In this document: positions 1 through 64,000 of the stretch, piece after piece
How positions within the stretch are numbered: the stretch's first letter is position 1
Layout of the letters: each line of letters starts with the position of its first letter
Source: a virus
Virus record (IMG/VR): IMGVR_UViG_3300027751_000015
Coordinates: 1,813-65,812 of that record
Reading direction: 5' to 3' (one strand)
Length of the DNA stretch: 64,000 nt
Notes under the pieces: generated by a model
Told to the model about the DNA's origin: nothing
Seen by the model: the letters and a program-made list of their open reading frames with translations, nothing else
Database searches by the model: none
Position numbers and translations under genes: made by a program

Positions 1-651
1 TATTCTACTGCTAGCAGCAATGATACTCTACCTAAGTTTCGTATTGTATTTCCTCTTACAGAAAGGCTTGAAGCGGATAGAATTAAACACTTTTGGTTTG
101 CTCTAAACTCAGAGATTAATTCTCTTGGAGATAAACAGACTAAAGACCTATCTCGTATGTATTATGTGCCTGCAGCTTACAATAAAGCTAATAACTTCAT
201 ATTCTCTAATGACGATGGAGTAGATATAGATCCATCAGCGCTTATGGCTAAATGGGAATACAGCGAAAAACAAAATAGTAAAGACTTTTTAGACAGATTA
301 CCAGATGCTTGGAAAGAACAAATTATTGATTACAGAAAATCTAAACTAGATAATACTAGTTATGTGTGGTCAAGCTATAGCGATTGCCCGTTTGTAAATA
401 AAACCCTTCTACGTGAGTATATGAGCATCGCTAACATTGATGGCACTGGAAGATATAGAATGATTTATAAGATGATGATCTCTATTGCTGGAAACGCTAT
501 TGAAAAGCAATATCCTATTACTGCAAGCCAGATAGTTGATCTAGTAAGACAGCTTGATAAAGATACTGCTAATATATACGAAAATAGGCCATTAGATACC
601 GAAGCTAATAATGCGCTTGAATACGCATATAAAAATGGAGTTATACAATAG
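1..651 (+). CDS. Primase-polymerase (AEP)-like protein, 5'-truncated by window edge
   Basis: Frame is open from base 1 (YSTASSNDTLPKFRIVFPL...DKQTKDLSRMYYVP), upstream of the ORF-track Met. The motifs resemble the prim-pol proteins of T4-like phages. Confidence 0.6.
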   Translation, partial: YSTASSNDTLPKFRIVFPLTERLEADRIKHFWFALNSEINSLGDKQTKDLSRMYYVPAAYNKANNFIFSNDDGVDIDPSALMAKWEYSEKQNSKDFLDRLPDAWKEQIIDYRKSKLDNTSYVWSSYSDCPFVNKTLLREYMSIANIDGTGRYRMIYKMMISIAGNAIEKQYPITASQIVDLVRQLDKDTANIYENRPLDTEANNALEYAYKNGVIQ

Positions 652-842
652 TGTTACCAGATGAAATGGAAGCCGAAAAGAACCGCAAGATAATTGTATC
701 ACAGTCAAATACAATCGAGATTCTTCAACAGAACGTGAGAGAGTTACAAGAACAATTGAATGCTGCGCATAAGCGTATTACTCAATTGACTCCTGAAGAA
801 ACTGAATTTATTGTCCGCAATCATAAAGGATTTGAAGGGTGA
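651..842 (+). CDS. Hypothetical coiled-coil protein
   Basis: Stop/start-coupled to both neighbours; heptad-rich. Confidence 0.6.
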   Translation: MLPDEMEAEKNRKIIVSQSNTIEILQQNVRELQEQLNAAHKRITQLTPEETEFIVRNHKGFEG

Positions 843-1612
843 GAATTATAGCAGGACCTTGTCAACATGAGTCGTTAGCTGAGTCAGCAGATATTGCACG
901 AGAGTGTAAACGAGTGTGCGATAAGTACGGCTTTGAGTATTATTTCAAAGCAAGCTTCGATAAAGCAAACCGCTCAAGTATGCAAGGCAAACGTGGCACG
1001 GGCCTAGAAGCAACACTTACTGACTTTCTTGCAATAAAAACAGAGTTAGGTATAAAGACACTTACTGATGTGCACGACCACGTACAAGTTAGGCGCATTG
1101 AACGACAGTTTAAAGATGCTGTTGATGTCTATCAGATACCTGCATTTTTGTGCAGGCAGACTGATTTAATCCAAGCAGCCTGTGCCACAGACAAGATAGT
1201 AAATATAAAAAAAGGTCAGTTCATGGCCCCTTGGGATATGAAAGGAGTGATAAGTAAGACTGAAGGCGCTAAAGACGTTTGGATAACTGAGCGAGGAACT
1301 AGTTTTGGCTATAACACTCTTGTCGTTGACTATACTGGGCTTATGTATATGCTCGACAATTTTAAACATGATATTGTTTTCGATTGTACGCACTCTGCCC
1401 AAAAACCCGGAGGACAGGGTAATAGTTCAGGCGGTAATAGGGATTACGTGCCTGGGCTGGCTCGTAGCGGGGCTGCTCTTGGGATTAAATCTTTTTTCTT
1501 GGAAGTCCATCCTGAACCTGATCTAGCACCAAGCGATGGTCCTAATATGTTAAAACTAGAAGATTTTGAAAGGACCGTAGATGACATCCACCGCTATTCT
1601 TATACCGGCTAG
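839..1612 (+). CDS. kdsA: KDO8P synthase (3-deoxy-8-phosphooctulonate synthase)
   Basis: IIAGPC, KASFDKANRSS, QIPAFLCRQTDL, NIKKGQF, ERGTSFGY, FDCTHS and EVHPEP...SDGPN motifs. Confidence 0.95.
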   Translation: MRIIAGPCQHESLAESADIARECKRVCDKYGFEYYFKASFDKANRSSMQGKRGTGLEATLTDFLAIKTELGIKTLTDVHDHVQVRRIERQFKDAVDVYQIPAFLCRQTDLIQAACATDKIVNIKKGQFMAPWDMKGVISKTEGAKDVWITERGTSFGYNTLVVDYTGLMYMLDNFKHDIVFDCTHSAQKPGGQGNSSGGNRDYVPGLARSGAALGIKSFFLEVHPEPDLAPSDGPNMLKLEDFERTVDDIHRYSYTG

Positions 1613-2249
1613 ATACGGCAGCACACGTTTTCCTGGTAAGCCACTAACACTTTTAGATGGTGTTCCTATGGTTAAACGAGTATATGATAAGTGTGTAGCA
1701 ACTGGCTACGACACATATGTACTAACAGACGATATGTCTATTGCGCATCTATTTAATGATAATGATTGTAGGATAGATAATACTGATTACCAAAATGGAA
1801 CTGAAAGATGTGCTGGCGCAATAAATCTAATTCGTAAGTATGACCAGTATATTAATGTTCAAGGTGATATGCCTGATGTGACAGAGGAAATGATCGAAAA
1901 GACGATTTGGCATTTAAAAAACTATCCTGTTACTACTATGTGTGCTATGATGCCAGAGGAACAACAGAATGATCCTAATACAGTTAAACTAGTAAGAGCT
2001 GCAGATAAGTGTTTATGGTTTGGTAGAGGCATGACTGGGTATGGTGATTGGCACTTGGGAATTTATGGATACAAGAGGAATGCGTTAGAAATGTATCCTG
2101 GTTTGACAGGCACACGTGAAGAGCGTATTGAAGAACTAGAACAACTCCGCTGGTTAAAAAATGGATGGGATATCGGTGTATTTCCATGTGAGTTTAACGG
2201 AGTAGAAATCAACACACCAGAAGATGCAAAGAAGTGGAATGAAAAATGA
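1581..2249 (+). CDS. kdsB: CMP-KDO synthetase (KDO cytidylyltransferase)
   Basis: IPARYGSTRFPGKPL, NGTERC, INVQGD, HLGIYGY and E-LEQLRWL motifs; adjacent to kdsA. Confidence 0.92.
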   Translation: MTSTAILIPARYGSTRFPGKPLTLLDGVPMVKRVYDKCVATGYDTYVLTDDMSIAHLFNDNDCRIDNTDYQNGTERCAGAINLIRKYDQYINVQGDMPDVTEEMIEKTIWHLKNYPVTTMCAMMPEEQQNDPNTVKLVRAADKCLWFGRGMTGYGDWHLGIYGYKRNALEMYPGLTGTREERIEELEQLRWLKNGWDIGVFPCEFNGVEINTPEDAKKWNEK

Positions 2250-2614
2250 AAGCTGGAAAAGTATGGGGTACGACAGAACTGATTGAAGCAAATGGCGCTT
2301 TAGAGTTTCACCGTATTGAAATGTTTGAAGGCGGTGTATGCTCGAAGCATTTGCACCGCTACAAGTGGAATGGGTTCTATGTAGAGTCAGGCAGAATGCT
2401 TATTCGTACATGGCAACGCGACTACGATTTAGTTGATGTTACTATTCTAGAAGAAGGCGATTATCATAAAGTTAAACCTGGTCTTTATCATCAATTTGAG
2501 TGTGTTGAAGATGGTATAGCATATGAACTATATTGGGCCGAGTTTAATCATAACGATATTGAACGAGAAAGTGTTGGATTTCACCAAGATGAGATTGAGC
2601 ATGATGGTACTTGA
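2246..2614 (+). CDS. Cupin-domain protein (sugar isomerase-like)
   Basis: GKVWG N-terminus, CSKHLH...NGFYVESG and HQF cupin motifs. Confidence 0.75.
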   Translation: MKAGKVWGTTELIEANGALEFHRIEMFEGGVCSKHLHRYKWNGFYVESGRMLIRTWQRDYDLVDVTILEEGDYHKVKPGLYHQFECVEDGIAYELYWAEFNHNDIERESVGFHQDEIEHDGT

Positions 2615-2777
2615 TAAGCTGTTTTTAGATGTAAATAGAGTAGAAGTTATTGATAACAATGGTCGCTCATACACTAAAAACCGAGTAGGTGAGGTGAAAG
2701 TACAGCTTCAAGACGATATGAGAACACTAAAATTGTTTGTTCAGTTTGAAGAAGATGAGGAAATATCAATTGACTAA
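2601..2777 (+). CDS. Hypothetical protein
   Basis: ATG at 2601 overlapping the upstream gene end; fills the operon gap. Confidence 0.55.
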   Translation: MMVLDKLFLDVNRVEVIDNNGRSYTKNRVGEVKVQLQDDMRTLKLFVQFEEDEEISID

Positions 2778-2810
2778 TTGGCAAGCAACATGGAAGGTCT
2801 TAAAAGAGCT

Positions 2811-3248
2811 ATGGCTATAGGAATAACATTTAGCACTTTTGATTTGTTACACGCAGGTCATATCGCTATGCTAAGAGAAGCAAAAAATCAATGTGATTAT
2901 CTAATCTGTGGTTTACAAGTAAATCCTGCCGCGGAAAGATCTGAAAAAAACACACCAGTTCAAACACTAGTAGAAAGATGGATGCAACTACAAGCTGTAA
3001 AATATGTAAATGAAATTATACCCTATGAGACCGAAACAGACATAGAAGATATTTTAAAAATGTTTGATATAGATGTTAGAATTATAGGTCAAGAATATAA
3101 AGACGGAAAATTTACTGGAAGAGCTACTTGCTCTGCCCGAGGAATAGAAATTTATTTTAATAAAAGAGACCATAGATTCTCCACTAGCGATTTACGCGAT
3201 AGAGTGTATGGAGAAGAACTTAAAAAAGACATTGGAGGTCTTACATGA
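2811..3248 (+). CDS. Glycerol-3-phosphate cytidylyltransferase-like (TagD family)
   Basis: FSTFDLLHAGH (HxGH), ER...LQAVKYV and C-terminal R...STS motif. Start could instead be ATG 2790. Confidence 0.85.
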   Translation: MAIGITFSTFDLLHAGHIAMLREAKNQCDYLICGLQVNPAAERSEKNTPVQTLVERWMQLQAVKYVNEIIPYETETDIEDILKMFDIDVRIIGQEYKDGKFTGRATCSARGIEIYFNKRDHRFSTSDLRDRVYGEELKKDIGGLT

Positions 3249-4093
3249 AAATAACTATAGTTGGCTATGGTTTTGTGGGTAGAGCTGTAGAGTATGGATT
3301 TAGAACTCCTAAAGTAAGAATGCAAATTGTTGATCCTAAATACGGTAAAACCTGCTATAACAGTTTAAAGGACGTTAATCTAGAAGAAAATATAACGTTT
3401 GTTTGTGTACCAACTCCTATGAATAAAGACGGTTCTATAGATTCCACCATTCTGGTAGATACAGTTAAAGAGCTAAAAGAACGAATGTCCGGAATAATTG
3501 TTATCAAATCTACGGTAACTCCTGATATAATTAAAAAACTCGTAGTAGGTTCGGGCGGTACTAGAATCGTATATAACCCAGAGTTTTTAACAGAAAAGAA
3601 TGCTATAGATGATTTCATAAATCCTGATAAGCATATCTTTGGCGGAAACGACGGATTTATCGACAACCTAGAATTCTACTATAAAGAATATAGCCTTTGT
3701 AGACCTTGTCCAGTACATCGAATGTCTGCGGTAGACGCTAGTTTTGTAAAATATGGAATTAACTCTTTCTTAGCTATGAAAGTTCTGTTTTTTAATCAGC
3801 TATATGATGTAGTAGAAAATAACGAAGCAGCTTATAATAAGATAGTGAATGCTATAACATCGGATAGTAGAATAGGTAGATCTCATTCTGCAGTTCCTGG
3901 GCTTGATAATAAGCGAGGATACGGAGGAGCTTGCTTTCCAAAGGATACAAGCGCGTTATTTAATTTAGATAAAGGGTTTACATTACTAGGAGAATGTGTT
4001 AGAATTAATAATGAATACAGATCTCAATATGAATTAGACCAAAGGGAAATAGAACAACATGTCGATTATGGACAAACTGAAGAAAAACAGTAA
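3245..4093 (+). CDS. UDP-glucose/GDP-mannose 6-dehydrogenase family protein (short phage form)
   Basis: IVGYGFVG Rossmann motif, FVCVPTP, IKSTV, YNPEFL, K...NSFLA and GYGGACFPKD. Confidence 0.9.
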   Translation: MKITIVGYGFVGRAVEYGFRTPKVRMQIVDPKYGKTCYNSLKDVNLEENITFVCVPTPMNKDGSIDSTILVDTVKELKERMSGIIVIKSTVTPDIIKKLVVGSGGTRIVYNPEFLTEKNAIDDFINPDKHIFGGNDGFIDNLEFYYKEYSLCRPCPVHRMSAVDASFVKYGINSFLAMKVLFFNQLYDVVENNEAAYNKIVNAITSDSRIGRSHSAVPGLDNKRGYGGACFPKDTSALFNLDKGFTLLGECVRINNEYRSQYELDQREIEQHVDYGQTEEKQ

Positions 4094-5105
4094 AATCAAA
4101 ACTTCTGAAGTTCTTGCGGACTCAAAATTCTTTACAGAAGTAGATATGACACCAACTGATGTACCTATGATTAACGTAGCACTTTCAGGTTCTGTCGATG
4201 GAGGACTGGCACCTGGACTTACAGTACTGGCTGGGCCTTCAAAACATTTTAAAACATCGTTTGCTTTACTGATGGCAGCATCGTATCTGAAAAAGCACCC
4301 AGAAGCTGTTATGCTATTTTATGATTCAGAGTTTGGTTCTCCTCAAGCTTATTTCGAGCAGTTTGATATTGATACAACCCGCATTTTACATACACCAATT
4401 ACAAATGTAGAAGAGCTTAAATTTGATCTTATTTCTCAATTAGAAGAAATTTCGAGAGATGACAAAGTAATTGTTGTAATTGATTCTATTGGTAACTTAG
4501 CTTCTAAGAAAGAGCTAGATGATGCAATCAATGAAAAATCAGTAGCAGATATGTCACGTGCGAAAGCTTTAAAAGGTTTATTTCGTATGTCGACACCATA
4601 TCTTACAATGAAGAATATTCCTCTGATTGCTGTTAACCATACGTATATGGAAATTGGCTTGTTTCCAAAAGCCATTGTAGGTGGTGGCACCGGAATTTAT
4701 TATTCTGCAGATAATATTTGGATCTTAGGTCGTCAACAAGATAAAAAGGGTACAGAAATACAAGGTTATCATTTCGTAATTAACGTGGAGAAAAGCCGTT
4801 ATGTTAAAGAAAAATCTAAAATTCCTATCACTGTCTCTTGGGATGGTGGTGTCCGTAAGTACTCTGGCTTGCTCGATTGTGCTCTTGCTGGTAATTATGT
4901 CACTAAGCCTTCCAATGGCTGGTATGCTGCGGTTGATCAAAGTACTGGAGAAATTGGACATAAGGTTCGGCACGCTGACACTCTTGATGAATCCTTCTGG
5001 AGTCCAATCTTTGCTAATACAGATTTTAAAGACTTCTTGAAAAAACAATACAGTATTGGTCATCAATCTCTAGTAGATATGGATAAGATTGTGGAAGAAG
5101 CATAA
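4059..5105 (+). CDS. uvsX: RecA-like recombinase UvsX
   Basis: LAGPSKHFKT Walker A, FYDSEFG, IDSIGNLAS and GGGTGIYYSADNIW. Confidence 0.97.
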   Translation: MSIMDKLKKNSKIKTSEVLADSKFFTEVDMTPTDVPMINVALSGSVDGGLAPGLTVLAGPSKHFKTSFALLMAASYLKKHPEAVMLFYDSEFGSPQAYFEQFDIDTTRILHTPITNVEELKFDLISQLEEISRDDKVIVVIDSIGNLASKKELDDAINEKSVADMSRAKALKGLFRMSTPYLTMKNIPLIAVNHTYMEIGLFPKAIVGGGTGIYYSADNIWILGRQQDKKGTEIQGYHFVINVEKSRYVKEKSKIPITVSWDGGVRKYSGLLDCALAGNYVTKPSNGWYAAVDQSTGEIGHKVRHADTLDESFWSPIFANTDFKDFLKKQYSIGHQSLVDMDKIVEEA

Positions 5106-5377
5106 TGAAAGAAAACACTGATTATGAATTTATTCCAGTTGAGGGTCAAGATAACTGGAATATAAGAATAAAAACAGGAGATTATATAGAGACTGTGTTT
5201 CAGTTCGGAGCTTTAGCAGTAAATGAAGGAGATGAGTCTTTAAGCTTTAATTTTGAAGTAATCTCCTCACCTATAGAAGATTTAGTTCCTGATGAAGATA
5301 TTGGTTTACAAAAGAACGTAGGCAGTATACTATATGATGTATTAGAACAGGCTAGCGCGATGGGGCAAAATGAGTAA
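5105..5377 (+). CDS. Hypothetical protein in T4 gp40 syntenic position
   Basis: Lies between uvsX and gp41, as gp40 does in T4; no diagnostic motif. Confidence 0.5.
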   Translation: MKENTDYEFIPVEGQDNWNIRIKTGDYIETVFQFGALAVNEGDESLSFNFEVISSPIEDLVPDEDIGLQKNVGSILYDVLEQASAMGQNE

Positions 5378-6737
5378 CGTAGAACAAGTAATATTACGAA
5401 ATGTGTTGAATAACGAATCTTATATGCGTAAGGTTCTACCGTTTATTCAGCCAGATTATTTTCAAGGAGTTTACAATCTTCTTTTTAAAGAAGCTGCAGC
5501 ATATGTAGCAAAATTCAATACACTGCCGACTAAAGATTCTCTTAAGATTGAAGTCGATGGATCTGATAGGTTTAATCAAGATATGTATGGTGCAGCCATG
5601 GAGATTATTCCAGTGCTGTTTGAAAAGGATAATGCTGATCAAGAATGGCTTATGAGCACTACTGAAAAATGGTGTCAAGATAGGGCTATTCATAATGCTG
5701 TCATGGAATCAATAAGTATTATTGATGGGAAGCATAAGTCTCTTACTAAGAATGCTATGCCAGATCTCCTAACAAAAGCTTTAGCAGTAACCTTTGATCC
5801 TTCAGTAGGTCACGACTATATTGAAGATGTTGAAAAACGATATGATTTTTATCATGAAGATGAAGAGCGTATTCCTTTTGATTTAGAATACTTTAATCAA
5901 ATCACAAAAGGCGGATTACCTAACAAAACTCTTAACATTGCTCTTGCTGGTACAGGTGTAGGTAAATCATTGTTTATGTGCCACATGGCAGGTAATGTTT
6001 TAACTCAAGGTAAAAACGTATTATACATAACTATGGAAATGGCAGAAGAACGTATTGCAGAACGGATTGATGCCAATCTGCTAAATATCCCTCTTGACCA
6101 GCTACAGCATATCACTAAAGAGATGCTAACTTCGAAGGTAGATAAGCTCGCATCTAGAACAAACGGCAAGCTCATTATCAAAGAATATCCCACTGGTTCT
6201 GCTCATACAGGCCATTTTAGAGCACTGTTAAATGAGCTTAAACTCAAGAAGAACTTTGTGCCAGAAATGATATTTATTGATTACCTTAATATATGTTCTT
6301 CTTCTCGAATGAAAGGAATGGGTGGTGCAATTAACTCTTACACTTATATCAAAGCAATTGCTGAAGAATTACGAGGACTTGCAGTTGAGTTTAACGTCCC
6401 GCTTGTATCTGCAACGCAAACGACGCGTAGTGGTTTTGGTAGCTCGGATCCTGGGCTTGAAGATACGAGCGAGTCTTTTGGATTACCCGCAACGGCAGAT
6501 CTAATGTTTGCCCTTATATCTTCAGAAGAGCTTGAAGCTCAAGGCCAAATAATGGTTAAACAATTAAAGAATAGATATAACGATCCTAATAACAATAAGA
6601 GATTTGTTATTGGAATTGATAAATCTCGTATGAGGCTGATAGATGAAGAAAATGGAACTGAAGGTGTAGTAAATGATGTTCCCACTTTTGATAAAACTGA
6701 AATGAACCAAAGGTTTAAGGACTTTAAAATACAATGA
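5370..6737 (+). CDS. 41: Replicative DNA helicase gp41 (DnaB family)
   Basis: AGTGVGKSLFMC Walker A, YITMEMAE, IFIDYLNI, SESFGLPATAD and QLKNRYND. Confidence 0.97.
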   Translation: MSNVEQVILRNVLNNESYMRKVLPFIQPDYFQGVYNLLFKEAAAYVAKFNTLPTKDSLKIEVDGSDRFNQDMYGAAMEIIPVLFEKDNADQEWLMSTTEKWCQDRAIHNAVMESISIIDGKHKSLTKNAMPDLLTKALAVTFDPSVGHDYIEDVEKRYDFYHEDEERIPFDLEYFNQITKGGLPNKTLNIALAGTGVGKSLFMCHMAGNVLTQGKNVLYITMEMAEERIAERIDANLLNIPLDQLQHITKEMLTSKVDKLASRTNGKLIIKEYPTGSAHTGHFRALLNELKLKKNFVPEMIFIDYLNICSSSRMKGMGGAINSYTYIKAIAEELRGLAVEFNVPLVSATQTTRSGFGSSDPGLEDTSESFGLPATADLMFALISSEELEAQGQIMVKQLKNRYNDPNNNKRFVIGIDKSRMRLIDEENGTEGVVNDVPTFDKTEMNQRFKDFKIQ

Positions 6738-6750
6738 AAGGAAATAAATA

Positions 6751-6867
6751 ATGGCTGTAATAGAAAAAAATAAAAAGACAAGTATCGGAAGTCGTAATGT
6801 TAAAACGTCTTCTATGAACAAATCAAAGAAAAGAAGTTTTAAAAAGTACAGAGGTCAAGGTAAGTAA
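6751..6867 (+). CDS. Small basic protein (38 aa) missed by the ORF track
   Basis: AAAGGA SD, ATG 6751, MAVIEKNKKTSIGSRNVKTSSMNKSKKRSFKKYRGQGK; TAATG stop/start overlap with thyX. Confidence 0.8.
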   Translation: MAVIEKNKKTSIGSRNVKTSSMNKSKKRSFKKYRGQGK

Positions 6868-7553
6868 TGAAAACTCGTCTCCTATCATATACTCAACCAG
6901 TAAGACATGTTCACTCAGGTGATCTTGGTATTATGGGTTTAGATAACATTCAAGATTTGATTGCGTATTGCGCTCGAGTATCAAATCCAAATAATCAAAG
7001 TAATACAAAAACTACAGCAAAACTTCTTAATTATCTTATTGAGCATAAGCATTGGTCTCCGTTTGAAATGGCTTCTGTTACCATGGAAATTGAAACAACA
7101 AGAGATATCGCTAGACAGTTTCTACGTCACCGATCATTTTCGTTTCAAGAGTTTTCTCAGCGGTATGCTGACATCCGTGATCTTAATGATAATTTTGTAA
7201 TTCGTGATGCTCGAATGCAAGATCCTAAAAATCGTCAAAACTCTGTCGTAACAGATGATGCCGATCTACAAGAACGTTGGGCTGAGATGCAAGCCGATGT
7301 GATCGCCTGCTCAAAGGCGGCATACAGCTGGGCACTAGCAAACGGTATTGCGAAAGAGCAAGCCCGTGCAGTTTTACCAGAAGGAAATACTGTCTCTCGG
7401 CTCTACGTAAATGGTACTATTAGGTCATGGATTCACTATATTGATCTAAGATCCTCAAATGGTACACAACAAGAGCACATGGACCTGGCAAAAGAAATAG
7501 CGAACGCCATAAGTATAATATATCCTAGTATCATAGACTTTATAAAGGAGTAA
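6867..7553 (+). CDS. thyX: FAD-dependent thymidylate synthase
   Basis: HWSPFE, RHRSFSFQEFSQRY signature, KEQARAVLP and RSWIHY..LR. Confidence 0.97.
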   Translation: MKTRLLSYTQPVRHVHSGDLGIMGLDNIQDLIAYCARVSNPNNQSNTKTTAKLLNYLIEHKHWSPFEMASVTMEIETTRDIARQFLRHRSFSFQEFSQRYADIRDLNDNFVIRDARMQDPKNRQNSVVTDDADLQERWAEMQADVIACSKAAYSWALANGIAKEQARAVLPEGNTVSRLYVNGTIRSWIHYIDLRSSNGTQQEHMDLAKEIANAISIIYPSIIDFIKE

Positions 7554-7556
7554 AAT

Positions 7557-7799
7557 ATGTTTCACGGTCGTCAAAGAAAGATTAGCACCTTTCACGCAGA
7601 TAGCGGAAAGGGATATGCGGAAGTATGGATGGACTTTAAAGAAGAAGTGGCTTTTATAAAATACTTTGATGATAATGATGTTAAGTTTTTCGAAGAGGAT
7701 TTCCCCAATAAGACCACACGCTATGTTGAAGACGCTGCGCAGAATTGGGCGTTAGGAATTAAAAAACTTGATGGAAACTTTCAGCTTGGATTATTATAG
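7557..7799 (+). CDS. Hypothetical protein
   Basis: AGGAG SD; clean ORF in operon. Confidence 0.65.
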   Translation: MFHGRQRKISTFHADSGKGYAEVWMDFKEEVAFIKYFDDNDVKFFEEDFPNKTTRYVEDAAQNWALGIKKLDGNFQLGLL

Positions 7800-7801
7800 T
7801 A

Positions 7802-7830
7802 TGTACAATGCTTGTAAAATATTGTAGAAT
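7802..7830 (+). promoter_or_regulatory. Early/middle promoter TGTACA-N17-TAGAAT
   Basis: Exact 17-nt spacer; TG extended -10. Confidence 0.7.
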
Positions 7831-7844
7831 AAATTATATTAAAT

Positions 7845-8267
7845 ATGGAGAATAAAATGAGTGATTTTGCTAATGACATGTACATGATGCATAACAAATT
7901 CGGCGTACGTGAGTGGTTTGAAGCCAATAAAGAAAATAAAGATCTTATGCAGAAATATCTCATGTTTCGTATGCTTATGATCGGTGAAGAATACCAAGAG
8001 ACATTGTCTGCTATTAATAATTCTGATGCAGAGGAAGTCGTTGATGGTCTAATTGATATGTGCGTATTTGCTATCGGCACTCTTGATATTATGGGTGTTG
8101 ATGCTAATAAAGCATGGGATGCTATATACCAAGCTAATATGGCAAAAGAGCCAGGCGTAAAGCCTGGTCGCCCTAATCGTTTTGGATTGCCCGATTTACT
8201 AAAGCCAAGTGGTTGGCAAGGGCCATCACACGAAGGCAATCATGGCGATCTGCCGAGTATCGTCTAA
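7845..8267 (+). CDS. MazG-like nucleoside triphosphate pyrophosphohydrolase
   Basis: EEYQE...EEVVDGLID acidic helical motif and ANMAK. Confidence 0.8.
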   Translation: MENKMSDFANDMYMMHNKFGVREWFEANKENKDLMQKYLMFRMLMIGEEYQETLSAINNSDAEEVVDGLIDMCVFAIGTLDIMGVDANKAWDAIYQANMAKEPGVKPGRPNRFGLPDLLKPSGWQGPSHEGNHGDLPSIV

Positions 8268-8749
8268 TGAAAAATGAAGGTGAAAAACTTTGGAAAAAGG
8301 TGAAGAAAATGGATCTAGGAAACCCGATGATAACAGCCCTTGTTGGGCTGGTCATTTTTTATATTGGACTTAAGACATTCTCAGGTGGAATGAAATCTAT
8401 GGGGAATATGGAACACCTTAACTGGTTTCTAGGTAGTCCGATCTATATGTTTTTTGGTGGAATTATCATGACATTGCTATGGCAATCATCTTCACTATCT
8501 ACTACTGCTATTATTGCATTAGTTGCTTCTGGTGCTTTACCGCTGCCTGCAGCTATTGCATGCGTTCTTGGTGCTAATATTGGTACGACAGGTACAATAT
8601 GGCTGGCTGGTTTATTTGTCTCTGATGGAATGCCTAAAGGTGATACGCTACGAATTGCAATGGCACATACTGGAATGAACCTACTTATGGCTCTTATGCT
8701 ACTACCTTTTGTTGGACGAATAGCGCAGTATTTAGCTAGATTTGGATAA
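8267..8749 (+). CDS. Na+/phosphate cotransporter-family membrane protein (single repeat)
   Basis: WQSSSLST and GANIGTT signature motifs; hydrophobic; ATG 8267 overlaps upstream TAA. Confidence 0.8.
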   Translation: MKNEGEKLWKKVKKMDLGNPMITALVGLVIFYIGLKTFSGGMKSMGNMEHLNWFLGSPIYMFFGGIIMTLLWQSSSLSTTAIIALVASGALPLPAAIACVLGANIGTTGTIWLAGLFVSDGMPKGDTLRIAMAHTGMNLLMALMLLPFVGRIAQYLARFG

Positions 8750-8783
8750 AAATTCTAAGTCATTGATTACAAACAAAACAAAA

Positions 8784-8805
8784 ATGCGCTTCGGCGCATT
8801 TTTTT
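8784..8805 (+). terminator. Rho-independent terminator
   Basis: ATGCGC-TTCG-GCGCAT stem with C(UUCG)G loop followed by a T-run. Confidence 0.85.
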
Positions 8806-8806
8806 G

Positions 8807-8835
8807 TGTACATTGCTTTTTAAACGTGTTATAAA
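8807..8835 (+). promoter_or_regulatory. Early promoter TGTACA-N17-TATAAA
   Basis: Directly after the terminator and upstream of a GGAG SD. Confidence 0.75.
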
Positions 8836-8858
8836 GGTTATAACAAAAGGAGAAAACA

Positions 8859-9062
8859 ATGTTTGAAGTTGGAATGGGAATTATTCGTCAATATAGAGAT
8901 TATACTGCAAAAGGTGAAATCACTTCTATTCACGATGATGCGGATGGCGAAACACTTATTAGCGTTATGTACGACGATGGTGCCGTGAAAACTTACACCG
9001 AAAATTGCGTAGAACAAAACTTAGGTCGTCGCATGATTGTAACCGAGGAGGTAATCTGGTAA
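8859..9062 (+). CDS. Hypothetical early protein
   Basis: AAGGAG SD after early promoter. Confidence 0.7.
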   Translation: MFEVGMGIIRQYRDYTAKGEITSIHDDADGETLISVMYDDGAVKTYTENCVEQNLGRRMIVTEEVIW

Positions 9063-9232
9063 TGCTTTATATTCGTGAAATCGAAAAAATGTTCAACTGC
9101 ACATTCGACTATGCAGAAAAAATCTTTGATAACATGGGTGGTCTTGGCTTTGACTTCTCTCAATCTTCGCAAGAAGAGTTCAATGCAACTGCAACTGAAA
9201 TCTTTCAACTTATGGAAAATGGAGTAATATAA
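9062..9232 (+). CDS. Hypothetical early protein
   Basis: GAGGAG SD; TAATG coupling. Confidence 0.65.
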   Translation: MLYIREIEKMFNCTFDYAEKIFDNMGGLGFDFSQSSQEEFNATATEIFQLMENGVI

Positions 9233-9233
9233 T

Positions 9234-9503
9234 ATGGTATTCGTAACTTTTAAAAATCGTTCTTCTGATAGCTATCGTTTTTCTTGTTCTGATATTGATG
9301 ATCCTGCGATTTCAGAATTAAAACTACTGATTCGCAACCAAAACAAATATCTTAATAAATTTAATAAAGCTATTGGCTACAAAAAATATTCTACAAAAGG
9401 TCTTCGTATTCGTCCTCGCGGCCCTCGCCTTTCTACATATGCTCACGACACACCAATTGAAAATGCCACTCACTTTGACGTGTATACAAGAGATTATTGT
9501 TAA
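9234..9503 (+). CDS. Hypothetical protein
   Basis: GGAG SD; operon position. Confidence 0.6.
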   Translation: MVFVTFKNRSSDSYRFSCSDIDDPAISELKLLIRNQNKYLNKFNKAIGYKKYSTKGLRIRPRGPRLSTYAHDTPIENATHFDVYTRDYC

Positions 9504-9925
9504 TGACTCACTTTAAAGCTAAGGTCGATAAAGCTTTTATTATTCAGCGTGACGAAAAGGTCAATAAAGATAATCGACCAAACCCCTATTTTAGATGGGA
9601 TTCTGAATTTGTAGAATTCCATCAAGCAAAGGTTGATCAATTTCAGACTTTATATGATGGCTATGAATATGATACATATCATCAGATACTTGGAGCCATT
9701 GATTATAAAATGTACTCTAAGTCTGGTGTTCATGTATCTGAGTATATTCAAAAACAAATTAAAGCTGGTAAAATCGATCAGCTTGGAATTTGGATGTGGT
9801 CGAGGCCCTGGGGTGGTCCGCTCGAAGAAAATCAAGTAGTAGAATATACAGTCATCGATTATGTTGACGCAAAAGAAGCATTAAAACACATAGATGAAAA
9901 TAATAGATTTACATATCCTCTATAA
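9503..9925 (+). CDS. Hypothetical protein
   Basis: TAATG coupling at 9503. Confidence 0.6.
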   Translation: MTHFKAKVDKAFIIQRDEKVNKDNRPNPYFRWDSEFVEFHQAKVDQFQTLYDGYEYDTYHQILGAIDYKMYSKSGVHVSEYIQKQIKAGKIDQLGIWMWSRPWGGPLEENQVVEYTVIDYVDAKEALKHIDENNRFTYPL

Positions 9926-9936
9926 TATGGTAGAAT
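9908..9936 (+). promoter_or_regulatory. Promoter TTTACA-N17-TAGAAT for the DNA-modification cluster
   Basis: 17-nt spacer; T4-early-like -35; immediately upstream of ATG 9943. Confidence 0.6.
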
Positions 9937-9942
9937 ACAATT

Positions 9943-10251
9943 ATGAAATACGATAATGGCAAACCCCCGATTCACCTTGTACCAACTCTCGCTATTGAAT
10001 CTGCAGCGAGAGTACTAGAATTTGGTGCAAAGAAATACGGTGAAAACAACTGGCGTGATGACATAAACACGACTGAGTGGAGTAGATCTTATTCTTCTCT
10101 TCAGCGTCACTTAATGGCATATTGGAATAAAGAAGATACTGATCCTGAGTCTGGTCTTCTCCATCTCGATCACGCTTTAACGCAACTTATGATTCTTCGT
10201 GTAGCATACGAAGAAGGTAAAGATATGGATGATAGATATGAAAGCAAATAG
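9943..10251 (+). CDS. DUF5664-like dNTP diphosphohydrolase
   Basis: KYDNGKP...GAKKYGENNWR...RHL...DPESGLLHLDHA pattern. Confidence 0.8.
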   Translation: MKYDNGKPPIHLVPTLAIESAARVLEFGAKKYGENNWRDDINTTEWSRSYSSLQRHLMAYWNKEDTDPESGLLHLDHALTQLMILRVAYEEGKDMDDRYESK

Positions 10252-10942
10252 CGTAAACGACGTACGGCAATTCTTTATTAATGAACTTAAAGATGAAGCA
10301 TTCACTATAGATAAAACTGGCGCTAAAACTATTGAATTAATCGGTGCATCTTTTATTGCAACCGAAAAGTCTATATTTGGTGTACCCAACCAGGATTACA
10401 TTAACCAAGAACTGCTATGGTACCATAACATGTCGACTAATATCAATGACATTTTTGGTGAACATCGTGATCCTCCAGCAGCATGGAAGTATGCTTCCAA
10501 TTCACATGGTGAGATTAACTCTAACTATGGCAAACTTATCTTCAGTGATACTTACAATAAACAGTACGATAATGTATTAACAGAACTGCTAGAGAATCCT
10601 GATGGAAGACGTGCTACCATGGTTTATAATCGCCCTAGCATTTGGCTTGATTATAAAGATAACGGCAAAAATGATTTCATCTGTACCAACGCTGTCACTT
10701 ATTATATTCGTGATGGTCTGCTTCATGCTGTAGTCCAAATGCGTTCTAATGACGTAGTCTTTGGTTACAAAAATGATTACGCATGGCAAATGCATGTAGT
10801 ACAAAAACTATGCGACGATTATAACTTCCGACGTTTTGAACGCACTGCAAGCGGCAGTGGCGAGGCTATTGAACCAGCCTTGATGACGTGGCAAGTACAA
10901 AATTTGCACGTTTATGAACGGCATTTTGATATAGTAGTTTAA
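10238..10942 (+). CDS. 42: dCMP hydroxymethylase (T4 gp42-like)
   Basis: DKTG.KTIE.IGASF, GEINSNYG, NPD.RR, DF.CTN (catalytic Cys), MRSNDVVFGYKNDYAWQ (Asp at the specificity position, as in T4 gp42 rather than the Asn of ThyA) and LHVY.RHF. Confidence 0.92.
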   Translation: MKANSVNDVRQFFINELKDEAFTIDKTGAKTIELIGASFIATEKSIFGVPNQDYINQELLWYHNMSTNINDIFGEHRDPPAAWKYASNSHGEINSNYGKLIFSDTYNKQYDNVLTELLENPDGRRATMVYNRPSIWLDYKDNGKNDFICTNAVTYYIRDGLLHAVVQMRSNDVVFGYKNDYAWQMHVVQKLCDDYNFRRFERTASGSGEAIEPALMTWQVQNLHVYERHFDIVV

Positions 10943-10985
10943 AACTGCTATATCTACTACACAACAACAAAACAAGGAACTTAAT

Positions 10986-12377
10986 ATGGAACTTCATAAT
11001 GAAGACCTCGGCCCTGTAACCGAGGATAAAAAAACATGGGGTTGGTTTGAAATTTTCAATGTATGGTCTAACGATATTCAATCACTCTTTGGATATACTT
11101 TAGCAGCATCACTATTCTTATCATATGGCCTTTCTGGCTGGTCTGTCTTTTCTGCTATTTTGGTAGCAGGACTTTTTGTTATGGTGCTGGTAAACCTAAT
11201 GGGTAAACCTTCTGTACAGCATGGCATTCCATTTCCAGTTATGGCTCGAGCGAGTATGGGTGTAAAGGGCGCTAACTTTCCGGCTGTATTACGAGCTGTT
11301 GTAGCCATCTTCTGGTATGGCGCGCAAACTTATTTTGCATCAACAGCTTTGTCTCTCTTAATTAAATCTCTTTTAGGAATTGAGCCATCGAGTATGTGGC
11401 TTGGTATGACTGGCATTGATTGGGTATCGTTCTTAATTGTGTGGGGTTTTCAGATCTTCTTGTTTATGAAAGGCATTGATACTATCGCTAAGTTCTTAAA
11501 TTTTGCGGGAGTGTTTGTATATGCTGTTATGATTGTTCTTGCTCTTCTTATTTGGAATGCGGCCGGATCAGGACTCATGACAGAAGTAGGTACTATCTTT
11601 CAAGGCGTAGGTGATTATAGTGGAACAGCACTCAGTGCGTGGTTCGCAGTAGTTGGTACAATGATTGCATACTTTGCGGCTGTTGTAATTAACTACGGTG
11701 ATTTCTCTAGATTTGTAAAATCACAAAAGGAAATGAGAAAGGGCAATCTACTTGGCTTGCCATTAAACATTGCTTTCTTTTCGTTAATCGCTTTAGTAGT
11801 TACTGCTGGTACTATTGTAGTCTTCGGTGAACCAATGACAAATCCTACTGATATTGTGGCAGCTGTCGGATCTTTACCACTTACTATTGTAGCTGCTATC
11901 GCGTTCTTCTTTGCGACTGTTGGCATTAATATGGTGGCTAACTTTATTCCACCTGCTTATGATCTTGCCAATCTAGCACCAGCTAAGATCGACTTTAGAC
12001 TTGGTGGTTTGATTACATCGGCATTTGCTCTCGTAATTGGTGGTCTTTGGGTTTCAGTAGTAAGTCAAATGGGTATCTTCAATTTTGTAAATACCTTTGG
12101 CGCTGTACTCGCTCCGATCTATGGTATTATGATGGTCGATCACTATATGATCAAGAAAGAAGCACTAGATATTGATGAACTATTTAATGCATCTGAAGAT
12201 GGTGAATACTATTATGACAATGGTTGGAACAAGAAAGCACTCGCAGCTTGGGCATTGCCTGCAGCGTTCTCTCTTGGAACGGTATGGTTGCCAGTTCTTG
12301 GCTTCTTATCAGGATTCGGATGGGTAATTGGTGCCGCACTCGGTGGAATTATTTATTTTACAATCATGAAAAAATAG
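10986..12377 (+). CDS. NCS1-family nucleobase:cation symporter (uracil/cytosine/allantoin permease-like)
   Basis: 463 aa, about 12 TM. NEDLGP...TWG, G.PFPVMARASMG..GAN, FWYGAQT, DFSRF, NMVANF and PIYGIMMVDHY motifs. Confidence 0.92.
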   Translation: MELHNEDLGPVTEDKKTWGWFEIFNVWSNDIQSLFGYTLAASLFLSYGLSGWSVFSAILVAGLFVMVLVNLMGKPSVQHGIPFPVMARASMGVKGANFPAVLRAVVAIFWYGAQTYFASTALSLLIKSLLGIEPSSMWLGMTGIDWVSFLIVWGFQIFLFMKGIDTIAKFLNFAGVFVYAVMIVLALLIWNAAGSGLMTEVGTIFQGVGDYSGTALSAWFAVVGTMIAYFAAVVINYGDFSRFVKSQKEMRKGNLLGLPLNIAFFSLIALVVTAGTIVVFGEPMTNPTDIVAAVGSLPLTIVAAIAFFFATVGINMVANFIPPAYDLANLAPAKIDFRLGGLITSAFALVIGGLWVSVVSQMGIFNFVNTFGAVLAPIYGIMMVDHYMIKKEALDIDELFNASEDGEYYYDNGWNKKALAAWALPAAFSLGTVWLPVLGFLSGFGWVIGAALGGIIYFTIMKK

Positions 12378-12385
12378 TGTATAAT
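12357..12385 (+). promoter_or_regulatory. Promoter TTTACA-N17-TATAAT upstream of dCMP deaminase
   Basis: 17-nt spacer, overlapping the end of the NCS1 gene. Confidence 0.65.
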
Positions 12386-12388
12386 AAA

Positions 12389-12412
12389 CGAGTAGGGCGA
12401 AAGTCCTACTCG
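12389..12412. other. 10-bp GNRA-capped hairpin
   Basis: CGAGTAGGGC-GAAA-GTCCTACTCG; lies at the predicted transcript 5' end, no + strand U-tract. Confidence 0.55.
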
Positions 12413-12433
12413 ACACAAAAAAAGGTTTATATT

Positions 12434-12874
12434 ATGGTTAATAAATGGGATAAGCGATATCTTGATCTAGCATCTGGAGTCGCTAATTGGTCGAAAGATC
12501 CTTCATCTAAAATCGGTGCGATTGCTGTAGGATCAAAAGGACAAGTGCTTGCTCAAGGCTACAACGGATTTCCAAGAGGAATTAGTGATAGTTTTGATCG
12601 ATATGCAAACAAAGATGTTAAGTATAAGTTTGTAGTTCATGCTGAAATGAACTGCATATACAATGCTACATATAATGGTGTATCACTTGACGGTGCAACT
12701 CTCTATGTTCATGGATTACCTGTCTGCTCTGATTGCGCAAAGGGTATTATTCAGGTTGGAATTAAGAGAGTTGTTATGCCGCTAGCAGAATACCCACAAC
12801 GATGGATCGAGTCGTTTGCATATTCATCGGAACTCTTTAGTGAAGCTGGTGTTGATTATGAGTTTATAGAATGA
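12434..12874 (+). CDS. cd: dCMP deaminase
   Basis: WSKDPS.KIGA, GYNGFPRG, HAEMN and PVCSDCAK zinc motifs; AAAGG SD before ATG 12434. Confidence 0.93.
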   Translation: MVNKWDKRYLDLASGVANWSKDPSSKIGAIAVGSKGQVLAQGYNGFPRGISDSFDRYANKDVKYKFVVHAEMNCIYNATYNGVSLDGATLYVHGLPVCSDCAKGIIQVGIKRVVMPLAEYPQRWIESFAYSSELFSEAGVDYEFIE

Positions 12875-13806
12875 TAGTCGGAACCTTTAGTAAAATACCT
12901 AAGAAGACATCAAGCCACAGTTATGGCTATGCCAGAACTTGGTCAGAAAATCTTAATGTACCCATTGACCATACGAATGGAAAGCACAAAGATGTTTATC
13001 TTTTGCCTGGTGCTAATTTTGGTGGTACTATTAATCTTATGGGTGGGTTTAACGAAGTTATTAAGGTTTGGATCGATAACTTGCTCGCTTCAGAAACAAT
13101 AACAGTACTGGACGGCTCTCCAGTTGACTACGGTGCGCAGTTAAAGAAGCGAAAAGACGTAACTGACAAAGATTGGTGCGATGCAATAACTGAGAAGCTT
13201 TCTGAAGCTAAGCCTCTTGTAGGCAGTGATTTACCACACGAATGGTTAGCAATCGGTGACAGTCACGTGTGCGCATATGCACCGAAGAATAGTAGTGTAG
13301 TCAAGCAAGATGGTACTACATTGTTTGGCCAAATCAATGAAGATTTTGCATACATCAGGTCTCATATCAAACCGCATCATAAAGGTGTTACCATATCTCT
13401 TGGCAATATTGATGTACGTCACCATTTATGCAGAGTAGAAACTAGCATCTATAAAATGGTCGAAGCATATAGCGATTTCGGAAAGAGTCTTGGCATTGAA
13501 GTAGAATACGCGGTGCCGTGGCCAATTGAATTCGAAGGCCGTAAACTTCCTCAGACCGGGTATTACAAGAAGCAACCATTTTGGGGCTCAAGAGATGAAA
13601 GAATGAAAGCAGCTTGGGATATGGAAGGCTGTATGAAAATATATGAAATGAAATTAGTAAAACCACCTCAAGCTTGGTATGATATGAATGAAGAAAAATA
13701 TGCTATAGATAAAATGGAAAGACCCCAATCAGTACATCTTAATCCCATGTTTTATCGCCGTATGAATTGGGGTGAGAGCGAAAACACACTAGAAAGTTTT
13801 ATGTAA
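12871..13806 (+). CDS. Hypothetical protein with SGNH/GDSL-hydrolase-like C-terminal region
   Basis: AIGDSH and SLGNIDVRHH blocks; late HLNP. Confidence 0.55.
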   Translation: MIVGTFSKIPKKTSSHSYGYARTWSENLNVPIDHTNGKHKDVYLLPGANFGGTINLMGGFNEVIKVWIDNLLASETITVLDGSPVDYGAQLKKRKDVTDKDWCDAITEKLSEAKPLVGSDLPHEWLAIGDSHVCAYAPKNSSVVKQDGTTLFGQINEDFAYIRSHIKPHHKGVTISLGNIDVRHHLCRVETSIYKMVEAYSDFGKSLGIEVEYAVPWPIEFEGRKLPQTGYYKKQPFWGSRDERMKAAWDMEGCMKIYEMKLVKPPQAWYDMNEEKYAIDKMERPQSVHLNPMFYRRMNWGESENTLESFM

Positions 13807-14876
13807 TGGAATTAGAAAGACGACCAAATTACGATTGTTATGTGGATTATTTCTGGCCTCGTTCAAAATGGCTTGAAGAGAATTGCCTAATCGGCGATGC
13901 TGATTATCTTGGACCTGAAGCTGACGAACACGTGAACGACGAGTTAATGCAAAATATCCCTGCTTACAACTGTGTGTCTAGAACGTATGAAGGATTCAAT
14001 AACGTAAACCAAGATTTAAATCACGGCACTAATCAAGTAGTATTTAAGAAAAGGCCGAAAGAGGTACAAGAACGAGTTCAGAAATATGTGACAAATAAAT
14101 GGACTCTTCGAGAATATGTGTTTGCTTATTATACGCATCGTAGTACTGGATCAGGATTTTATGCTGGCAAACCATGGCACGGATATCATCATAGCATAGT
14201 TAGTCATTTCGGAATGTATGAAACTGCAGATGAGATGGCGAATCTTATGAAGCAGTGGAAAAAAGCTGGTAAAAAGATGTTTTCTACTATTGGTAACCAG
14301 AACCCTACTCCGAAGAAAGGTATGAATCTTCCTGAACATATAACGAGTTTTGGTTTAGAACTAATGGGCGAACTGACAGAACATCTTAAAGAAAACTATA
14401 ATGCAGGTAATCCACCGCTTGAACAAAAGAGTTTAACTGATAGACTTAACCAGAAAAATATAGACAACGGGATTCGTCGTTGGAACTTTCCATATGCACA
14501 AGCCATTGCAGACATTGCTACGTATCATCCACAATATGTAGATCCTAATAGTAGTTTATATTGTGGTAATAATGCTAGACAAGCAATCGAACAAATGTTT
14601 CGAAAGCCAAAAGGGATGAGTCAAGTAGAATATCACGATCGAGCACTAGCAGATCTTACAGAAAACCTTGGTACAAATGCTGTGGCACACGAAGATACCT
14701 TATGCATCTATATCAGGTTTTTAAATAATCTCGATCGTTCTGGCCGAGGTCTTAAAAATGCTTCAGGTTATTATATGATGGATAAAAATGATAAGCCTAT
14801 GTATCCTGATATTTGGCGCCCTGAAGCGCTTGAAGCAAAACAACAAAAAGCAACTTTAGCGGAGTTTCTAGTATGA
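13806..14876 (+). CDS. Putative DNA base-hypermodification transferase (aGPT-PPlase/amino acid:DNA transferase-like, HhH-glycosylase fold)
   Basis: Blocks DELMQ...YNCVSR.YEG, FPYAQAIADI, YCGNNARQAI and EDTLCIYIRF parallel the D..LQ..FCNV.RE, GPGA..GL and E..LCE..KY blocks of that family as I recall them. Genomic context fits. Confidence 0.5.
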   Translation: MELERRPNYDCYVDYFWPRSKWLEENCLIGDADYLGPEADEHVNDELMQNIPAYNCVSRTYEGFNNVNQDLNHGTNQVVFKKRPKEVQERVQKYVTNKWTLREYVFAYYTHRSTGSGFYAGKPWHGYHHSIVSHFGMYETADEMANLMKQWKKAGKKMFSTIGNQNPTPKKGMNLPEHITSFGLELMGELTEHLKENYNAGNPPLEQKSLTDRLNQKNIDNGIRRWNFPYAQAIADIATYHPQYVDPNSSLYCGNNARQAIEQMFRKPKGMSQVEYHDRALADLTENLGTNAVAHEDTLCIYIRFLNNLDRSGRGLKNASGYYMMDKNDKPMYPDIWRPEALEAKQQKATLAEFLV

Positions 14877-15010
14877 CAGAAAAATCATTTGCTCAGATAG
14901 TGGCAGAATATAGACTGCATAGAAGATACATTCTACAAGCATTAAAGCAGTTTAAATAAATTTATTTTACAAGTTGTTGTTTTTAAACGATTTCGATCGG
15001 CGCTTTTTTG

Positions 15011-15039
15011 TGTACATTGCTTTTAATATGCTGTAGGAT
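15011..15039 (+). promoter_or_regulatory. Early promoter TGTACA-N17-TAGGAT
   Basis: Same cassette as 8807 and 52888 (CGGCGC-T-run-GTGTACATT). Confidence 0.75.
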
Positions 15040-15064
15040 GGTATTATCAAATGGAGATAATAAC

Positions 15065-15466
15065 ATGATTTTTACAGTTTGGCAAATTCAATACTCTAAA
15101 GCAGATATCGCAGCCATCAATGCTGGCGAAACTAACGCTAAGCGTGAAGCTAAAACAGAGATGAACTTTGATTTTAGCGGAAATAACATTTCTGGTATCG
15201 CTGATCAAGCTCTTACAGATGGTCTTTATACTCATGTTTCTGACATTCGTGCTGAAACTCCTGAGCATTGCTTTGAAATCGGTAACATTGGCCCTGAGTC
15301 AGCGATTACGCGTTTCTCACGTATGTCTTCACTTTCAGTCGGTGATATCATCGTTGATGTAGAAGGTAATGTAATGGTTGTAGCTAACTATGGTTTTGTT
15401 GCAATCGGATTTAAGCCTGAAATGTCAGCCGCTAATTTAGTTTATAATATGGAGGAAGTAGCGTAA
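15065..15466 (+). CDS. Hypothetical early protein
   Basis: GGAG SD before ATG 15065; contains SLSVGDII motif. Confidence 0.7.
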   Translation: MIFTVWQIQYSKADIAAINAGETNAKREAKTEMNFDFSGNNISGIADQALTDGLYTHVSDIRAETPEHCFEIGNIGPESAITRFSRMSSLSVGDIIVDVEGNVMVVANYGFVAIGFKPEMSAANLVYNMEEVA

Positions 15467-15696
15467 TGATTATTGTAAATGATATTCAAGATGCATTGAT
15501 GATGAGAAAGAAATTGATGAGCATTGTTCGTCGTTCTCATAATTTTGGCCATAGTCGTGCCACTGTTTTAATTGAACTGCTTGATATTGTTGACGATCTT
15601 CAGCAAAACATTGAAAGGATGGAAGCTGAGATGGAACTTCAACATGATCTCTGGAGGACTGAACTTACAATGGAGGAACCTTCTAATGCAGCGTAA
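15466..15696 (+). CDS. Hypothetical protein
   Basis: GGAGG SD; coupled start. Confidence 0.6.
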   Translation: MIIVNDIQDALMMRKKLMSIVRRSHNFGHSRATVLIELLDIVDDLQQNIERMEAEMELQHDLWRTELTMEEPSNAA

Positions 15697-15901
15697 AGGT
15701 AAATCACATAAAGCGGCCATGGGAAACGATGGCCGTGTTGCTCTGCGTGAAGTTATTGATTTCATGAGTGAATGCGCCGGAGTTTTAGAACTTGAAGGCG
15801 AGGAAAAATCTGCGTTTTATTTCGAGCAGATTGCAGAGTTTTTAACTGAAAATCCCTATAAGGGTTTAAAAGAACACGCAGGTCGTGTTCTAGGACTGTA
15901 A
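15686..15901 (+). CDS. Hypothetical protein
   Basis: GGAGG SD before ATG 15686. Confidence 0.6.
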   Translation: MQRKGKSHKAAMGNDGRVALREVIDFMSECAGVLELEGEEKSAFYFEQIAEFLTENPYKGLKEHAGRVLGL

Positions 15902-15905
15902 GGTT

Positions 15906-15913
15906 TATAAATA
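15906..15913 (+). promoter_or_regulatory. T4-type late promoter TATAAATA
   Basis: Exact consensus just upstream of the cell wall hydrolase. Confidence 0.8.
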
Positions 15914-15917
15914 TCCT

Positions 15918-16403
15918 ATGTCAAGAACTTTAAACATAACAAGCGGATTATTAACTATGTCAGTACTAACTGGGGCACTTGTCATAACTCTTTCTATGGG
16001 TGGTCAACCCGATATAGATCCTAAAAGCCAAAATTGTTTGGCGATGAATATATATCACGAGGCTCGCGGCGAGGTCATTGAAGGCCAAATCGCTGTTGCC
16101 CATGTTACCATGAATAGAGTAGAGCATAAGGAATGGCCTAATAGTATATGCGATGTAGTCTACCAACCAAAGCAGTTTAGTTGGACGTTTATGATTAAAG
16201 ATCAGACGCCCAAAGAAAACAAATCGTGGAAGCAAGCTCGGGCTATTGCCAGAGATGTGATGATAGGAAACGTAGATGATCCTACAAAGGGAGCTACATT
16301 TTATCACGCTACGTATGTGAATCCGGTGTGGGCAGATCAAATGGAAGTAAGTAAAATAATTGATAAACACGTGTTTTATGTGTGGGACGGCACTTGGGAT
16401 TAG
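15918..16403 (+). CDS. SleB-like cell wall hydrolase with N-terminal hydrophobic anchor
   Basis: CLAMNIYHEARGE, GQIAVAHVTMNRV, ICDVVYQ..QFSW and GATFYHA. Confidence 0.9.
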   Translation: MSRTLNITSGLLTMSVLTGALVITLSMGGQPDIDPKSQNCLAMNIYHEARGEVIEGQIAVAHVTMNRVEHKEWPNSICDVVYQPKQFSWTFMIKDQTPKENKSWKQARAIARDVMIGNVDDPTKGATFYHATYVNPVWADQMEVSKIIDKHVFYVWDGTWD

Positions 16404-16567
16404 TAAAAGCATCTAGTCCTTGTACTCAGATATGTAAAATTGATGCATTTACTGGTACGTGCATAGGGTGTAAACGCACTTCTCAGGAGATCACTGAGTG
16501 GTCTTCTTATAGTGAAGAACAAAGAATAAATATAATGGAGAAGCTTGAATTATGGCAAAAGAAATAA
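16382..16567 (+). CDS. DUF1289-like small Cys-rich protein
   Basis: SPCTQICKID..TGTCIGCKRT..EI..W. Start uncertain. Confidence 0.75.
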   Translation: MGRHLGLVKASSPCTQICKIDAFTGTCIGCKRTSQEITEWSSYSEEQRINIMEKLELWQKK

Positions 16568-16848
16568 GTAATGTAGAATATAAATTTAACGAAGGCGCAT
16601 TGATTAATGAGTTTCAAGCGTATATCGATGCTACATATGATGGGCATTACGCCACAAATAAATTTCAATCAACAGAAGTAATCATTGAACGTGGTCATGG
16701 CACAGGTTTTTGCATGGGAAATGTCGACAAGTATTCAAATCGTTATGGGAAAAAAGGTAGTCGTGATGACGCCCGTAAAGATTTAATGAAAGTTCTCCAC
16801 TATGCCCTCATCCAACTCTATATCCACGATAGTGAAAAGGAAGAATAA
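16552..16848 (+). CDS. DUF3310-like phage protein
   Basis: HY...GFCMGNV.KY..RYGKKG...DL.K..HY pattern. Confidence 0.7.
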   Translation: MAKEISNVEYKFNEGALINEFQAYIDATYDGHYATNKFQSTEVIIERGHGTGFCMGNVDKYSNRYGKKGSRDDARKDLMKVLHYALIQLYIHDSEKEE

Positions 16849-16917
16849 GTATTACGCTTATACCGAGAACGGAAGTGTAATAATTATATCACAGGACAGA
16901 TACATTGTTGAAAGCTA

Positions 16918-16946
16918 TGTACAAAGTATTGGCTATAAAGTAATAT
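16918..16946 (+). promoter_or_regulatory. Promoter TGTACA-N17-TAATAT upstream of tmRNA
   Basis: 17-nt spacer; predicted start just before the acceptor piece. Confidence 0.55.
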
Positions 16947-16957
16947 ATAAGATGTAA

Positions 16958-17168
16958 GCGTTAATAACGGATGTATGGACCTCGGGGCAGTACCGAGCAG
17001 CTCCACCACAAGTACATAAGGTGTATTTCTGATGGGGCTGAACTAGGATCGACATGTATTCAAGTTTACAAACACAAATGCAAACGACAATTTTGCACCA
17101 TCTGGATTTGCCTTAGCGGCATGATCACAGGGGGTTGGCCACTTACCTAGCAACAGAAAAGTGGCAAC
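16958..17168 (+). ncRNA. ssrA: Circularly permuted two-piece tmRNA (alphaproteobacterial type)
   Basis: T-arm CTCGG-GGCAGTA-CCGAG (16981-16997), then CAGCTCC-A-CCA (16998-17008) and a 25-nt intervening segment. GGGGCTG (17034-17040) pairs with it, giving G3:U70, followed by AACTAGGATCGAC. Tag ORF 17080-17124 encodes ANDNFAPSGFALAA*. Outer ends are approximate. Confidence 0.93.
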
Positions 17169-17204
17169 TTTTATAATGTTTAATTTAATCTAGGAAAAAA
17201 GAAA

Positions 17205-17597
17205 ATGAAAATCGCAGCAATCGCAGCAGCCGCTTTAGTAACGGCAACATCAGTCTCAGCCAATGAGATCGGTGGAACAGGCATCACTTGGGGTGTAACA
17301 TCAGAAGCAGCATACACAATTAACGATGCTGCAGGTAACGCAGTAGATGATTTCGGTGTAAAGGTAACTCCTGAAATCGGTTATTCAATGTTCGGTATTG
17401 GCTTGTCAGCTGATATGGACTTGCCAGTTTATAACAATGAAGAGTTTCAATTGAGCAACGCGTTTGACGACCCAAAAGTCAATCTTGGTGCCACATATGA
17501 AGTGTTTGGCGGCTTTGAGTTGTTCGGTGAAACAACTTGGGATTTTGACGCATCAGACAATGTAGCTACTAAAGTAGGTGCTACTTTCGCCTTCTGA
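17205..17597 (+). CDS. Small outer-membrane beta-barrel-like protein
   Basis: Signal peptide (MKIAAIAAAALVTATSVSA), alternating beta-strand pattern, C-terminal ...VGATFAF aromatic BAM-type end. Confidence 0.7.
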   Translation: MKIAAIAAAALVTATSVSANEIGGTGITWGVTSEAAYTINDAAGNAVDDFGVKVTPEIGYSMFGIGLSADMDLPVYNNEEFQLSNAFDDPKVNLGATYEVFGGFELFGETTWDFDASDNVATKVGATFAF

Positions 17598-17605
17598 TAT
17601 AAATA
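17598..17605 (+). promoter_or_regulatory. T4-type late promoter TATAAATA
   Basis: Exact consensus immediately after the OMP stop. Confidence 0.7.
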
Positions 17606-17634
17606 CCATAGGGTCACTTACTTAATAAGTGCGC

Positions 17635-17664
17635 GGGGGGCCATGGTGAGCCCCCCTTTTTTTT
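17635..17664 (+). terminator. Rho-independent terminator
   Basis: GGGGGG-N10-CCCCCC followed by T8. Confidence 0.75.
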
Positions 17665-17682
17665 ATGAGAAAGGACTATACT

Positions 17683-18039
17683 ATGAAAAAACTATTATTG
17701 GCCTTAGGATTCATCACTGCTTGTGCTCCAGCGCACGCTGATATGTTACAAATAAATGTGCCATGCGATCCATCGCCCGAAGTAATGAGAATAATGATAC
17801 AGTATAAGAACTCTTTATTGCTTAGTGGAACAGGTACAATATCTGCTAAAAATGGAAAGACATTTACTTCCGAAGCTGGAATATTCTTAAACCAAGACAC
17901 TGGTACTTTAGCTGTTGTCTTATCTTTTCCCAATGGAGACAAGCCTCCAATGTCATGCTTAATTATTGCTGGAGCAGAGTGGGAGCCATATGCTGGACCT
18001 CAGCCGTGGGATAAAATAAAAACAAAAGAAGATCTATAA
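17683..18039 (+). CDS. Secreted hypothetical protein
   Basis: AAGGA SD; MKKLLLALGFITACAPAHA signal peptide. Confidence 0.7.
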   Translation: MKKLLLALGFITACAPAHADMLQINVPCDPSPEVMRIMIQYKNSLLLSGTGTISAKNGKTFTSEAGIFLNQDTGTLAVVLSFPNGDKPPMSCLIIAGAEWEPYAGPQPWDKIKTKEDL

Positions 18040-18043
18040 GGTA

Positions 18044-18051
18044 TATAAATA
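18044..18051 (+). promoter_or_regulatory. T4-type late promoter TATAAATA
   Basis: Exact consensus ahead of the secreted-protein operon. Confidence 0.8.
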
Positions 18052-18083
18052 CTGTATGACTTACAATGATTGGTGGTATTTAA

Positions 18084-18674
18084 ATGTATAAAAAGTTGCA
18101 TAGATTATTTTTGTTAATGGCATTAAGTTTGTTTACGCTATTGATAGTTGCTATTCAGGTTAAAGCCCAAGATGCAGCAGAATGTCCTGTCGGGTATGTC
18201 TGCACATTATCAGGGACTGATTCCAATATAACAACTGATGGTCAAATGACCACAACCATAAAACAACCTCCTCCTTCTGCGATTGCGCCACAATTTAGTG
18301 CAGGTAATAATTCTGATCTGTGTACTATCGGAGCTTCTGCTTCAGTACAAACTCAGATTTTAGGCATATCTGCAGGAGGCACTTATACTGAAGAGAATTG
18401 TAAAAGATTAAAAAATGCAAAAGTCTTATATGATATGGGAATGAAAGTGGCTGCGGTATCAACTATGTGTCAAGATGAAAACGTGTTTAAGGCAATGATG
18501 AATGCTGGTACGCCATGCCCGTATAATGGTTTAATCGGTGATGCTGCTAAGTTGGGTTGGGAAACTCACGTTGAAGAAACTGAAAAAGAACTTAATTTGA
18601 TGGGACCTATAGATGCTGAAAAAGCTGCTCCTGCCGTTAGCGCTGGTATTATCGCCCTCTTACTCTTACTCTGA
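18084..18674 (+). CDS. Secreted Cys-containing hypothetical protein
   Basis: Signal peptide (VKA-QD), several Cys and a C-terminal hydrophobic tail. Confidence 0.75.
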   Translation: MYKKLHRLFLLMALSLFTLLIVAIQVKAQDAAECPVGYVCTLSGTDSNITTDGQMTTTIKQPPPSAIAPQFSAGNNSDLCTIGASASVQTQILGISAGGTYTEENCKRLKNAKVLYDMGMKVAAVSTMCQDENVFKAMMNAGTPCPYNGLIGDAAKLGWETHVEETEKELNLMGPIDAEKAAPAVSAGIIALLLLL

Positions 18675-19521
18675 AAGTATTGCTCCGTACTTTGGGTATA
18701 CTGGAAATGCTATAACGGACCAATCTCTCGCTTGGTCTATGCCAAACATATTGCCTGATCCATCTGGATTAGATATACAGAATGTAATATACAGTTATAA
18801 GATACAGAAAGAAACTGGTGAATGGGTAACAGTACATGTGCAGAATGAAAATGCTAATGCCACTGGTTATATTTTTAGAGAGACTGACGAGTGGAAACCA
18901 GGATCAGTAGCCGGTACTGGAATTAGTAAAGCAGTTCCAGTAGGCAATTTACCCAGAGCATTATGGGGAGAGGGAAGCATAGATGTAGATGGCAACGGAT
19001 CAGTATACGATGCAAGTATAGTATATACGTATAGAGTCGATCCTTGTTTTAATCCGCAGTTTAATACTAACTGCCCAGGATATGTAGAGCCAATCCCTGA
19101 CATACCAGAAGTTGGCTTAGAAGATGTTTATGATGTATTCGATGACGATAATGTTAACATGGAACGAAATAAAACAATCGAACAAGATAAGATAAATAAG
19201 GCTAAAGCAAAAGAAGAAGATGAAGAAGAAGAGGAAGAGCGTAAAAGAAGGTACAGACTTGAAAAGGTTTTGTCAGATCTGCAAGCTTCTCAACTTTTAG
19301 CTGAGAATTCTATAATAGAACAAATGAATAACAATATGCAAAACGAGATAAATAAGACATATCTAGTAATGAAAATACCAGGCGGAGAATATAAAGATAG
19401 CGTGGTACTGGCAGATTCAAAGTTGCCAGACTCAAAGAATGGATTACGTAATGGACTAGCCCAACAGTTATTGCACAACCAGATGGTTGAGATGCAATAT
19501 CAAATAAACGAAGAGAACTAA
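18613..19521 (+). CDS. Secreted hypothetical protein (beta-rich N-half, acidic/helical C-half)
   Basis: Signal peptide; VDPCFNPQFNTNCPGY linker; poly-E tract. Confidence 0.75.
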   Translation: MLKKLLLPLALVLSPSYSYSESIAPYFGYTGNAITDQSLAWSMPNILPDPSGLDIQNVIYSYKIQKETGEWVTVHVQNENANATGYIFRETDEWKPGSVAGTGISKAVPVGNLPRALWGEGSIDVDGNGSVYDASIVYTYRVDPCFNPQFNTNCPGYVEPIPDIPEVGLEDVYDVFDDDNVNMERNKTIEQDKINKAKAKEEDEEEEEERKRRYRLEKVLSDLQASQLLAENSIIEQMNNNMQNEINKTYLVMKIPGGEYKDSVVLADSKLPDSKNGLRNGLAQQLLHNQMVEMQYQINEEN

Positions 19522-19532
19522 GGAAACATAAT

Positions 19533-20057
19533 ATGAATATGTTTAAAATTAAGACTAGTCTGTTTGCACTATCTACTATGGTTGTGGCAAGTCAGGCTTT
19601 AGCACAACAAGAAGGATCAGTTCCTATTAACGGCACTGTTCAATCGCGTTGTGTAATTCAAGCAGATACCGCAGGAACATACGGCAACCCTAATGCGTAT
19701 GAATTAAATACAGCCGCAACAGCTGGTGGGAACAACGCTGTAATTCGCGTTGATGTAACACTGGCCGATTCATATTATGTTAATATTACTGCACCATCGT
19801 CATTTTCAAACAGCCCAACTTTACCTGACACTGTAACTTGGACTGGAGATACAACTGTTAAAACGCTATCAGATGCGACAGGAATGAGTGGGTACGAAAC
19901 TGGTAAGCAGGAACTAGGAATGGTAGATAAGTATGACCTAACTGTTGTTGGTTCTACATGGTTTGAAACAGAGTCAAAAGCTACTCTTGGAGGTTCAAGA
20001 GCATTTCCCGGCGGAAACTACACTGCATTAGTAGAAGCTGAGTGTATTGCAAAGTAG
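19533..20057 (+). CDS. Secreted fimbrial-subunit-like protein
   Basis: Signal peptide (ALA-QQ), INGTVQSRCVI N-strand, C-terminal GGNYTALVEAEC; Thr/Gly/Ala-rich. Confidence 0.55.
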   Translation: MNMFKIKTSLFALSTMVVASQALAQQEGSVPINGTVQSRCVIQADTAGTYGNPNAYELNTAATAGGNNAVIRVDVTLADSYYVNITAPSSFSNSPTLPDTVTWTGDTTVKTLSDATGMSGYETGKQELGMVDKYDLTVVGSTWFETESKATLGGSRAFPGGNYTALVEAECIAK

Positions 20058-20060
20058 GAA

Positions 20061-20468
20061 ATGACTATGCTACGTTATGGTTTATTCTCAGTCTTTATAG
20101 CTATTTTTTTAACATGCGCTTTAAGTGTTAAGGCCCATGAGATGGTTCCAACATACCCAAAATTGGAACCATCTCATATACAAGGGCTATATAAAACAAA
20201 GGTAACAATATTCAATAAAAGACCAGAAGTTGAGTATTATGAAATTGGGGTATTTACAGAAGATTGGGAATCAATACCGTTTGTTTCTACATACAAAATC
20301 TTTCCAGTCCCCTTTTTAAGCACAGTAACAAACGAGCTGTTTATACGTAATATTGATAGAAAAAAAGTAAGGTATATATGCTCTAAATCGAAACTGCGTA
20401 GGTCATATGAAACGCGAACTATAGTGTCTTCTAGGATTTGCTCAAAGATAAAAAGGCTAGGTGAATGA
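20061..20468 (+). CDS. Secreted protein, pilus-chaperone-like
   Basis: Signal peptide (VKA-HE); MVP...TIFN...YEIGVFTEDW pattern reminiscent of PapD-like N-domains. Confidence 0.45.
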   Translation: MTMLRYGLFSVFIAIFLTCALSVKAHEMVPTYPKLEPSHIQGLYKTKVTIFNKRPEVEYYEIGVFTEDWESIPFVSTYKIFPVPFLSTVTNELFIRNIDRKKVRYICSKSKLRRSYETRTIVSSRICSKIKRLGE

Positions 20469-20890
20469 AAAAGTGTATTATATTATTAACCTTATCAATG
20501 TTTCCTATTACAGCATTAGCAGATAACAGTGGGATTGGACTAACACTACCTGGAGCTTCTGTCTCATATGGTAGTGATAGCATCAAAGCTGGAGACTTAA
20601 ACTGCTCAAATTCTATTGGCGGCGCCACAAATTTTGAGTTTGGTATAACAGGCGTTATCGATAACTATAGTAGTCCATTCAACTCTCCAGATTACGGTAA
20701 CACTGAAAAGGATGTTGGAGTATATGCTAGAATAGTTATACCACTCGATAAGCCTAAAGAAAGAATTAATTGTAACAGCTTGTATCAATTAGAGCTGAGA
20801 AAAAAAAGATTAGAAGTGCTAAAGCTGCAACAAGAACTGGAAGCGTTAAGACGTTTAAACAATTCTGAAGCAAGCACATTTGAGAACTAG
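20465..20890 (+). CDS. Secreted hypothetical protein
   Basis: Signal peptide (ALA-DN), beta-rich core and C-terminal coiled coil. Confidence 0.7.
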   Translation: MKKCIILLTLSMFPITALADNSGIGLTLPGASVSYGSDSIKAGDLNCSNSIGGATNFEFGITGVIDNYSSPFNSPDYGNTEKDVGVYARIVIPLDKPKERINCNSLYQLELRKKRLEVLKLQQELEALRRLNNSEASTFEN

Positions 20891-20900
20891 GAGTTAATAA

Positions 20901-21479
20901 ATGTCAGAGCTAGAATTTGGAGGAGTTAAGTTTAAAGGCGGCAAGATGTTTGCTGTTCTTACGGCGCTATCAACGTTAGGTGGCGCAGCTTGGGGAGGCT
21001 TTGAGTTCTACAATGATTATAGAAATATGAAAGAGATTGTAGAAAATATTGATGTAGATTCTATTGCAGCCGAAAACGAAAAAGTTATTCTTAGAATGGA
21101 AGAAAATATGGTTCGTATTAACGAGGCCATTGAATATACTCGTGATATTAAAACTGGTCTTAGAGATGATATACTTGGTATTGAAAAGCAAGTGGATCGC
21201 ACAGAAGATGAGTTGCGGGAAAGCGAGCAAACGACAAGAGAGATTGTACAGAATGCAGAAGAGCGCTTTGAAAACAAGCGAGACGCATTATCTAATGATT
21301 ATGACACAAAGGCGAATAGTTTAAGAAACTCAAATAACAGTCGTATGAACGATCTAGAAACTAAAGTAGAACGCGACTTAGAATCACTGCGAGCGATGAT
21401 CGAGAGAGACATGAGAGAGCTTGATACTCTATTAAATGATAAATTACAAAGAGCCCTAAATAATCCACTAGCAAACTAA
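20901..21479 (+). CDS. Membrane-anchored coiled-coil protein
   Basis: N-terminal TM (FAVLTALSTLGGAAWGGF) followed by long heptads. Confidence 0.7.
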   Translation: MSELEFGGVKFKGGKMFAVLTALSTLGGAAWGGFEFYNDYRNMKEIVENIDVDSIAAENEKVILRMEENMVRINEAIEYTRDIKTGLRDDILGIEKQVDRTEDELRESEQTTREIVQNAEERFENKRDALSNDYDTKANSLRNSNNSRMNDLETKVERDLESLRAMIERDMRELDTLLNDKLQRALNNPLAN

Positions 21480-21490
21480 CGGAGATCTAA

Positions 21491-21757
21491 ATGGCCGAAG
21501 AAGAAAAAGTTAAAGCTAAACTAGTAGCTAAAGCGCCGCATGCAATTAGAGATGAAGATACACCAGAAGGTAAAATGGAACTTCAATTCCGAGTTTTAGG
21601 TAATGAAATGATCGGCATTAAGATGATAGTCGATGACATGAAAATGAAATGGGTTTTTATTGGATTACTTGCTATTTTAGTAATGACATGGGCCGCTGCA
21701 GAATTCGGCAATGCTATTACTGGAACAAGTCCTGGAGATGAATGGTCAGAAGGCTAG
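21491..21757 (+). CDS. Small membrane protein
   Basis: GGAG SD; one TM segment (WVFIGLLAILVMTW). Confidence 0.65.
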   Translation: MAEEEKVKAKLVAKAPHAIRDEDTPEGKMELQFRVLGNEMIGIKMIVDDMKMKWVFIGLLAILVMTWAAAEFGNAITGTSPGDEWSEG

Positions 21758-22005
21758 TCATAGTGACCACCTAATACAGCAACCTTAGTTATTTCTCTAT
21801 TATATACTTCTACTTCTCGTTGCTTGTAAGCTGTTTCAAATCCGATCGAACCGTATTCGCTTCTTTCAGTGTTATTCCAAAGTCTTTTAAAATATGAATC
21901 GTATAACTGTTCAACAGTGGCGTCTGATTCGTTTATGTTGATTAGTTGCCCCTTAACTAGCCAGTTAAGTCGATTGGCTTCTTTACGAACGAATGGCGTA
22001 CACAT
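21754..22005 (-). CDS. Hypothetical protein
   Basis: AAGGAG SD on the minus strand; occupies an otherwise empty gap. Confidence 0.65.
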   Translation of the reverse strand: MCTPFVRKEANRLNWLVKGQLININESDATVEQLYDSYFKRLWNNTERSEYGSIGFETAYKQREVEVYNREITKVAVLGGHYD

Positions 22006-22079
22006 AGCTACTCCTTTACATAAGATAACTTATCTATAAAATGGTAGTGCTAACTTTTGCGCTATTAAAAAAATAAACG

Positions 22080-22108
22080 TGTACATATGGTTTGTAACAG
22101 TGTAGAGT
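22080..22108 (+). promoter_or_regulatory. Early promoter TGTACA-N17-TAGAGT
   Basis: 17-nt spacer; AGGAG SD downstream. Confidence 0.7.
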
Positions 22109-22131
22109 ATACTTATCAATAGGAGATAAAC

Positions 22132-22347
22132 ATGACTTACACTATACAAACCGATATCGCACATACCGCAACACAATCCGAAATTAAACAATTCGCTTCC
22201 GAACACAATTGTATTCTATCAAAATTCCAACCTCTCGGCCCTGCCGGCGGAAATCACTTATGCGATTTCACATCTAATTCTCTCGATTCTATTCAAAAAT
22301 TGTGCGACCAACTTTCATATCCCCATAAAAACATCGAAAAAATTTAA
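22132..22347 (+). CDS. Hypothetical early protein
   Basis: AGGAG SD; GPAGGN motif. Confidence 0.7.
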   Translation: MTYTIQTDIAHTATQSEIKQFASEHNCILSKFQPLGPAGGNHLCDFTSNSLDSIQKLCDQLSYPHKNIEKI

Positions 22348-22366
22348 AAAAAAGTGAAATTAACTG

Positions 22367-22395
22367 TGTACAAACAGTTTGTAATGTAGTAAGAT
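22367..22395 (+). promoter_or_regulatory. Early promoter TGTACA-N17-TAAGAT
   Basis: 17-nt spacer. Confidence 0.7.
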
Positions 22396-22423
22396 ATACT
22401 TATCAAATGATGGAGATTATATA

Positions 22424-23380
22424 ATGGCACACGAAGTAGAAATGATTAACGGTCAAGCTCAACTAGCATACGTTGGTGATGTACCTTGGCACGGTCTTGG
22501 TGTTGAAGTTCGGAACGATATGACACCTGAGCAGATTATGGTAAAAGCTGGCCTTGATTGGACAGTTGAAAAAGAAGAAGTACAAACAGTATCAGGTGTA
22601 AAAATTCCTGGTAAAAAAGCTTTGGTTCGTTCTTCTGACGGTTCAGTTTTAGATATGGTCGGTGACGACTGGAATCCTGTACAAAATACACAAGCTTTCG
22701 AATTCTTCTCAGATTTCGTAATGGCAGGTGATATGGAAATGAATGTGGCAGGATCTTTAAAGGATGGAAAAAATGTATTCGCTCTCGCAAAAGTCAAAGA
22801 GTCTTTCACTATTCTCGGCGAAGACCAAGTTGACTCCTATCTTTTGTTTAGCAATCCTCACCAATATGGTAAAGCTGTTGATATTCGCTTTACTCCCATT
22901 CGTGTTGTATGCAATAACACGCTCACATTTTCTTTAAATTCAAAGTCTAAAAACTTTGTAAAAGTTGGCCATCGTTCAGTCTTCGATGCTGATATGGTTA
23001 AAGAGCAAATGGGACTTGCTTCTGAAAAGTTTGCACAGTATAAAGAGATGGCAGAATTCTTGTCAACTCGTCGTTATAACGCAGAATCGCTGATTCAATA
23101 CTATAACGAAGTATTCCCACATCGTGAGCAGCGTACTGTTTCAGCGTTCGATGATTTATCACGTACAGCTCAGTTAGCAGCTTCCAACATCGAAACTCAG
23201 CCTGGTGCAGAGTTTGGTCAAGGAACTTGGTGGCAGGCATTTAACTCTGTTACATATATGACTGACCACATTCAAGGTCGTAGTGCAGAGAGTCGTTTGA
23301 ATAACCAATGGTTTGGTTACAATCAAGGACGAAAAATTAATGCTGCTAACAAAGCAGTAGAATTTGCGACAGCAGCATGA
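22424..23380 (+). CDS. DUF932-family phage/plasmid protein
   Basis: MAHEVE..AYVG..PWHGLG, AGLDW, QN.QAFEFF, AGSLK.G, FTPIRVVCNNTL and GTWWQAFN motifs. Confidence 0.88.
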   Translation: MAHEVEMINGQAQLAYVGDVPWHGLGVEVRNDMTPEQIMVKAGLDWTVEKEEVQTVSGVKIPGKKALVRSSDGSVLDMVGDDWNPVQNTQAFEFFSDFVMAGDMEMNVAGSLKDGKNVFALAKVKESFTILGEDQVDSYLLFSNPHQYGKAVDIRFTPIRVVCNNTLTFSLNSKSKNFVKVGHRSVFDADMVKEQMGLASEKFAQYKEMAEFLSTRRYNAESLIQYYNEVFPHREQRTVSAFDDLSRTAQLAASNIETQPGAEFGQGTWWQAFNSVTYMTDHIQGRSAESRLNNQWFGYNQGRKINAANKAVEFATAA

Positions 23381-23559
23381 AAATTATAAATGATAAAAAG
23401 AACCCCTCGTTGTTAGGGGTTCTTGAACCTGCTGATCGCATTGATGAATACGAAAAATGGGTAGATAATCTTAATCAAGATCTAAAAGATTCTGGTTACG
23501 ATCAATATGAGTACAAAGTTGTAAAAAAGAGAGATAAGCTTTACATCAACCGTTTGTAG
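23377..23559 (+). CDS. Hypothetical protein
   Basis: ATGA coupling; followed by a terminator. Confidence 0.55.
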   Translation: MKIINDKKNPSLLGVLEPADRIDEYEKWVDNLNQDLKDSGYDQYEYKVVKKRDKLYINRL

Positions 23560-23568
23560 ACTAAATTT

Positions 23569-23591
23569 AGAGGCTTTTGCCTCTTTTTTTT
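23569..23591 (+). terminator. Rho-independent terminator
   Basis: AGAGGC-TTTT-GCCTCT followed by a T-run. Confidence 0.8.
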
Positions 23592-23593
23592 AT

Positions 23594-23601
23594 TATAAAT
23601 A
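23594..23601 (+). promoter_or_regulatory. T4-type late promoter TATAAATA
   Basis: Exact consensus heading the putative internal-protein operon. Confidence 0.85.
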
Positions 23602-23626
23602 CACTATATACTTTAGAGGTTCTAAC

Positions 23627-24622
23627 ATGCATTCTTTTATAAAATTTTTATCAGAAGGCTTTGGTAATAACGAAGCTGGTGTCTATCATGAAATACTGGT
23701 GGGTAAGCATTTATCGAACGGTAAACATATGCACGATCCAAAGGGACGGCCAGGTGAATCATCTAAGGATGCACATGATAAATTAGAAAAAGCAGCTAAA
23801 GCACATGGCGGTGATGCACTGGTAAAAGATCATCTGGAAAAAGCTAAAGTAGCAGCTGAAGATATAAAAAGGCAGGTTAAAAAAGCAGGCCATACCATAA
23901 AACATGTACATTGGACTTCAAAACCAGGGGACGTAGAGAGAGTAACTGGAGTTAAGTCTTCTCAAAAAGAAGATCCTTCTGATATTATGGTTACAACCCA
24001 TAAAGGTAAACAGATAGGGATATCTTTGAAGGTATCTAAAAAAACATCTAAGGTTCCTGCTTCGAGTTTAGGGCAGACTTCAGGCGGACGTAAGGCCGCA
24101 AGATTAGGAACTGCGCATAAGAAAGCTATTGCAGATAGACATAAAGGTTTAGCAACTACGTCTAATAAACAGAGTAGAAAAGATTGGGCAAAAGAAAATC
24201 CTAAAGCTCATGCTGATATCAAAGCCTCTAATAAAAAGTTTCTAGGAGACGTTGCTAAAAAGCAAGCGAGAGAGCTTAATGCTAGGATTCGTGTTGGCCA
24301 TGTAGACCACGTTATAGATCATATGCGTCAAGTTATGCATGCAAAATCTACTCCGATGCAATCAAAAGGACACGACCATATTAAGCACACGACATGGCGT
24401 TCTTCTAAAGGTGTTCAGACCAAATCAGCAAATCCAGGAAAAGATCATGAACATATATTTGCGGCCATTCGCAAAGAACCTCATAAGCTAAAGATTACTC
24501 ACACTGCAGGAGGTTCAGTTAACTTTCATCATAACGGTAAAAAGGTAGTAACGCAATCGCACAAATTTGATTCGCAATCAGATCCCTTATCCACGTTAAA
24601 AAGTGCTGGACACATAGCTTAA
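23627..24622 (+). CDS. His/Lys-rich protein, PD-(D/E)XK nuclease-like, with capsid-targeting-like N-terminus
   Basis: MHSFIKFLSE start; HE near N-terminus, PSDIMV and GISLK core. Confidence 0.55.
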   Translation: MHSFIKFLSEGFGNNEAGVYHEILVGKHLSNGKHMHDPKGRPGESSKDAHDKLEKAAKAHGGDALVKDHLEKAKVAAEDIKRQVKKAGHTIKHVHWTSKPGDVERVTGVKSSQKEDPSDIMVTTHKGKQIGISLKVSKKTSKVPASSLGQTSGGRKAARLGTAHKKAIADRHKGLATTSNKQSRKDWAKENPKAHADIKASNKKFLGDVAKKQARELNARIRVGHVDHVIDHMRQVMHAKSTPMQSKGHDHIKHTTWRSSKGVQTKSANPGKDHEHIFAAIRKEPHKLKITHTAGGSVNFHHNGKKVVTQSHKFDSQSDPLSTLKSAGHIA

Positions 24623-25323
24623 TGGCACGCAATCAATACTTAGAACTCATAACACTACAAATAGCAGCCGGCCAAGTACTTAAAACTTCTTCAATAGATA
24701 AGTTTGGATACAACAGTGCGCTTGGTAATACTTACGAAACTATTTGGAGTGGCAACAACCGTTACACTTATATAACTACTCCAGGAACAGCTATTGTAAC
24801 AAGTGGAGATTCAGATGATAATGGTGGAACAGTTCTTATCCAAGGATTAGATGCAGAATATAATGAAATTTCAGAAACTCTTACTGTAGGTGGGCCTGCA
24901 GGTTCTGCTGTATTTCACAGAGTGCATAGAGCATCGCTTGCGACAGCAAACACTGGTGATACAAACCAAGGGGCCATCACGGTAACTGTTGATTCAAAGT
25001 CAGTGGCAATCATACCAATTGGTTATGGTCAGACACTGATGTGTTTATACACTATCCCGAGAAGAAAAAGAGGTTATCTATTTCAACTAGATATTGGTTG
25101 TTCAAAGGATCAGGAGCTAGAAGCTAAAATAGTTGAAAGAAATGGTACAACTAATGTTTGGCAAACAAAGGCGTTTATTACAACCCGTGGTGGGTTTTTA
25201 GAAAAGAACTTTAATATTCCTATTGAGATAGATGAGAAACACGACGTCGAAGTTAGAGCAAAGGCAAGTGCCGGATCGGCTGCAGTTAGCGCAGGATTTG
25301 AACTTGTATTGGTGGACAAATGA
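24622..25323 (+). CDS. Late hypothetical protein (beta-rich, possibly structural)
   Basis: KFGYN...ETIW; Gly/Thr-rich; coupled in late operon. Confidence 0.6.
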   Translation: MARNQYLELITLQIAAGQVLKTSSIDKFGYNSALGNTYETIWSGNNRYTYITTPGTAIVTSGDSDDNGGTVLIQGLDAEYNEISETLTVGGPAGSAVFHRVHRASLATANTGDTNQGAITVTVDSKSVAIIPIGYGQTLMCLYTIPRRKRGYLFQLDIGCSKDQELEAKIVERNGTTNVWQTKAFITTRGGFLEKNFNIPIEIDEKHDVEVRAKASAGSAAVSAGFELVLVDK

Positions 25324-26546
25324 GTTTTAAAGAATACATAACTGAACAAAAGAATACGCATATGACCCACATAGAAGACAAAGTCATCTATGGCGGAGTT
25401 AAAGGTACGAGACAAGCAATTATGGCTTTACGTGAATTGAGAGATATGCTAAAAGGAGAACATAATGGATCTGTCAGTGTTAAGTGGGACGGAGCACCTG
25501 CCATCTTTGCTGGCGTTGATCCCCGCGATGGCAATTTCTTTATTGCTAAGAAGGGAATCTTCAATAAGAATCCTAAGGTTTATAAGTCTGATGCTGACGT
25601 GGACGCTGACACTTCTGGTGATCTTGCAGTTAAACTTAAGCTGGCTCTTAAGCACCTTCCGTCTTTAGGAATTAAAGGTGTAATACAAGGTGACTTCTTA
25701 TTTAGTCCAGGAGACGTAAAAACCAAAAAAATTAAAGGGCAAGCATACGTTACATTTCATCCTAATACTATAGTCTATGCTTTACCAGCCGATTCTGCAG
25801 GTGCAAAAGCTGTTAAGTCTTCTAAAATCGGAATTGTGTGGCATACAACTTATACTGGTAGAACTTTTGAAGCAATGAAAGCTTCTTATGGAGTTGATGT
25901 TTCGAAGCTTAATTCATCTAAAACGGTGTGGTCACAAGACGCAATGCTTAGAGATCTAACAAAAGCCACAATGAGTAAGAAAGATACTGAATTGGTAAAT
26001 GAGTACCTTTCTCAGGCTGGATTTATTTTTAACAAAATTGCGGGATCCACTTTACGTCAGCTGGAGTCTAATCAACAGCTAGCACAACTTGTAGAACAAT
26101 TTAATAATACTTATGTTAGAGATGGTAAAGTTATCACTGATACCAATAAGCATGTAGCACTTCTTATTTCTTGGATTAATAAGAGGTATAAAAAAGAGAT
26201 AGATAAGAGGAAGTCAGTTAAAGGTAAAGCAACTCAACAAGATAAATTAGATAGTATTCTATCGTTTTTCTCAGAAAAAAATAGAAATAGTTTAAAATAT
26301 ATGTTCGATTTGCAAAAAGTCTTGGTTTTAGCAAAATTAAAACTTATAAATAACCTTAACAAACTTGGTAATATTGATACCTTCGTAAAAACAAGTAAAG
26401 GTTATAAAGTAACCGGAGCTGAAGGTTATGTAGCAATTGACAAAATAGGCGGTGATGCAGTGAAAATTGTTGATCGTATGGAATTTTCATACAACAACTT
26501 TTCACCAGATATATTAAAAGGATGGGATAAGCCAGCAAGGAACTAA
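25320..26546 (+). CDS. Conserved T4-like protein (DUF6267-like), possible nucleotidyltransferase/ligase fold
   Basis: NTHMTHIED, SVKWDGAPA (KxDG), QGDFLF, EGYV and KIVDRMEFS; MSFKEYITE N-terminus. Confidence 0.7.
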   Translation: MSFKEYITEQKNTHMTHIEDKVIYGGVKGTRQAIMALRELRDMLKGEHNGSVSVKWDGAPAIFAGVDPRDGNFFIAKKGIFNKNPKVYKSDADVDADTSGDLAVKLKLALKHLPSLGIKGVIQGDFLFSPGDVKTKKIKGQAYVTFHPNTIVYALPADSAGAKAVKSSKIGIVWHTTYTGRTFEAMKASYGVDVSKLNSSKTVWSQDAMLRDLTKATMSKKDTELVNEYLSQAGFIFNKIAGSTLRQLESNQQLAQLVEQFNNTYVRDGKVITDTNKHVALLISWINKRYKKEIDKRKSVKGKATQQDKLDSILSFFSEKNRNSLKYMFDLQKVLVLAKLKLINNLNKLGNIDTFVKTSKGYKVTGAEGYVAIDKIGGDAVKIVDRMEFSYNNFSPDILKGWDKPARN

Positions 26547-26547
26547 A

Positions 26548-26997
26548 ATGGCAGTAGGATTTAAAGATTTTCTAACAGTTGATTATACGCAAACTGGCGA
26601 TGGGCAACTAGCACGTAATGCTAAAAAGCGTAAAATGGATACACCAACAGGTAATACAGCTGAAACTGTAGAGCCAGCTGATGAAGCATTGAATATGCAG
26701 CAAAGGCGAAAAAGAGCTATTCAAATGAAGAAGTTTGCAGCACGACTTAAAATAGGTCGTAAAAAAGCTTCTATGAAAATAGCAACAGGCCCGGTTCTTG
26801 CAAGAAGAGCGCGTAAGGCTGCTAGAAATGCTATGGCCAAAAAGATGACTAAAGGTATAGCTAAAGTAGATCTTACCCCCGCAAGAAAGCAAGAGATTGA
26901 AAAAAGGTTGGATAAAATGCAGCCTAGAGTCAATCGTTTAGCCAAACGCTTGCTCCCAAAAATACGTAAAGCAGAAATATCTAAAAAGCGCGGGTGA
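26548..26997 (+). CDS. Basic late hypothetical protein
   Basis: Very K/R-rich; MAVGFKDFL N-terminus. Confidence 0.7.
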   Translation: MAVGFKDFLTVDYTQTGDGQLARNAKKRKMDTPTGNTAETVEPADEALNMQQRRKRAIQMKKFAARLKIGRKKASMKIATGPVLARRARKAARNAMAKKMTKGIAKVDLTPARKQEIEKRLDKMQPRVNRLAKRLLPKIRKAEISKKRG

Positions 26998-27004
26998 CAT
27001 CTAT

Positions 27005-28474
27005 ATGATTAATAAGTTTAGCCAATTTCTTGTTGAAGAAGAAAAGTCTATTTATTTTACGTTTGGTAGAATGAATCCTCCTACTATTGGCCATGGAAAA
27101 TTACTAGATGCTCTTGCCTCGAAAGCAGGACGTAGTCCTTATCGTGTGTATGTATCTCAATCGCAAGATAAGAAAAAAAACCCATTACAATATAAAGATA
27201 AAATAAAACATGCTAGAAAAATGTTTCCTAAGCATGCTAGATCTATTGTATCAAATAAAAAAGTAAAAACTATTATTGATGTTTTGGCAACACTTTATGA
27301 TGAAGGCTACCGTAATGTTTCTGTCGTCGTTGGCGCAGATAGACTTTCAGAATTTGATATACTATTAAATAAGTATAACGGTAAAAAGGGTAGGCATGGT
27401 TTTTATAACTTCAATAAAATTGATATAGTATCGGCCGGACAAAGAGATCCAGACGCTGAAGGGGCAGAAGGCGCTTCTGCTACTAAGCAAAGGCATGCAG
27501 CAAGTGAAGATGATTTTGTTTCATTTGCGCAAGGTCTTCCAAAGGCTATGTCTAATCCAGAAGCTAAAAAGTTATTTAATGATGTACGTAAAGGGATGGG
27601 CTTAAAAGAGGCCAAAGAGTTTAAAAACCATATTCAGTTAGATCCTGTATCAGACATAAGAGAAGCATATCTTAGAGATGATATATTCAAAACTGGCGAA
27701 GAAGTGGTAATGACAAGAAACGGTATTGTTGGAAATATTAAGTATCTTGGCACTAATTATTTAATCATCGAATCGAAGGGTGAGACCTGGAGATGTTGGT
27801 TAAATGACGTATCTAAAGTTAACCCGAACGATATTCCCCCTAAACACGCTACTGCAGATTTTGGCGCGACACCCGAAGATGGTCCGTACAGAAATATGAT
27901 TAGTGAAGAACGTCAGCCAGATTGGGGGACACCCGAGTCTGTAACCAAAGCAAAAGCAATGACTCCAGGCCAAGCCGACGAAGCTTGTTGGGATACTCAT
28001 AAACAAATTGGTACGAAGAAGAAGGGAAACAAGATGGTTCCTAATTGCGTACCAAAAGAGTCTCAAGACCAAGATATAAAAGATCGGCCAGGTTCTCAGC
28101 CTAAAAAATATCATGTAGGTTTGAGTAAAGCTCAAAAAATATCTAGAGACAGGCAGTTTAAAAAACAAGCTAATATGTCTGATAAAGATCCAGGTGCATA
28201 CAAACCTGCAGCAGGTGACGCCACAGCTAAAACAAAAACTTCAAAACACACTCTAAAATTTAGAAAAATGTTTGGTGAATCTTTAGCCACTACAGCAGCT
28301 AAAGATAAGATAAGTAGAGAAAAAGAAGCTGATAAAAAGAAACACGATAGAATGCTAGACCGTGCACGCTTAAAAGATGTAAAGGTAGCTAATATGAAAG
28401 AATATGGCGGGCCTCCGATCTCTAGAGCAGAATACTTAAAGCAAAAGCCAATGAAAGGGCCTAAGAATGGTTAG
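27005..28474 (+). CDS. HxGH nucleotidyltransferase (phage cytidyltransferase-like) with long C-terminal extension
   Basis: FTFGRMNPPTIGH, KNPL, VVGADR and SAGQRDPDAEG..G.SATK; MINKFSQFLVEE N-terminus. Confidence 0.8.
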   Translation: MINKFSQFLVEEEKSIYFTFGRMNPPTIGHGKLLDALASKAGRSPYRVYVSQSQDKKKNPLQYKDKIKHARKMFPKHARSIVSNKKVKTIIDVLATLYDEGYRNVSVVVGADRLSEFDILLNKYNGKKGRHGFYNFNKIDIVSAGQRDPDAEGAEGASATKQRHAASEDDFVSFAQGLPKAMSNPEAKKLFNDVRKGMGLKEAKEFKNHIQLDPVSDIREAYLRDDIFKTGEEVVMTRNGIVGNIKYLGTNYLIIESKGETWRCWLNDVSKVNPNDIPPKHATADFGATPEDGPYRNMISEERQPDWGTPESVTKAKAMTPGQADEACWDTHKQIGTKKKGNKMVPNCVPKESQDQDIKDRPGSQPKKYHVGLSKAQKISRDRQFKKQANMSDKDPGAYKPAAGDATAKTKTSKHTLKFRKMFGESLATTAAKDKISREKEADKKKHDRMLDRARLKDVKVANMKEYGGPPISRAEYLKQKPMKGPKNG

Positions 28475-28721
28475 ATTCGGCGCATACATTGCAGAAGATG
28501 CAACGGCTGGTTTAAAGAAAAAAGCCGAGAAATCAGGAATGCCATTGAGCGTTCTTCGTTCAGTTTATAATAGAGGTGTGGCCGCATGGAAAACCGGTCA
28601 TAGACCTGGTACGACTCCACAGCAATGGGGTTTTGCAAGAGTAAATTCATTTGTTACCAAATCATCTGGTACATGGGGAAAAGCAGACAAAGATCTAGCA
28701 GCGAAAGTAAGAGGCAAGTAA
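28467..28721 (+). CDS. DUF5824-like small protein
   Basis: KAEKSG...L..VYNRG.AAWKTGHRPG.TPQQW..ARVNSF; MVRFGAYIAE N-terminus. Confidence 0.7.
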   Translation: MVRFGAYIAEDATAGLKKKAEKSGMPLSVLRSVYNRGVAAWKTGHRPGTTPQQWGFARVNSFVTKSSGTWGKADKDLAAKVRGK

Positions 28722-30308
28722 ATGACCGTAAAATCAGCAGATAAAAAACCTGAAAAATATGTAGGACCTGATGGAAAACCAAAGATTCGTATGGTTTCTG
28801 TAGATAAAGAAGTTGTGAAGAATGAAGCATACGATGAGCCACAAGGCCAAGCAAAACGTATAGCGTCTCCATTACAAAAGGCTCGCATGGATAAAGAAAA
28901 AGCTGATCGCGATCGGGAGGGTAAACTAAAATCAGAAGGTAAAACTTTTGACCAAATTCGCAATGAAGCTTATTCTATGAAAGAAATGGTATGCGAATCT
29001 TGCGGTGATACATATGGTAAACCTACAAACGAAACCTGCATGTATGATGCTTATGATATGGCCGGAGAAAATTGGTGCAGCAGAAAAGAATATATTGCGG
29101 CTCAAAAGAAAAATGAAGCTAACACATATGTAGGTCAACGTGACAAAATGAAAATCATCGATCGTAAGCCTCACCCCGATGGTGGTCATATTGTGACTCT
29201 GCAAACACAAGCTGGTAAAACTATTAAGCGCCATTTAAAGAATGGTAAAGTCAAAGACATGAACGAAGCAAAACTGATGTCGGATGAAGATGTTGCCAAA
29301 ATGGTTGCTAAAAGATTAGATAATAGGAGAAATGCGGACAGCTATGACCAAATTGCAGTGATTAAAGATATTATGAATAAATCACCAAAGCAAAAAAGTC
29401 TTGCTACCGATAGAGAATTTATTGATGACGTCTTAGACATTCTATTCAAGAAATATAGATTCAGATCAAACCAGAGAAGAGAATCTGTTGAACTTGATGA
29501 AGCAAAGTTTTCGCCTAAACACGTCAAAATGGCAATAGGTATTGCATCCGATAAAAGATATAAGGGCGGCAATATGACTGGCGCTGTAAAAGCAATGGAC
29601 AAAATGAAACCTGGCATTTCGAATCATCCACAAGTTTCTGCTGTTTTGAAAAGACAAAATGAAGATATGAATGAAGAAACTCTCGATGAGTTAACAGCAG
29701 CCGAAAAGAAACTTGTCAATCAAATGTATGACAAAAAAGGTAACCTTACTCCACTAGGTAAAAGGGTTATGGATCATGGCAAAAAAGCAGCAGGCATCAA
29801 AGAAACATTTGGTCGTGCACGGTTTGCTCAACAGCTAAAGAAAAAGGGCGTTGATGTAAGTAAGTTGCATAATCAAAATGTTAAAGATGCTGCAGCGGCA
29901 AAAGAACGCCAAAAAGCAGCACAAACAGACTATGATAACTTTAAGAATAAAAAAGAATCGGTTGATGAAGTATTAGATACACCAAAAGCAATGGATAGTT
30001 ATCATAACAAAGCTAAAGCTCAAAGTGATCGTGCACGTAACTCTGCAACTGCAAAGATTGTAAGAGGAAATAAAGACATCTCAAAAGAAAAAGATGTTAT
30101 TCGCAAGCGCGAAAAAGGTATGGACATGGCTACGAACGTGAGAGCCAAGCAGTTTCGTAAATCAATTGGCAGAGGTTATAGCGGAGAAGCTACTATCCCT
30201 GATGGTCAGACAGCGCTTACTAAAAGAGACCCTATCAAGAAAAGTGATATGGATAAACTATCTGCAATTCGTAAAATGCTAGACAGAGAAAAGGCTATTA
30301 AGAAATAA
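28722..30308 (+). CDS. Modular basic/acidic late protein, probable internal head (poly)protein
   Basis: Repeated NE-A / LDE motifs separating short modules. Confidence 0.6.
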   Translation: MTVKSADKKPEKYVGPDGKPKIRMVSVDKEVVKNEAYDEPQGQAKRIASPLQKARMDKEKADRDREGKLKSEGKTFDQIRNEAYSMKEMVCESCGDTYGKPTNETCMYDAYDMAGENWCSRKEYIAAQKKNEANTYVGQRDKMKIIDRKPHPDGGHIVTLQTQAGKTIKRHLKNGKVKDMNEAKLMSDEDVAKMVAKRLDNRRNADSYDQIAVIKDIMNKSPKQKSLATDREFIDDVLDILFKKYRFRSNQRRESVELDEAKFSPKHVKMAIGIASDKRYKGGNMTGAVKAMDKMKPGISNHPQVSAVLKRQNEDMNEETLDELTAAEKKLVNQMYDKKGNLTPLGKRVMDHGKKAAGIKETFGRARFAQQLKKKGVDVSKLHNQNVKDAAAAKERQKAAQTDYDNFKNKKESVDEVLDTPKAMDSYHNKAKAQSDRARNSATAKIVRGNKDISKEKDVIRKREKGMDMATNVRAKQFRKSIGRGYSGEATIPDGQTALTKRDPIKKSDMDKLSAIRKMLDREKAIKK

Positions 30309-30309
30309 A

Positions 30310-30507
30310 ATGATTAGTAAGAAATGTAAACTGCATCTAGAAGAAGCAAATATGACAAGATGGCAGCACTTTAAGCATGCTTGTCATATTAGTTGGAGAC
30401 TTGAAAAAGCAGCATGGGCTGTATTTTTGCATGCCTTTGTTCCTAGATGGTTTACATCTACTGCTACAGATACTTGCAAAGATATAGTTAAGAGTGCTAA
30501 AAAATGA
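30310..30507 (+). CDS. DUF6356-like small protein
   Basis: HLEE.NMT.WQHFKHA...AVFLHAFVP..F pattern. Confidence 0.65.
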   Translation: MISKKCKLHLEEANMTRWQHFKHACHISWRLEKAAWAVFLHAFVPRWFTSTATDTCKDIVKSAKK

Positions 30508-30737
30508 TAGGTTTTAAGAGGTTCGTATCAGAAAAAAAATCTGAGACTTGGGAAGCCGGCTATAAGCGCCGTGTTATTAAGACTACAGATGCCGACCATA
30601 AAGCTGACGGGTATAATTGGAGAATCAAAGGTAAGGAACGTCCTGAGATTTCTATCAAGTTATATAAGTCTAAGCCTGATCAGGCAGAATTTAATAAGCA
30701 GATGCAAAGAGTAGCGGGGCACGAGTTCGGTGGATAA
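30504..30737 (+). CDS. Small late protein with capsid-targeting-like N-terminus
   Basis: MIGFKRFVSE start. Confidence 0.7.
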   Translation: MIGFKRFVSEKKSETWEAGYKRRVIKTTDADHKADGYNWRIKGKERPEISIKLYKSKPDQAEFNKQMQRVAGHEFGG

Positions 30738-31038
30738 ATTTAAGACATTCTACGAGAAAAAAGATCCTAGACTAGCAAAGGCTGGTGTATCAGGTTTTAA
30801 TAAAGCAAAGGGAACACCTAGCCATCCAACTAAATCTCATATTGTAGTAGCTAAAGATGGTGATAAAGTAAAAACAATTAGGTTTGGCCAACAGGGCGCT
30901 AGTACTGCAGGTGATCCAAAGGCTGGTGAATCGGCAAAAATGAAGGCAAAAAGAAAATCGTTTAAAGCACGTCATGGTAAAAACATTGCTAAAGGTAAAA
31001 TGTCAGCAGCTTATTGGGCTGATAAAGTAAAGTGGTAA
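30730..31038 (+). CDS. Small basic late protein (DUF6321-like)
   Basis: KTIRFGQQG...KSFKARH...SAAYWADKVKW; GTG start after GGAG-like SD. Confidence 0.7.
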   Translation: MDKFKTFYEKKDPRLAKAGVSGFNKAKGTPSHPTKSHIVVAKDGDKVKTIRFGQQGASTAGDPKAGESAKMKAKRKSFKARHGKNIAKGKMSAAYWADKVKW

Positions 31039-31042
31039 ATAG

Positions 31043-31050
31043 TATAAATA
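31043..31050 (+). promoter_or_regulatory. T4-type late promoter TATAAATA
   Basis: Exact consensus. Confidence 0.8.
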
Positions 31051-31078
31051 GTGTAAATAAAAGAATTGGAGCGGGCTG

Positions 31079-31372
31079 ATGCCTACTACAAAAAATACAG
31101 ACGTCTCAGACGCGCGGCTCGAACGAATAGAGGATAAAATGGATAAGATGGCCGAAGCTTTGGTTAGTCTAGCCAGATTTGAAGAAAAGATGGAAGCGTA
31201 TAATAAGTATCGCGAAGATTCTTGGGATAGAATGAATAAGTTCAGTGAAAAGCTTGATAGAATAGAAGATCAAGTAAAAGATAATGCACACACTGTGCAC
31301 GTAATTAACAAGTTGTTCTGGATAGCTATAGCTGTAGGCGCCAGTGCAATCGCAGCCCAGATATGGATGTAA
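31079..31372 (+). CDS. Coiled-coil protein with C-terminal TM segment
   Basis: RLERIEDKMD heptads; LFWIAIAVGASAIAAQIW. Confidence 0.7.
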   Translation: MPTTKNTDVSDARLERIEDKMDKMAEALVSLARFEEKMEAYNKYREDSWDRMNKFSEKLDRIEDQVKDNAHTVHVINKLFWIAIAVGASAIAAQIWM

Positions 31373-31381
31373 GGAAACACA

Positions 31382-32350
31382 ATGAATAAACACACAATTA
31401 GCAAAATGGCTGCGGCGTTGCAACAAGTCGCAGAAAGTAAACTTAACGAATTTGAGATCCCGGAAACTATTCAAGCTGCAGAACGCACTGCGTTTCACGG
31501 CGCGGCCGCTGGTGCTCATAAAGCTGGTAAATCTCATTTTAATTTTTCTGGTAAAAAATACCCAGTTACTATGAAAAAAGATACAGCAAATGCTATTGCT
31601 GACCAAAAAGAAAACAAGGGCGAAGAAGAAGTGGTAATGAATCCTAAAAAGGATAAGAAAGATAAAAAAGATCCCAATGTAGAAGCTGAAATGGCTACTG
31701 AAGAAACAGTAAACGAGCTTGATAAAAAGACTCTAGGCTCTTATATTAAAAAAGCAGGAGTTGATAGAGAAGTCCAGAAAGCCAAAGCTGCTCGTCATGC
31801 GGATGCTGGTGATATGGCTGATAAAGATAAAGACATGTATAAGCATTATGCTAAGTCTCAACGTGCTACGGATAAATCTAACAATCGTGTAAAGGGTATT
31901 AACAAAGCTGTGGATAAGCTTACTGCTAGCTATAAGAGTGAAAATAGTAAGGCGTCTTTAATGAAGAAGATTGCAAAAGCAGCTGCCACTACAGAAAAGG
32001 GTAAAGCTGCAGTAACACTTCCAAAGGCTCCTTTTGAAATTCCGAAAAAGGAATCAGTAGAATGGCCAGTATATTCTCGTATTATGGAAAAGCGTGCTGA
32101 TCACTATAAGAGCGCCACAGCTCCTGAAGATTGGAACGAAAAAGAAAAAAATAATGCCGGTTCTATGAAAATGAAAGCTGATATGAAAGCGAATAGTCCA
32201 GACGTTATTGATATAGAAAAAGATGGACATGATGATGCATCTAAAGCAGCAAGATCAGGGCCTGCTACAAAGGCTAGATCTAATGATAATAAAGCTGGTG
32301 ATAAAAAAATAATCAATCCAGCTAAAGGTGTAGTAACTAAAGAAACCTAA
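31382..32350 (+). CDS. Probable internal head protein
   Basis: K/A/E-rich; VNELDKKTLGSYIKKA module. Confidence 0.6.
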   Translation: MNKHTISKMAAALQQVAESKLNEFEIPETIQAAERTAFHGAAAGAHKAGKSHFNFSGKKYPVTMKKDTANAIADQKENKGEEEVVMNPKKDKKDKKDPNVEAEMATEETVNELDKKTLGSYIKKAGVDREVQKAKAARHADAGDMADKDKDMYKHYAKSQRATDKSNNRVKGINKAVDKLTASYKSENSKASLMKKIAKAAATTEKGKAAVTLPKAPFEIPKKESVEWPVYSRIMEKRADHYKSATAPEDWNEKEKNNAGSMKMKADMKANSPDVIDIEKDGHDDASKAARSGPATKARSNDNKAGDKKIINPAKGVVTKET

Positions 32351-32362
32351 GGAGATTTATAT

Positions 32363-32743
32363 ATGGCTATGATTAAACCACCTGCATGGTGTGCTGACGC
32401 GATTCCAGGTAAAAACGGTTGGACTGATGCCAAAACTGGAGAAGTTTATCAGTCTAATCGTTTTACTAAAGCTCAGATTGATGAATTTATGGGAGTATCT
32501 ACACCTCCTGCTAAAGTTCAAAAGCCTGTACTAGAAGATTTAACAGATCTTATTACTGAAGGCAAAATTCGTGCAGCTGAAATTGAAATGGAAAAAGACT
32601 TAGAGTATACTAAGGATCCAGATGATATATCTAATATGAATAAAAAAGAACTAGAAAAACTAGCTCGTGAGCATGGAGTTGAACTCGATCGTCGTAAATC
32701 TAAAAAAGCACTACTTACACAGCTTCGATCTATTCTAAAATAA
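32363..32743 (+). CDS. Hypothetical protein with C-terminal Rho_N/HeH-like domain
   Basis: MNKKELEKLAREHGVELDRRKSKKALL. Confidence 0.65.
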   Translation: MAMIKPPAWCADAIPGKNGWTDAKTGEVYQSNRFTKAQIDEFMGVSTPPAKVQKPVLEDLTDLITEGKIRAAEIEMEKDLEYTKDPDDISNMNKKELEKLAREHGVELDRRKSKKALLTQLRSILK

Positions 32744-32749
32744 AGATTA

Positions 32750-33118
32750 ATGAAATTATTTGATAAACTGAGTGAGGACAATTTTGTCTTGTACGCAGCA
32801 AGACATTATTATAAACCCAATGTCATTGACGCTGAAGAATTCTATGATGATTTAAAAAGATTTATTTATCTTAGAAGATTGCTTAAAAAATATTATGGAG
32901 GCGGCGAGCTATCAGAAAGATTGATACTAAATCATATAATAGTTATTTTTAACTTATTTGATGTTGAGGCCTCGCTGAAAATGTTAGACTATCAAATAGA
33001 AAATAAGTATTGGCCTATAGTAAAACCGTTTTTAGTATATTTAAGGCATATCCATAATAATCAGTATACGCAAATTGATATGGATAAAGAAGTAATAGAG
33101 AGACTAAGGAAAATATAA
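32750..33118 (+). CDS. Conserved T4-like hypothetical protein
   Basis: L..DNF.LYA..HY..P...EEF.DDLKRF.Y..RL...ERLILNHII pattern. Confidence 0.75.
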   Translation: MKLFDKLSEDNFVLYAARHYYKPNVIDAEEFYDDLKRFIYLRRLLKKYYGGGELSERLILNHIIVIFNLFDVEASLKMLDYQIENKYWPIVKPFLVYLRHIHNNQYTQIDMDKEVIERLRKI

Positions 33119-33717
33119 TGGGTATTATAAAAAGAGCTGGTGACTTAGTTTACACCTTCAGGTTTCTTAGATTGCTGACAACTGCCTTCGAAGATACAGA
33201 AGCTTATAAGCTTGGTATTATAGATAAGGATGGTAAAAGAATTAAAAGCTATGATCTCGATAATATGGAAAAACGAGATGACTATAGAAACTACTTTACG
33301 CCGTTCCATCGATTAGTTTTTAATATTAAAAAGTTAATGGCCAAAGTACCAGGCGGAAAAACCAAGTTTGCATCATATGCAGCTGCTCTTTTTTTATTGA
33401 AAGAAAAGTATAGTATAACTGATAAACAAATTAAAGAGGGAATGCTTCATTTTGGTATCGACACTCTAGATTTTTTAGACGAGCAAAGTGACTGGTTTGT
33501 TCTGGAGGATACAAGTCTATCTCCTGGAATTTACAAAGTTTTAAACTCTAAAGTTTTAAATGATACTATGTCTGAAATGGTTATGCCACGAGATAAAATA
33601 CGAGTTAACGATAAATGCTATCCTATAGGTGAAATGTTTGGAATAAATATATACGAAGCTACTCATATAAGAACTAATTCTAAAATATATGTTTCAGTTG
33701 GTGAATTAGCCAGATGA
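33118..33717 (+). CDS. Conserved T4-like hypothetical protein
   Basis: DLVYTFRFLRLL...AYKLGIID..G...TPFHRLVFNIK...SYAAALFLLKE. Confidence 0.75.
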   Translation: MGIIKRAGDLVYTFRFLRLLTTAFEDTEAYKLGIIDKDGKRIKSYDLDNMEKRDDYRNYFTPFHRLVFNIKKLMAKVPGGKTKFASYAAALFLLKEKYSITDKQIKEGMLHFGIDTLDFLDEQSDWFVLEDTSLSPGIYKVLNSKVLNDTMSEMVMPRDKIRVNDKCYPIGEMFGINIYEATHIRTNSKIYVSVGELAR

Positions 33718-34181
33718 CACCTAAATGGAAAAAAGCTGGGCCCAACGGTGAACAAGAAATAAAATTTCCTACCGGTCGTAAATTCCTTGTTGAAAAACAG
33801 TTGGACGCAAATTTGCGACATAGGGGAGAGTGGAAAGTAATGGAGTGGGATGCTCGTACTAATGATTGGGAATGGGGCGACACGTATAGTCCTAAAGGAT
33901 ATGCCAAAGAAATGGTAATGAAAATGGGTCAATACGATAAAAGAGGTAAAAAGGTGGCAGACTATTCAAAAACATTTAAGTTCGAATCTGTAGATGAAGA
34001 AGTCACTACTACAGCTGATGCTGGCATACCTCACGATACAAAGGATATGGGCCCAAGTAGATTACCTACGAATATATTGCGTAGGGATATTGGGCGGCCT
34101 ATTAACGTTACTGATAGGCGGCGGAGAAAGGATAAGACTCCTAGAATATTAAAAAAGTTTAGGAAATATATAGATGGCTAA
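33714..34181 (+). CDS. Late hypothetical protein
   Basis: Coupled ORF; internal ESVDEE motif. Confidence 0.65.
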   Translation: MTPKWKKAGPNGEQEIKFPTGRKFLVEKQLDANLRHRGEWKVMEWDARTNDWEWGDTYSPKGYAKEMVMKMGQYDKRGKKVADYSKTFKFESVDEEVTTTADAGIPHDTKDMGPSRLPTNILRRDIGRPINVTDRRRRKDKTPRILKKFRKYIDG

Positions 34182-34593
34182 ATTATATTTAATTATTATT
34201 GTAGTAAGCTTATTAAGCGGCGTCGGTTATGGCGGATATAACTATTATATCTGGTCAGAAGCTACAATAGGGACTTTAAGAGAGAATAATGTAAAACTTA
34301 AAACTGCAACAGAAACGCTACAAGATACTATTGTACAGATTGAAGCTAATGCAGAAAAAAATGAAGAACTAAATAAAAATTTAACAAAACAACTGCAACA
34401 ATCTCAGCAACACTTAGATAAACTCAGAGGTGTATTTGCTAAGATAGATTTGACTATGGAGGCGTTAACAAATGCACAAGGACTTGAAGACAGAGTTGAC
34501 CGGGCGGTCGGCAGATTACTCGAAAAAATTGAATCTGAAACTACTCCTGCCAGCGATGAGCCTGATGCTCCTGACGGGGTGTCTGGGAGGTAG
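34174..34593 (+). CDS. Putative i-spanin (Rz-like)
   Basis: N-terminal TM plus periplasmic coiled coil; overlapped by a downstream lipoprotein gene. Confidence 0.65.
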   Translation: MAKLYLIIIVVSLLSGVGYGGYNYYIWSEATIGTLRENNVKLKTATETLQDTIVQIEANAEKNEELNKNLTKQLQQSQQHLDKLRGVFAKIDLTMEALTNAQGLEDRVDRAVGRLLEKIESETTPASDEPDAPDGVSGR

Positions 34594-34918
34594 AGCACCC
34601 GAGACTGAAGTAGTACTTCAAACAGAATATTCTAAACAAAACGTTCCTATTCAAGAACGTCCTAAAGCTGTACAGTTTCCTCCTGTCGATTGGTATGTGG
34701 TAACTGAAGAAAATTTAGACGAAAAACTAGCAGAGCTTGAGGCCAAGACTGGCAATGTAGTGTTCTTTGCAATTACTCCGAAGGGGTATGAAAACTTGGC
34801 GTTAGGTATTGCTGAAATGCGTAGATATATAAAAGATACTCAAGCTATTATTGGATATTATGAAGAAGCGCTGACTGAAGAAGCTCCAGAAGCACCTGTA
34901 AATCAAAATACAGAATAG
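34529..34918 (+). CDS. Putative o-spanin (Rz1-like lipoprotein)
   Basis: Signal LNLKLLLPAMSLMLLTG-C lipobox in a different frame, overlapping the i-spanin 3' end. Start is TTG 34529 or ATG 34556. Confidence 0.65.
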   Translation: MNLKLLLPAMSLMLLTGCLGGRAPETEVVLQTEYSKQNVPIQERPKAVQFPPVDWYVVTEENLDEKLAELEAKTGNVVFFAITPKGYENLALGIAEMRRYIKDTQAIIGYYEEALTEEAPEAPVNQNTE

Positions 34919-35031
34919 ATCTATCCACTCCAAAAAACTCTTAATTTATTATACACGGATTTCCAGGTTTGTAAACCCATAAAACGCATAAAAAAATAAT
35001 ATTTTTATTTTAAATATTACTCTTTTTGCCG

Positions 35032-35060
35032 TTTCCAATTCCGTGAAAATGATATATAAT
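35032..35060 (+). promoter_or_regulatory. Promoter TTTCCA-N17-TATAAT upstream of RNR
   Basis: 17-nt spacer; consensus -10. Confidence 0.5.
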
Positions 35061-35145
35061 CCTACCAATAAAATAAATTATTACACACCCGTGCAAAGAT
35101 ACGCTTTGCGCGTACAATGTTTCTTTCCAAAACCGAGGTTATCAT

Positions 35146-37374
35146 ATGCTAAAAGTAGTTACTAATTCCCAAGATATTAATACCAGACATCTAATGTCAC
35201 AAACAAAATTTTACGAAGGCTATAGTAGATGGAGTGATGATGAATCCAGATACGAAACTTGGGAAGAATCAGTATCGCGTGTTATGGACATGCATAGAGA
35301 CACTTACAGCGATAAGATGTCAGAGGATTTAGAACTACTAATTAATGAAGCAGAAGCGTCTTATAAACTTAAGTACGCGTTAGGAGCTCAACGTGCTTTA
35401 CAGTTCGGTGGAGAGCAGCTTAAAAAGCACCAGATGAGAATGTACAACTGTACTTCTTCTTATGCAGATAGAGCAGCTTTTTTCGGTGAGTTGTTTTATA
35501 TCTTGTTATGCGGCGCAGGTGCTGGTTTCTCAGTGCAAACTCACCACATTGATAAGCTGCCAAACGTTGCTGAAAGAAAGAAGCAAGCAAAAGGTTATGT
35601 GGTAGAAGATTCTATTGAAGGTTGGGCAGATTCATTAGCTGTTCTTATGTCTTCGTTCTTTGCAGACAAAAGCACTCATCCTGAGTTTGCAGGTCGTAAA
35701 GTTTATTTTGATCTAAGTCATGTTCGCCCTAAAGGAGCTAAAATTAACGGTGGTTTTAAAGCGCCTGGTCCAGAGCCACTACGGCGTGCACTCGATAAAA
35801 TCGAACACATGTTACAAGGTATAGTTCTTACAGGCCGTGACCGCTTAAAACCTATTGAAGTATATGACATTTGTATGCATGCTGCGGACGCTGTGTTAGC
35901 CGGTGGTGTACGTAGGTCTGCAACTATATGTTTGTTCTCATCTGATGATCAGGAGATGATTAATGCTAAAACAGGGAATTGGTTTATCGATAACCCTCAA
36001 AGGGGCAGAAGCAATAATTCAGCTGTTATCGTCAGATCCGAAATTACTCGTGAAGATTTTAAGAAAATCATGGGATCAATCAAAGAGTTCGGAGAGCCTG
36101 GATTCTACTTTGTCGAAAACAGAGACTTTACGACTAATCCGTGTGTTGAGATTGGTATGTATCCGCAAATTGATGGAGAGTCAGGTTGGCAGGGATGTAA
36201 CCTCACAGAAATCAATGGAGGAAAATGCACATCGAAAGAGGAGTTCTTTAAAGCCTGCCGAGCAGGAGCAATTATGGGAACACTCCAAGCAGGATATACA
36301 AACTTTAAATATCTCGGAGAAACCAGCCAGCGTATCTTTGAAAGAGAAGCTTTACTTGGCGTCTCAGTCACAGGATGGATGAATAACCCTGAAGTTTTGC
36401 TTGATAGTGATATTCAGAAACAAGGCGCAGAGATAGTAAAAGCAGTTAATAAAGAAGTTGCTGATTTAATTGGTATTAATCCAGCAGCTAGAACAACCTG
36501 TGTTAAGCCCTCAGGTAATGCTTCAGTGCTGCTGCAGACTGCCTCAGGCATCCACGCTGAGCATGCACCAATGTATCTGCGCCACATTCAGTTAAATAAG
36601 GAATCCGAAGTTGCGCAGCTTATTGCTAAAACAAATCCATACATGGTTGAAGAGTCTGTATGGTCAGCTAGTAACACTGATTATTGTGTAGGTTTTCCTG
36701 TAATATCACCAGAAGGGTCTCTTTATAAAGAAGACTTGTACGGAACAGAGCTTCTCGAAAAAGTAAAAATGGTTCAGCAGAACTGGGTAGAAGCTGGAAC
36801 AAATGAAGATCTATGTGCCGACTCTCGTATTAGGCATAACGTATCAAATACTGTAACCGTACTTCCGCACATGTGGCCGCAAGTAGAAGATTATGTTTTT
36901 GATAATAGAGACGCATTTGCTGGTATTAGCTTCTTGGCAGGGTCTGGCGATAAAGATTTTGCTCAAGCTCCTATGACAGAAGTATTATCGCAGGATCAGA
37001 TCGTAGAAAAATACGGTAAGGCTGCGCTGTTTGCTTCTGGATTAATTGTAGATACTCGTAAGTGTGGATTTAGAGATTTGTGGGAAGCTACCTCAACTGC
37101 TCAAATGCCAGAAGAGTACCTCGGTGAAGTATCAGATATTAGAGCGGAATGGATTCGGCGCTTTAATAAATTCGCTGATAACTATTTTATGGGAGATCCT
37201 AAAGAAACTGAGTACTGCTTGAAAGATGTATTCCTTCTACACAAATGGACAAAAATTCAGCAGAACTTTGAAGGTGTTGATTTTGTAGCTCAGCTCAATG
37301 AGAAGAGATTTACGGATATCGACACAATGGGTGCTATTGCCTGTCAAGGTGGCGCATGTGAAATTTCTTTCTAG
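35146..37374 (+). CDS. nrdJ: Ribonucleotide reductase, class II (B12-dependent monomeric RTPR-like)
   Basis: YNC, GAGAGFS, GGVRRSA, TNPCVEI, GCNLTEIN, TTCVKPSG and C-terminal ACQGGACEI; no nrdB in window. Confidence 0.85.
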   Translation: MLKVVTNSQDINTRHLMSQTKFYEGYSRWSDDESRYETWEESVSRVMDMHRDTYSDKMSEDLELLINEAEASYKLKYALGAQRALQFGGEQLKKHQMRMYNCTSSYADRAAFFGELFYILLCGAGAGFSVQTHHIDKLPNVAERKKQAKGYVVEDSIEGWADSLAVLMSSFFADKSTHPEFAGRKVYFDLSHVRPKGAKINGGFKAPGPEPLRRALDKIEHMLQGIVLTGRDRLKPIEVYDICMHAADAVLAGGVRRSATICLFSSDDQEMINAKTGNWFIDNPQRGRSNNSAVIVRSEITREDFKKIMGSIKEFGEPGFYFVENRDFTTNPCVEIGMYPQIDGESGWQGCNLTEINGGKCTSKEEFFKACRAGAIMGTLQAGYTNFKYLGETSQRIFEREALLGVSVTGWMNNPEVLLDSDIQKQGAEIVKAVNKEVADLIGINPAARTTCVKPSGNASVLLQTASGIHAEHAPMYLRHIQLNKESEVAQLIAKTNPYMVEESVWSASNTDYCVGFPVISPEGSLYKEDLYGTELLEKVKMVQQNWVEAGTNEDLCADSRIRHNVSNTVTVLPHMWPQVEDYVFDNRDAFAGISFLAGSGDKDFAQAPMTEVLSQDQIVEKYGKAALFASGLIVDTRKCGFRDLWEATSTAQMPEEYLGEVSDIRAEWIRRFNKFADNYFMGDPKETEYCLKDVFLLHKWTKIQQNFEGVDFVAQLNEKRFTDIDTMGAIACQGGACEISF

Positions 37375-37404
37375 TATAGATACTATCGACTATAAGGAGA
37401 AAAA

Positions 37405-37542
37405 ATGGAAGAAGAGTATTGGACAGAATGTATAGCCTGCGACACTGAGTCCCAGGTCTTAGTAATCGATAGCGAGGAAACACCTCAGTATTGTCCTCTT
37501 TGCGGTTCTCCAATGGATTTTGAAACAGTTGAAGATGATTAA
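37405..37542 (+). CDS. Zinc-ribbon protein (45 aa) missed by the ORF track
   Basis: AAGGAG SD; MEEEYWTECIACDTESQVLVIDSEETPQYCPLCGSPMDFETVEDD (two CxxC). Confidence 0.8.
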   Translation: MEEEYWTECIACDTESQVLVIDSEETPQYCPLCGSPMDFETVEDD

Positions 37543-37556
37543 GCGGAGACAACGCA

Positions 37557-37988
37557 ATCTGGTACTATAAAGAAAATGAATTTAACGAAACCCCTGAGGA
37601 ATATCAGGGGTTCGTTTACCAAATAACAGAAAAAGATACCGGTATGAAATATATTGGAAAAAAGTTTTTCTGGAAACCTAAAACTTTACCTAAAAACTCA
37701 AAGAGAAAACGCCGTGTTAGAACAAGAGTAGAATCTGACTGGCGTAAGTATTATGGATCGAGCAAAGAAGTAAAGCTTTTAGTAGAAGAAAAAGGACCTG
37801 ATAATTACCACAGAGAAATATTAAAACTGTGTAAAACCAAGGGCCAGTGTAATTACTATGAGATGAGATACCAATTTAGATATGACGTTCTTCTTAAGCC
37901 AGAAGAATATTATAACGCTTTTATTGGAGGAAAAATTCATAGAAAGCATATTTTAAGTGTACATTGTGCAGAAGACGTGTTAGAATAG
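37557..37988 (+). CDS. GIY-YIG endonuclease
   Basis: GFVYQIT...KYIGKK bipartite motif extends upstream of the track ATG (37644); WRKYYGSS and REIL..C..KG. The only plausible start is ATC 37557 behind a GGAG SD. Confidence 0.8.
   Translation: MWYYKENEFNETPEEYQGFVYQITEKDTGMKYIGKKFFWKPKTLPKNSKRKRRVRTRVESDWRKYYGSSKEVKLLVEEKGPDNYHREILKLCKTKGQCNYYEMRYQFRYDVLLKPEEYYNAFIGGKIHRKHILSVHCAEDVLE
37958..37986 (+). promoter_or_regulatory. Promoter TGTACA-N17-TAGAAT for rnh
   Basis: 17-nt spacer, embedded in the upstream gene end. Confidence 0.7.
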
Positions 37989-38010
37989 TTTTATGTAACC
38001 GGAGATTATT

Positions 38011-38853
38011 ATGATTATTATTGATTATTCTGCAATTGCTATCAGCAACATTGTAACACAGAAATTAGACATTCAGGAGGATATGATTCGTCATATGATC
38101 CTTAATTCAATCCGCATGTATCGTGCAAAGTTTAAAGATAAATTTGGTGAAGTTATTATGACTGGTGATGCTGGTAATAACTGGAGATACAATGAGTTTC
38201 CTCAGTATAAAGCTGCACGTAAGAAAAATCGTAAAGAATCTAAAATGGATTGGCAAGAAGCCTTTCGGATTATCAATCTGGTTTGGGAAGAACTTGGTGA
38301 GCATTTCCCATATAAAACTATTAAGATTGATGGCTGTGAAGCTGATGATGTGATTGGAGTTCTTGTAGAACAGACACAAGAATTTGGCCAACACGAAGAG
38401 GTAATGATTATTTCTGCTGATAAAGATTTCGCTCAGCTTCAGAAATATGGAAACGTTTCTCAGTTTTCTCCAATGACAAAAAAGTTTATTAAAGAAGACC
38501 ATCCAAGAAAGCAGTTGCTTGAGCTTATACTAAAGGGCGATACGTCTGACGGCGTTCCAAATGTATTAAGCGATGACAACGTGTTCGTAAACGGTGTACG
38601 CCAGACCCCATTACGAAAACCTATTATTGAGGCACTTATGCAGGATCCAAATTCTCAAGGTGAAAATGTATTACGTAATATACAGCGTAATAGAATTCTT
38701 ATTGATCTTGAATCTACACCTCAAGTACTAAAAGAAAAAATTATATATAGTTATGACAACCAAAATAAAGCAAACAATAGAGGAAAGGTATTCCCCTATC
38801 TTGTTGACAAACGATGTCGTAGATTATTAGAAGACGTAAAGGACTTCATTTGA
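38011..38853 (+). CDS. rnh: T4 RNase H (5'-3' exonuclease, FEN family)
   Basis: IIIDYS, EADDVIG, ISADKDFAQL and GDTSDGVPN. Confidence 0.95.
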   Translation: MIIIDYSAIAISNIVTQKLDIQEDMIRHMILNSIRMYRAKFKDKFGEVIMTGDAGNNWRYNEFPQYKAARKKNRKESKMDWQEAFRIINLVWEELGEHFPYKTIKIDGCEADDVIGVLVEQTQEFGQHEEVMIISADKDFAQLQKYGNVSQFSPMTKKFIKEDHPRKQLLELILKGDTSDGVPNVLSDDNVFVNGVRQTPLRKPIIEALMQDPNSQGENVLRNIQRNRILIDLESTPQVLKEKIIYSYDNQNKANNRGKVFPYLVDKRCRRLLEDVKDFI

Positions 38854-38854
38854 T

Positions 38855-39292
38855 ATGGTAAATAAACCACGCGTACCTTATTGCTTTGAAATTTTAGAAA
38901 AAGTTTCGAAAGCAAAATCTAAAATAGATAAAATTGCTATATTGCAAGAACAGCGAAACAACTGGCCTCTTCAAGATATTTTAAGAGGAACTTTTGATGA
39001 TACTGTCCAATGGCTTCTGCCTTCTGGATCTGTACCATACGAACCAGCTGAAACTCTATCGCACGCATCTGATTGGACCTCAAATAATAAGAAGCTGGCT
39101 TACTTTGTAAAAGGTGGCCCAGGCGAAAAAGTCATGCGGGCAAAAAGAGAAAAAATGTTTTTAGATATTCTCGAGACTATCCACCCTCGAGATGCAGAAT
39201 TATTAGTCGGTATGATTAATAAGAAGATACCCTTAAAGGGTATAACTAAGAAATTAATACAGGAGGCATATCCGAAGTTAATTCTTAAATAA
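38855..39292 (+). CDS. Conserved T4-like hypothetical protein
   Basis: LP.G.VPY...KREKMF..ILE.IHP.DAELL pattern. Confidence 0.75.
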   Translation: MVNKPRVPYCFEILEKVSKAKSKIDKIAILQEQRNNWPLQDILRGTFDDTVQWLLPSGSVPYEPAETLSHASDWTSNNKKLAYFVKGGPGEKVMRAKREKMFLDILETIHPRDAELLVGMINKKIPLKGITKKLIQEAYPKLILK

Positions 39293-39315
39293 CTAAACAG
39301 GAGAATTTAGAATTT

Positions 39316-39468
39316 ATGAGTAAAATCCAACTTGATAGACTACAAAACGATTTACTAGAATTAAATAACTATATAGAAAGGGTTAAAATGAAGAACAATG
39401 AGGACCTATTATCTAAGTTAAAACGAAAACGTGAATTCTTAAAATCAAGATTGGAACCAGTTTCATAA
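39316..39468 (+). CDS. Small coiled-coil protein (50 aa) missed by the ORF track
   Basis: AGGAG upstream; MSKIQLDRLQNDLLELNNYIERVK...RLEPVS. Confidence 0.6.
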   Translation: MSKIQLDRLQNDLLELNNYIERVKMKNNEDLLSKLKRKREFLKSRLEPVS

Positions 39469-39504
39469 AAGAAAGGATGGGGGCGAAAGCCCCCAATATC
39501 TAAG

Positions 39505-39732
39505 ATGCCATCATATACAATGATCAATAAAGAAACGGGTGAGGAACATGATATGGTTCTATCGCTCGCAGAACGAGAAGAGTTTCTAGCTGATGATAAG
39601 TGGGAGCAAAAGTTATCTACAGCAAAATTTGTAGCAGATACTACTAGCACTCTACGCAGAGCTGGAAGCGAATGGAACAACATGCTGGGTCGTATTAAAT
39701 CAAACAATCCGAACAGCACAATTAATAATTAG
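39505..39732 (+). CDS. Conserved small protein (FmdB-like start MPxY, without Cys)
   Basis: MPSYT...TGEE...REEFL; upstream of phoH. Confidence 0.65.
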   Translation: MPSYTMINKETGEEHDMVLSLAEREEFLADDKWEQKLSTAKFVADTTSTLRRAGSEWNNMLGRIKSNNPNSTINN

Positions 39733-39735
39733 GTT

Positions 39736-40431
39736 ATGCATCGTAAAAAAACAACAAATAATTCTATGACGGTCAGACTGGATGATCTTCTTCAGTTTGA
39801 CCCTCTCACGCTAAATCAAGAAAAAACTTACAAATCATGGGACGACGGAGATAATTTAGTTCTTACTGGTTCTGCAGGAACTGGTAAAACTTTCATGGCT
39901 CTTTATCTGGCATTAGAAGATGTCCTAGATAAAGAAACAGAGCATGACAAACTTGTAGTAATACGTTCTATGGTTCCTACCAGAGATATGGGGTTTTTGC
40001 CTGGAACTAAACAAGAAAAAGAAGATGCTTTTACGTTGCCCTATAAAAATATATGTCACGAGTTATTTGGTGACAAATCTTCGTATAATAAAATGATTAG
40101 CGCTAATCAAATGCAGTTTGATTCTACATCGTTTATAAGAGGAACTACATACGACAATACTGTTATTGTGGTTGATGAAATGCAAAACTTAAATTTTCAT
40201 GAACTAGACTCTGTGATTACTCGAGTAGGTAGACACAGCAAGATTATTTTCTGCGGAGACTATAAACAGAGCGATTTTAAATATGATGATGAAAAAGCAG
40301 GAATTGTCAAGTTCTTACAAATTGTAGAACAACTCAAGAATTTCACTATAGTTAATTTTGGGTGGGAAGATATCGTAAGATCTGATTTTGTAAGAGACTA
40401 CATAATGACAAAAGAAATGCTAGGTTATTGA
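39736..40431 (+). CDS. phoH: PhoH-like ATPase
   Basis: GSAGTGKT, MGFLPG, FIRGTT, VDEMQN, TRVG, CGDYKQSD and IVRS. Confidence 0.95.
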   Translation: MHRKKTTNNSMTVRLDDLLQFDPLTLNQEKTYKSWDDGDNLVLTGSAGTGKTFMALYLALEDVLDKETEHDKLVVIRSMVPTRDMGFLPGTKQEKEDAFTLPYKNICHELFGDKSSYNKMISANQMQFDSTSFIRGTTYDNTVIVVDEMQNLNFHELDSVITRVGRHSKIIFCGDYKQSDFKYDDEKAGIVKFLQIVEQLKNFTIVNFGWEDIVRSDFVRDYIMTKEMLGY

Positions 40432-40451
40432 TTTTAAACAAAACTTAAACG

Positions 40452-40480
40452 TGTACATTCCATTAGTTATAGTGTAGAAT
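40452..40480 (+). promoter_or_regulatory. Promoter TGTACA-N17-TAGAAT
   Basis: 17-nt spacer; extended -10. Confidence 0.75.
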
Positions 40481-40504
40481 AGCATTGTAATTAAGGAGAA
40501 ATAT

Positions 40505-41089
40505 ATGATTGATAATTTGAATAAAGTAATCCTCACAGATTGTGATGGAGTCCTAATGAATTGGGAATATGCATTTAATACGTGGATGCAAGCTCATGGT
40601 TATGAAATGACTGCAAGCGGTCCAGGCCATTATGATATGGGTGATCGTTACGGACTAACTAACACTGAAAAGAAAGGACTAGTTAAGTTTTTTAATGAAT
40701 CAGCTGCTATCGGTTTTCTTCCTCCGCTGCGTGATGCTATGTACTATGTCGACTTATTGCATCGTAAGCATGGATATGTCTTTCATATGATTACTTCTCT
40801 ATCGCTTGATCATAATGCTCAGGCTCTTCGTATTCAAAATACCAAGAAGTTATTTGGAGAAACAGTATTCGAGAAGTTTATATTCTGTGATACCGGTGCT
40901 GATAAAGACGAGGTTCTAGAACCTTACAGGGACTCTGGCCTTTTGTGGATAGAAGATAAATTAGAGAACGCTGAGCTAGGTGATAGCCTTGGTTTAGAAA
41001 GCATTTTGGTCGAGCATGGCCATAACATGAATAACGAGAAGTTTCCGTTAATGAAAAACTGGAAAGATATATACCATTATATAACTTAA
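40505..41089 (+). CDS. HAD-superfamily 5'-nucleotidase-like protein
   Basis: LTDCDGVL motif I, ITS, K and WIEDK. Confidence 0.8.
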   Translation: MIDNLNKVILTDCDGVLMNWEYAFNTWMQAHGYEMTASGPGHYDMGDRYGLTNTEKKGLVKFFNESAAIGFLPPLRDAMYYVDLLHRKHGYVFHMITSLSLDHNAQALRIQNTKKLFGETVFEKFIFCDTGADKDEVLEPYRDSGLLWIEDKLENAELGDSLGLESILVEHGHNMNNEKFPLMKNWKDIYHYIT

Positions 41090-41100
41090 GGAAAGGCAAG

Positions 41101-41286
41101 ATGGCAAAATATTCTAGATATGATCCTCGCAATAAAAAAAATGGTAGACACAAATCAATGTCTCTACAGAAAGATCCTCGAATAAAAGAATTTAGCGAAG
41201 GACCAAGCCGACACATGATTAATGAAGTAATGTTCGATAATGAAAGCGATAATGACGAGTATGAAAACCAAGATCTCAAAGGCTGA
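41101..41286 (+). CDS. Small hypothetical protein
   Basis: MAKYSRYDPRNKK; AAAGG SD. Confidence 0.6.
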   Translation: MAKYSRYDPRNKKNGRHKSMSLQKDPRIKEFSEGPSRHMINEVMFDNESDNDEYENQDLKG

Positions 41287-41533
41287 TATTTTTACTATTT
41301 TAAATCTTAGAACCCAGTGGGAAGCTATTGTTTATCAAAAAAACTATAGTATGCCAAGTTGCGATAGCGATGTACGTAGTTTAGAGAATTTCGTGAAAGA
41401 CGGCCATAAAAGTAATAGATTCAAAGAAGGCTTTAGTGAGGCTATGAGTCTAGCCAAAAAAATTTTAGAGAGTTATGAAAATGAAAAAACTAATTTATCA
41501 AGTCTACATCGGAAAGCGCTCGAAACTCTATGA
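41240..41533 (+). CDS. Hypothetical protein
   Basis: Operon position; start uncertain (ATG 41261 likely). Confidence 0.5.
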   Translation: MKAIMTSMKTKISKADIFTILNLRTQWEAIVYQKNYSMPSCDSDVRSLENFVKDGHKSNRFKEGFSEAMSLAKKILESYENEKTNLSSLHRKALETL

Positions 41534-42260
41534 TCATTGTGTTCAGTCAGTAGCAGAATACTGTAAGGCGCATGGTATTGCACATGAAGTGCAAAGAAAC
41601 CCCATACTTATGATTAAGCCTGACGTGTTTTCTACGAATCGTAGTCGTGAGTCATATGAAAAATATGGTGGGTACCTACCGATTTATGAAAAAGAAAATG
41701 CATTTTCATATCTTAAGACTTATGACCAGGTGGCAATAGTAGATGCTGACGTGTGGATTCGTCCTGGTGCACCAAATATCTTTGATGACTTAGAACCACA
41801 GTACGATTTTGGTGGCGTGGTTGAACGTGAGATGCCTATTACAAAACAGTACCAAGGTAAAATCACAAACTACTCACGCATGCAGTATCAAACAATTAAG
41901 AAAGTAGATTGGAAGTGGAACAATCTTGGTGCCGAGTTCATGAACATGGGCATTATGGTTATGAATCAAAAAATCCAAGAATACCTAAGGGGTCAAACGC
42001 CGGCTCAGTTTCTTCGTCGTTCTGAGTTTAAACCTTTCGTTGATGGTATGGGCGCTTGGAAATGGTCTACTGACCAGACACTTTTAAATACGTGGATCCG
42101 TGAAGAAAACATGAAGATTAAAAATATGGATTGGAAGTGGAACGGTTTGTTTACTGCAAATACACGTATTAAAGAATGTCACTTTGTTCACTTCTTTCTT
42201 AAGGATAAACTCCCAAATAGGGGTGAAGATGTGAATGAACTTATGAAAGCAATAGAATGA
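41475..42260 (+). CDS. Glycosyltransferase (GT-A, GT8-like)
   Basis: IVDAD DxD, NMGIMV, DQTLLN, WKWN and HFVHF. Confidence 0.8.
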   Translation: MKMKKLIYQVYIGKRSKLYDHCVQSVAEYCKAHGIAHEVQRNPILMIKPDVFSTNRSRESYEKYGGYLPIYEKENAFSYLKTYDQVAIVDADVWIRPGAPNIFDDLEPQYDFGGVVEREMPITKQYQGKITNYSRMQYQTIKKVDWKWNNLGAEFMNMGIMVMNQKIQEYLRGQTPAQFLRRSEFKPFVDGMGAWKWSTDQTLLNTWIREENMKIKNMDWKWNGLFTANTRIKECHFVHFFLKDKLPNRGEDVNELMKAIE

Positions 42261-43012
42261 ATGTCATTTTCCAATATTGGTTAGATAAAAATGACATGCA
42301 TGTTGGTAAAAACCATGATTTTTATAATTATGTTGATAAAGTTGTTGATATAAGTAAAAACTATTTTAAAGAGTATGCTGATGTACATAATGCAGAATAT
42401 TTTTTTTCTAATGAAAGAACAGTAAAAACCAAATCTAATTACTTTGAAGCTTGTAGAATTTACTTAGACCCATATTTTGATAAATTTGACAAATTGTTAT
42501 TTGTTGATATCGATGTTATACCTAAAAATATGAAAGAAAATATTTTTAATTTAGATGTTAAAGATGTGGCAGGTTGGCCTGAACACAATCACCCTGCCAG
42601 AAAAGATCCAAACGGATGGAGACTTTCCGTTCCATTAGAAAACCGTTTTAAAAAGTTTGGTGCTCCTATTATAAAACCTAAAACTGTAGAAAATAGTATT
42701 AGAATTATTAATACAGGCGTTATGATATGGTCTAGAGATGCCAGAATAAAAGCTAGAAAATTATTTGATAGTCATGAAGACTATTTTAATTATAATAATC
42801 CATTTTTAGATAAAACTCTTAAAAATGTAGGACATTCTTCACATTGCTATGACCAACCATTCTTAAATGTAATGTTTAATAAGTATAATTTTGATGTTAA
42901 AGAACTAGGAATAGAATGGAATAGAACACCAACAAGGGATGAAGATTATCCTTGTAATTTTGCTCATTATACGGGCAATAATAAGAAAAAAATTATAGAA
43001 TTATACGGGTAA
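42257..43012 (+). CDS. Glycosyltransferase (GT-A, GT8-like)
   Basis: FVDID, INTGVMI, DQPFLN, EWN and FAHY. Confidence 0.8.
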   Translation: MNVIFQYWLDKNDMHVGKNHDFYNYVDKVVDISKNYFKEYADVHNAEYFFSNERTVKTKSNYFEACRIYLDPYFDKFDKLLFVDIDVIPKNMKENIFNLDVKDVAGWPEHNHPARKDPNGWRLSVPLENRFKKFGAPIIKPKTVENSIRIINTGVMIWSRDARIKARKLFDSHEDYFNYNNPFLDKTLKNVGHSSHCYDQPFLNVMFNKYNFDVKELGIEWNRTPTRDEDYPCNFAHYTGNNKKKIIELYG

Positions 43013-43018
43013 TTAATT

Positions 43019-43804
43019 ATGAATCATGCAATAGTTTGTGTATCAATTGGTAAAAGACCTTGGACAAAATATACCTTTAGTGCAATGGAAAGATATGCTA
43101 AAAATATTAATAGCGATTTTATTGTAGAAAGTGAATGTAATTATGAATCTATAAATAATTTTGAAAATAAATTTATAAATGTGGGAAGACCAAATAAAAA
43201 AGGTTATATTGCTAAAGCTTTAGTTGTAGAAAAATACTTAAAAAAATATGATAGAATAGCTGTTATAGATGATTCATATATAATTAAGTCTAAAGCAGAT
43301 AATCTATTTCAATTAATACCAGAAGGTTACTTAGGATTTAATCCAGAATTACATATGAATCTAAAAAAAGGAATGCCAACGCCATCCAGTAATGTTTCAT
43401 TTGAATCTATAAAAAAATATATAAAAGAAAATAATCTAATGGAGGTATATTATGATTGGACCAAATACGCGAATAGCAGTTTAGTTTTATATGATAGATC
43501 ACATATAGAATATTTTTCACAAGATCATATTTTTAATAATTTAAATCTTTTTAATTGTAGACAGCCACACCAAAGTTTTTTATATTATACGTGTGCAAAA
43601 TTTAATATAAAACAAAAAGAAATACCTCAAAGCTTTCACGTTATACCCGGAATATGGGAAAAATTGCAAAGAGAAAGAAGTGGTTTTACCTCAGGCAAAT
43701 CTTATATAAATTTAGATGGAGTGAATGGTGTTCATTATACAGGAACTTATAGACATAGAGAATCATTACTTAAGGAGGCTCATGATTTATGGATAAACAA
43801 TTAA
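43019..43804 (+). CDS. Glycosyltransferase-like protein
   Basis: VIDDS, ANSSLVL, HQSFL and VHYTG (degenerate GT8 pattern). Confidence 0.65.
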   Translation: MNHAIVCVSIGKRPWTKYTFSAMERYAKNINSDFIVESECNYESINNFENKFINVGRPNKKGYIAKALVVEKYLKKYDRIAVIDDSYIIKSKADNLFQLIPEGYLGFNPELHMNLKKGMPTPSSNVSFESIKKYIKENNLMEVYYDWTKYANSSLVLYDRSHIEYFSQDHIFNNLNLFNCRQPHQSFLYYTCAKFNIKQKEIPQSFHVIPGIWEKLQRERSGFTSGKSYINLDGVNGVHYTGTYRHRESLLKEAHDLWINN

Positions 43805-44331
43805 TCTTAGATGCTATATCAAATAATAAGCAAATGGAAAGACACGAATACGAATTTATAGCTTCTCATTTAGGAAGTAAAAGTTTTCTTGTTTTTGGAA
43901 CAGGCAAAGATACAGACTATTGGAGAATTTGTAATAATAGTGGAATAACTTACTTTCTTGAAGATGACGATAGATGGATGCAAAATGAAAAAGATGTAAT
44001 TAAAGTAAATTATAAAACTAAAAGATTTGAATATCAACAGCTGTTGGATGAGTTTAAAGAGCATAACTATAAAAATTTAGAAATGATTCTTCCTAATAAA
44101 ATAACTAAAACTGCATGGGATGTTATATTAGTAGATGCTCCACAAGGTTCTAAGGATAGCGCGCCAGGAAGAATGCAAAGTATATTCACTGCTTGGAAAT
44201 TAGCAGATAAATCTACTACTGTCTTTATACACGATTGTAATAGAGAAGTTGAAAAATTGTACACTAATGAATTATTTTCAGAATCTAAGTTCGTGAAAAA
44301 TTCTAAAACATTGAAAGTTGCTAAAAAATGA
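43789..44331 (+). CDS. Polysaccharide O-methyltransferase-like (DUF579/GXM-like)
   Basis: FLVFGTG.D...W...N...T.FLEDD..W, WDVILVDAPQG and APGRMQSIFTA. Confidence 0.75.
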   Translation: MDKQLILDAISNNKQMERHEYEFIASHLGSKSFLVFGTGKDTDYWRICNNSGITYFLEDDDRWMQNEKDVIKVNYKTKRFEYQQLLDEFKEHNYKNLEMILPNKITKTAWDVILVDAPQGSKDSAPGRMQSIFTAWKLADKSTTVFIHDCNREVEKLYTNELFSESKFVKNSKTLKVAKK

Positions 44332-44361
44332 TATTTTCAGAAATATTTTTAGAGTAAAAAA

Positions 44362-45054
44362 ATGAAAACATATGCTATAGTAATTAAAGACCACGATATT
44401 TCTGAATATGGGTTTAATGGATTGCTCGCAAGCTCTTTTAAAGTCGACAACAACTTTGAAATTAATAGGTTTGATGCTATTATTCCAAGCCAAGTTGATG
44501 CTCTTTTATTAAAACAAAAGTTACGGTGGAACTATCCTTGGAAAGGTGAAGTAACTGATTTCGCAACAGGTCTAACTAAAAGAGCATATGTAACGGCCAG
44601 ACCTAAAGCCAGGATAGCTACAGCGCTAAGTCACTACTCCTTATGGTTAGAAGCAGCCACGCTTAATGAAACAATACTAGTATTAGAGCATGACTCTTGT
44701 TTTATAAACAAATTAGATATTGATCCAAATGCATGTAAAGGTCAGATCATAGGAATTAATAATCCTCTTGGATGTACAAGAAAATCCAGAGTATATCATC
44801 ATAAAATTACTAGTAACCAAAATATATTTCAGCTTGCTCCTAAAGTAGATAACGAGAATGTACCTCAGGGATTAGCTGGAAATAGTGCATATATAATTAA
44901 ACCAAGTGGAGCTATAAAGATGCTTAAGCTTGTAGAAGAATTTGGACTGTGGCCCAATGATGCTATAATGTGTAAACAGCTATTTCCTAATTTATACGTT
45001 ACGCAGAAATTCTATACTACTATTCAAAATTTAAAGAGTACTACTACACAATGA
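44362..45054 (+). CDS. Glycosyltransferase family 25-like
   Basis: RFDAI, ALSHYSLW, LVLEHD and SAYIIKP..A. Confidence 0.8.
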   Translation: MKTYAIVIKDHDISEYGFNGLLASSFKVDNNFEINRFDAIIPSQVDALLLKQKLRWNYPWKGEVTDFATGLTKRAYVTARPKARIATALSHYSLWLEAATLNETILVLEHDSCFINKLDIDPNACKGQIIGINNPLGCTRKSRVYHHKITSNQNIFQLAPKVDNENVPQGLAGNSAYIIKPSGAIKMLKLVEEFGLWPNDAIMCKQLFPNLYVTQKFYTTIQNLKSTTTQ

Positions 45055-45692
45055 AAAATTATGTTATTACAATACTTACGAATCGTAAATCTGTTGAATC
45101 GGCTGAAAGATGTATAGAATCCGGTAAAAAAAGAGGAATCTCGATTACCAAATGGGGTGCTACTGTTCCTAATACTCTTTTGCCTAGTTTACTTGAAGCA
45201 TCTGGCATTAAAGAAGAAGGCTTTAAAGAAAAATATTCTAGACTTGAAAATTGTATGGCAGCATTTCACTCTCATTGGTCTTTGTGGAAACACTGCACAG
45301 AGATAAAAGAAGAAATTACAATCTTTGAACACGATGCTGTAGTGGTTGATTACATTCCCAATATGGCATTTAATGGATGTATAAGTTTGGGCAAGCCTTC
45401 ATACGGCAAATTTAATATTCCGCCTCTACTGGGTAAAAACAAGCTAGTTTCTAAAAGATACTTTCCTGGTGCTCACGCATACAGAATTAATCCTTGGGGA
45501 GCTCAGCAGCTTATAAATCAAGCTCAAAAGTATGCAAGACCTACCGATGTCTTTCTACACATAGACACCTTTCCCTGGCTTGAAGAATATTATCCCTGGC
45601 CTGTAGAAGCAAGAGATACCTTTACTACTATTCAAAAAGAACAAGGTTGCTACGCTAAACATTCATGGAATGAAAATTATGAAATTATATAA
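45051..45692 (+). CDS. Glycosyltransferase family 25-like
   Basis: FHSHWSLW, IFEHDA, GAHAY.I.P.GA and PTD. Confidence 0.8.
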   Translation: MKNYVITILTNRKSVESAERCIESGKKRGISITKWGATVPNTLLPSLLEASGIKEEGFKEKYSRLENCMAAFHSHWSLWKHCTEIKEEITIFEHDAVVVDYIPNMAFNGCISLGKPSYGKFNIPPLLGKNKLVSKRYFPGAHAYRINPWGAQQLINQAQKYARPTDVFLHIDTFPWLEEYYPWPVEARDTFTTIQKEQGCYAKHSWNENYEII

Positions 45693-46311
45693 TAAACTTT
45701 TTATAACTGGTTGCGATTCAAATACTAAGTGGATGCTACCATGGTTTAAAGAAAAATTCTATAAGCATATGCCAAATGCGCATCTCGAAGTGTTTGATTT
45801 TGACACCAGGTTTTTAGGATGCCAGACATGGTTTAAAAAGCCTTCATCCATGATTGCAGCTTCTGGTATGGCTCGTAGTGTTTGCTGGCTAGATACTGAC
45901 TGCGAAATCAGATCTAACATTGAAGATATTTTTAACTATGCAGAACATAATAAATTAAGCTTAGTAGAAGATGTTCCGTGGACAAAACGCAGAGGCGAAA
46001 CGTGGCACAACAGCGGAGTGGTGGTATTTAAAGGACTACCTTCTATTTTAGCAAATTGGGCTAAAGTCTGTAAGATAAAAAGTAGTGAGTCGACTCACCC
46101 AATGTATGGTGACCAAGATATACTTCACGAACTAGTTGGCCAAAATTTAAATAGAATTGTAAGCATAATAGATATCCCAAGAGGTTATAACGTACTACGC
46201 CTAGATCTATTAGATAATACCAACCCTCCAAATATAAAGGTTATGCACTGGACTGGAGCTAAAGGTAAAGCAGAAATTAAAAAGCAAATGATTAGTGAGA
46301 CAATTAAATGA
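45670..46311 (+). CDS. Glycosyltransferase (GT-A)
   Basis: WFKKP, WLDTD, NSGVV, GDQDIL, YN..R and HWTG.KGK. Confidence 0.8.
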   Translation: MKIMKLYNKLFITGCDSNTKWMLPWFKEKFYKHMPNAHLEVFDFDTRFLGCQTWFKKPSSMIAASGMARSVCWLDTDCEIRSNIEDIFNYAEHNKLSLVEDVPWTKRRGETWHNSGVVVFKGLPSILANWAKVCKIKSSESTHPMYGDQDILHELVGQNLNRIVSIIDIPRGYNVLRLDLLDNTNPPNIKVMHWTGAKGKAEIKKQMISETIK

Positions 46312-46907
46312 GTAAAGTAGCGCATCTTATAGGAAATGGTGATAATGCTTCAATGTATAAACCGGCCAAAGGAATAAAGATAACATGTAATTTGCCTCCG
46401 TTTACTGTGCGTAATACTTATGCCACTACAATTGTTGATTTTAAAATGTGTAAGGCTATTACTGAAGGTAGTGTTGTTATACCTGGAGATTGGATTATGG
46501 GCTATAGGCCATCTATCTGGTATGATAAAAATGAAGGTAATTTTAAAATGAGATTTGGTTCTCAAATAAGAGAATTCTATAAGGTACTACCTGAGTATGC
46601 TAAGAATTACACAAACCTAAATTGCGGCCATTTCGCAGCTCACTATATTGCAAATAAAATAAAAGCTACAGAGATCCATTTGTATGGTTTCGATTCGCTT
46701 TTTGATATGAACCTAAGAAGCAGTACAGATTTTGTTCTTAACTCAGACCGCGGTGCAACAAATAACGTCAGATTAAACGATAATTGGAGGCCAATCTGGC
46801 AAGGGATTTTTAATGAGTTTAGCGATACACAATTTGTTTTATATCACAAGCACAATAATATTAAATTTAGTGTTCCAAAAAATGTTGAAATAAGAACAAA
46901 AAGTTAA
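46308..46907 (+). CDS. Glycosyltransferase/sialyltransferase-like protein
   Basis: LIGNG, CN, NCGHFA and IHLYGFD pattern. Confidence 0.55.
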   Translation: MSKVAHLIGNGDNASMYKPAKGIKITCNLPPFTVRNTYATTIVDFKMCKAITEGSVVIPGDWIMGYRPSIWYDKNEGNFKMRFGSQIREFYKVLPEYAKNYTNLNCGHFAAHYIANKIKATEIHLYGFDSLFDMNLRSSTDFVLNSDRGATNNVRLNDNWRPIWQGIFNEFSDTQFVLYHKHNNIKFSVPKNVEIRTKS

Positions 46908-46916
46908 AATTAACTG

Positions 46917-46945
46917 TGTACATTATCTTTCAGATGCTGTAGGAT
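46917..46945 (+). promoter_or_regulatory. Early promoter TGTACA-N17-TAGGAT
   Basis: 17-nt spacer. Confidence 0.7.
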
Positions 46946-46951
46946 CTGACT

Positions 46952-47320
46952 ATGATGATAGAGTTTGAAAATATACGATCCGTTAAGTTTCAAGATTTAA
47001 TCTGTGACGTAATGGAGTTTGGACGTAAAAAATTATTTCCGCGCCATAAACACGTTTATATAAATATTATTGCAATGCGCAATAAAGGAGTATATGGCGA
47101 CTGCATGTATGAAGACGATCGTGACTTCACGATCCGCTTTGATACAACCCTTTCCCAAAAAGAAATCGTAACCACACTTTTGCATGAACTCGTTCATGTT
47201 AAACAGTATCTCTATAAAGAAGAGATGGATTATGATCTTCCGTATGAGAAAAGGCCGCATGAAATTGAAGCGCTTGTAAAGGAGAAACAATTAACGGAGG
47301 CTTACTATGGCCAAACGTAA
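46952..47320 (+). CDS. Zincin-like metallopeptidase-motif protein
   Basis: TLLHELVHVKQY (HExxH) and PHEIEA. Confidence 0.7.
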   Translation: MMIEFENIRSVKFQDLICDVMEFGRKKLFPRHKHVYINIIAMRNKGVYGDCMYEDDRDFTIRFDTTLSQKEIVTTLLHELVHVKQYLYKEEMDYDLPYEKRPHEIEALVKEKQLTEAYYGQT

Positions 47321-47615
47321 AGAAGATCGAATATTTGACAAAGACTGTGGAGATCTAATTGACGACAATATTAATATGACAGTACCATGGTATCTTATGG
47401 CTTCATATGCATATTATGAAGAAGATCGTCCTATACTGTCGGATAGCTATTTTGACAGACTAACAAAGAAAATGTTAGAATATTGGGATAATATTGATCA
47501 TTTCCATAAGGATTGTATAAGTAAAGATATGCTACAAGCTGGTACATTTTTAGGTGAGTACCCAAGTAGAGTAAAATATGGACTTCAAGCATTAAGAGGT
47601 AAAGATGGCAGATAG
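47307..47615 (+). CDS. Stand-alone NAD-dependent DNA ligase domain Ia-like protein
   Basis: ASYAYYEEDRPILSDSYFD resembles YY..D.P.ISD.EYD. Confidence 0.6.
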   Translation: MAKRKEDRIFDKDCGDLIDDNINMTVPWYLMASYAYYEEDRPILSDSYFDRLTKKMLEYWDNIDHFHKDCISKDMLQAGTFLGEYPSRVKYGLQALRGKDGR

Positions 47616-47752
47616 CGATGATCCTTGTGATGACGTAACTGATAGTCCAGCAGAATGGTTAGGTTGGGTAAAAATTAACAAAGAATATAAAAAAGAAGAA
47701 GTGGAAACAGTACCGCCTTCATATGCTCGTTTTGAACACGGATAAAAAAATT

Positions 47753-47840
47753 ATAAGCCGTTGTTTCTAAACTAAACAAAAACGCATAAAAGCGAAAATA
47801 AACGTGTACATTGCTTTCAACATGCTGTATAAAGGTTATA
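47753..47840 (+). repeat. Early-promoter cassette repeat, copy A (TGTACA 47805, TATAAA 47828)
   Basis: 79/88 identical, ungapped, to 55229-55316 (hand alignment). Confidence 0.85.
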
Positions 47841-47856
47841 TCAAAAGGAGAAAACA

Positions 47857-48114
47857 ATGTCAAAATTCGGAATCAACTTTGTAAATGCTTGTAACGCTGG
47901 TCTTAGCTTTCGTATTCAAACCGCTGAAGGTGAAATCGAACGTCGTGCAGATGATACTGCTGATGGTGTATATTTGGTAGAGCGTTACGGCATTGCTTCT
48001 GATTGCTATCTTTCTTCAGATATGGATTTCGCATCTGAAGAAGGTTTTGCTGATGACGATGGAGCTAAAAAGTTTTTTAACCGTATCATGAACAACGTAT
48101 GTGAGGCAGCTTAA
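47857..48114 (+). CDS. Hypothetical early protein
   Basis: AAGGAG SD. Confidence 0.7.
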   Translation: MSKFGINFVNACNAGLSFRIQTAEGEIERRADDTADGVYLVERYGIASDCYLSSDMDFASEEGFADDDGAKKFFNRIMNNVCEAA

Positions 48115-48314
48115 TGTTTGATTCTGAATTCGTAACCGCCTTTGAAAAAGCGTGCAATAACTATGTTAACCAAACTCCTGATGGCACAGTCATATGGAAC
48201 TATGTTGAGTCTGATTTGGCTCTTGACGGTTGGATAGAAAAATTAGGTGAAAGCTTTAATTCGTTCTTTGACGATATGGCAGATCAATTCTTAGCTGCTA
48301 AGAGGGCTGTGTAA
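48114..48314 (+). CDS. Hypothetical early protein
   Basis: TAATG coupling. Confidence 0.65.
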   Translation: MFDSEFVTAFEKACNNYVNQTPDGTVIWNYVESDLALDGWIEKLGESFNSFFDDMADQFLAAKRAV

Positions 48315-48553
48315 TGAAGCCTTGGATTCAATCAACTCGTAATGGATTTGAAATGTCTGTAGATGAAATCGAACGCATATATGCTGAGACTGTTCAAGGT
48401 GAACAATCTATTATGGTTCAAAAAGACATGAAGCAGTGGGCTCTTAAAGAAGGTATGTGGCCTCATAGTCATTATGATAATATCAAAAGCGGGCATGCTG
48501 ATGCTCGTGGCTGGACTCAAGAAGGATTCACCGGAATGGAGATATGCGAATGA
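48314..48553 (+). CDS. Hypothetical early protein
   Basis: TAATG coupling. Confidence 0.65.
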   Translation: MKPWIQSTRNGFEMSVDEIERIYAETVQGEQSIMVQKDMKQWALKEGMWPHSHYDNIKSGHADARGWTQEGFTGMEICE

Positions 48554-48765
48554 AAATAACTGATTATTCAAGTATGGCCATGAATATTATATCGAATGGT
48601 TGGCATTTGCCTTTAGTTAATGGCAAAGTTAACAGTAGTAATATTGAAGATAAAATTGTAATAGGCATATATAATAAAGATCTTGGCCCGATACTTGCTG
48701 AAGAGGCTGATTTAGTAATTCAGCTAGTGGAAGAATTAGTAGCCGAGTATGGAGAAAAAACATGA
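48544..48765 (+). CDS. Hypothetical protein
   Basis: Coupled ORF. Confidence 0.55.
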   Translation: MRMKITDYSSMAMNIISNGWHLPLVNGKVNSSNIEDKIVIGIYNKDLGPILAEEADLVIQLVEELVAEYGEKT

Positions 48766-49202
48766 AACTAATATTAGCCAGTGCGGCACTGTTTGCCGCC
48801 ACTTCTGTTTCTGCAGAAGTAACTAAGATCAAAATTTATGATCACACTAAAACCGTGACACAATCCGTGCCGGTATCCGAACGGAGATGTCAAGACATTA
48901 AGGTTCCTATCTACCAACAAGGTGGCCAAGCATCTGGTGGTGACGTACTACTTGGTGCTATCCTCGGCGGTTTACTTGGCGGAGGAGTATCTGGTAAAGA
49001 CGAAGGTGCTGCTATTGGTGCTTTAGGTGGCGCAATCATTGCGAATGAATCTGCTAAAGGTCCTAAGGTAACTGGATATGAAATTCAGCGGCAATGCAGT
49101 GATGTAGTTGTATATCAGAATTCTAATGTAGAAATATATAGTCATTCTACCATCCGCTTCTTCGTAGACGGAAAACGGTATGTAGTACCGTTTCAGAAAT
49201 AA
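48762..49202 (+). CDS. Secreted glycine-zipper protein
   Basis: Signal peptide; GAILGGLLGGG...GAAIGALGGAII. Confidence 0.75.
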   Translation: MKLILASAALFAATSVSAEVTKIKIYDHTKTVTQSVPVSERRCQDIKVPIYQQGGQASGGDVLLGAILGGLLGGGVSGKDEGAAIGALGGAIIANESAKGPKVTGYEIQRQCSDVVVYQNSNVEIYSHSTIRFFVDGKRYVVPFQK

Positions 49203-49210
49203 TTGAATAA

Positions 49211-49287
49211 GCTCCGATAGCTCAATTGGTTAGAGCGCCCCGCTCATAACGGGTCGGTTGCAGGTTCGAGTCCTGCTGGGAGCACCA
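49211..49287 (+). tRNA. tRNA with CAT anticodon (Ile2 or elongator Met)
   Basis: Cloverleaf with CTCATAA loop, GTTCGAGTCC T-loop and encoded CCA; G:G mismatch in acceptor stem. Confidence 0.85.
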
Positions 49288-49292
49288 TAAAT

Positions 49293-49369
49293 GAATACGT
49301 AGCTCAGCTGGATAGAGCAAGTGCCTTCTAAGCACTAGGTCGAGGGTTCGAATCCTTCCGTGTTCGCCA
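49293..49369 (+). tRNA. tRNA-Arg(TCT)
   Basis: GAATACG/CGTGTTC acceptor, AGTGC-CTTCTAA-GCACT anticodon arm and CCA. Confidence 0.93.
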
Positions 49370-49375
49370 AATAAA

Positions 49376-49452
49376 CTCGGTGTAGCGCAGTCTGGTAGCG
49401 CGCCTGCTTTGGGAGCAGGATGTCAGAGGTTCGAATCCTTTCATCGAGACCA
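49376..49452 (+). tRNA. tRNA-Pro(TGG)
   Basis: CTCGGTG/CATCGAG acceptor, CCTGC-TTTGGGA-GCAGG anticodon arm and CCA. Confidence 0.93.
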
Positions 49453-49473
49453 ATCACAAACAGGAGAAATAAA

Positions 49474-49749
49474 TTGGAAATAATTGTAGTATGGTTCTTG
49501 TCAATGGCGGCAATGAACACAGAAATAGAAAAAAATAAAAGTAGTATTGAGAACTTAAATGCAGAGATAGTAATGCTTCAAGTTGAAAATACCATTATTA
49601 ATGAACAACTTGCTGATCACGAACAAACTATTATTAATACTGCTGCATCGCACTCTGCGTTCTATGCTCGTCAGCAAATTGATAATGATGTGTTTGAGGA
49701 TTCTATTGAAATCCTTAATCAAAGGTTAAATATGCTAGAAAAGCCCTAA
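49474..49749 (+). CDS. Membrane-anchored coiled-coil protein
   Basis: AGGAG SD then TTG 49474; the track start lies inside tRNA-Pro. Confidence 0.6.
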   Translation: MEIIVVWFLSMAAMNTEIEKNKSSIENLNAEIVMLQVENTIINEQLADHEQTIINTAASHSAFYARQQIDNDVFEDSIEILNQRLNMLEKP

Positions 49750-49750
49750 T

Positions 49751-50353
49751 ATGAATTATTTTGAGCTATATGGATTACAGAGGTCTGGTACAACTTGGTT
49801 GAAATCTCTTCTTGAACTAAACTTTGATTGTTCCGAACTTAATTCATATCACAAGCATACGCTAGATCCTAAATCATTTTCTTATCCGACTTGCGTGATA
49901 TTTAAATCCCCATATACTTGGGTAGAGTCTATAGTTTATAGGGAACCAGCAGATCTTCCTGTTCGGTTCCCTAAAATTTTAGAGCCAGGTAATTTCATGA
50001 TTGATAATTCTTATGGCGAATGTAATATCAACTTAGAAAATTTGGTGGATCTCTATTGTTCTTTTTATGATAATCATTCTTCAGTTGCTGATTATACATT
50101 TATATATGAAACGTTACTAGATGACATAGATCTACAGATTAAAGCTGGTGAGAATTTAGATTTGATAAGAAAAGATCAAGAGTGGCTAGAACCTCCACTA
50201 GGAGGATTTATGCAAGAAGCATTTACTAAAGATATGTACCCGTATTATAAAGCGCAAAAGCCTGAAAAACTTAGTAATTGCCATATTGAGATTATTAACA
50301 ATTTAATACCTAAAGATTTTTGGCTACAAACTAATCTTAAATATTGTAGTTAA
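49751..50353 (+). CDS. Sulfotransferase-family protein
   Basis: YGLQRSGTTWL PAPS-binding loop, K.PY.WVES and YETL. Confidence 0.75.
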   Translation: MNYFELYGLQRSGTTWLKSLLELNFDCSELNSYHKHTLDPKSFSYPTCVIFKSPYTWVESIVYREPADLPVRFPKILEPGNFMIDNSYGECNINLENLVDLYCSFYDNHSSVADYTFIYETLLDDIDLQIKAGENLDLIRKDQEWLEPPLGGFMQEAFTKDMYPYYKAQKPEKLSNCHIEIINNLIPKDFWLQTNLKYCS

Positions 50354-50357
50354 AACC

Positions 50358-50365
50358 TATAAATA
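50358..50365 (+). promoter_or_regulatory. T4-type late promoter TATAAATA
   Basis: Exact consensus. Confidence 0.7.
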
Positions 50366-50399
50366 TAGTTTAATCATAATAATAAAGATAGGTTAAACT

Positions 50400-50894
50400 A
50401 TGTCAATGAATCAAAATAAGTACGATGTAATTGTAATAAAAGTAGTAGATGGCGATACTGTCGATGTAGATATCGATTTGGGTTTTGGCATATGTTTGAA
50501 AGACGAACGTGTAAGAGTGATGGGTATCGATACTCCAGAATCTCGAACGTCTGATAGAGTTGAAGACTTATTTGGCGAAGCTGCAAAAGCCCGTTTAAAG
50601 GAACTTATGAAACACGGTGGGAAACTTATCACCACAGAAAATAAGCATGGCGAAGATATGAAGGGTAAATTCGGACGTATTCTTGGAGATTTTGAAGTAG
50701 ATTACCACGGTGAAATGAAAAGAGTCACTGAAATTATGACTCTTGAAGGTCACTGTGTACCATATTTCGGTGGTAGTAAAGAAGAAACCCAAGCAGCTCA
50801 TATGGTAAACAGAGCACGCCTCATTGCTGAAGGCATAGTCTCTCAAGACGATGTTGATGCTGCTCAGGCTAAAATGGATAAAAAGAAGAAATAA
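50400..50894 (+). CDS. Staphylococcal nuclease (SNase/thermonuclease)-like protein
   Basis: VVDGDT, RVMGIDTPE and GKFGRILG. Confidence 0.9.
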   Translation: MSMNQNKYDVIVIKVVDGDTVDVDIDLGFGICLKDERVRVMGIDTPESRTSDRVEDLFGEAAKARLKELMKHGGKLITTENKHGEDMKGKFGRILGDFEVDYHGEMKRVTEIMTLEGHCVPYFGGSKEETQAAHMVNRARLIAEGIVSQDDVDAAQAKMDKKKK

Positions 50895-51269
50895 TTACTT
50901 CTTATCTTCTTTAGGACTTTTTCCCTTTGAATAGGCTTGGGCTCCAAAGAATGCTGCTACTAGGCCGGCGATTGCTACAAAGTATGTAGGAGCAATATCA
51001 CCTACTATTTTAGCAGCGCTGTCTACGCCTAATATACTAGTAAGTAGAATAAGTACAGGATAAAGAAGCATGCCCCATAGAGCAAACCATGCCATAGACC
51101 TTATCTGGTCTTCCTTAGCATCTTCGTTCTCTTGCATTTTCTTTTTATGTTCCCATTCTGCTATTTCTTTAGCGCGGGACATTTCTTCGTCAGTAATAAT
51201 TCCGTCGCCATCAGTATCGAGGTGGGCGTAGATGGAATCAGCTTCCATTACTTTAGCTTTTTTAGCCAT
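50895..51269 (-). CDS. EF-hand-containing membrane protein
   Basis: DTDGDGIITDEE canonical loop plus two TM segments; AGGAG SD. Confidence 0.75.
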   Translation of the reverse strand: MAKKAKVMEADSIYAHLDTDGDGIITDEEMSRAKEIAEWEHKKKMQENEDAKEDQIRSMAWFALWGMLLYPVLILLTSILGVDSAAKIVGDIAPTYFVAIAGLVAAFFGAQAYSKGKSPKEDKK

Positions 51270-51295
51270 ATTATTCTCCTATTCCTTTTCAATTG

Positions 51296-51303
51296 TATTT
51301 ATA
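51296..51303 (-). promoter_or_regulatory. T4-type late promoter TATAAATA (minus strand)
   Basis: TATTTATA on + strand, upstream of the EF-hand gene. Confidence 0.7.
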
Positions 51304-51332
51304 AGAAAGTAACATTATGCAGGAAAGATACC

Positions 51333-51554
51333 ATGAGTATATCAAAAGAAAATTCAAAGAAGAGCGTGAAAGATTGGAACTGGCTGCAGATAGATCGTTA
51401 TCTGTGGGAGCTGATATCGAAGTGGAACGGGAAACCTACTACCAAAAAGAAGATACTTGAAGTAGTAATGAAGAAATTTTCGTGGACAGAAAAACAAACA
51501 AAAATAGCATGCGCTATGCATTTTAAGGTGTACAATAGTCGTAAAACAAAGTAG
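51333..51554 (+). CDS. Hypothetical protein
   Basis: AGGAAAG SD before ATG 51333. Confidence 0.55.
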   Translation: MSISKENSKKSVKDWNWLQIDRYLWELISKWNGKPTTKKKILEVVMKKFSWTEKQTKIACAMHFKVYNSRKTK

Positions 51555-51557
51555 AAT
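51529..51557 (+). promoter_or_regulatory. Promoter TGTACA-N17-TAGAAT
   Basis: 17-nt spacer. Confidence 0.7.
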
Positions 51558-51580
51558 AATCCCAGTGAAAAGGAGTTATC

Positions 51581-52150
51581 ATGAATATATTTGTACTACA
51601 CGAAGACCCAAGAATTGCTGCCGAATTACAGTGTGATAAACACGTAGTAAAGATGATCGTAGAATCTGCTCAGATGTTATCCACGGCGCACCGTATGCTT
51701 GATGGCTATATGGAAATGCGACCATCTAAATCTGGTAAGCGCATGGTCAAATACTGGGTTCATAAAAATAGTAATCTTGAAAACGTGTTATATCGAGCTG
51801 TTCATCATGGGCATCCTTGTACCGTATGGACAATGAAAACAAATGCTAACTATGAATGGCATTACAAACACTTTGTATCCTTATGTGACGAATATCAGCA
51901 TCGCTATAATAAAGTGCATTCAACTGATACTCTTCTTCGAGAAGTATTACGTCGAGCACCTACAAATACTAATTGGTCAAATCAATACACGCCATTTGCT
52001 CTTGCTATGCAACACGAACCACAATGCATTCACGAAGATGATCCGGTTCGTTCATATCAAGAGTATTATCAAACCAAACAAGATCGATTCAAAATGGTTT
52101 GGACAAATCGCAACGTACCTAAATGGTTTAATTTTGCTGTAAGTGCTTGA
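51581..52150 (+). CDS. Pyrimidine-dimer DNA glycosylase-like (DenV family)
   Basis: MNIF.L..DP..AA...CDKHVVKMI.ESAQMLSTAH and HPCT.W. Confidence 0.8.
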   Translation: MNIFVLHEDPRIAAELQCDKHVVKMIVESAQMLSTAHRMLDGYMEMRPSKSGKRMVKYWVHKNSNLENVLYRAVHHGHPCTVWTMKTNANYEWHYKHFVSLCDEYQHRYNKVHSTDTLLREVLRRAPTNTNWSNQYTPFALAMQHEPQCIHEDDPVRSYQEYYQTKQDRFKMVWTNRNVPKWFNFAVSA

Positions 52151-52172
52151 AAACAAACGAGGAGGAGAGTTT

Positions 52173-52871
52173 GTGAATAAATTTGTATTTGATGTAGACG
52201 GTACACTTACACCAAGCAGACAATCTATTGATCCAAAGTTTAGTGAATTCTTTCTTGAATTCTGTAATACACATGATGTATACTTAGTTACGGGTTCTGA
52301 TAAAGATAAAACTGTCGAACAGTTAGGAGAAGAGTTATACAATATAGTAAAGGTTGCGTATAACTGTTCCGGTAATGATGTTTACAGTCACGGCGTTAAT
52401 ATACGCTCTAATAACTGGACTGCACCAGAAAGTTTAATAACATTTTTGCAAGGTCGGTTGCAAACTAGTAGCTTTCCATTAAGGACAGGCAACCATATCG
52501 AACAACGTCCTGGATGTTTGAATTTTAGTATTATAGGACGTAACTGTACATTAGAACAACGAAAAGATTATATTAAGCATGACTTATCATACAAAGAACG
52601 TGAAAGTATTGCATTTCACGTTAATTTTGATTATGAAGACTTAACAGCAGCAGTCGGAGGCGAGACTGGTATTGATATCTATCCTACCGGATTTGATAAA
52701 TCGCAAATTATAAAAGATTTTAATTCTTTCGATCGAATCATATTCTTTGGTGATAAAATAGAACAAGGCGGAAATGATTATCCGCTGGCTAAAATATTAA
52801 AGCACCCAAGTAGGTCGCACACTGTAAAGGACTGGCAAGATACGTGGAGGATTTTAAAAGAAAATTACTAA
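52173..52871 (+). CDS. HAD-IIB phosphomannomutase-like protein
   Basis: FDVDGTLTPSRQ, VTGSD, E.R.G.LNFSIIGR, FFGDK and GGNDYPL; GGAGGAG SD then GTG. Confidence 0.85.
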   Translation: MNKFVFDVDGTLTPSRQSIDPKFSEFFLEFCNTHDVYLVTGSDKDKTVEQLGEELYNIVKVAYNCSGNDVYSHGVNIRSNNWTAPESLITFLQGRLQTSSFPLRTGNHIEQRPGCLNFSIIGRNCTLEQRKDYIKHDLSYKERESIAFHVNFDYEDLTAAVGGETGIDIYPTGFDKSQIIKDFNSFDRIIFFGDKIEQGGNDYPLAKILKHPSRSHTVKDWQDTWRILKENY

Positions 52872-52887
52872 GTTCGGCGCTTTTTTG

Positions 52888-52916
52888 TGTACATTCACTT
52901 CGTAATAGTGTAAGAT
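52888..52916 (+). promoter_or_regulatory. Early promoter TGTACA-N17-TAAGAT
   Basis: Preceded by TTCGGCGC-T6, as at 8790 and 14997. Confidence 0.75.
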
Positions 52917-52922
52917 GTATAT

Positions 52923-53348
52923 ATGAAAAGGAGAAATACTATGGAATTTACTTACTCAGATGATCTTTGGTCAGACCTTCACAAAGACGTTCATGGCTTC
53001 CGGCCTTCTGAAATTTTCATGAAAAACCTTTTAGCGTTTGACGATGAAACAAAGCAAAATCTTTGGGATGCTCTGTGTGAGCAACTCGAAGAAAATACTA
53101 AAGCTAAGAAAGCAGCTGAAGTAGTTGCTGTCGAGAAGTTCGAAGCTCGTATCCAAGATATTATTAAGCTTGGTGCTGGTAATCGTACTAACGCTCTTTT
53201 GTGGATGTCTGGTACGGAGACTTTCTATCACATTCAAGATGTAGAGCATTTTGTCTGGGAACAAGGTATCTTGTTTACTAATTATGGTAAGCAGCTAGTT
53301 AAAGATCTTGCAGCGATCGTAGATTATAAGGAGTATGACTATGCGTGA
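52923..53348 (+). CDS. Hypothetical early protein
   Basis: Likely start ATG 52941 after AAGGAG; SDLHKDVHGFRP motif. Confidence 0.7.
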   Translation: MKRRNTMEFTYSDDLWSDLHKDVHGFRPSEIFMKNLLAFDDETKQNLWDALCEQLEENTKAKKAAEVVAVEKFEARIQDIIKLGAGNRTNALLWMSGTETFYHIQDVEHFVWEQGILFTNYGKQLVKDLAAIVDYKEYDYA

Positions 53349-53526
53349 TAAGAATGAGAATAAGTACTGGACTGTAAAGGCTTTCTTTTTCAAAAACGGA
53401 AAGTATGAATTACAAGAGTTCGCAGCTGGTCTTGCTCATAAGCAGGCTGGTGATTACTTTCGTAGGCTGCATGATACTAATGAGTATGCTAAGCTTACTA
53501 TGAGACCTACAGGAGGGGTAGCGTAA
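53335..53526 (+). CDS. Hypothetical protein
   Basis: AAGGAG SD. Confidence 0.6.
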   Translation: MTMRDKNENKYWTVKAFFFKNGKYELQEFAAGLAHKQAGDYFRRLHDTNEYAKLTMRPTGGVA

Positions 53527-53675
53527 TATGCAAATTAAAGGTGCAATGACTGTTTTAAATAAACAGTGCAATTTTCTAGGAATGGACTTTGATCAACTCA
53601 TCGAGTTCATTCAACGTGCCCCTTTGGCACAAACTGATTTAACTATCAGGGCTTATAAAGTTTGGAGAATTAATA

Positions 53676-53945
53676 ATGGCAGATCCTGAATACTTCGAAT
53701 ATCAAGGTAAAACATATGATGTTACCTTTAATGAATCAGAAACGGTCCGCCATGGTGGTCCATTCGATCGTGGATCTGCTGACAGTTATTACGGTCGTGA
53801 GATATGCCCTCATTATTTCGTTGGCGATACATTTAGATCTCATCGTATAGAAAAAAGTGAGATGACTAAGCGAGAATTGGGTGAGTATTATGCTGGATAC
53901 GAGTATAATGAAACTGTTAACAAAGATTTTAAGGATTGGGGATGA
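53676..53945 (+). CDS. Hypothetical protein
   Basis: RHGGPFDRGSADSYYGR...PHY motif common in phage early genes. Confidence 0.7.
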   Translation: MADPEYFEYQGKTYDVTFNESETVRHGGPFDRGSADSYYGREICPHYFVGDTFRSHRIEKSEMTKRELGEYYAGYEYNETVNKDFKDWG

Positions 53946-54030
53946 TAGAAGTCAACGGAGTAAGATTTGAATGTGTGTTTGACGCTATAGAATTTAGAGA
54001 TATTCTTGATGCGCATTATATAAAAGTGAC

Positions 54031-54273
54031 ATGGAAATGTTTACAGTAGAGTTTGAAGAAGATGAGACGTGTATTACTGTACTAGATAACACAGGAGAAT
54101 TAGAAGATGTTGTAGCTCTTCTTTACGATGATTACTGTCATTTTAGACAGTGGAATGCAAAAGCAAACAAATTCGAAGTGATAACTCTAAAACCAGAAAT
54201 GTATTTAAAGTTAATGAAAGCGTGGGACCTACAGGAAGGAGCCTACGATATTGTAACAGTGGAGAGAAACTAA
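54031..54273 (+). CDS. Hypothetical protein
   Basis: Clean acidic ORF. Confidence 0.6.
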   Translation: MEMFTVEFEEDETCITVLDNTGELEDVVALLYDDYCHFRQWNAKANKFEVITLKPEMYLKLMKAWDLQEGAYDIVTVERN

Positions 54274-54275
54274 AT

Positions 54276-54917
54276 ATGATACAATTACAGCCGCTATTTC
54301 CTAACGCAATTGGGTTCGAAAGCGCACCAGACTTGGTAACTTATGATCTGGTTAATGATGTTAAATCTTTATCCCAAGGTCAAAATACTCACAACAGGGT
54401 AAGCATTGAAAACAGGATTTTAACTACCGATCAAAACGAATTTAAAACTAAGCATTCTCAGCTAGTTAAGTTTTTAGAAGATTCTCTCGAAAACTTCTAC
54501 TATCATGCTTTAGGAGTTCCATTTGAAGATGGCAACATCAAATCAGTAATAACACAAAGCTGGTTTACTTATTCTGTTAAGGGAGAAAGTATGCATGGGC
54601 ATAAGCATCCCAATAGTATTGTTAGTGGTGTTTTTTATATTAATGCTAAAAATGAAGATCAAATTATTTTTACGAAACAGCATGAATATAAGAACCTTGA
54701 GTGGTATGCAAAAGAAAGAAATGAATACACAGGTAAAGAGTTTATAGTCCCAGTTAAAACCGGAGATTTAATTTTATTTAACTCTAATCAACATCACCAT
54801 TTTAATGATATAGAGCACGATGAGGAAAGAATTAGCTTGGCCTTTAATTCGTGGCTTGGTGGAGAATTTGGTACAAAAGATGCACTAACGCATCTTGTTA
54901 GTAATAACACATATTAA
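54276..54917 (+). CDS. 2OG-Fe(II) oxygenase (TIGR02466-like)
   Basis: LFP, QSWF, HGHKHPNS.VSGVFY, GDLILF.S..HH and ERISLAFN. Confidence 0.85.
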   Translation: MIQLQPLFPNAIGFESAPDLVTYDLVNDVKSLSQGQNTHNRVSIENRILTTDQNEFKTKHSQLVKFLEDSLENFYYHALGVPFEDGNIKSVITQSWFTYSVKGESMHGHKHPNSIVSGVFYINAKNEDQIIFTKQHEYKNLEWYAKERNEYTGKEFIVPVKTGDLILFNSNQHHHFNDIEHDEERISLAFNSWLGGEFGTKDALTHLVSNNTY

Positions 54918-54926
54918 GGAAGTAAA

Positions 54927-55232
54927 ATGTTTAATAAAGATGATATCGTTTCTGCAGTAACTCCTGTAGGCGAATTTGTAGGTAAATTTGTAAGTTTTGA
55001 AAATAATATTCTTACACTAGCAAAGCCAAAAGGAGTAGGGCAATCACAAGAAGGTATTGGATTAATGGATGGAGTATGCATCTCTGGTACACGTAATCCG
55101 GAAGAAGTAAAGATACTAAATGTTGTTTTAGTGGCTCAAACAAATCTTGAACTAGCTAATGGGTATAGACAGGCTATTGGTTCAGTACTAGCTCCTATGA
55201 CAAATATCGACATGTCTAAATTTAAATTATAA
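54927..55232 (+). CDS. Conserved T4-like hypothetical protein
   Basis: DIVS..TPVGEFVGKF; AAGGAAG SD. Confidence 0.65.
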   Translation: MFNKDDIVSAVTPVGEFVGKFVSFENNILTLAKPKGVGQSQEGIGLMDGVCISGTRNPEEVKILNVVLVAQTNLELANGYRQAIGSVLAPMTNIDMSKFKL

Positions 55233-55316
55233 GCCGTTGTTTTTAAACAAAACAAAAACGCATAAAAATGAAATTAAACGTGTACATTGCTTTCTACATG
55301 CTGTAGGATGGTTATA
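55229..55316 (+). repeat. Early-promoter cassette repeat, copy B (TGTACA 55281, TAGGAT 55304)
   Basis: 79/88 identical to 47753-47840. Confidence 0.85.
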
Positions 55317-55339
55317 GAAACAAAGAGAAAGATTATATT

Positions 55340-55594
55340 ATGACACCTTCACAAAAAGCTGACCGTTTAGCTCTTATCAAAGAAATCGCTGAGCGCAAGA
55401 AGAAAATGTCTAAGATCCGTAAACGGACTGCATCGGTTATCTCTCGTGCTAAGACTGCTTCACGTAAAGCCAAAGAAATTAAAATTCCTAAGGAGTCTAA
55501 TATCTATCAGTGGACTGATGCTTCTAAATATGCTCAAGAGTATTATGGCGAAACGCTCCACTATACAACGAAATTCGATAACGATTGGGATTAA
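55340..55594 (+). CDS. Basic hypothetical early protein
   Basis: Follows promoter; K/R-rich N-half. Confidence 0.7.
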   Translation: MTPSQKADRLALIKEIAERKKKMSKIRKRTASVISRAKTASRKAKEIKIPKESNIYQWTDASKYAQEYYGETLHYTTKFDNDWD

Positions 55595-55650
55595 TCTTAG
55601 TTGTTATCGAAAAACCCTGTTTGCTTTAAACCCTCGAGGTGCATTACAGG

Positions 55651-55869
55651 TCGGTATAGGCACTGGTACCGAATTAAACCCAGTCGGTTGCTGCATACGT
55701 GAAATGCAGATAAGGGGAGAGCCACTGCAGAAAGGCTCTCCCACGAAAACTTCTTAATACTGCATAGTACGAGCAAAGAAACGTAACAGGTAGGTAGGTG
55801 CTAGCAACCGAACCCGTAAAATCCTGGTGAGGGACTAAGTTAAGACTACTATTCAGTATTAAGAAGTTT
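55651..55869 (+). ncRNA. Candidate structured non-coding RNA / leader
   Basis: Several perfect helices, including a 16-bp stem 55747-55762/55854-55869 and a crossing 9-bp pairing 55684-55692/55803-55811. Confidence 0.5.
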
Positions 55870-55879
55870 GGAGGATGTT

Positions 55880-56089
55880 ATGAGGACTGTACACTATGTA
55901 GGATTTAGAGGCGACGAGTACGTCCGCGCTCATAGGATCTTCGGTGGACCGGTTTATATCCACCGCGATTATGATGATCGTGTGTTTAGTGAAGTTGGCG
56001 ATGATGATGTCGTTATCTTTGGACCAAAGTATAAGAAGCTGCCATATGTGTGGGATGCATCTGCAGTTGATAGGAGATACACAGAATGA
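55880..56089 (+). CDS. Hypothetical protein
   Basis: GGAGG SD 55870-55874, ATG 55880; HYVGFRGDEY..A.RIFG.P. Confidence 0.7.
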   Translation: MRTVHYVGFRGDEYVRAHRIFGGPVYIHRDYDDRVFSEVGDDDVVIFGPKYKKLPYVWDASAVDRRYTE

Positions 56090-56292
56090 TTTTTAGTACC
56101 AGTCTCATCGATACTAAGGGCCATTGGATGGTAGGCACCGAGTGGCAATATGCCAAAGGTATTGTCACCATGCATCCTGAAGGTTTCAGCTGTTCTTGTA
56201 AAAAAGCACCGCGCAAACCATGTAACCATATTCGTAATGTTAAGTTACGTATCTATGGCACATTTGATCAGTATTATAAGGATGCAGCGTAA
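56086..56292 (+). CDS. SWIM-like zinc-finger protein
   Basis: FSCSC...PCNHI. Confidence 0.65.
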   Translation: MIFSTSLIDTKGHWMVGTEWQYAKGIVTMHPEGFSCSCKKAPRKPCNHIRNVKLRIYGTFDQYYKDAA

Positions 56293-56633
56293 TGTCTATG
56301 CATATGATTAGAGGAGTTCAGGTCCATGGTGTAGGGAAACGCCGTAAGGCGAAACGAAAATCGAATAAATTATTGAAGGCGGAAGCCGAACATCAAAAGT
56401 TTTTAGATAAACTTATTTCAGGTAAGTCAAATTATAGACCTGACTTACCTGACTATAATTGCGGTCCTAGTATGACGAGTGATCGTATAGCAGGCAATGG
56501 TCTTGCAAAAGAACGTAAGCAATATACTGGTACCGAGATTGCTGGAATTGTTACTACACACAAATCAAACCTTATGCCAGTACGTAGAGATAACAAACAA
56601 GCAGCTATAGATGCTGCATCAATGAGGAGATAA
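56292..56633 (+). CDS. Basic hypothetical protein
   Basis: Coupled ORF; GI.T.HKSN..PV motif. Confidence 0.7.
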   Translation: MSMHMIRGVQVHGVGKRRKAKRKSNKLLKAEAEHQKFLDKLISGKSNYRPDLPDYNCGPSMTSDRIAGNGLAKERKQYTGTEIAGIVTTHKSNLMPVRRDNKQAAIDAASMRR

Positions 56634-56635
56634 TA

Positions 56636-56770
56636 ATGTGGGCACTTAAATTAAATGCACAGGGTCAGCCAGGGCCTGCAGTTGCTCGTAGGCTTAAACA
56701 AGTCAAGATCGAGCTAGACTCTCACTCGTCTCGGTTAGAGTTCGGCTATTGCTATCTGGAAATGGTGTAA
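56636..56770 (+). CDS. Small hypothetical protein (44 aa) missed by the track
   Basis: AGGAG SD; MWALKLNAQGQPGPAVARRLKQVKIELDSHSSRLEFGYCYLEMV; TAATG coupling downstream. Confidence 0.5.
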   Translation: MWALKLNAQGQPGPAVARRLKQVKIELDSHSSRLEFGYCYLEMV

Positions 56771-56928
56771 TGGCTAAAAGAATCCCCATGAAGGGAGGAG
56801 ATGAATACGATGCTCTAACTAAACGTTCACGTAAATTTTTTATGTGGAGCAGAGGGCAAATTAAAAAAATTAAACGCGGATATAATAAACGATTCCGCAA
56901 AGCAGGAAAGATTATAGATAATGAATGA
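56770..56928 (+). CDS. Small basic protein (52 aa) missed by the track
   Basis: MAKRIPMKGGDEYDALTKRSRKFFMWSRGQIKKIKRGYNKRFRKAGKIIDNE. Confidence 0.65.
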   Translation: MAKRIPMKGGDEYDALTKRSRKFFMWSRGQIKKIKRGYNKRFRKAGKIIDNE

Positions 56929-57187
56929 AATTGATTCAAGTTCTCGTGAATACATGGTTGCTCAGCTCAAAGAGCGAGTTTGCCGTGTCATATTTAAAAA
57001 AGTAAACGGTGAAGAGCGTGATATGACTTGCACTCTTATGGCAGATGTTTTGCCAGATGCTAAGAAAGATGAGCCACTTACTCAGAAAAAAGTTAGAGCT
57101 ATTAATGAAGAAGTAATAGTAGCATTTGATCAAGAAAAATCTGAGTATCGCTCTTTCCGTGTGGCAAATGTTATCTCTTTTACCTAG
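56921..57187 (+). CDS. SH3/WYL-like small phage protein
   Basis: VIFKKVNGEERDMTCTL...AFD.EK..YRSFR. Confidence 0.7.
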   Translation: MNEIDSSSREYMVAQLKERVCRVIFKKVNGEERDMTCTLMADVLPDAKKDEPLTQKKVRAINEEVIVAFDQEKSEYRSFRVANVISFT

Positions 57188-57195
57188 TATAAATA
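57188..57195 (+). promoter_or_regulatory. T4-type late promoter TATAAATA
   Basis: Exact consensus. Confidence 0.7.
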
Positions 57196-57215
57196 TACCG
57201 TACAAAGGAGTTTTT

Positions 57216-57437
57216 ATGTATCAAGATTATATTTCCTCTGAAACTGGCCTATGGCTAACACTACTCGGGTCTTGCATATGCTGGTACGCTATAGGTAAGA
57301 TAAGAGGAAGTAAGTCTCAAGAAGAAGTAATAGACAGTACTATAACTTATCTTATACACGAAAACTTCATTCGATGGAAGCGTGACGAAAACGGTGATAT
57401 AGAAATATTGACCATCGATGAAAAAAATCATAACTAA
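57216..57437 (+). CDS. Small membrane protein
   Basis: AAGGAG SD; one TM segment. Confidence 0.6.
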   Translation: MYQDYISSETGLWLTLLGSCICWYAIGKIRGSKSQEEVIDSTITYLIHENFIRWKRDENGDIEILTIDEKNHN

Positions 57438-57461
57438 TTGATATCTAACAAAAAGAAAACG

Positions 57462-57490
57462 TGTACATTACTATCACGATGTGGTAGAAT
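57462..57490 (+). promoter_or_regulatory. Promoter TGTACA-N17-TAGAAT
   Basis: 17-nt spacer. Confidence 0.75.
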
Positions 57491-57501
57491 AGTAGTATAT
57501 T

Positions 57502-58119
57502 ATGAAGGAGATCAATGTGGCCCGTAAATCTAAACTGAATCAAATGCGCGAAGAATTCTCTAAAACCTCAACTGTCAAGCCGGTTAAAAAAACGCGTAAA
57601 AAGCGTACTCTTACACCAGAGCAAAAAGCAGTATTAGTTGATCGTATGGCTAAAGCAAGAGAAGCTCGTGGTCCTGCTAAGCACCTTTCGATACACGAAT
57701 CAATCCGCAACTTGCCAGATAGTGACAAGTTATCACCTACTAAAGTTAAAGAGTGGCTAAAAGAACAAAAGGATATGCTGAGGTCTATAAAGCCCCAGAA
57801 AGACAGTAAAGATTCTGCTCTACGACAGCAGTATTGGGATACTGAGGCATATGTTTTTAACTTGCAAAAGTATCTCAATGATGGGATATACCGCGATCAT
57901 CGCTTTGGCAATGAAAAACAAGGCAAAATCCGTTACCGTTCTGTAGCTATGGCATACCACGCAGACGGCACACCTAAACGAACAGTTGGAGTATTTTATG
58001 CTGATATTGGAGAAGAGTATACAAACGAAATGGCAGATCAAGACTATGGAACAGCAAAAGCAACCAGCCCAATTCCTAACAAAAAGCGAGTTCGGAAGAC
58101 TAATAGAAAAGACAGTTAA
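57502..58119 (+). CDS. Conserved hypothetical protein upstream of gp33
   Basis: Basic N-terminus; AY.G.PKR..G motif. Confidence 0.65.
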   Translation: MKEINVARKSKLNQMREEFSKTSTVKPVKKTRKKRTLTPEQKAVLVDRMAKAREARGPAKHLSIHESIRNLPDSDKLSPTKVKEWLKEQKDMLRSIKPQKDSKDSALRQQYWDTEAYVFNLQKYLNDGIYRDHRFGNEKQGKIRYRSVAMAYHADGTPKRTVGVFYADIGEEYTNEMADQDYGTAKATSPIPNKKRVRKTNRKDS

Positions 58120-58288
58120 GTCTCATAAGTCTTCCTACATGGACGCAATCATTTGGTTGTGTGACAAAAACGATGTCGATTTAGAGGACGTGAAGAAATT
58201 CATATCTCCTATCATAAAGACAAAGTTAGAGGCAGAAGCAATGAATTTAAACTACTTGCCTCGACAAAACAGTTTACCTTTTGAGTAA
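58046..58288 (+). CDS. 33: Late promoter transcription coactivator gp33
   Basis: F...IEK.V.....YMDAII.LC.....D.E.V.K.ISP.IK.KLEAEA..LN.L; next to gp32. Confidence 0.85.
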   Translation: MEQQKQPAQFLTKSEFGRLIEKTVKSHKSSYMDAIIWLCDKNDVDLEDVKKFISPIIKTKLEAEAMNLNYLPRQNSLPFE

Positions 58289-58356
58289 ATTGTGGTAGAA
58301 TATTATTATGAATACAGTGGATAAAAAATACATATTAACATATAAGGAAAATACAT

Positions 58357-59277
58357 ATGTCGTTCGCAGCACTAAAACGTAACCGTACAGATCTCAGCAG
58401 CTTGATTAGTCAGGCCCAAGAGAATAATACCCAACAAAGCACAAAAATGTCAGAGGATCCTCGGTTCTGGACACCTACTCGTGATAAGGCTGGTAATGGT
58501 TATGCTGTAATTCGTTTCCTACCAGGAGACGCAGAAGCCCCAACACCATGGGTTCGGTATTGGGATCACTTCTTCAAAGGCCCAACAGGTCAATGGTACA
58601 TTGAGAAATCTCTTACATCTATTGGTCAACAGGATCCACTATCCGAAAGTAATAGCAAGCTATGGAATGAAGATGGCTCTGACGAAGCCAAACGTACCGT
58701 ACGTGAGCGTAAGCGTAATCTACGTTATATTGCAAACGTACTTGTTATTGCAGATCCTGCAAATCCGGAGAATGAAGGTCAAGTTAAACTTTATCGCTTT
58801 GGTAAGAAAATCTTTGATAAGATTATGGATAGCATGCAACCTCAGTTTCCTGACGAAGCACCAGTCAACCCATTCGATATGTGGGAAGGTGCAGACTTTA
58901 CATTAAAGATTCGTAAGGTTGAAGGTTATCCAAACTATGATGCTTCATCTTTTAAACCATCAACAGAACTATGTGCTGGAGATGATAAAAAGAAAGAAAC
59001 CATCTATGAGAAGCAACACGAAATGACTGAATGGACTGATGCTAAAAACTTTAAATCGTATGACGAACTTAAGTCACGTCTCGCTTTGGTTCTTGGCGAG
59101 TCTTCAATGCCTATGAATGCAAAGGTAATGGAGTCTCTTGATAATAGTATGCCAATCAGTGATTTTAAATCTCATACTCCGCCTAGTGCTCCTAGCGCGC
59201 CACCTCCTTCTGCAGCTGAAGTTGCTGAAAGTGATGATACTTTATCGTATTTCGCTAAGCTTGCAGCAGAAGATTAA
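58357..59277 (+). CDS. 32: Single-stranded DNA-binding protein gp32
   Basis: D.RFW, DKAGNGYAVIRFLP, GQWYIE.SL, GKKIFDKI, NPFD.WEGADF.LKIR, NYD.S.F; acidic LAAED tail. Confidence 0.97.
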   Translation: MSFAALKRNRTDLSSLISQAQENNTQQSTKMSEDPRFWTPTRDKAGNGYAVIRFLPGDAEAPTPWVRYWDHFFKGPTGQWYIEKSLTSIGQQDPLSESNSKLWNEDGSDEAKRTVRERKRNLRYIANVLVIADPANPENEGQVKLYRFGKKIFDKIMDSMQPQFPDEAPVNPFDMWEGADFTLKIRKVEGYPNYDASSFKPSTELCAGDDKKKETIYEKQHEMTEWTDAKNFKSYDELKSRLALVLGESSMPMNAKVMESLDNSMPISDFKSHTPPSAPSAPPPSAAEVAESDDTLSYFAKLAAED

Positions 59278-59284
59278 CTAATAA

Positions 59285-59310
59285 CTGAGGGCGGCTAATG
59301 CTGCCCTCAG
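59285..59310. terminator. Probable bidirectional terminator between gp32 and the convergent baseplate operon
   Basis: CTGAGGGCGGC-TAAT-GCTGCCCTCAG hairpin. Confidence 0.7.
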
Positions 59311-59320
59311 CCACTTTTTA

Positions 59321-61180
59321 TTATTGTATAAGACCGTTGCCTACAATAAAATCACGCATCGTAAGTTTTTTAGCACTATGTTCATCAATAGAGCCAGTGG
59401 CCTCAACAGAAAAGGGCGCTGCTTGTGCTGTAGCTGGAGCAGTTTGTATACTAGAGTTATCAACATTGTTTATTGTCAGCGAGTAACCTTGCATTAGATT
59501 TCCGGCCTGCCCGATCGTTCCGCCTCTCAGTTTATCTAATTCATTTATATTCTTAGCAAGTTCAGAGTTTTTTCCCATTCCAAACTTGTCAAAACTTAAA
59601 GCTTCTTTTTTTGTTAATATCCCATCACCATTTGCATCTGCTTTTAATATAGCTTGTATTAGGTCGCTTTCTCTCGTAGATTTTTTATTAGCGGCCGCAG
59701 CTATTTCTTCTACAGATGCATTTGACCTTGCAAGACCTAAACTTTCTACCAGCCAATCAGGTAACAAGCCAGTAATAGATGCAGTTAAATCTGATGCTAG
59801 CTTTGAAATATTTGGTAAAAAGCCTCCTAACCAATTAAAGAAATCACTCACCCAACCTGTGATTGTTTCTCTTAAGTTAAACTCCTCCAATTCTTTATCA
59901 TCCCAACCAAACATTTTACTGGCCCATCGCACAACTGCGTTGATTGGAAAAAACAAAATATCTAAGTAAGTTTTTCCAGCAAAACCTAACGCGGATAGCA
60001 AATTAGTGAAAGCAGTTGTAAGAGCCTCTTTTGGATCTGAGAATAAAAGTTTAACCCACTCTATGGCACCTTCAACAACACCAAATATTCCGCTGGTTAT
60101 CTTTTTTATAGTTTCTTCAAAGCTAAATGATTCGAGTTGTTTTACGACCCAACCAGCCATACCCTGACCTTCTTTCACCTTACCATCAGCATCAGTTTCT
60201 ACACCAAATAGCTTTTTGATTACCCATGAGATCCCCTTCTTGAGCAAATCGAATGGAGCACCAATCAATGAACCTAAGAAACCGCCAACACCATCTCCAA
60301 GTTTTCCTATAAGGCCATCCGCATCTGATTCTTGGTAAGCTTTTACGCCATCAAATAAACTTACGATAAATCCAATAGGCCATAGGATCTTTGCGAATAA
60401 TGCGCCAAACTTTCCGCCAAATGATGTTATTGTTTTTAAGAAAGCCCCTGCCTTACTAGTAGCAAACTTCGCCACGCCCTCTGAAACGGCAACAAGTGGT
60501 CTTAAGATTCTGCCAATTTGAAATGTTACTCTACCAATTATATTCTTTTTAAATAGGCCATCACCGCCTTTAATTGCTAGTAACTTCCCATCCGCACCAA
60601 TACCAAACATTCTTAATGCCCTAATTCTTAGAGCATTCATTCTCATTCCAATTTGAGTTGTTATAGGTGCGGCTTTTTGAAACCTTCCCTTTGCATCGCG
60701 TGTTAAAAGACCTTCAGGAGTCAGCCCAAACATGGCAAAAGCTGCATTCCTCATTCTTATGAGGCCATTACTCATAGTTAATGGTACTTTTACCATGCTA
60801 TTTATTTTTTTAATGGCAGAGAGTTCCCATCCTCTAAGACCAGCAAAAGCTGCCGCTACTGCCGCAATTCCTGCAGTGAGAGGAAGGAGCATTGCTCCTA
60901 TGCCTTTCATTCCTCCAAAAAGACCTAATAAGCCAATCTTACTATTATTGTTTGTAACGCTTCCACCAGCCTGCTGCTGTTGCTGATTTTTAGCTTTACT
61001 AGTCTCTAGCTTTTCTTCTCGTTTATCTTTCTCTTGCCGTTTAAGATATTCGAAATGATTTGCCATAGTAGCGTTAAGCTTTTCTATAGCATCAGTCGTT
61101 TCTTCTTGCGCTAAAAGCAAATCTCTATTACCGGCCAAAGCCTTAATAATCTTTTGGAAATCTTTAAAATCATCTGCCAT
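59321..61180 (-). CDS. Baseplate hub / tail-length determinant (gp29-like)
   Basis: 619 aa, Gly/Ala-rich amphipathic helices; directly downstream of gp26/gp51. Confidence 0.65.
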   Translation of the reverse strand: MADDFKDFQKIIKALAGNRDLLLAQEETTDAIEKLNATMANHFEYLKRQEKDKREEKLETSKAKNQQQQQAGGSVTNNNSKIGLLGLFGGMKGIGAMLLPLTAGIAAVAAAFAGLRGWELSAIKKINSMVKVPLTMSNGLIRMRNAAFAMFGLTPEGLLTRDAKGRFQKAAPITTQIGMRMNALRIRALRMFGIGADGKLLAIKGGDGLFKKNIIGRVTFQIGRILRPLVAVSEGVAKFATSKAGAFLKTITSFGGKFGALFAKILWPIGFIVSLFDGVKAYQESDADGLIGKLGDGVGGFLGSLIGAPFDLLKKGISWVIKKLFGVETDADGKVKEGQGMAGWVVKQLESFSFEETIKKITSGIFGVVEGAIEWVKLLFSDPKEALTTAFTNLLSALGFAGKTYLDILFFPINAVVRWASKMFGWDDKELEEFNLRETITGWVSDFFNWLGGFLPNISKLASDLTASITGLLPDWLVESLGLARSNASVEEIAAAANKKSTRESDLIQAILKADANGDGILTKKEALSFDKFGMGKNSELAKNINELDKLRGGTIGQAGNLMQGYSLTINNVDNSSIQTAPATAQAAPFSVEATGSIDEHSAKKLTMRDFIVGNGLIQ

Positions 61181-61364
61181 TTGACATCTTTTGCCTTTCA
61201 GCTTCTTTTTGTTGTTCTTTTATCTGATCCAGTAACATAGATAAGTATATTTCTCTCTCCCACGGTATCATATTTTCAACTTCAGCTAAAGAATAATTAT
61301 GGTTTTGTATCAGCTGAAAATTCACTTGGTAATAATTAACGAGTGTATCATGAGAAAGAGACAC
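61170..61364 (-). CDS. 51: Baseplate hub assembly protein gp51-like
   Basis: L.NYY..NF.L.Q.H.YSL.E.ENMIPWER.IY. Confidence 0.85.
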   Translation of the reverse strand: MSLSHDTLVNYYQVNFQLIQNHNYSLAEVENMIPWEREIYLSMLLDQIKEQQKEAERQKMSNGR

Positions 61365-62071
61365 TAAAAAAAATCAGACATGCCTTTTAGTAATAAATCA
61401 TTTTTGTGGCCACAGCTCTTACAGGTGTAAGAGGCATCATGTGATATTTGAGGCATAGATTCAATGAACTTACGAATCGAATCAAATTGTTCTGAGCTTA
61501 ATGATTCAATAAACTCCATTTGTGATTCGCGAGTCTCATCTTTAAATGCCATATTTTCGTCTTCGGTCATTACACTTTCAATACACTTTAAAATCATAGC
61601 AAATGTCTGGTGAGTAGTAGACTTAGATTCTAAGATATCCTTATCTAACATACTAAGGTATGACGGATATTTCATTTGAATACTAATATCTTCATTCAAT
61701 TCAATGATGCTAGCTGCATCTGGTTTTTTTACATCTAGTGTATCTAGACTTATTTTTAATTCATTTCTTTCTTCACACTGGTTGCATTCTGGAGAAATAG
61801 TTATACTTTCTCCTACAGACTTTGATCTAATCTTAACGAACATATATTCTACGTCAAAACTAGCGAGAGCTTGCTTGTTGATATCTCCATCAACACAAGC
61901 CTCGATTGTGTCAACAATGGCAGAGAACATAGATACCTGATCTTCGCTTTCCATTGCCATCATTAGTACCTTTTCTTCTTTTACAAGATAAGGCCTAAAT
62001 CTTACGGTCTGTCCTGTTGAAGGTATTACAAGTTCATATTTTGGTTTATCATTTAGTTTAGGTAGTGCCAT
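61364..62071 (-). CDS. 26: Baseplate hub subunit gp26
   Basis: MALPKL..P.Y.L..PSTG..V.FRPYLVKEEK.L, FD.EY.F..IRSKSVGE, two CxxC and L.G..DFF. Confidence 0.92.
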   Translation of the reverse strand: MALPKLNDKPKYELVIPSTGQTVRFRPYLVKEEKVLMMAMESEDQVSMFSAIVDTIEACVDGDINKQALASFDVEYMFVKIRSKSVGESITISPECNQCEERNELKISLDTLDVKKPDAASIIELNEDISIQMKYPSYLSMLDKDILESKSTTHQTFAMILKCIESVMTEDENMAFKDETRESQMEFIESLSSEQFDSIRKFIESMPQISHDASYTCKSCGHKNDLLLKGMSDFF

Positions 62072-62084
62072 TTCAATTCATCCT

Positions 62085-62804
62085 TTAATTAAATATTTTT
62101 CCTAAGGCTGTTCCAATTTGCGTTTGAACGAATCTATCTGCATTACTAGTAGCTTCGGCCTCGTTTGCAACCCATTTTGTATACGACATCTGTACGTTTA
62201 GTTCTACAGTACCGTTTTGTTCGTTATTAAGGCTTATATCATTCATCGTAGTAGGAAATGCATCTTGAAGTGTGCACGAATAAACAACATCAGCGCTCGT
62301 AATAAAATCTAAGTCTAGTTGACCTTGAGCAAAATCAAATGGACCTAGTTTAGGTAAGCGACTCTGAATCTCCGCTGGTAAAGTAGGAATACCAAGAGGA
62401 GTAGAATATACAGGAAGCCCTATTCCCTTTCTAAGTTGTTCTATTACAATTTGCTTTCCATACCCCGATTGACCTCTTAAATAACCACTTGATTGACCAT
62501 TTTGGTCTATGGCTAATCTTTGCCAAGTATCAAAATATTTTCTAATACCATAATCGTTAAGAACGTGGAATGTCATAGAAATATCTGTAACAGCATAGCC
62601 GTACGGAACTTTCTGTATTTGCATTCCTATTCTTCTTTCAGTAGTAAGAATCTGCTTTCCAGGAAGAACTATATCCTTGCACAGTAAATTTACATCAGAT
62701 GAAGAAGCACCAGGTATAGATGGCATCTTTACTCTAAAGATGTTATTTCTGGCAGCACCACCTTTTTGTGAAACTAAGCTTTTAAATTGGTCGAGACTAG
62801 CCAT
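62085..62804 (-). CDS. 54: Baseplate tail-tube initiator gp54-like
   Basis: GGAAR.N.F.V, LC....LPG, .PYG, F..W and AFP tube-fold motifs. Confidence 0.7.
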   Translation of the reverse strand: MASLDQFKSLVSQKGGAARNNIFRVKMPSIPGASSSDVNLLCKDIVLPGKQILTTERRIGMQIQKVPYGYAVTDISMTFHVLNDYGIRKYFDTWQRLAIDQNGQSSGYLRGQSGYGKQIVIEQLRKGIGLPVYSTPLGIPTLPAEIQSRLPKLGPFDFAQGQLDLDFITSADVVYSCTLQDAFPTTMNDISLNNEQNGTVELNVQMSYTKWVANEAEATSNADRFVQTQIGTALGKIFN

Positions 62805-63388
62805 TAAATCATTCCTCTAGAGTCTTTATATACTTGAGTACCATTACCCTTTTGCCAGCTAGCCGTAGGTAGAAACGTTGCAATTTCCCATTCCGGTGCT
62901 GGCACTCTTGCGAATCTACTTCTTACTTGCTGTGATAGGTAATGTTTTACACAAGGCTTAAAATACTTATATTTTGCAGCTCTTTTTAAAGTGTTATATG
63001 TTACACTAAATCTTGTTGAGTCATCATATTTTTTATTATTTGTAATGTCCATTAGCGCATCTAAAAACTTAGCTCTAAGAGCAGGAGGCAAATAATGTAG
63101 GTTTAATCCTAAGAATCCTCCTTCTGCCGGACCTATAACAATTGTCAAAGGAAACGCGTCATAGTACGGCAAAGTTTTTTTGTTCTTAGCGTCGTAGAAA
63201 AACATCTGCATAGATCCTACTAATTGACGGTTAGCCAAATTAAGAGAATCATCTTTCAATATTTCATTACGATTAACCCTACGAATACGCGTAAGTTTTT
63301 TACGGAACCACTCTCTAGACTCTTGCGTTCTAGGTGTAATTCCAGCTCTAAAAGCTTCTATTTCTAAATTCTTAAATAAATCTGCCAT
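62804..63388 (-). CDS. 2: DNA end protector protein gp2
   Basis: G.M..F.YDAK.K.TLPYYD.FPL, GF.GLNLHYLPP..R and CVK.YL. Confidence 0.92.
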   Translation of the reverse strand: MADLFKNLEIEAFRAGITPRTQESREWFRKKLTRIRRVNRNEILKDDSLNLANRQLVGSMQMFFYDAKNKKTLPYYDAFPLTIVIGPAEGGFLGLNLHYLPPALRAKFLDALMDITNNKKYDDSTRFSVTYNTLKRAAKYKYFKPCVKHYLSQQVRSRFARVPAPEWEIATFLPTASWQKGNGTQVYKDSRGMI

Positions 63389-63392
63389 ATCG

Positions 63393-63890
63393 TTATTTAT
63401 ATGTGTTTTTGGGCTTCCGAAGTGGCTTTAACGGTTTAATCTTTTTCTTAGGCTGAGGTAGTATGCCCATAGCTCCTAATTCATTTTCAGTCCATATCTG
63501 AAATGCCCAACCTCTATCAGCAGCATAGCTTTGCGCTGCTTTCCACTTATTTACGTTTTTAACATACGTCATGCCTTCATTGATATATCTCTTGGTTTTT
63601 CGTCCACTAAACTTAGGAGGAGCTGTTTCTTTATTTGGTTTTATTTCAACCAGCACAGTCTTACCGTTGTTATAGGTCAATTTAAGGTCCATAAAGTATC
63701 TATGGTACTTTTTATCAACTTCATAGAAATACGGTATTACAACCTCTTCACTTGACCAATACTTTATATCACGCGAATCATCGCACCATTTAAAGGCATT
63801 TCTTTCCCATAATGACCTAAATACTACACCATCGGGGTTACCTTTGTATTTAGATCTGTTTTTAACCTTATACTTACCTGAATATGCCAT
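63393..63890 (-). CDS. 4: Head completion nuclease gp4
   Basis: MAYSGKY...N..KY.G, RSLWE, WSSEE..IPY, HRYF.D, VEIKP, N..KW.AA and WTE. Confidence 0.95.
   Translation of the reverse strand: MAYSGKYKVKNRSKYKGNPDGVVFRSLWERNAFKWCDDSRDIKYWSSEEVVIPYFYEVDKKYHRYFMDLKLTYNNGKTVLVEIKPNKETAPPKFSGRKTKRYINEGMTYVKNVNKWKAAQSYAADRGWAFQIWTENELGAMGILPQPKKKIKPLKPLRKPKNTYK
63394..63401 (-). promoter_or_regulatory. T4-type late promoter TATAAATA (minus strand) for gp2 operon
   Basis: TATTTATA on + strand, just upstream of the gp2 start. Confidence 0.75.
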
Positions 63891-63899
63891 AGATACCTT

Positions 63900-63907
63900 T
63901 ATAAATA
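63900..63907 (+). promoter_or_regulatory. T4-type late promoter TATAAATA (divergent)
   Basis: Exact consensus upstream of ATG 63941. Confidence 0.75.
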
Positions 63908-63940
63908 ATGTAAACTTTATATATTTATCAAGGACTCCTT

Positions 63941-64000
63941 ATGTCATATAAAAATAAAAGAAACTTTAAGTTTCCCATCGAGGACGAAGGCTATCAGGGT
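63941..64000 (+). CDS. Partial late gene, possibly gp48 baseplate tail-tube cap
   Basis: AAGGA SD; MSYKNKRNFKFPIEDEGYQG runs off the window. Identity inferred from synteny only. Confidence 0.4.
   Translation, partial: MSYKNKRNFKFPIEDEGYQG

What the first reader, a model, noticed from the sequence alone, without database searches (positions are those of the whole stretch)
9943..14876. Hydroxymethylcytosine pathway coupled to a putative non-glucosyl hypermodification module
Seen: a close T4 gp42-type dCMP hydroxymethylase (catalytic DFICTN; cytosine-specific Asp in MRSNDVVFGYKND), although thyX already supplies dTMP. It clusters with a DUF5664-like diphosphohydrolase, dCMP deaminase, an SGNH-like ORF (12871) and ORF 13806. 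Motif blocks in 13806 (YNCVSR, YCGNNA, EDTLCIYIRF) resemble the HhH-fold aGPT-PPlase/amino acid:DNA transferases. Known: T4 glucosylates hmC with agt/bgt, whereas characterised amino acid:DNA transferases act on pyrophosphorylated hmU. No agt/bgt and no obvious hmU kinase are in this window. Inference: a different chemical group may be attached to hmC, giving an uncharacterised cytosine hypermodification in a marine phage. The family assignment of 13806 rests on remembered motifs only.
Basis: partly seen in the sequence, partly recalled or inferred. Interest (0 to 1): 0.85.

Follow-up and report, generated by a model that had tools for sequence, protein, structure and literature searches.

The report
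hmC pathway plus novel modifier pair
A marine T4-like phage makes hydroxymethylcytosine as T4 does, but where T4 has sugar-adding enzymes it carries a conserved, sometimes fused pair of uncharacterised proteins that probably attach a different chemical group to that base in DNA.

Summary
Window 9943-14876 encodes a MazZ-like NTP diphosphohydrolase, a T4 gp42-type dCMP hydroxymethylase, an NCS1 permease, a dCMP deaminase, ORF311 (12871-13806) and ORF356 (13806-14876). The hydroxymethylase keeps the catalytic Cys, the cytosine-specific Asp and Asp169, so it is a 5hm synthase and not a 5-hydroxy synthase.

ORF356 folds as an HhH-type DNA-glycosylase-like helical protein. Its best solved match is the PaMx11 amino-acid:DNA transferase (Z 8.9). 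Its best predicted matches are 5-hmdU DNA kinase helical domains (TM 0.61). It keeps their E-x-x-L-C motif, but no Pfam model reaches threshold.

ORF311 has an SGNH fold (Z 10.9) with invariant GDSH, GNID and SVH motifs.

What is new here:
- The two proteins are fused in several phages.
- An ORF311-family gene lies within the fetched flanks in 25 of 28 ORF356 clusters.
- They travel with gp42-type synthases.
- ORF311 also occurs in cultured Aeromonas T4-like phages that have gene 42 but no agt or bgt.

Best reading: a two-part post-replicative hmC-DNA modifying enzyme, built like 5-HMUDK with an SGNH acyl-transfer module in place of the kinase. The chemistry is inferred, not shown.

I rate this a new variant of a known kind.

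The parts
9908..9936 (+). Promoter-like site (TTTACA-17-TAGAAT) ahead of the diphosphohydrolase/gp42 genes
   Evidence: Consensus scan, 10 of 12 matches. A consensus match only.
9943..10251 (+). MazZ/DUF5664-like all-alpha NTP diphosphohydrolase. Inferred dCTP-clearing enzyme that supplies dCMP, as T4 gp56 does.
   Evidence: PF18909 E 1.5e-29; phrog_801 E 4e-33. It overlaps gp42 by 23 nt. diPhyd-gp42 adjacency recurs in relatives. Substrate is inferred.
10229..10942 (+). gp42-type dCMP hydroxymethylase (5hm-dCMP synthase)
   Evidence: E 1.5e-64 to solved T4 gp42. It keeps the catalytic Cys in DFICTN, an acidic residue at the E. coli L143 position, Asp at the D169 position and Asp at the N177 position.
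10986..12377 (+). NCS1 nucleobase/cation permease, an accessory insert inside the module
   Evidence: PF02133 E 5.5e-79. It is absent from most relatives. Where present it is 95-99% identical while flanking genes are 58-79% identical.
12357..12385 (+). Promoter-like site (TTTACA-17-TATAAT) ahead of the deaminase-ORF311-ORF356 run
   Evidence: Consensus scan, 11 of 12 matches. A consensus match only.
12434..12874 (+). dCMP deaminase
   Evidence: PF00383 E 2.8e-19; phrog_174 E 9e-43. Its stop overlaps the ORF311 start by 4 nt.
12871..13806 (+). ORF311: small N-terminal domain plus an SGNH-fold domain (residues about 120-302). Proposed catalytic partner.
   Evidence: phrog_13881 E 1e-45. AF2 model pLDDT 88. 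All top 50 solved matches are SGNH/GDSL proteins, Z up to 10.9. G129-D130-S131-H132, G178-N179-I180-D181 and S287-V288-H289 are invariant in 31 homologues. It is fused to ORF356-like domains in P0159, P0174 and P0192.
13806..14876 (+). ORF356: HhH-derived helical protein of the 5-HMUDK-helical / amino-acid:DNA transferase superfamily. Proposed hm-pyrimidine-DNA recognition module with an E296-x3-C300 motif.
   Evidence: AF2 model pLDDT 85. The best of 48,161 solved chains is 8z2m (PaMx11 gp46), Z 8.9, followed by HhH glycosylases. TM 0.61 over 262 residues to an Atlas cluster that is 100% HMUDK_hel. The second AFDB match is a 5-hmdU DNA kinase helical domain protein, probability 0.99. The E-x-x-L-C motif is shared. 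The start overlaps the ORF311 stop by 1 nt.
6867..7553 (+). ThyX (context: dTMP supply)
   Evidence: PF02511 E 4.8e-42.
7845..8267 (+). MazG/PRA-PH-type NTP pyrophosphohydrolase (context)
   Evidence: PF01503 E 5e-9; phrog_671 E 6e-22. It is conserved near the module in relatives.
839..4093 (+). Sugar-nucleotide genes (context): KdsA-like, KdsB-like, cupin, TagD-like cytidylyltransferase and a short UDP-sugar dehydrogenase
   Evidence: PF00793, PF02348, PF07883, PF01467 and PF03721/PF00984. In many relatives the gp42-deaminase-ORF311-ORF356 cassette sits between the cytidylyltransferase and the dehydrogenase.

Best explanation
The region is a T4-style pre-replicative 5-hydroxymethylcytosine pathway joined to a new two-protein post-replicative modifier.

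Step 1 (inferred from family and position): the MazZ-like and MazG-like pyrophosphohydrolases convert dCTP to dCMP.

Step 2 (well supported by sequence): the gp42-type enzyme makes 5hm-dCMP. After phosphorylation this is polymerised, so that hmC replaces C. dCMP deaminase and ThyX keep dTMP supplied.

Step 3 (inferred): ORF356 and ORF311 act together on hmC in DNA.
- ORF356 is a divergent member of the HhH-derived superfamily that holds the 5-hmdU DNA kinase helical domain and the amino-acid:DNA transferases. It binds DNA and flips out the hm-pyrimidine, keeping the Glu-x3-Cys pocket motif.
- ORF311 is an SGNH-fold enzyme with its Ser and His retained. It does the chemistry on the 5-CH2OH group.
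- The pair is built like 5-HMUDK (catalytic domain plus helical domain, split or fused), with an acyl-transfer/esterase module in place of the P-loop kinase.

My best guess at the chemistry is O-acylation of hmC. The acyl group would be either the final mark or a leaving group that the conserved Cys then helps replace with another nucleophile. The product takes the place of T4 glucosylation in protecting the DNA.
For: gp42 assignment:
- E 1.5e-64 to the solved T4 enzyme, with the Cys, D169 and D177 equivalents kept.
- The D169N rule for 5-hydroxy synthases comes from PMC13326640.

ORF356 fold:
- The top solved match is PaMx11 gp46, Z 8.9 over 210 residues. The next twelve are the HhH-related queuine-salvage enzyme DUF2419 (ranks 2-3) and HhH DNA glycosylases.
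- TM 0.61 over 262 residues to a bona fide 5-HMUDK cluster.
- An AFDB HMUDK-helical protein matches at probability 0.99.
- Protein-language-model neighbours carry HMUDK_hel, ADDT and aGPT-Pplase3.

ORF356 motif:
- E296-D-T-L-C300 matches E243-T-I-L-C247 of PaMx11 gp46 and EHTLCE of the M6 and PaMx11 HMUDK_hel proteins.
- Cys247 is the catalytic residue (PMC11472151). Mutating the Cys or the Glu abolishes activity (PMC8989533).
- hhalign puts three motifs in register with HMUDK_hel.

ORF311:
- SGNH fold, Z 10.9, with invariant GDSH, GNID and SVH motifs.

Functional coupling:
- Fusion proteins P0159, P0174 and P0192 have an N-terminus like ORF311 (hhalign E 1e-35 to 1e-43) and a C-terminus like ORF356 (E 4e-36 to 7e-28).
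- The two genes overlap by 1 nt.
- An ORF311-family gene lies within the flanks of ORF356 in 25 of 28 clusters from 96 loci.
- The Aeromonas phage 44RR fusion has a C-terminal domain with a sub-threshold HMUDK_hel hit, E 0.0036.

Link to hmC:
- Every thymidylate-synthase homologue found with the pair has Asp at both diagnostic positions.
- The complete genomes of Aeromonas phages 44RR and 25 and a 141-kb record with terminal repeats carry gp42 plus ORF311 but no agt or bgt. T4 gives E 1e-99 and 1e-261 for these.
- ORF311 homologues in cultured phages are confined to 38 Aeromonas and 2 Stenotrophomonas records; no other phage record matched.
Against: - No Pfam model reaches threshold for either ORF.
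- Profile-profile comparison with ADDT finds nothing. With HMUDK_hel it gives only E 0.021 at 2% probability.
- Z 8.9 lies in the range the tool warns can arise for helical proteins.
- I could not superpose coordinates, so the equivalence of C300 with Cys247 rests on motif and position.
- The Cys motif is shared by the kinase helical domains, so it does not say which chemistry is done.
- SGNH proteins are mostly hydrolases. No cytoplasmic acyl donor or donor-making gene is evident, and the usual Asp three residues before the His is missing.
- One clade (L100-L116) has ORF356 with neither partner nor gp42 within 8 kb.
- Sugar-nucleotide genes recur next to the module.
- The genome is about 35% complete, so a glycosyltransferase or kinase elsewhere cannot be excluded.
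- No nucleoside data exist for any carrier.
Confidence: 0.5

Rival explanations
1. The pair is an unconventional glycosylation system. The neighbouring sugar-nucleotide genes make a donor or nucleophile. A sugar is joined to the hmC methylene by transferase-like substitution, as serine is in ViI. The SGNH protein trims or activates it (for example by sugar O-acetyl handling).
For: In relatives the cassette sits between a TagD-like cytidylyltransferase and a UDP-sugar dehydrogenase, with PMM and a cupin nearby. The window has KdsA, KdsB, cupin, cytidylyltransferase and dehydrogenase genes 6 kb upstream. Aeromonas phage 25 has a UDP-galactopyranose mutase two genes upstream of its ORF311 homologue. 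Phage 44RR has a sodium:solute symporter next to its fusion. Many SGNH enzymes act on sugar O-acetyl groups.
Against: The sugar genes differ between relatives while the pair is conserved. In the window and its 90%-identical relatives the cassette has moved away from them. The P0153 and P0139 clades show no sugar genes in the scanned neighbours. No glycosyltransferase fold was found in either ORF.
Confidence: 0.17
2. The two proteins act on free nucleotides or small molecules, not on DNA. ORF356 would be a QNG1-like nucleotide or nucleoside hydrolase and ORF311 an esterase. The clustering would reflect general nucleotide salvage, together with the NCS1 permease.
For: The second and third best solved matches of ORF356 are queuine-salvage DUF2419 enzymes, which act on a nucleotide (Z 7.7 and 7.3). 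The module lies among nucleotide-metabolism genes and next to a nucleobase permease.
Against: The best solved match and the best named predicted matches are DNA-acting enzymes of hm-pyrimidine hypermodification. The permease is absent from most relatives. The strict association with hmC-type synthases and the fusion with the SGNH domain are not explained.
Confidence: 0.12
3. ORF356 is a DNA glycosylase-like enzyme used to discriminate or degrade cytosine-containing host DNA, or for repair. ORF311 has an unrelated accessory role.
For: It has the HhH-GPD glycosylase fold (AGOG, OGG, NTHL1, AlkA and EndoIII at Z 5.9-7.3). T4-type phages need enzymes that tell C DNA from hmC DNA (established T4 biology).
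Against: The conserved residues are the Glu-x3-Cys of the transferase and kinase branch, not a glycosylase Lys/Asp pair. The fusion and tight linkage with the SGNH protein are not explained.
Confidence: 0.1
4. Nothing is added. The phage DNA carries plain hmC, and the two ORFs are conserved genes of unrelated function that happen to be syntenic.
For: No chemical data exist. Neither ORF reaches a curated family threshold.
Against: There are gene fusions and translational coupling. Co-occurrence holds across clades that share under 30% identity. Homologues were found only in Aeromonas and Stenotrophomonas phage records, and the two Aeromonas genomes checked lack agt and bgt.
Confidence: 0.08

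Closest known systems
5-hmdU DNA kinase (5-HMUDK; Pfam HMUDK_hel PF18723 plus HMUDK_HMUD1 PF18748) of phages PhiW-14, SP10, ViI and M6
   Same: The helical domain has the same fold (TM 0.61 over 262 residues; AFDB probability 0.99). The E-x-T-L-C motif and two upstream motifs align in register. The architecture is the same: a catalytic module plus a helical module, found split or fused. Both are linked to a pre-replicative hydroxymethyl-pyrimidine synthase.
   Different: There is no P-loop kinase; the partner is an SGNH-fold protein. The linked synthase is cytosine-specific, not uracil-specific. The Pfam model does not reach threshold. The product is unknown.
[quoted passage not shown]
   Same: It is the best solved structural match (Z 8.9). 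Glu sits four residues before a Cys in the last core helix, matching E243/C247. The fold is HhH glycosylase-like.
   Different: There is no sequence-profile match. No phosphorylating kinase is evident. The known enzymes act on phosphorylated hmU, not hmC (PMC8989533).
T4 hmC pathway (gp56 dCTPase, gp42, gp1, agt/bgt)
   Same: The gp42 homologue has all diagnostic residues. An NTP pyrophosphohydrolase sits next to it. dCMP deaminase is present. The replication genes are T4-like.
   Different: No agt or bgt was found in the record, in four relatives, in a 141-kb record with terminal repeats, or in Aeromonas phages 44RR and 25. ThyX replaces ThyA. The pyrophosphohydrolase is MazZ/MazG-type.
RB69/DLP3 5-hydroxycytosine arabinosylation (PMC13326640)
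   Same: A thymidylate synthase homologue with the N177D and L143 acidic changes starts the pathway in a T4-like phage. Sugar-nucleotide genes lie nearby.
   Different: Those synthases have Asn at position 169; this one keeps Asp. Those phages use GT-B arabinosyltransferases, and none was found here.
TET/C5-methyltransferase hmC hypermodification cassettes of metaviromes (PMC8256090)
   Same: They are a precedent for hmC in DNA being handed on to P-loop kinase and aG/PT-PPlase-like genes.
   Different: There hmC is made after replication by a methyltransferase plus TET. Here it is made before replication by gp42. No SGNH partner is reported there.
SGNH/GDSL esterases and O-acetyltransferases (PatB, OatA C-domain, OafB, NeuA esterase domain)
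   Same: The fold matches, and the block I GDS Ser, the block III Asn and the block V His are kept.
   Different: The extra N-terminal domain is specific to this viral family. Asp is not in the usual DxxH position. It pairs with a DNA-base-recognition protein. Pfam hits are only sub-threshold.

Membership tests
T4 gp42-type dCMP hydroxymethylase | Significant similarity over the full length to the solved T4 enzyme | tested here: met
   E 1.5e-64, residues 8-236 against 7-225 of 1b49.
T4 gp42-type dCMP hydroxymethylase | Catalytic Cys (E. coli C146) with an acidic residue at the L143 position | tested here: met
   DFICTN aligns to T4 DFMCTN. The rule is from PMC13326640.
T4 gp42-type dCMP hydroxymethylase | Asp at the N177 position (cytosine specificity) | tested here: met
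   KNDYAWQ aligns to T4 RNDYAWQ. The N-for-D mutant chain 6l18 shows which position this is.
T4 gp42-type dCMP hydroxymethylase | Asp kept at the D169 position (Asn marks 5-hydroxy-dCMP synthases) | tested here: met
   The RSND motif is kept in the window and in all relatives.
T4 gp42-type dCMP hydroxymethylase | Makes 5hm-dCMP from dCMP and methylene-tetrahydrofolate | not testable with these tools
   This needs an enzyme assay or LC-MS.
Amino-acid:DNA transferase (ADDT / aGPT-PPlase2, PF18724) | Pfam model over its cut-off | tested here: not met
   No match in the record at E up to 10. One of 67 family members hits at E 1e-3, below the cut-off. hhalign against four characterised members finds nothing.
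Amino-acid:DNA transferase (ADDT / aGPT-PPlase2, PF18724) | Two-helix-bundle HhH-like fold of PaMx11 gp46 | tested here: met
   8z2m_A is the top of 48,161 chains, Z 8.9, 210 residues, model residues 10-319. The Z is modest.
Amino-acid:DNA transferase (ADDT / aGPT-PPlase2, PF18724) | Catalytic Cys with Glu four residues before it | tested here: inconclusive
   E296/C300 have the same spacing as E243/C247 and sit in the last core helix. No coordinate superposition was possible.
Amino-acid:DNA transferase (ADDT / aGPT-PPlase2, PF18724) | Works downstream of a 5-hm-pyrimidine DNA kinase | tested here: not met
   No HMUDK_hel match in the record. No P-loop kinase was seen in the module or in relatives' modules. 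The genome is partial.
5-hmdU DNA kinase helical domain (PF18723) | Pfam model over its cut-off | tested here: not met
   No match in the record. One of 67 members hits at E 0.01. The 44RR fusion C-domain hits at E 0.0036.
5-hmdU DNA kinase helical domain (PF18723) | Fold of the helical domain | tested here: met
   TM 0.61 over 262 residues, rmsd 3.6, to a cluster that is 100% HMUDK_hel plus HMUDK_HMUD1. AFDB probability 0.99.
5-hmdU DNA kinase helical domain (PF18723) | Conserved C-terminal E-x-T-L-C-E motif and the upstream aromatic/Asp and G-x-G motifs | tested here: met
   The Cys is invariant in four kinases. hhalign aligns F228, G254 and E296-C300 to the matching blocks.
5-hmdU DNA kinase helical domain (PF18723) | Partnered or fused with a P-loop kinase domain | tested here: not met
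   The partner is SGNH-like.
SGNH/GDSL hydrolase superfamily | Alpha/beta/alpha SGNH fold | tested here: met
   All top 50 matches are SGNH proteins, Z 8.2-10.9, model residues 120-302. Foldseek probability 1.0.
SGNH/GDSL hydrolase superfamily | Block I GDS Ser, block II Gly, block III Asn, block V His | tested here: met
   G129-D130-S131, G148, N179 and H289 are invariant in 31 homologues. They are kept in the fusions and in the divergent subtype. Their spatial arrangement was not checked.
SGNH/GDSL hydrolase superfamily | Block V Asp three residues before the His (DxxH) | tested here: not met
   The motif reads P-Q-S-V-H. The nearest invariant acid is E283.
SGNH/GDSL hydrolase superfamily | Pfam model over its cut-off | tested here: not met
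   Only 4 of 31 members hit PF19040, at E 0.026 or worse.
T4 alpha/beta glucosyltransferases | PF11440 or PF09198 match | tested here: not met
   None in the record, in four relatives, in G005 or in Aeromonas phages 44RR and 25. T4 scores E 1e-261 and 1e-99.

The most novel reading that the evidence does not exclude
Abundant marine T4-like phages and cultured Aeromonas T4-like phages carry a kinase-independent route of hydroxymethyl-pyrimidine hypermodification. An SGNH-type enzyme, docked or fused to a 5-HMUDK-like base-flipping domain, O-acylates 5hmC in DNA. The conserved Cys then lets that ester be displaced by another nucleophile. The result would be a so far undescribed class of cytosine hypermodification. 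Its chemical group would vary with the rapidly swapped ORF311 subtype.
Probability: 0.22. Interest if true: 0.88.

Novelty: new variant of a known kind. Interest (0 to 1): 0.72.

Why it matters
All characterised hmC hypermodifications are glycosylations by GT-A or GT-B enzymes. All characterised members of the 5-HMUDK / amino-acid:DNA transferase superfamily act on hmU. This module joins a cytosine-specific hydroxymethylase to a member of that superfamily and gives it a new catalytic partner.

It is not a one-off:
- It occurs in at least 28 sequence clusters of environmental T4-like phages.
- ORF311, in phage 44RR fused to a weakly HMUDK_hel-like domain, occurs in 40 cultured phage records.
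- Those cultured phages make the chemistry directly testable with existing isolates.

A new base modification would bear on phage resistance to restriction and CRISPR. It would also bear on errors and biases in sequencing marine viromes, and on enzyme tools for tagging 5hmC.

Tried and rejected
- Direct Pfam and PHROG scans of ORF356 gave nothing.
- PDB sequence-profile searches of both families gave only noise.
- tblastn of ORF356 against 50,697 phage records gave no match.
- hhalign of the ORF356 family against four characterised amino-acid:DNA transferases gave no signal.
- hhalign of the ORF356 family against the C-terminal domain of the Aeromonas 44RR fusion gave no signal. That domain is linked to the superfamily only by a sub-threshold Pfam hit.
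- The two genes upstream of the phage 25 homologue are not ORF356-like.
- Foldseek against PDB for ORF356 was not significant, though it pointed to the same fold.
- I first took the 313-aa ORF of locus L005 for the ORF311 homologue. It is not. The 370-aa ORF is.
- Reading the gp42 homologue as a 5-hydroxy-dCMP synthase of the RB69 kind was considered and rejected on the D169 residue.
One scan with a fusion protein found nothing.
- The 194.5-kb relative contig could not be searched whole.
- Residue-level superposition on 8z2m was not possible with the tools.

Full report
**What the window is.** The window is most of a 69.5-kb IMG/VR viral record judged about 35% complete. The gene content of the window and of its relatives is that of a T4-like myophage:
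- UvsX, gp41 helicase, gp32, RNase H and class II ribonucleotide reductase in the window.
- gp23, gp45, gp44, RegA, UvsW, UvsY and B-family DNA polymerase in relatives.

Homologues come from marine and other aquatic metagenomes (Tara, JGI, ENA).

**Checking the observation.**
- 9943-10251 is a PF18909 diphosphohydrolase domain (E 1.5e-29).
- 10229-10942 matches the solved T4 dCMP hydroxymethylase at E 1.5e-64 over nearly its whole length.
- 12434-12874 is a dCMP deaminase, and ThyX lies at 6867-7553.

A recent paper shows that thymidylate synthase homologues with the cytosine-specific Asp can be either hydroxymethylases or flavin-dependent 5-hydroxy-dCMP synthases. The latter carry Asn at E. 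coli position 169 (PMC13326640). The window's enzyme reads R-S-N-D at that place, as T4 does. It also has the acidic residue three positions before the catalytic Cys. It is therefore a 5hm-dCMP synthase by every sequence test available.

The genes overlap: diphosphohydrolase/gp42 by 23 nt, deaminase/ORF311 by 4 nt and ORF311/ORF356 by 1 nt. Promoter-like sites lie at 9908 and 12357.

**ORF356 (13806-14876).** No curated family matches it.
- It has 15 close homologues and 119 representatives in the 1.8-billion-protein library.
- The AlphaFold model built on the close alignment is confident (pLDDT 85, pTM 0.81) and all-helical.
- An exhaustive structural comparison with 48,161 solved chains puts PaMx11 gp46, the 5-phosphomethyl-dU glycinyltransferase, first (Z 8.9, 210 residues). 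Next come the queuine-salvage DUF2419 enzymes and a run of HhH DNA glycosylases: AGOG, OGG, NTHL1, Mag1, AlkA and endonuclease III. The Z is modest for a helical protein. However, the first thirteen rows are, apart from the HhH-related DUF2419 enzymes at ranks 2-3, HhH DNA glycosylases or their derivative PaMx11 gp46.
- Two independent libraries of predicted structures agree. An ESM Atlas cluster in which every member carries HMUDK_hel and the kinase domain matches at TM 0.61 over 262 residues. The second AFDB hit is a 5-hmdU DNA kinase helical domain protein at probability 0.99.
- Language-model neighbours carry HMUDK_hel, ADDT and aGPT-Pplase3.
E296 is invariant and C300 nearly invariant in 67 diverse members. 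It has the same Glu-x3-Cys spacing as E243/C247 of PaMx11 gp46 and M6 gp51.
- Cys247 is the proposed catalytic nucleophile (PMC11472151). Loss of the Cys or the Glu abolishes activity in M6 gp51 and ViI gp247 (PMC8989533).
- The HMUDK_hel proteins of M6 and PaMx11 read E-H-T-L-C-E, and the Cys is invariant in four kinases.
- hhalign against those four aligns F228, G254 and E296-C300 to the matching blocks, but at only E 0.021. Against the transferases it finds nothing.

My reading is that ORF356 is a divergent member of the HhH-derived superfamily that holds both the kinase helical domain and the amino-acid:DNA transferases. It is somewhat nearer the kinase branch, and it is not a member of either Pfam family as they are now defined.

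**ORF311 (12871-13806).** It matches phrog_13881, a family of unknown function. It has at least 175 homologues.
- The model (pLDDT 88) has a small N-terminal domain. Residues 120-302 match SGNH/GDSL structures in all top 50 rows (Z 8.2-10.9). These include the peptidoglycan and LPS O-acetyltransferases PatB, OatA and OafB.
- The block I Ser (GDSH), a block II Gly, the block III Asn (GNID) and the block V His (SVH) are invariant.
- The usual Asp three residues before the His is absent.

**The two ORFs form a unit.** This is the main new result.
- Metagenomic proteins of 719-790 residues carry an ORF311-like N-terminal half (hhalign E 1e-35 to 1e-43) and an ORF356-like C-terminal half (E 4e-36 to 7e-28).
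- I collected 96 loci holding an ORF356-family gene and grouped them into 28 clusters at 90% identity. An ORF311-family gene lies within the fetched flanks in 25 clusters, usually adjacent. Two of the three exceptions have too little flank to tell.
- A gp42-type synthase lies in the flanks in 16 clusters. In three further records (two clusters) it is elsewhere on the same contig. One fusion locus has a more divergent synthase. Every one of these has Asp at both the 169 and 177 positions.
- The four genes gp42, deaminase, ORF311 and ORF356 move as a cassette. In many relatives the cassette lies between a TagD-like cytidylyltransferase and a UDP-sugar dehydrogenase just before uvsX. In the window and its closest relatives it lies after thyX and MazG.
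- Closely related ORF356 proteins (75-83% identical) are paired with ORF311 proteins that are only 33-44% identical, or recognisable only by profile. That is what one would expect if ORF311 sets a variable chemistry.

**Cultured carriers.** ORF311 homologues occur in 38 Aeromonas and 2 Stenotrophomonas T4-like phage records and in no other record of the collection.
- In phage 44RR2.8t the homologue is the N-terminal half of a 795-residue protein. Its C-terminal part gives a sub-threshold HMUDK_hel hit (E 0.0036) over the motif region.
- Phages 44RR and 25 both have gene 42 with the diagnostic residues.
- Neither genome has agt or bgt, nor does a 141-kb environmental record with terminal repeats. 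T4 scores E 1e-261 and 1e-99 in the same searches.
- The window's record and four partial relatives also lack agt and bgt, and the four relatives lack Glycos_transf_1.

**How it most likely works.**
- Shown by sequence: a complete nucleotide-level route to hm-dCMP.
- Inferred from family and T4 precedent: the MazZ/MazG enzymes clear dCTP, and hm-dCTP is polymerised.
- Inferred from fold, motif, fusion and co-occurrence: ORF356 recognises and flips hmC in DNA, and ORF311 acts on its hydroxymethyl group. The pair mirrors 5-HMUDK with the kinase replaced.
- Guess: the reaction is O-acylation, either final or as a leaving group for Cys-assisted substitution, by analogy with phosphate in the hmU pathways. 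I found no donor-making gene. The literature I could search holds no report of an SGNH protein in a DNA hypermodification pathway.

**Rivals.** Sugar-nucleotide genes recur beside the module in three unrelated settings: the marine clade, a UDP-galactopyranose mutase in phage 25, and a solute symporter in 44RR. A sugar-containing product made by unconventional chemistry is therefore a serious rival. A role on free nucleotides is suggested by the DUF2419 match. A role as a glycosylase that discriminates host DNA is less likely, because neither explains the fusion with the SGNH domain or the conserved Cys. One clade has ORF356 alone, so the helical protein can also work without this partner.

**Verdict.** It is incomplete in missing that the SGNH protein is the partner and that the nearest relatives are the kinase helical domains. 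The chemistry remains unproven.

I file this as a new variant of a known kind, namely hydroxymethyl-pyrimidine hypermodification by the 5-HMUDK / aGPT-PPlase superfamily. It has a new base (cytosine) and a new catalytic partner. It is widespread and can be tested in existing Aeromonas phage isolates.

Noticed in passing
window 10986-12377: The NCS1 permease is 95-99% identical in loci L024, L035, L036 and L053, while the flanking gp42, deaminase, ORF311 and ORF356 are only 58-79% identical. Most relatives lack it. It looks like a recently spreading insert between gp42 and the deaminase.
   Followed up: partly
window 8213-8749: This is a 178-residue ORF with a Na+/Pi cotransporter domain (PF02690, E 2.5e-15). 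It is much shorter than cellular transporters and overlaps the end of the MazG gene. It is 98% identical in L028.
   Followed up: no
window 839-4093: KdsA-like, KdsB-like, cupin, TagD-like cytidylyltransferase and a short (282 aa) UDP-sugar dehydrogenase run into uvsX. In relatives PMM replaces the Kdo genes, and the hmC cassette is inserted between the cytidylyltransferase and the dehydrogenase.
   Followed up: partly
L034, L038, L048, L051, L052; L005:11215-12327; L029-L031: Near-identical ORF356 proteins (75-83%) are paired with at least three very different ORF311 subtypes. These are 33-44% identical, or a 370-aa form found only by profile. This suggests partner swapping.
   Followed up: partly
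L072:9158-10144 and the same place in about 20 loci of that clade: A second, weak ORF356-family paralogue (328 aa, E about 1e-6) lies directly after the main one, and an unknown 314-aa ORF precedes ORF311. This recalls the paralogous aGPT-PPlase pairs of hmU phages.
   Followed up: no
L008:3767-4831 (Aeromonas phage 25); L007:4399-5922 (phage 44RR2.8t): A UDP-galactopyranose mutase (PF03275, E 5e-54) lies two genes upstream of the phage 25 ORF311 homologue. A sodium:solute symporter lies directly upstream of the 44RR fusion gene.
   Followed up: partly
L005:12320-13522; also L029, L030, L060: A C5 cytosine DNA methyltransferase gene follows the ORF311-like gene in phages that also encode a gp42-type hydroxymethylase. 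That is an odd combination if all C is replaced by hmC.
   Followed up: no
L100-L116 (for example L116): One clade of 15 loci has an ORF356-family gene with no ORF311 and no gp42 homologue within 8 kb. None is found on the 49-kb contig either.
   Followed up: partly
window 22424-28474: The ORFs here include DUF932, DUF6267 (E 3e-101), and a 489-aa protein with a cytidylyltransferase-like domain plus DUF5824. All are of unknown role.
   Followed up: no
window 14873-15010: A 28-codon ORF starts inside the ORF356 stop region. A T-rich stretch follows, just before the TGTACA-type promoter at 15011.
   Followed up: no

Follow-up and report, generated by a model that had tools for sequence, protein, structure and literature searches.

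The IMG/VR virus record IMGVR_UViG_3300027751_000015 contains, within the 64,000-nt stretch analyzed here (termed the window), an open reading frame at positions 10986–12377 of the + strand that encodes an NCS1 family permease of 463 amino acids and 12 transmembrane helices. It belongs to an allantoin-permease-type orthologue group. On balance, this locus is likely to be a functional AMG, i.e. an importer of allantoin or a very close ureide that was captured by a marine T4-like phage from marine Alphaproteobacteria. A preliminary description made from the letters alone had proposed that the phage scavenges pyrimidines or nitrogen. Nutrient scavenging is still the best reading, but the pyrimidine half of this proposal is not favored, as orthologues lie in allantoin/ureide gene clusters and only allantoin models of NCBIfam give substrate-specific matches.

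The open reading frame starts with ATG and displays no internal stop codons. It matches Pfam PF02133 (Transp_cyt_pur) at model positions 1–422 of 440 (E-value = 5.5e-79; 266.5 bits against a cut-off of 23.5 bits), and this full-length match places it in the NCS1 family (TC 2.A.39). The TIGR00800 subfamily model gives 264.7 bits, which is below its cut-off of 353 bits. An AlphaFold2 model (mean pLDDT 76, pTM 0.75) shows 12 long helices with the LeuT-type fold of Mhp1 and CodB; the TM-score is 0.81 in both directions with Mhp1 and 0.71 with CodB. The preliminary description of an intact gene of about 12 transmembrane segments, situated on the same strand between the dCMP hydroxymethylase and dCMP deaminase genes, is thus correct.

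Mhp1, the hydantoin permease of Microbacterium liquefaciens (PDB 2jln, 4d1a), has the same fold and shares five substrate-site equivalents with the phage permease, although the two sequences are only ~23% identical. In a profile alignment, Mhp1 residues Q42, W117, Q121, N314 and N318 correspond to Q32, W110, Q114, N315 and N319 of the phage sequence. These positions, which are in TM1, TM3 and TM8, are invariant across an alignment of 28 sequences. Wherever a substrate-site or gating position is invariant among cellular orthologues, the phage permease retains the residue, and it also keeps 199 of the 203 columns with at least 95% conservation in these orthologues (the cellular sequences themselves keep 193–203). 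The phage copies that form clade A of the phylogenetic tree (see below) show two changes, P176V and F219W, each at a column whose conservation is otherwise 95% or more. A single-sequence alignment had placed F219W at the Mhp1 W220 substrate position. The profile alignment that pairs Q42 with Q32 moves W220 to Met226, and the idea of a binding-site substitution was therefore dropped. The coupling ion is probably H+ rather than Na+, since the sodium-site pair S312/T313 of Mhp1 is replaced by G313/I314 in the phage permease. PucI and AAN are reported to be H+-coupled (PMC13390362).

The gene is part of an inserted cassette of ~1.5 kb (positions 10943–12434, + strand) that consists of a 43-nt spacer, the NCS1 gene, and a 57-nt spacer. 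A Shine-Dalgarno motif, AAGGA, is present in the first spacer at positions 10974–10978. Upstream of the cassette on the + strand are open reading frames for a 102 aa MazZ-like dATP/dGTP (NTP) diphosphohydrolase (positions 9943–10251; PF18909, E-value = 1.5e-29; phrog_801) and a 237 aa dCMP hydroxymethylase of the T4 gp42 type (positions 10229–10942; PDB 1b49, E-value = 1.5e-64). The hydroxymethylase retains the catalytic Cys (in ICTN) and the equivalent of Asp179 (in KNDYAW). A sigma-70-like promoter candidate at positions 9908–9936 (+ strand; TTTACA-N17-TAGAAT with an extended TG), which is a consensus match only (10 of 12 positions), probably drives the run of MazZ-like, hydroxymethylase and NCS1 genes; these would then be co-transcribed.

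The dCMP deaminase (146 aa; PF00383, phrog_174) follows at positions 12435–12874 of the + strand. Its start is most likely the ATG at 12435, and not a TTG at 12224 that overlaps the permease, as judged from alignment to relatives and from an AAAGG motif upstream (positions 12421–12425). The best promoter candidate of the region, also sigma-70-like (TTTACA-N17-TATAAT, 11 of 12 matches), overlaps the 3′ end of the NCS1 gene at positions 12357–12385 (+ strand) and falls inside the sequence block conserved with two other phage loci (L002 and L003). It could restore transcription of the deaminase gene 3′ of the insert. The spacer 3′ of the NCS1 gene displays a stable hairpin at positions 12389–12412 (+ strand) with a 10-bp stem and a 4-nt GAAA loop (–19.3 kcal/mol, z = –4.4; none of 200 shuffled sequences folds equally well). 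The + strand lacks a T-run; the structure is terminator-like on the – strand.

Two conserved phage proteins are encoded further downstream on the + strand. One, of 311 aa (positions 12871–13806; phrog_13881, function unknown), has no Pfam, NCBIfam or PDB match and is 90%–92% identical in relatives that lack NCS1. The other, of 356 aa (positions 13806–14876), is also conserved in relatives and has no match to Pfam, PHROG or NCBIfam families or to PDB. More generally, T4-like genes flank the permease on both sides (UvsX, gp41-type helicase, gp42, cd, RNR and RNase H). The tmRNA of the phage is of the alphaproteobacterial two-piece type; when five genomes of candidate donors or hosts were searched by BLAST with the tmRNA region, none gave a match.

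In the closest relatives (L109–L111) the stop codon of the hydroxymethylase abuts the start codon of the deaminase and NCS1 is absent, with flanking proteins 90%–98% identical to those of the window. Because these close relatives have an empty site, the term “inserted,” as applied earlier to the position of the gene in the hmC/dTMP nucleotide cluster, is literally true. NCS1 is also absent from the 152 kb of a related record, G001, which is 86% complete. As to conservation in related phages, suggested previously as a check, the gene is present in L002 and L003 but not in the closest relatives or in the 152 kb of G001. The distribution is patchy overall, and most relatives are without NCS1.

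The loci that do carry the gene show an unusual pattern of identity. The NCS1 gene and its spacers are ~91% identical in nt sequence between diverged phages. With L002 and L003, a block at positions ~10890–12500 has 85%–97% nt identity and sharp edges, and the flanks show 50%–70%. The dS of NCS1 between diverged phages is 0.42, but that of the flanking genes is at least 1.5 or saturated; the dN/dS of NCS1 is ~0.05 (0.02–0.055). The ~91% identity of the cassette, set against synonymous saturation in the flanking genes, indicates a recent phage-to-phage exchange of the cassette, with the gene under purifying selection. The position inside the nucleotide cluster is common to two diverged phage lineages. 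A second phage group has a different copy of the NCS1 orthologue at another locus, beside PhoH, Hsp20 and aldolase-like genes. Because this orthologue sits elsewhere, the nucleotide-cluster position is not needed for function.

The permease locus is not an assembly chimera. The preliminary description had named a chimera at the junctions as a result that would refute it; independent marine metagenome contigs cross both junctions (positions 10889–13232 with 6 differences, 10326–11102, and 11102–12926), and the stretch is found in 18 studies. The codon composition is also that of the phage: GC3 of the permease gene is 0.32, compared with 0.25–0.34 in phage genes and 0.59–0.67 in the sister cellular genes. 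The locus is thus a host-derived metabolic gene with phage genes on both sides in a real phage genome, and its dN/dS, conserved columns and codon shift toward the phage show maintenance by selection in phage lineages. One high-depth contig (run X5) gave a joint from 10786 to 13006, with a side of 47 letters at the 90% likeness setting; this is a probable cross-match from another organism and was not taken to show a deletion form. RNA matches consist of a few short contigs of 90%–95% identity from one oligo-dT RNA library, which may represent DNA carry-over, and no RNA runs are listed for the gene alone.

A gene of this type that is passenger DNA, decaying, or an artefact (host contamination, assembly chimera or a neutral hitch-hiker) could account for the patchy distribution and the weak transcript evidence. 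However, the contigs across both junctions, the low dN/dS, the near-complete set of conserved columns and the fully phage-like codons argue against this, as do a probable double acquisition and the spread between diverged phages. The possibility is very slight and has largely been refuted already. Phages do encode inner-membrane exclusion proteins, and a non-nutritional membrane role can also be considered in which the permease alters membrane potential, blocks superinfection or masks a receptor, transport being incidental. Conservation in the permease follows the pattern of a working transporter, and such a role is hardly probable.

The comparison with cellular NCS1 proteins, called for in the preliminary description, places the phage permease within cellular homologues. 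Phage clade A is sister to Parvibaculaceae-type genes (100/100 support) and phage clade B is nested elsewhere on the tree. A single phage clade was not rejected by the AU test on a quick tree (p = 0.056), but monophyly of the phage copies is rejected with a more careful mixture-model tree (p = 4.9e-6). Thus the permease was probably acquired twice by marine T4-like phages. The phage sequence has 77%–79% identity to the sister cellular clade and 64%–67% to SAR11 members. It shares the orthologue group, general length and 12 helices with the “allantoin NCS1 permease” of marine Alphaproteobacteria (the Parvibaculaceae-type genes L019–L021 and the SAR11 gene). Unlike these, it has no adjoining catabolic genes, displays a phage-like GC3 together with P176V and F219W, and lacks ~10 N-terminal residues relative to the 474 aa cellular forms.

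The chromosomal context of the cellular genes provides the main evidence on substrate. In all five sister-clade loci (L017–L021) the permease gene is directly upstream of genes for a PuuE allantoinase/OHCU decarboxylase fusion, ureidoglycolate lyase and a bicupin. Ureide-catabolism genes are found within 5 kb in 45 of 88 cellular orthologue loci; PuuE is present in 26 loci, allantoin racemase in 25, ureidoglycolate lyase in 20 and the urate oxidase PuuD in 12. SAR11 members of the orthologue group adjoin PuuE and ureidoglycolate lyase genes; this is the arrangement for which an “allantoin NCS1 permease” next to genes of allantoin catabolism has been described (Braakman et al. 2025, PMC11698098). 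Given this ureide context of the sister clade and of 45 orthologue loci, a pyrimidine is unlikely to be the substrate.

The sole substrate-specific NCBIfam matches are to two allantoin-transporter models, NF008476 and NF047713. The scores (252.5 against 620 bits and 232.7 against 800 bits, respectively) are far below the equivalog cut-offs, so the phage permease represents a different subfamily from E. coli YbbW/AllW and from the transporters of the second model. A substrate common to the phage permease and the YbbW/AllW-type transporters is suggested from gene context alone. No NCBIfam model of a CodB/Fcy-type cytosine permease or a CytX-type HMP permease matches at an E-value of 0.001 or less. 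An Rfam search of the window and of the sequences 5′ of two cellular orthologues found no riboswitch, TPP or other, and RNA thus gives no clue to the ligand. A search for an assayed orthologue found none. PA0476, the allantoin transporter assayed in P. aeruginosa, could not be linked to the group, since the 120 listed relatives (at least 70% identity) of the Pseudomonas-clade member include no P. aeruginosa protein. In the MetT study (PMC13390362), NCS1 homologues that are 70%–92% identical did not replace one another in vivo, so that 77% identity leaves the substrate unfixed.

Other substrates should also be weighed. The permease may carry another small nitrogen-rich solute, such as hydantoin, a guanidino compound, a vitamin precursor (HMP), or a substrate new to NCS1. 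The substrate range of NCS1 proteins shifts easily, e.g. MetT carries metformin (PMC13390362). In L017, L019 and L020, an arginase-family gene precedes the sister-clade gene on its upstream side. In addition, ~20 orthologue loci, including the donor clade of phage clade B, show pairing with a resolvase-like gene and lack ureide genes in the vicinity. On the other hand, the dominant and best-conserved arrangement has the permease gene next to those for PuuE, ureidoglycolate lyase and allantoin racemase, and the riboswitch search was negative for TPP. A solute of this kind appears unlikely, but it deserves some weight.

Import of uracil, cytosine or a related pyrimidine is a doubtful alternative, and somewhat more so. 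Host salvage enzymes, together with the RNR, deaminase, ThyX and hydroxymethylase of the phage, would then produce dCMP, hmdCMP or dTMP, as the preliminary description had supposed. Some NCS1 proteins do carry uracil, thymine or cytosine, e.g. PA0443 and PA0438 (PMC11633122). The location in the nucleotide cluster, kept in two diverged phage lineages, is consistent with pyrimidine salvage, and the lineage-specific changes P176V and F219W of clade A could point to an altered specificity. Yet there are no cellular orthologue contexts that point to pyrimidines, no cytosine or uracil permease model of NCBIfam matches, and the fold is nearer Mhp1 than CodB. The equivalents of the Mhp1 substrate site are identical in phage and cellular orthologues, and the orthologue of the second phage group is outside any nucleotide cluster. 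A more specific version is that the phage copy has been retuned by F219W (on TM6a) and P176V and imports a pyrimidine or a hydroxymethyl-pyrimidine-like base that directly feeds the hmC/dTMP pathway. This is quite improbable; if true, no phage before this one would have been found to encode an importer of precursors devoted to the modification of DNA bases. The orthologue contexts, the NCBIfam matches and the locus of the second phage group favor scavenging of nitrogen and/or carbon via allantoin over the feeding of dCMP/hmdCMP/dTMP synthesis.

If the permease is an importer of allantoin or a close ureide, the following process can be proposed. The self-contained cassette, with its own ribosome-binding site, lies exactly between the hydroxymethylase and deaminase genes, where the promoter-like site at its 3′ end could bring back deaminase expression. 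Presumably early in infection, the permease would enter the inner membrane of the host, and an ion gradient would power import of the ureide. A host allantoinase pathway, if present, would release urea or ammonia together with glyoxylate, and the extra nitrogen and/or carbon may help to build nucleotide-rich progeny. Among the window open reading frames screened with Pfam or PHROGs there are no allantoin catabolism genes, and the benefit would thus depend on a host that has the pathway.

Nutrient-uptake auxiliary genes of phages are known mainly for phosphate, e.g. PstS and the PhoH-linked phosphate-stress genes of cyanophages. The phage permease resembles these in that a host-derived uptake function is present in a marine T4-like phage, with a patchy distribution, among early or metabolic genes. 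It differs from PstS in that it is a complete 12-helix secondary transporter and not a periplasmic binding protein, and its predicted target is an organic nitrogen compound rather than phosphate. This makes it an unusual phage cargo. The earlier remark that large nutrient transporters are uncommon in phages agrees with the database searches, since none of the PHROG families contains the phage permease. A near-identity DNA search of GenBank phages gave no match, and a protein search gave five weak matches with at most 37% identity; the “phage” records concerned are short, unannotated or very large, and the matches may represent host flanks. No earlier report of a phage NCS1 protein was found in the literature.

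With its exact insertion between two abutting genes and its promoter-like site at the 3′ end, the cassette is a clean example of gene slotting into phage operons. The encoded permease is also compact enough to be useful in expression studies, which could settle the substrate of a widespread NCS1 orthologue group. The proposal that allantoin is a cross-fed currency of ocean bacteria is itself recent (PMC11698098). It appears that the permease was captured on two occasions by marine T4-like phages and that copies then moved from phage to phage, with purifying selection remaining strong. In that case, the production of phages in some hosts is probably limited by the uptake of ureides.

The permease open reading frame (positions 10986–12377, plus strand) begins with an ATG, encodes 463 amino acids and is intact, with no internal stop codon. 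Pfam PF02133 matches it across almost the entire model (E = 5.5e-79). An AlphaFold2 model built from 28 orthologues displays 12 long helices (mean pLDDT 76) and gives a TM-score of 0.81 in both directions with the hydantoin permease Mhp1; the score is 0.71 with the cytosine permease CodB and lower still with LeuT-fold proteins. In a profile alignment, the Mhp1 substrate-site residues Q42, W117, Q121, N314 and N318 correspond to Q32, W110, Q114, N315 and N319 of the permease, whereas the sodium-site pair S312/T313 is replaced by G313/I314.

The window belongs to a 69.5-kb IMG/VR virus record with a completeness estimate of 35%. T4-type genes include UvsX (4059–5105), a gp41/DnaB-like helicase (5370–6737), MazG (7845–8267), RNR (35146–37374), RNase H (38011–38853) and PhoH (39736–40431). 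A thymidylate synthase (6867–7553, phrog_85) is presumably ThyX-like. Judged by UvsX, the Kyanoviridae “Phage C48C1” is the closest phage in GenBank (76% identity). To the left of the permease lies a T4 gp42-type dCMP hydroxymethylase (PDB 1b49 match, E = 1.5e-64) that retains the catalytic Cys and the cytosine-specifying Asp, with a MazZ-like NTP diphosphohydrolase gene upstream of it. On the right lies a dCMP deaminase; its true start is most likely the ATG at 12435. The 1b49 match and the neighbour identities bear out the preliminary description, which placed an NCS1 gene between dCMP hydroxymethylase and dCMP deaminase.

Several other features of the window were observed. The replication region includes a sugar-nucleotide module (839–4093, plus strand) that runs straight into uvsX and has KDO-8-phosphate synthase-like (PF00793), CMP-KDO synthetase-like (PF02348), cupin, cytidylyltransferase and UDP-glucose dehydrogenase-like genes. 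A small membrane protein (8213–8749, plus strand; 178 aa from a TTG or ~146 aa from an internal Met) contains one Na/Pi-cotransporter repeat (PF02690, 57 bits; NF037997, 50.7 bits). Across many related phage contigs the protein is 90%–96% identical, and the neighbouring MazG is less conserved (66%–85%). With it, this phage group may have a second transporter-like gene, possibly for a half-size unit that would dimerize. Three tRNA genes lie side by side at 49211–49449 (plus strand; Rfam RF00005, 63–67 bits each). Positions 42001–45000 show a GC content of 0.27–0.32, compared with ~0.37 elsewhere, and a series of 180–260-aa open reading frames on the plus strand; this stretch may be a module acquired separately.

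A dCMP hydroxymethylase search of IMG/VR found 17 related contigs. In the three closest (L109–L111), the MazZ-like protein is 97%–98% identical, the hydroxymethylase 90%–92% and the 311-aa and 356-aa proteins 90%–92%, the permease is absent, and the hydroxymethylase stop codon directly adjoins the deaminase start. A search of the 152 kb of sequence of another relative, 86% complete, also found no NCS1 gene. As the empty site in the closest relatives indicates, the permease cassette is an insertion. It spans 10943–12434 (plus strand) and consists of a 43-nt spacer, the permease gene and a 57-nt spacer; an AAGGA motif (plus strand) lies in the 43-nt spacer, 7 nt upstream of the ATG. The best match of the region to a sigma-70-like promoter, the candidate TTTACA-N17-TATAAT (12357–12385, plus strand), lies across the end of the permease gene, and a stable hairpin (12389–12412, plus strand; z = −4.4) lies downstream of it. 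From a second promoter-like site at 9908 (plus strand), the MazZ-like, hydroxymethylase and permease genes could be transcribed together. We infer these regulatory readings from consensus matches. The deaminase (12435–12874) is only ~72% identical to those of L109–L111, though neighbouring genes there are 90%–98% identical, and is 93% identical in L010, a contig with the permease. It looks as if this allele of the deaminase was exchanged along with, or near, the cassette.

Three other phage loci (L002–L004) share with the window the gene order hydroxymethylase, permease, deaminase, 311-aa gene and 356-aa gene. Conservation in related phages, a point raised in the preliminary description, is patchy: the permease is kept in L002–L004 but absent from the nearest relatives. 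The permeases are 95% identical, and the flanking proteins just 58%–80%. The permease has a dS of 0.42 and a dN/dS of 0.05, with flanks at a dS of at least 1.5 or saturated. A sliding DNA comparison displays a sharp block of 85%–97% identity from ~10890 to 12500, with 50%–70% outside. The simplest reading is that the cassette moved recently between diverged phages by recombination and that the protein is under strong purifying selection. Across 82 cellular orthologues, 203 columns show conservation of at least 95%; the phage copies retain 197–200 of them, and the cellular orthologues themselves 193–203.

An assembly chimera at the junctions, which the preliminary description had considered, or a contaminant origin is ruled out by contigs of independent runs and by phage-like GC3. 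Contigs of runs X5 (10889–13232, 6 differences), X9 (10326–11102) and X8 (11102–12926) bridge both junctions. A 2.2-kb stretch spanning both is present in runs of 18 studies, four of which may be source samples. The GC3 of the permease is 0.32, compared with 0.25–0.34 for the phage's own genes and 0.59–0.67 for the nearest cellular genes; the permease has therefore been resident in phage genomes long enough to adopt their composition. Run X8 (“organism A”) is very small, with a single-organism label and 3.3 Mb of contigs. Compared with window positions 10269–13291, it has the permease and right flank at 95%–100% identity. The run possibly comes from single-cell sequencing of an infected cell and could point to the host.

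Cellular homologues reach 77%–79% identity. When compared with cellular NCS1 proteins, as initially suggested, the phage copies fall in two separate neighbourhoods. In a 94-row tree, clade A (the window together with L002 and L003/L004) and cellular genes of the Parvibaculaceae type are fully supported sisters. Clade B (L005–L009 and L024) is nested within another cellular clade; its loci, T4-like as well (clamp loader, Hsp20, dUTPase-like, PhoH, Clp), carry the permease at a different locus. Forcing all phage copies into a single clade costs 58–65 log-likelihood units (AU test p = 0.056 with a quick LG+G4 tree and 4.9e-6 with a careful mixture-model tree of 48 rows). Thus two captures, or one capture followed by replacement, are likely. 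L024 (FZLS01000008.1, “Rhodobacteraceae bacterium Water_Bin34”; 69.5 kb, 36% GC) was assigned to a Rhodobacteraceae MAG. Over the whole 15.4-kb locus compared, it shares 94% identity with viral contig L007; it is phage DNA that was either mis-binned or derived from infected cells.

The gene context of the cellular orthologues points to a substrate. At all five sister-clade loci (L017–L021), the genes that immediately follow the permease gene encode a fused PuuE allantoinase/OHCU decarboxylase, ureidoglycolate lyase and a ureidoglycine aminohydrolase-type bicupin. One or more ureide genes lie within 5 kb at 45 of 88 cellular orthologue loci: PuuE allantoinase (26/88), allantoin/hydantoin racemase (25/88), ureidoglycolate lyase (20/88), bicupin (13/88), PuuD urate oxidase (12/88) and OHCU decarboxylase (9/88). 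SAR11 orthologues adjoin PuuE and ureidoglycolate lyase genes, the arrangement for which Braakman et al. 2025 (PMC11698098) describe an “allantoin NCS1 permease” grouped with genes of allantoin catabolism. From this context, allantoin or a close ureide is predicted as the probable substrate. The sole substrate-specific NCBIfam matches are two allantoin-transporter models; both score far below cut-offs, and membership in these equivalog families was rejected.

Caution is called for because ~20 orthologue loci are paired solely with a small resolvase-like gene, because no link of the orthologue group to the assayed P. aeruginosa allantoin transporter PA0476 was found among 120 relatives listed of a Pseudomonas-clade member, and because NCS1 homologues 70%–92% identical failed to complement one another (PMC13390362). 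Import of other solutes is unlikely, and that of pyrimidines, which the preliminary description had put forward, is less likely again. The resolvase partner is a 184-aa resolvase/HTH_7 protein (L012 7320–7874; L015 7341–7895), head-to-head with the NCS1 orthologue amid variable genes. The pairing is seen at ~20 cellular loci, from many Alphaproteobacteria as well as from Veronia (Vibrionaceae), and may represent a mobile two-gene module or involve a resolvase-derived regulator. Phage clade B derives from this resolvase-paired clade.

The permease is in no PHROG family, and 10 contigs with it were recovered among 2.9 million in IMG/VR. GenBank phages give just weak matches of doubtful origin. 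Records H1/H2 (Acinetobacter phage MD-2021a, 328–379 kb) have a “ybbW putative allantoin permease” at ~317.5–318.8 kb, 37% identical to the permease and at a distance of ~10 kb (shorter record) or ~60 kb (longer record) from the record end; it may be host flank and not phage cargo. The open-access literature searched contained no description of an NCS1 or allantoin permease from a phage.

An alphaproteobacterial-type permuted two-piece tmRNA (16914–17169, plus strand; Rfam RF01849, 74.7 bits; RF04321, 83 bits) hints that the host is alphaproteobacterial or a similar streamlined marine organism; it had no match in five candidate genomes. What the data establish for the permease is its integrity, its residence in phage, the selection on it and its orthology; its role is a proposal. 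In the proposed mechanism, the phage would make the permease early during infection, and the protein would enter the host inner membrane and take up allantoin, probably coupled to H+. Host allantoinase-pathway enzymes would degrade the allantoin to urea or ammonia and glyoxylate, and these products may feed nitrogen and/or carbon to a phage with a heavy investment in nucleotide synthesis. The permease belongs among the nutrient-uptake auxiliary genes of phages, and its history of insertion and exchange is unusually clear.

Follow-up and report, generated by a model that had tools for sequence, protein, structure and literature searches.

The evidence supports a phage-borne, circularly permuted, alpha-type tmRNA gene with an intact tag, carried without smpB, in the stretch of viral DNA analyzed here (64,000 nucleotides, positions 1,813 to 65,812 of IMG/VR record IMGVR_UViG_3300027751_000015; referred to as the window). 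New is the reduced form of this RNA, which lacks pseudoknot PK1, has a short helix 2, and belongs to a large family that ARAGORN mostly misses. Judged from its sequence, the gene most likely encodes a functional two-piece tmRNA of alphaproteobacterial ancestry that would perform trans-translation by means of host factors.

A permuted alpha-type tmRNA gene

The whole window was searched with the models of Rfam release 15, and two tmRNA models matched its + strand above their gathering thresholds. RF04321 (tmRNA_permuted) matched positions 16956-17124 with 83 bits (gathering threshold, 47; E = 2e-14), and RF01849 (alpha_tmRNA) matched positions 16914-17169 with 74.7 bits (gathering threshold, 50; E = 2e-18), the latter over 256 nt compared to a consensus of 355 positions. 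The gene has the permuted order, in which the 3' tRNA-like half with its CCA is followed by a spacer and then by the 5' half, starting with GGGG. An earlier sequence-only reading of this DNA had proposed a two-piece permuted tmRNA; every element that it listed was found in its place, and both covariance models bear the proposal out. The features, all on the + strand, are as follows.

16954 to 17008, +: acceptor piece, ~55 nt (Rfam alignments, RNAalifold, and pair counts in sets of 17 and 77 sequences)
16954-16959, +: 5' strand of P2b, GUAAGC, in the acceptor piece
16960-16968, +: conserved loop of the acceptor piece
16969-16977, +: 5' strand of P2a, in the acceptor piece, followed by GAC
16981-16997, +: T-arm, CTCGG/GGCAGTA/CCGAG, with T-loop GGCAGUA
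16998-17004, +: 3' strand of the acceptor stem, CAGCTCC, in the acceptor piece
17005 and 17006-17008, +: discriminator A and encoded CCA, the 3' end of the acceptor piece
17009 to 17033, +: spacer between the two pieces, 25 nt, presumably excised (sequence)
17010-17017 with 17021-17028, +: spacer hairpin, 8-bp stem and 3-nt loop (MFE fold, RNAalifold)
17034 to 17169, +: coding piece, ~136 nt (Rfam alignments, RNAalifold, folds, pair counts)
17034-17040, +: 5' strand of the acceptor stem, GGGGCUG (GGGGCTG in DNA), pairing with CAGCTCC
17041-17052, +: D-loop analogue, in the coding piece
17046-17053, +: GGATCGAC (sequence)
17053-17061, +: 3' strand of P2a, in the coding piece
17064-17069, +: 3' strand of P2b, GUUUAC, in the coding piece
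17070-17079, +: linker, 10 unpaired nt between P2b and the resume codon
17080-17121, +: tag ANDNFAPSGFALAA, beginning with resume codon GCA at 17080; stop codon TGA at 17122-17124
17109-17112 with 17118-17121, +: helix H5, inside the tag frame
17132 to 17165, +: equivalent of PK2, the pseudoknot 3' of the tag (covariation; matches the 3' end of RF01849)
17132-17135 (GGGU) with 17145-17148 (ACCU), +: PK2 stem 2
17138-17144 with 17159-17165, +: PK2 stem 1
Within the coding piece, +: conserved loop of PK2, AGCAACAGAA

A 7-bp acceptor stem joins the two pieces, and together with the discriminator A it carries alanine identity. The G3:U70 determinant that the sequence-only reading had pointed out is G17036:U17002, and it is invariant in all 77 short-form relatives described below. 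Also present are a T-loop of the alpha type, GGCnGUA, and the D-analogue AGGAUCGAC. The tag frame has a GCA resume codon, an ANDN start, an LAA end, a stop codon, and conservation at the peptide level. Downstream of it, at positions 17132-17165, lies a pseudoknot with the conserved loop ...GCAACAGAA, both stems of which covary. The hairpin proposed for the 25-nt spacer was recovered as an 8-bp stem in the MFE fold.

Loss of PK1 and shortening of helix 2

Coding pieces of two-piece tmRNAs typically contain PK1 and PK2 (PMC3985003). In the window gene, the G1-to-resume-codon distance measures 46 nt, made up of the acceptor strand (7 nt), D-analogue (12 nt), P2a (9 nt), 2 unpaired nt, P2b (6 nt), and the linker (10 nt). 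This distance is 46 to 50 nt throughout the short-form family, and it is 82 to 118 nt in all 46 parsable alpha-type genes from genome assemblies. PK1 therefore cannot fit in the window gene, in which only the 10 unpaired nt at 17070-17079 separate P2b from the resume codon, and helix 2 is shortened as well; the sequence-only reading had pointed out neither. The long phage forms, those of Melnitz and HTVC008M among them, contain an additional covarying hairpin just before the resume codon (UUGGC/GCCAA, UGAUC/GAUCA, or UUGAC/GUCAA); the gene in L097 is another relative with PK1. In E. coli tagging, PK1 is the sole required pseudoknot, yet it can be replaced by a hairpin (PMC3968760); the window RNA has neither PK1 nor a substitute hairpin before its resume codon. 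Since PK1 is required for tagging in E. coli (PMC3968760), its absence counts against the reading of this gene as a working tmRNA.

We nonetheless lean toward the view that the short-form family, which is apparently confined to phages and lacks PK1 and part of helix 2, is fully functional in tagging. If so, the family is a natural experiment showing that the stretch from helix 2 to the resume codon can do without any structured element. The short form would then be a natural minimal tmRNA: apart from the tRNA-like domain (TLD) and the tag, it contains a short helix 2, the linker of 10 nt, H5, and a single pseudoknot. This minimal form is under clear selection, which makes it relevant to the old problem of PK1 function, and its small size suits it to structural and functional studies.

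Selection on RNA pairing and on the tag peptide

The region 16954-17170 folds with a z score of -3.28, and none of 200 shuffled sequences folded as well. Its MFE fold recovered the acceptor stem, T-arm, both helix 2 segments, spacer hairpin, H5, and the 3' hairpin. The predicted energy of the two-piece duplex is -58.0 kcal/mol, compared to -46.6 kcal/mol for the two pieces as separate monomers. Alignments of 9 and 17 genes, together with RNAalifold, revealed compensatory changes in helix 2 (P2a and P2b), in the acceptor stem and T-arm, and in the spacer stem, H5, and 3' hairpin.

Pairing was then counted helix by helix in the 77 distinct short-form sequences with the spacer removed, and the counts were compared with 500 shuffles and with slid registers. 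The resulting values were as follows.

Acceptor stem: 100% paired; shuffle mean 0.87, maximum 0.90
T-arm: 100% paired; shuffle mean 0.71, maximum 0.77
P2b: 100% paired; shuffle mean 0.98, maximum 0.99
P2a: 88% paired; shuffle mean 0.73, maximum 0.76
PK2 stem 1: 90% paired; shuffle mean 0.71, maximum 0.74
PK2 stem 2: 99% paired; shuffle mean 0.89, maximum 0.92

Pairing in PK2 stem 2, PK2 stem 1, and P2a each exceeded all 500 shuffles as well as the slid registers, in which pairing fell to 0.26 to 0.60; the shuffle counts are not probabilities, because the 77 sequences are kin. All seven acceptor-stem pairs form in 77 of 77 relatives. Double (compensatory) changes were found at two acceptor-stem pairs, three T-arm pairs, and six pairs of PK2 stem 1, and one pair of PK2 stem 2 is UA in 32 sequences and CG in 32 others. 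Many independent double changes across the helices are thus clear.

The tag is conserved as a peptide. Among 15 distinct 14-codon tags, pN/pS was 0.16, and the variable sites were distributed over codon positions 1, 2, and 3 as 3, 4, and 10. Tag positions 1 to 8 and 11 to 14 are nearly invariant. The third bases of alanine codons 11 and 13 covary synonymously, keeping H5 paired (UA in 38 sequences, CG in 24, GC in 6, and AU in 6). These data show purifying selection both on RNA pairing and on the tag peptide.

A short-form family that ARAGORN mostly misses

A pattern scan for the alpha-type TLD returned at least 119 IMG/VR contigs, and a scan for the short architecture returned at least 118. 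At least 109 contigs, representing 77 distinct sequences, combine a TLD with a tag and a 5' acceptor strand that matches. When the gene was compared by blastn with 50,697 phage records, there was no match; its relatives were instead recovered with pattern scans and covariance models. Among the tags, which number at least 109, 80 of 109 begin with ANDNFAPSG.

The locus recurs in the same order in many independent contigs, with flanking proteins that are 50 to 90% identical. One contig, L049, is colinear with window positions 12871-21479, and most of its flanking proteins are 78 to 91% identical to those of the window, the rest being lower. In L049, L077, L008, L097, L067, L053, L088, L050, and others, the tmRNA is immediately preceded by the DUF3310 gene. 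These flanking proteins mark the locus as a stable component of a phage lineage.

In the window, ARAGORN reported three tRNAs (49211-49452) and no tmRNA, which we read as a failure of the detector and not as evidence against the gene. In a first test set, the program missed the window gene and all eight short forms and found five of eight long forms. Across the 77 short-form loci, ARAGORN 1.2.41 called a tmRNA in seven, with the right tag in five and a wrong tag in two. The published frequency of phage tmRNA genes, 2.3% of isolate genomes with 53 two-piece forms (PMC9004378), is probably too low, since it rests on ARAGORN. Marine T4-like phages therefore probably carry this gene more often than that frequency says, and if the short forms are what we take them to be, ARAGORN-based censuses of phage tmRNA substantially undercount it.

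Comparison with known tmRNAs

The sequence-only reading had implied that a phage two-piece tmRNA is new. That does not hold, since the kind is already in print: Buchholz et al. (2022) described alpha-type two-piece tmRNAs in the OM43 myophage Melnitz and in pelagimyophages (PMC9004378), and we found them again in Melnitz and HTVC008M. In that study, permuted tmRNAs occurred in 17 of 47 related contigs, and ARAGORN detected tmRNA in 402 of 18,146 phage genomes; of 133 unique phage forms, 53 were two-piece, 50 of these from marine or aquatic phages (PMC9004378). The tmRNA database holds 79 phage sequences (PMC11915505), and older lists of phage tmRNAs include those of mycobacteriophages and Bacillus phage G (PMC4131195). 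Simply as a phage-borne two-piece tmRNA, the window gene adds one more T4-like marine phage to the published list.

RF04321 matched Melnitz with 113 bits and HTVC008M with 91 bits; the ssrA genes lie at MZ577097 positions 46013-46345 and NC_020484 positions 145161-145370, and the tags are ANDNYVPVDYALAA and ANFNEYALAA, respectively. Both are alpha-type permuted tmRNAs of marine T4-like myoviruses without smpB, and both share with the window gene the TLD, G3:U70, the PK2 loop motif AACAGAA, and a tag ending in ALAA. However, Melnitz and HTVC008M keep a segment of ~35 to 40 nt comprising PK1/extended helix 2 that the window gene lacks, so that G1 and the resume codon are ~80 to 95 nt apart in the long forms, these two included, compared to 46 nt in the window. 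ARAGORN detects both of these genes but not that of the window, and blastn found no similarity between the window gene and either of them. The location differs too. In Melnitz and HTVC008M, DUF3310 is followed by the gp45 sliding-clamp gene, whereas in the window it is followed by the tmRNA; the position of the tmRNA therefore differs between related phages. In Phage C48C1, DUF3310 is followed by a hypothetical gene and tRNA-Asp. A glutamine (glnA-type) riboswitch lies 3' of ssrA in Melnitz and is common but not defining (PMC9004378). None was found in window positions 16400-17700, in which Rfam gave, besides the tmRNA, three chance-level matches at E <= 10.

Cellular alpha two-piece tmRNAs (RF01849) resemble the window gene in the order of acceptor piece, spacer, and coding piece, and they share with it the T-loop GGCnGUA, the D-analogue AGGAUCGAC, an ANDN... 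tag, and a PK2 with a conserved loop. Their coding piece normally contains both PK1 and PK2 (PMC3985003), whereas that of the window has no PK1. For the two-piece tmRNA of Caulobacter crescentus, function has been demonstrated (Keiler et al. 2000, cited in PMC3985003). The tmRNAs of mycobacteriophages (Bxz1 group) and Bacillus phage G are, like that of the window, phage borne and without smpB (PMC4131195). They are one-piece, unpermuted, and of another bacterial lineage, in contrast to the permuted, alpha-type window gene.

Phage context, promoter-like site, and absence of smpB

The neighborhood of the gene contains the following features, all on the + strand.

15918-16403, +: cell-wall hydrolase gene
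16552 to 16848, +: DUF3310 protein, 98 aa, directly upstream of the tmRNA (Pfam PF11753; tblastn synteny)
16918 to 16946, +: promoter-like site, TGTACA (16918-16923), N17, TAATAT (16941-16946) (sequence)
17205-17597, +: 130-aa open reading frame downstream (ORF list)
17635-17656, +: first terminator-like hairpin 3' of the tmRNA, 7 G-C pairs plus a T-run

Phage genes thus flank the tmRNA within ~100 nt. The source record is 69,472 nt long, ~35% complete according to CheckV, and has a T4-like gene set (UvsX, gp41-type helicase, gp32-type SSB, RNR, and exonuclease). Its nearest record is Phage C48C1, with a gp41 that is 68% identical, followed by cyanomyoviruses and Melnitz at ~60%; HTVC008M is among the DUF3310 matches, at 56%. 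C48C1, HTVC008M, and Melnitz all have Kyanoviridae in their taxonomy line. A scan of Phage C48C1 with RF04321 gave no permuted tmRNA, and we found no publication on this phage.

The TGTACA-N17-TAATAT site that the sequence-only reading had seen upstream of the gene is present at 16918-16946. Transcription is predicted to start at ~16953-16954, ~7 nt past the -10 element, which is the first base of P2b, so that the acceptor piece would need no 5' trimming. A generic sigma-70 scan left the site below threshold and unlisted. The pattern TGTACA-N17-TAnnnT occurs 13 times in the window compared to an expectation of 1.02, and 12 of the 13 sites are on the + (gene) strand. Relatives have TTTACA or TTGACA plus TAAATA at an equal distance. 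The pattern sites span positions 7802-57490 (e.g., 7802, 15011, 16918, 22080, and 55281), and at several of them TTGCTT lies right behind the first hexamer, an arrangement that recalls the T4 MotA-box middle promoters.

The first strong terminator-like hairpin lies behind the 130-aa open reading frame, and the tmRNA precursor may therefore be cotranscribed with this frame. Its product has a hydrophobic, signal-peptide-like N terminus. A run of open reading frames at 18084-21479 that is conserved in L049, L105, L020, and L097 had no Pfam match at E <= 0.01; its identity with the curli-type module of pelagimyophages thus received no confirmation from Pfam at that threshold. The three tRNAs of the window (Met-CAT, Arg-TCT, and Pro-TGG, at 49211-49452) form a cluster with spacings of 5 to 6 nt.

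The sequence-only reading had found no smpB in the window, and this result extends to the whole 69.5-kb record (CheckV, ~35% complete) and to five related records. No SmpB was found in two complete isolate genomes and one complete IMG/VR record of tmRNA-bearing relatives, which suggests that use of host SmpB is the norm for the group.

Tag distribution and host

The sequence-only reading took the alpha-type RNA to point to an alphaproteobacterial host. This conclusion does not follow, as Melnitz infects the gammaproteobacterial OM43 clade and its ssrA is nonetheless of the alpha type (PMC9004378). The type of the RNA therefore marks the ancestry of the gene and not the present host, and tmRNA type alone cannot name the host of a phage.

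Comparison of the tag with those of candidate hosts pointed to no host either: a string coding for ANDNFAPSG was found in 0 of 185,579 species-representative genomes. A broader scan for ANDNFAP returned diverse Alphaproteobacteria with 12-aa tags, as well as some MAG contigs resembling misbinned phage. When the gene was compared by BLAST with 401 sampled alphaproteobacterial genomes, the matches were essentially to the TLD only, at ~70 to 76% identity, with a few short stretches of up to 96%. Taken together, the absence of ANDNFAPSG and the restriction of the BLAST matches to the TLD place the short form on viral contigs only, in the data searched. MAG G003, labeled Verrucomicrobiales, contains four alpha-type permuted tmRNAs on contigs C240, C192, C75, and C47 (L239, L241, L242, and L244), and MAGs labeled Methanobacteriota archaeon and Bacteroidota contain one each (L149/L237 and L134/L238). 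These are probably misbinned phage contigs.

Proposed function and alternative explanations

If the gene works as a tmRNA, the phage promoter at 16918-16946 would start transcription at ~16954. Host tRNA-processing enzymes may then excise the stem-closed 25-nt spacer, with an RNase P cut 5' of G17034 and 3' trimming that would end at the encoded CCA. The expected products are an acceptor piece of ~55 nt and a coding piece of ~136 nt, joined by the acceptor stem, P2a, and P2b. Host AlaRS would charge this RNA through G3:U70 and A73, and host SmpB, on which the RNA presumably depends, would bring it with EF-Tu to stalled ribosomes. Translation would resume at GCA 17080 and add ANDNFAPSGFALAA, the ALAA end of which is predicted to act as a ClpXP/ClpAP-type degron. 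A likely benefit is that host ribosomes would be kept free and truncated products recycled as a T4-like infection shuts off and degrades host nucleic acids. That the phage RNA replaces a host tmRNA that is cleaved or saturated, or alters proteolysis, as the sequence-only reading suggested, is speculation.

A working tmRNA could also have been selected for a different role, in which the phage-specific tag redirects proteolysis or adaptor recognition instead of raising the capacity for rescue; its aim could be to recycle the amino acids of host proteins or to evade a host adaptor. A comparable idea has been raised for Melnitz (PMC9004378). The distribution of ANDNFAPSG, absent from all 185,579 species-representative genomes yet present in 80 of 109 listed tags of the phage family, fits such a role, as does the near invariance of tag positions 1 to 8 and 11 to 14. 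However, an ALAA C terminus is the usual determinant for ClpX/ClpA (PMC3968760), ANDNFAP- is a common start of alphaproteobacterial tags, and nothing distinguishes this tag functionally. We consider this explanation unlikely.

Somewhat less likely still is an inhibitor or decoy, whose tRNA-like domain would titrate host SmpB or block host trans-translation without selection for tagging; such a molecule would resemble the TLD-only RNA of mycobacteriophage DS6A. The lack of PK1, which E. coli tagging needs (PMC3968760), and of a phage smpB agrees with this model; in addition, phages with TLD-only forms are known, and tmRNA is inhibited by a molecule of a similar kind (PMC4131195, PMC11915505). 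A decoy would need neither tag, H5, nor PK2, and it is for this reason hard to square with the data: the tag peptide is under strong purifying selection (pN/pS, 0.16, with mostly third-position changes), and conservation with covariation extends to the resume-codon context, H5, and PK2. The DS6A RNA consists of a TLD only and has no tag frame (PMC4131195), whereas the window gene has an intact and selected one.

It is highly improbable that the gene is nonfunctional passenger DNA, be it a piece of host ssrA picked up where a prophage attaches, an artifact of chimeric assembly, or a pseudogene in decay. Such a reading could appeal to the frequent use of ssrA for integration, with fragments of it in prophages (PMC9004378, PMC4131195), and to the many IMG/VR matches to the TLD pattern that have no recognizable tag in a simple parse. 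Here, however, both pieces are complete, the genome is T4-like, no integrase is present in the record (no tyrosine integrase in 69.5 kb), the locus order recurs in many independent contigs with flanking proteins 50 to 90% identical, compensatory changes are kept in every helix, and the 401 alphaproteobacterial genomes match essentially the TLD only, at ~70 to 76% identity. Covariation and synteny largely refute an attP remnant, a chimera, and a pseudogene.

Variation of the spacer

Across the family, the spacer ranges in length from 5 to 244 nt, and its stem is kept with compensatory changes. The long spacers (L008, L082, L005, L051, L059, L067, L036, and L010) contain a small open reading frame after a Shine-Dalgarno-like GGA/GGAG, and a 63-aa frame of this kind is conserved between L008 and L082. 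The 25-nt spacer of the window resembles an unoccupied version of this insertion site.
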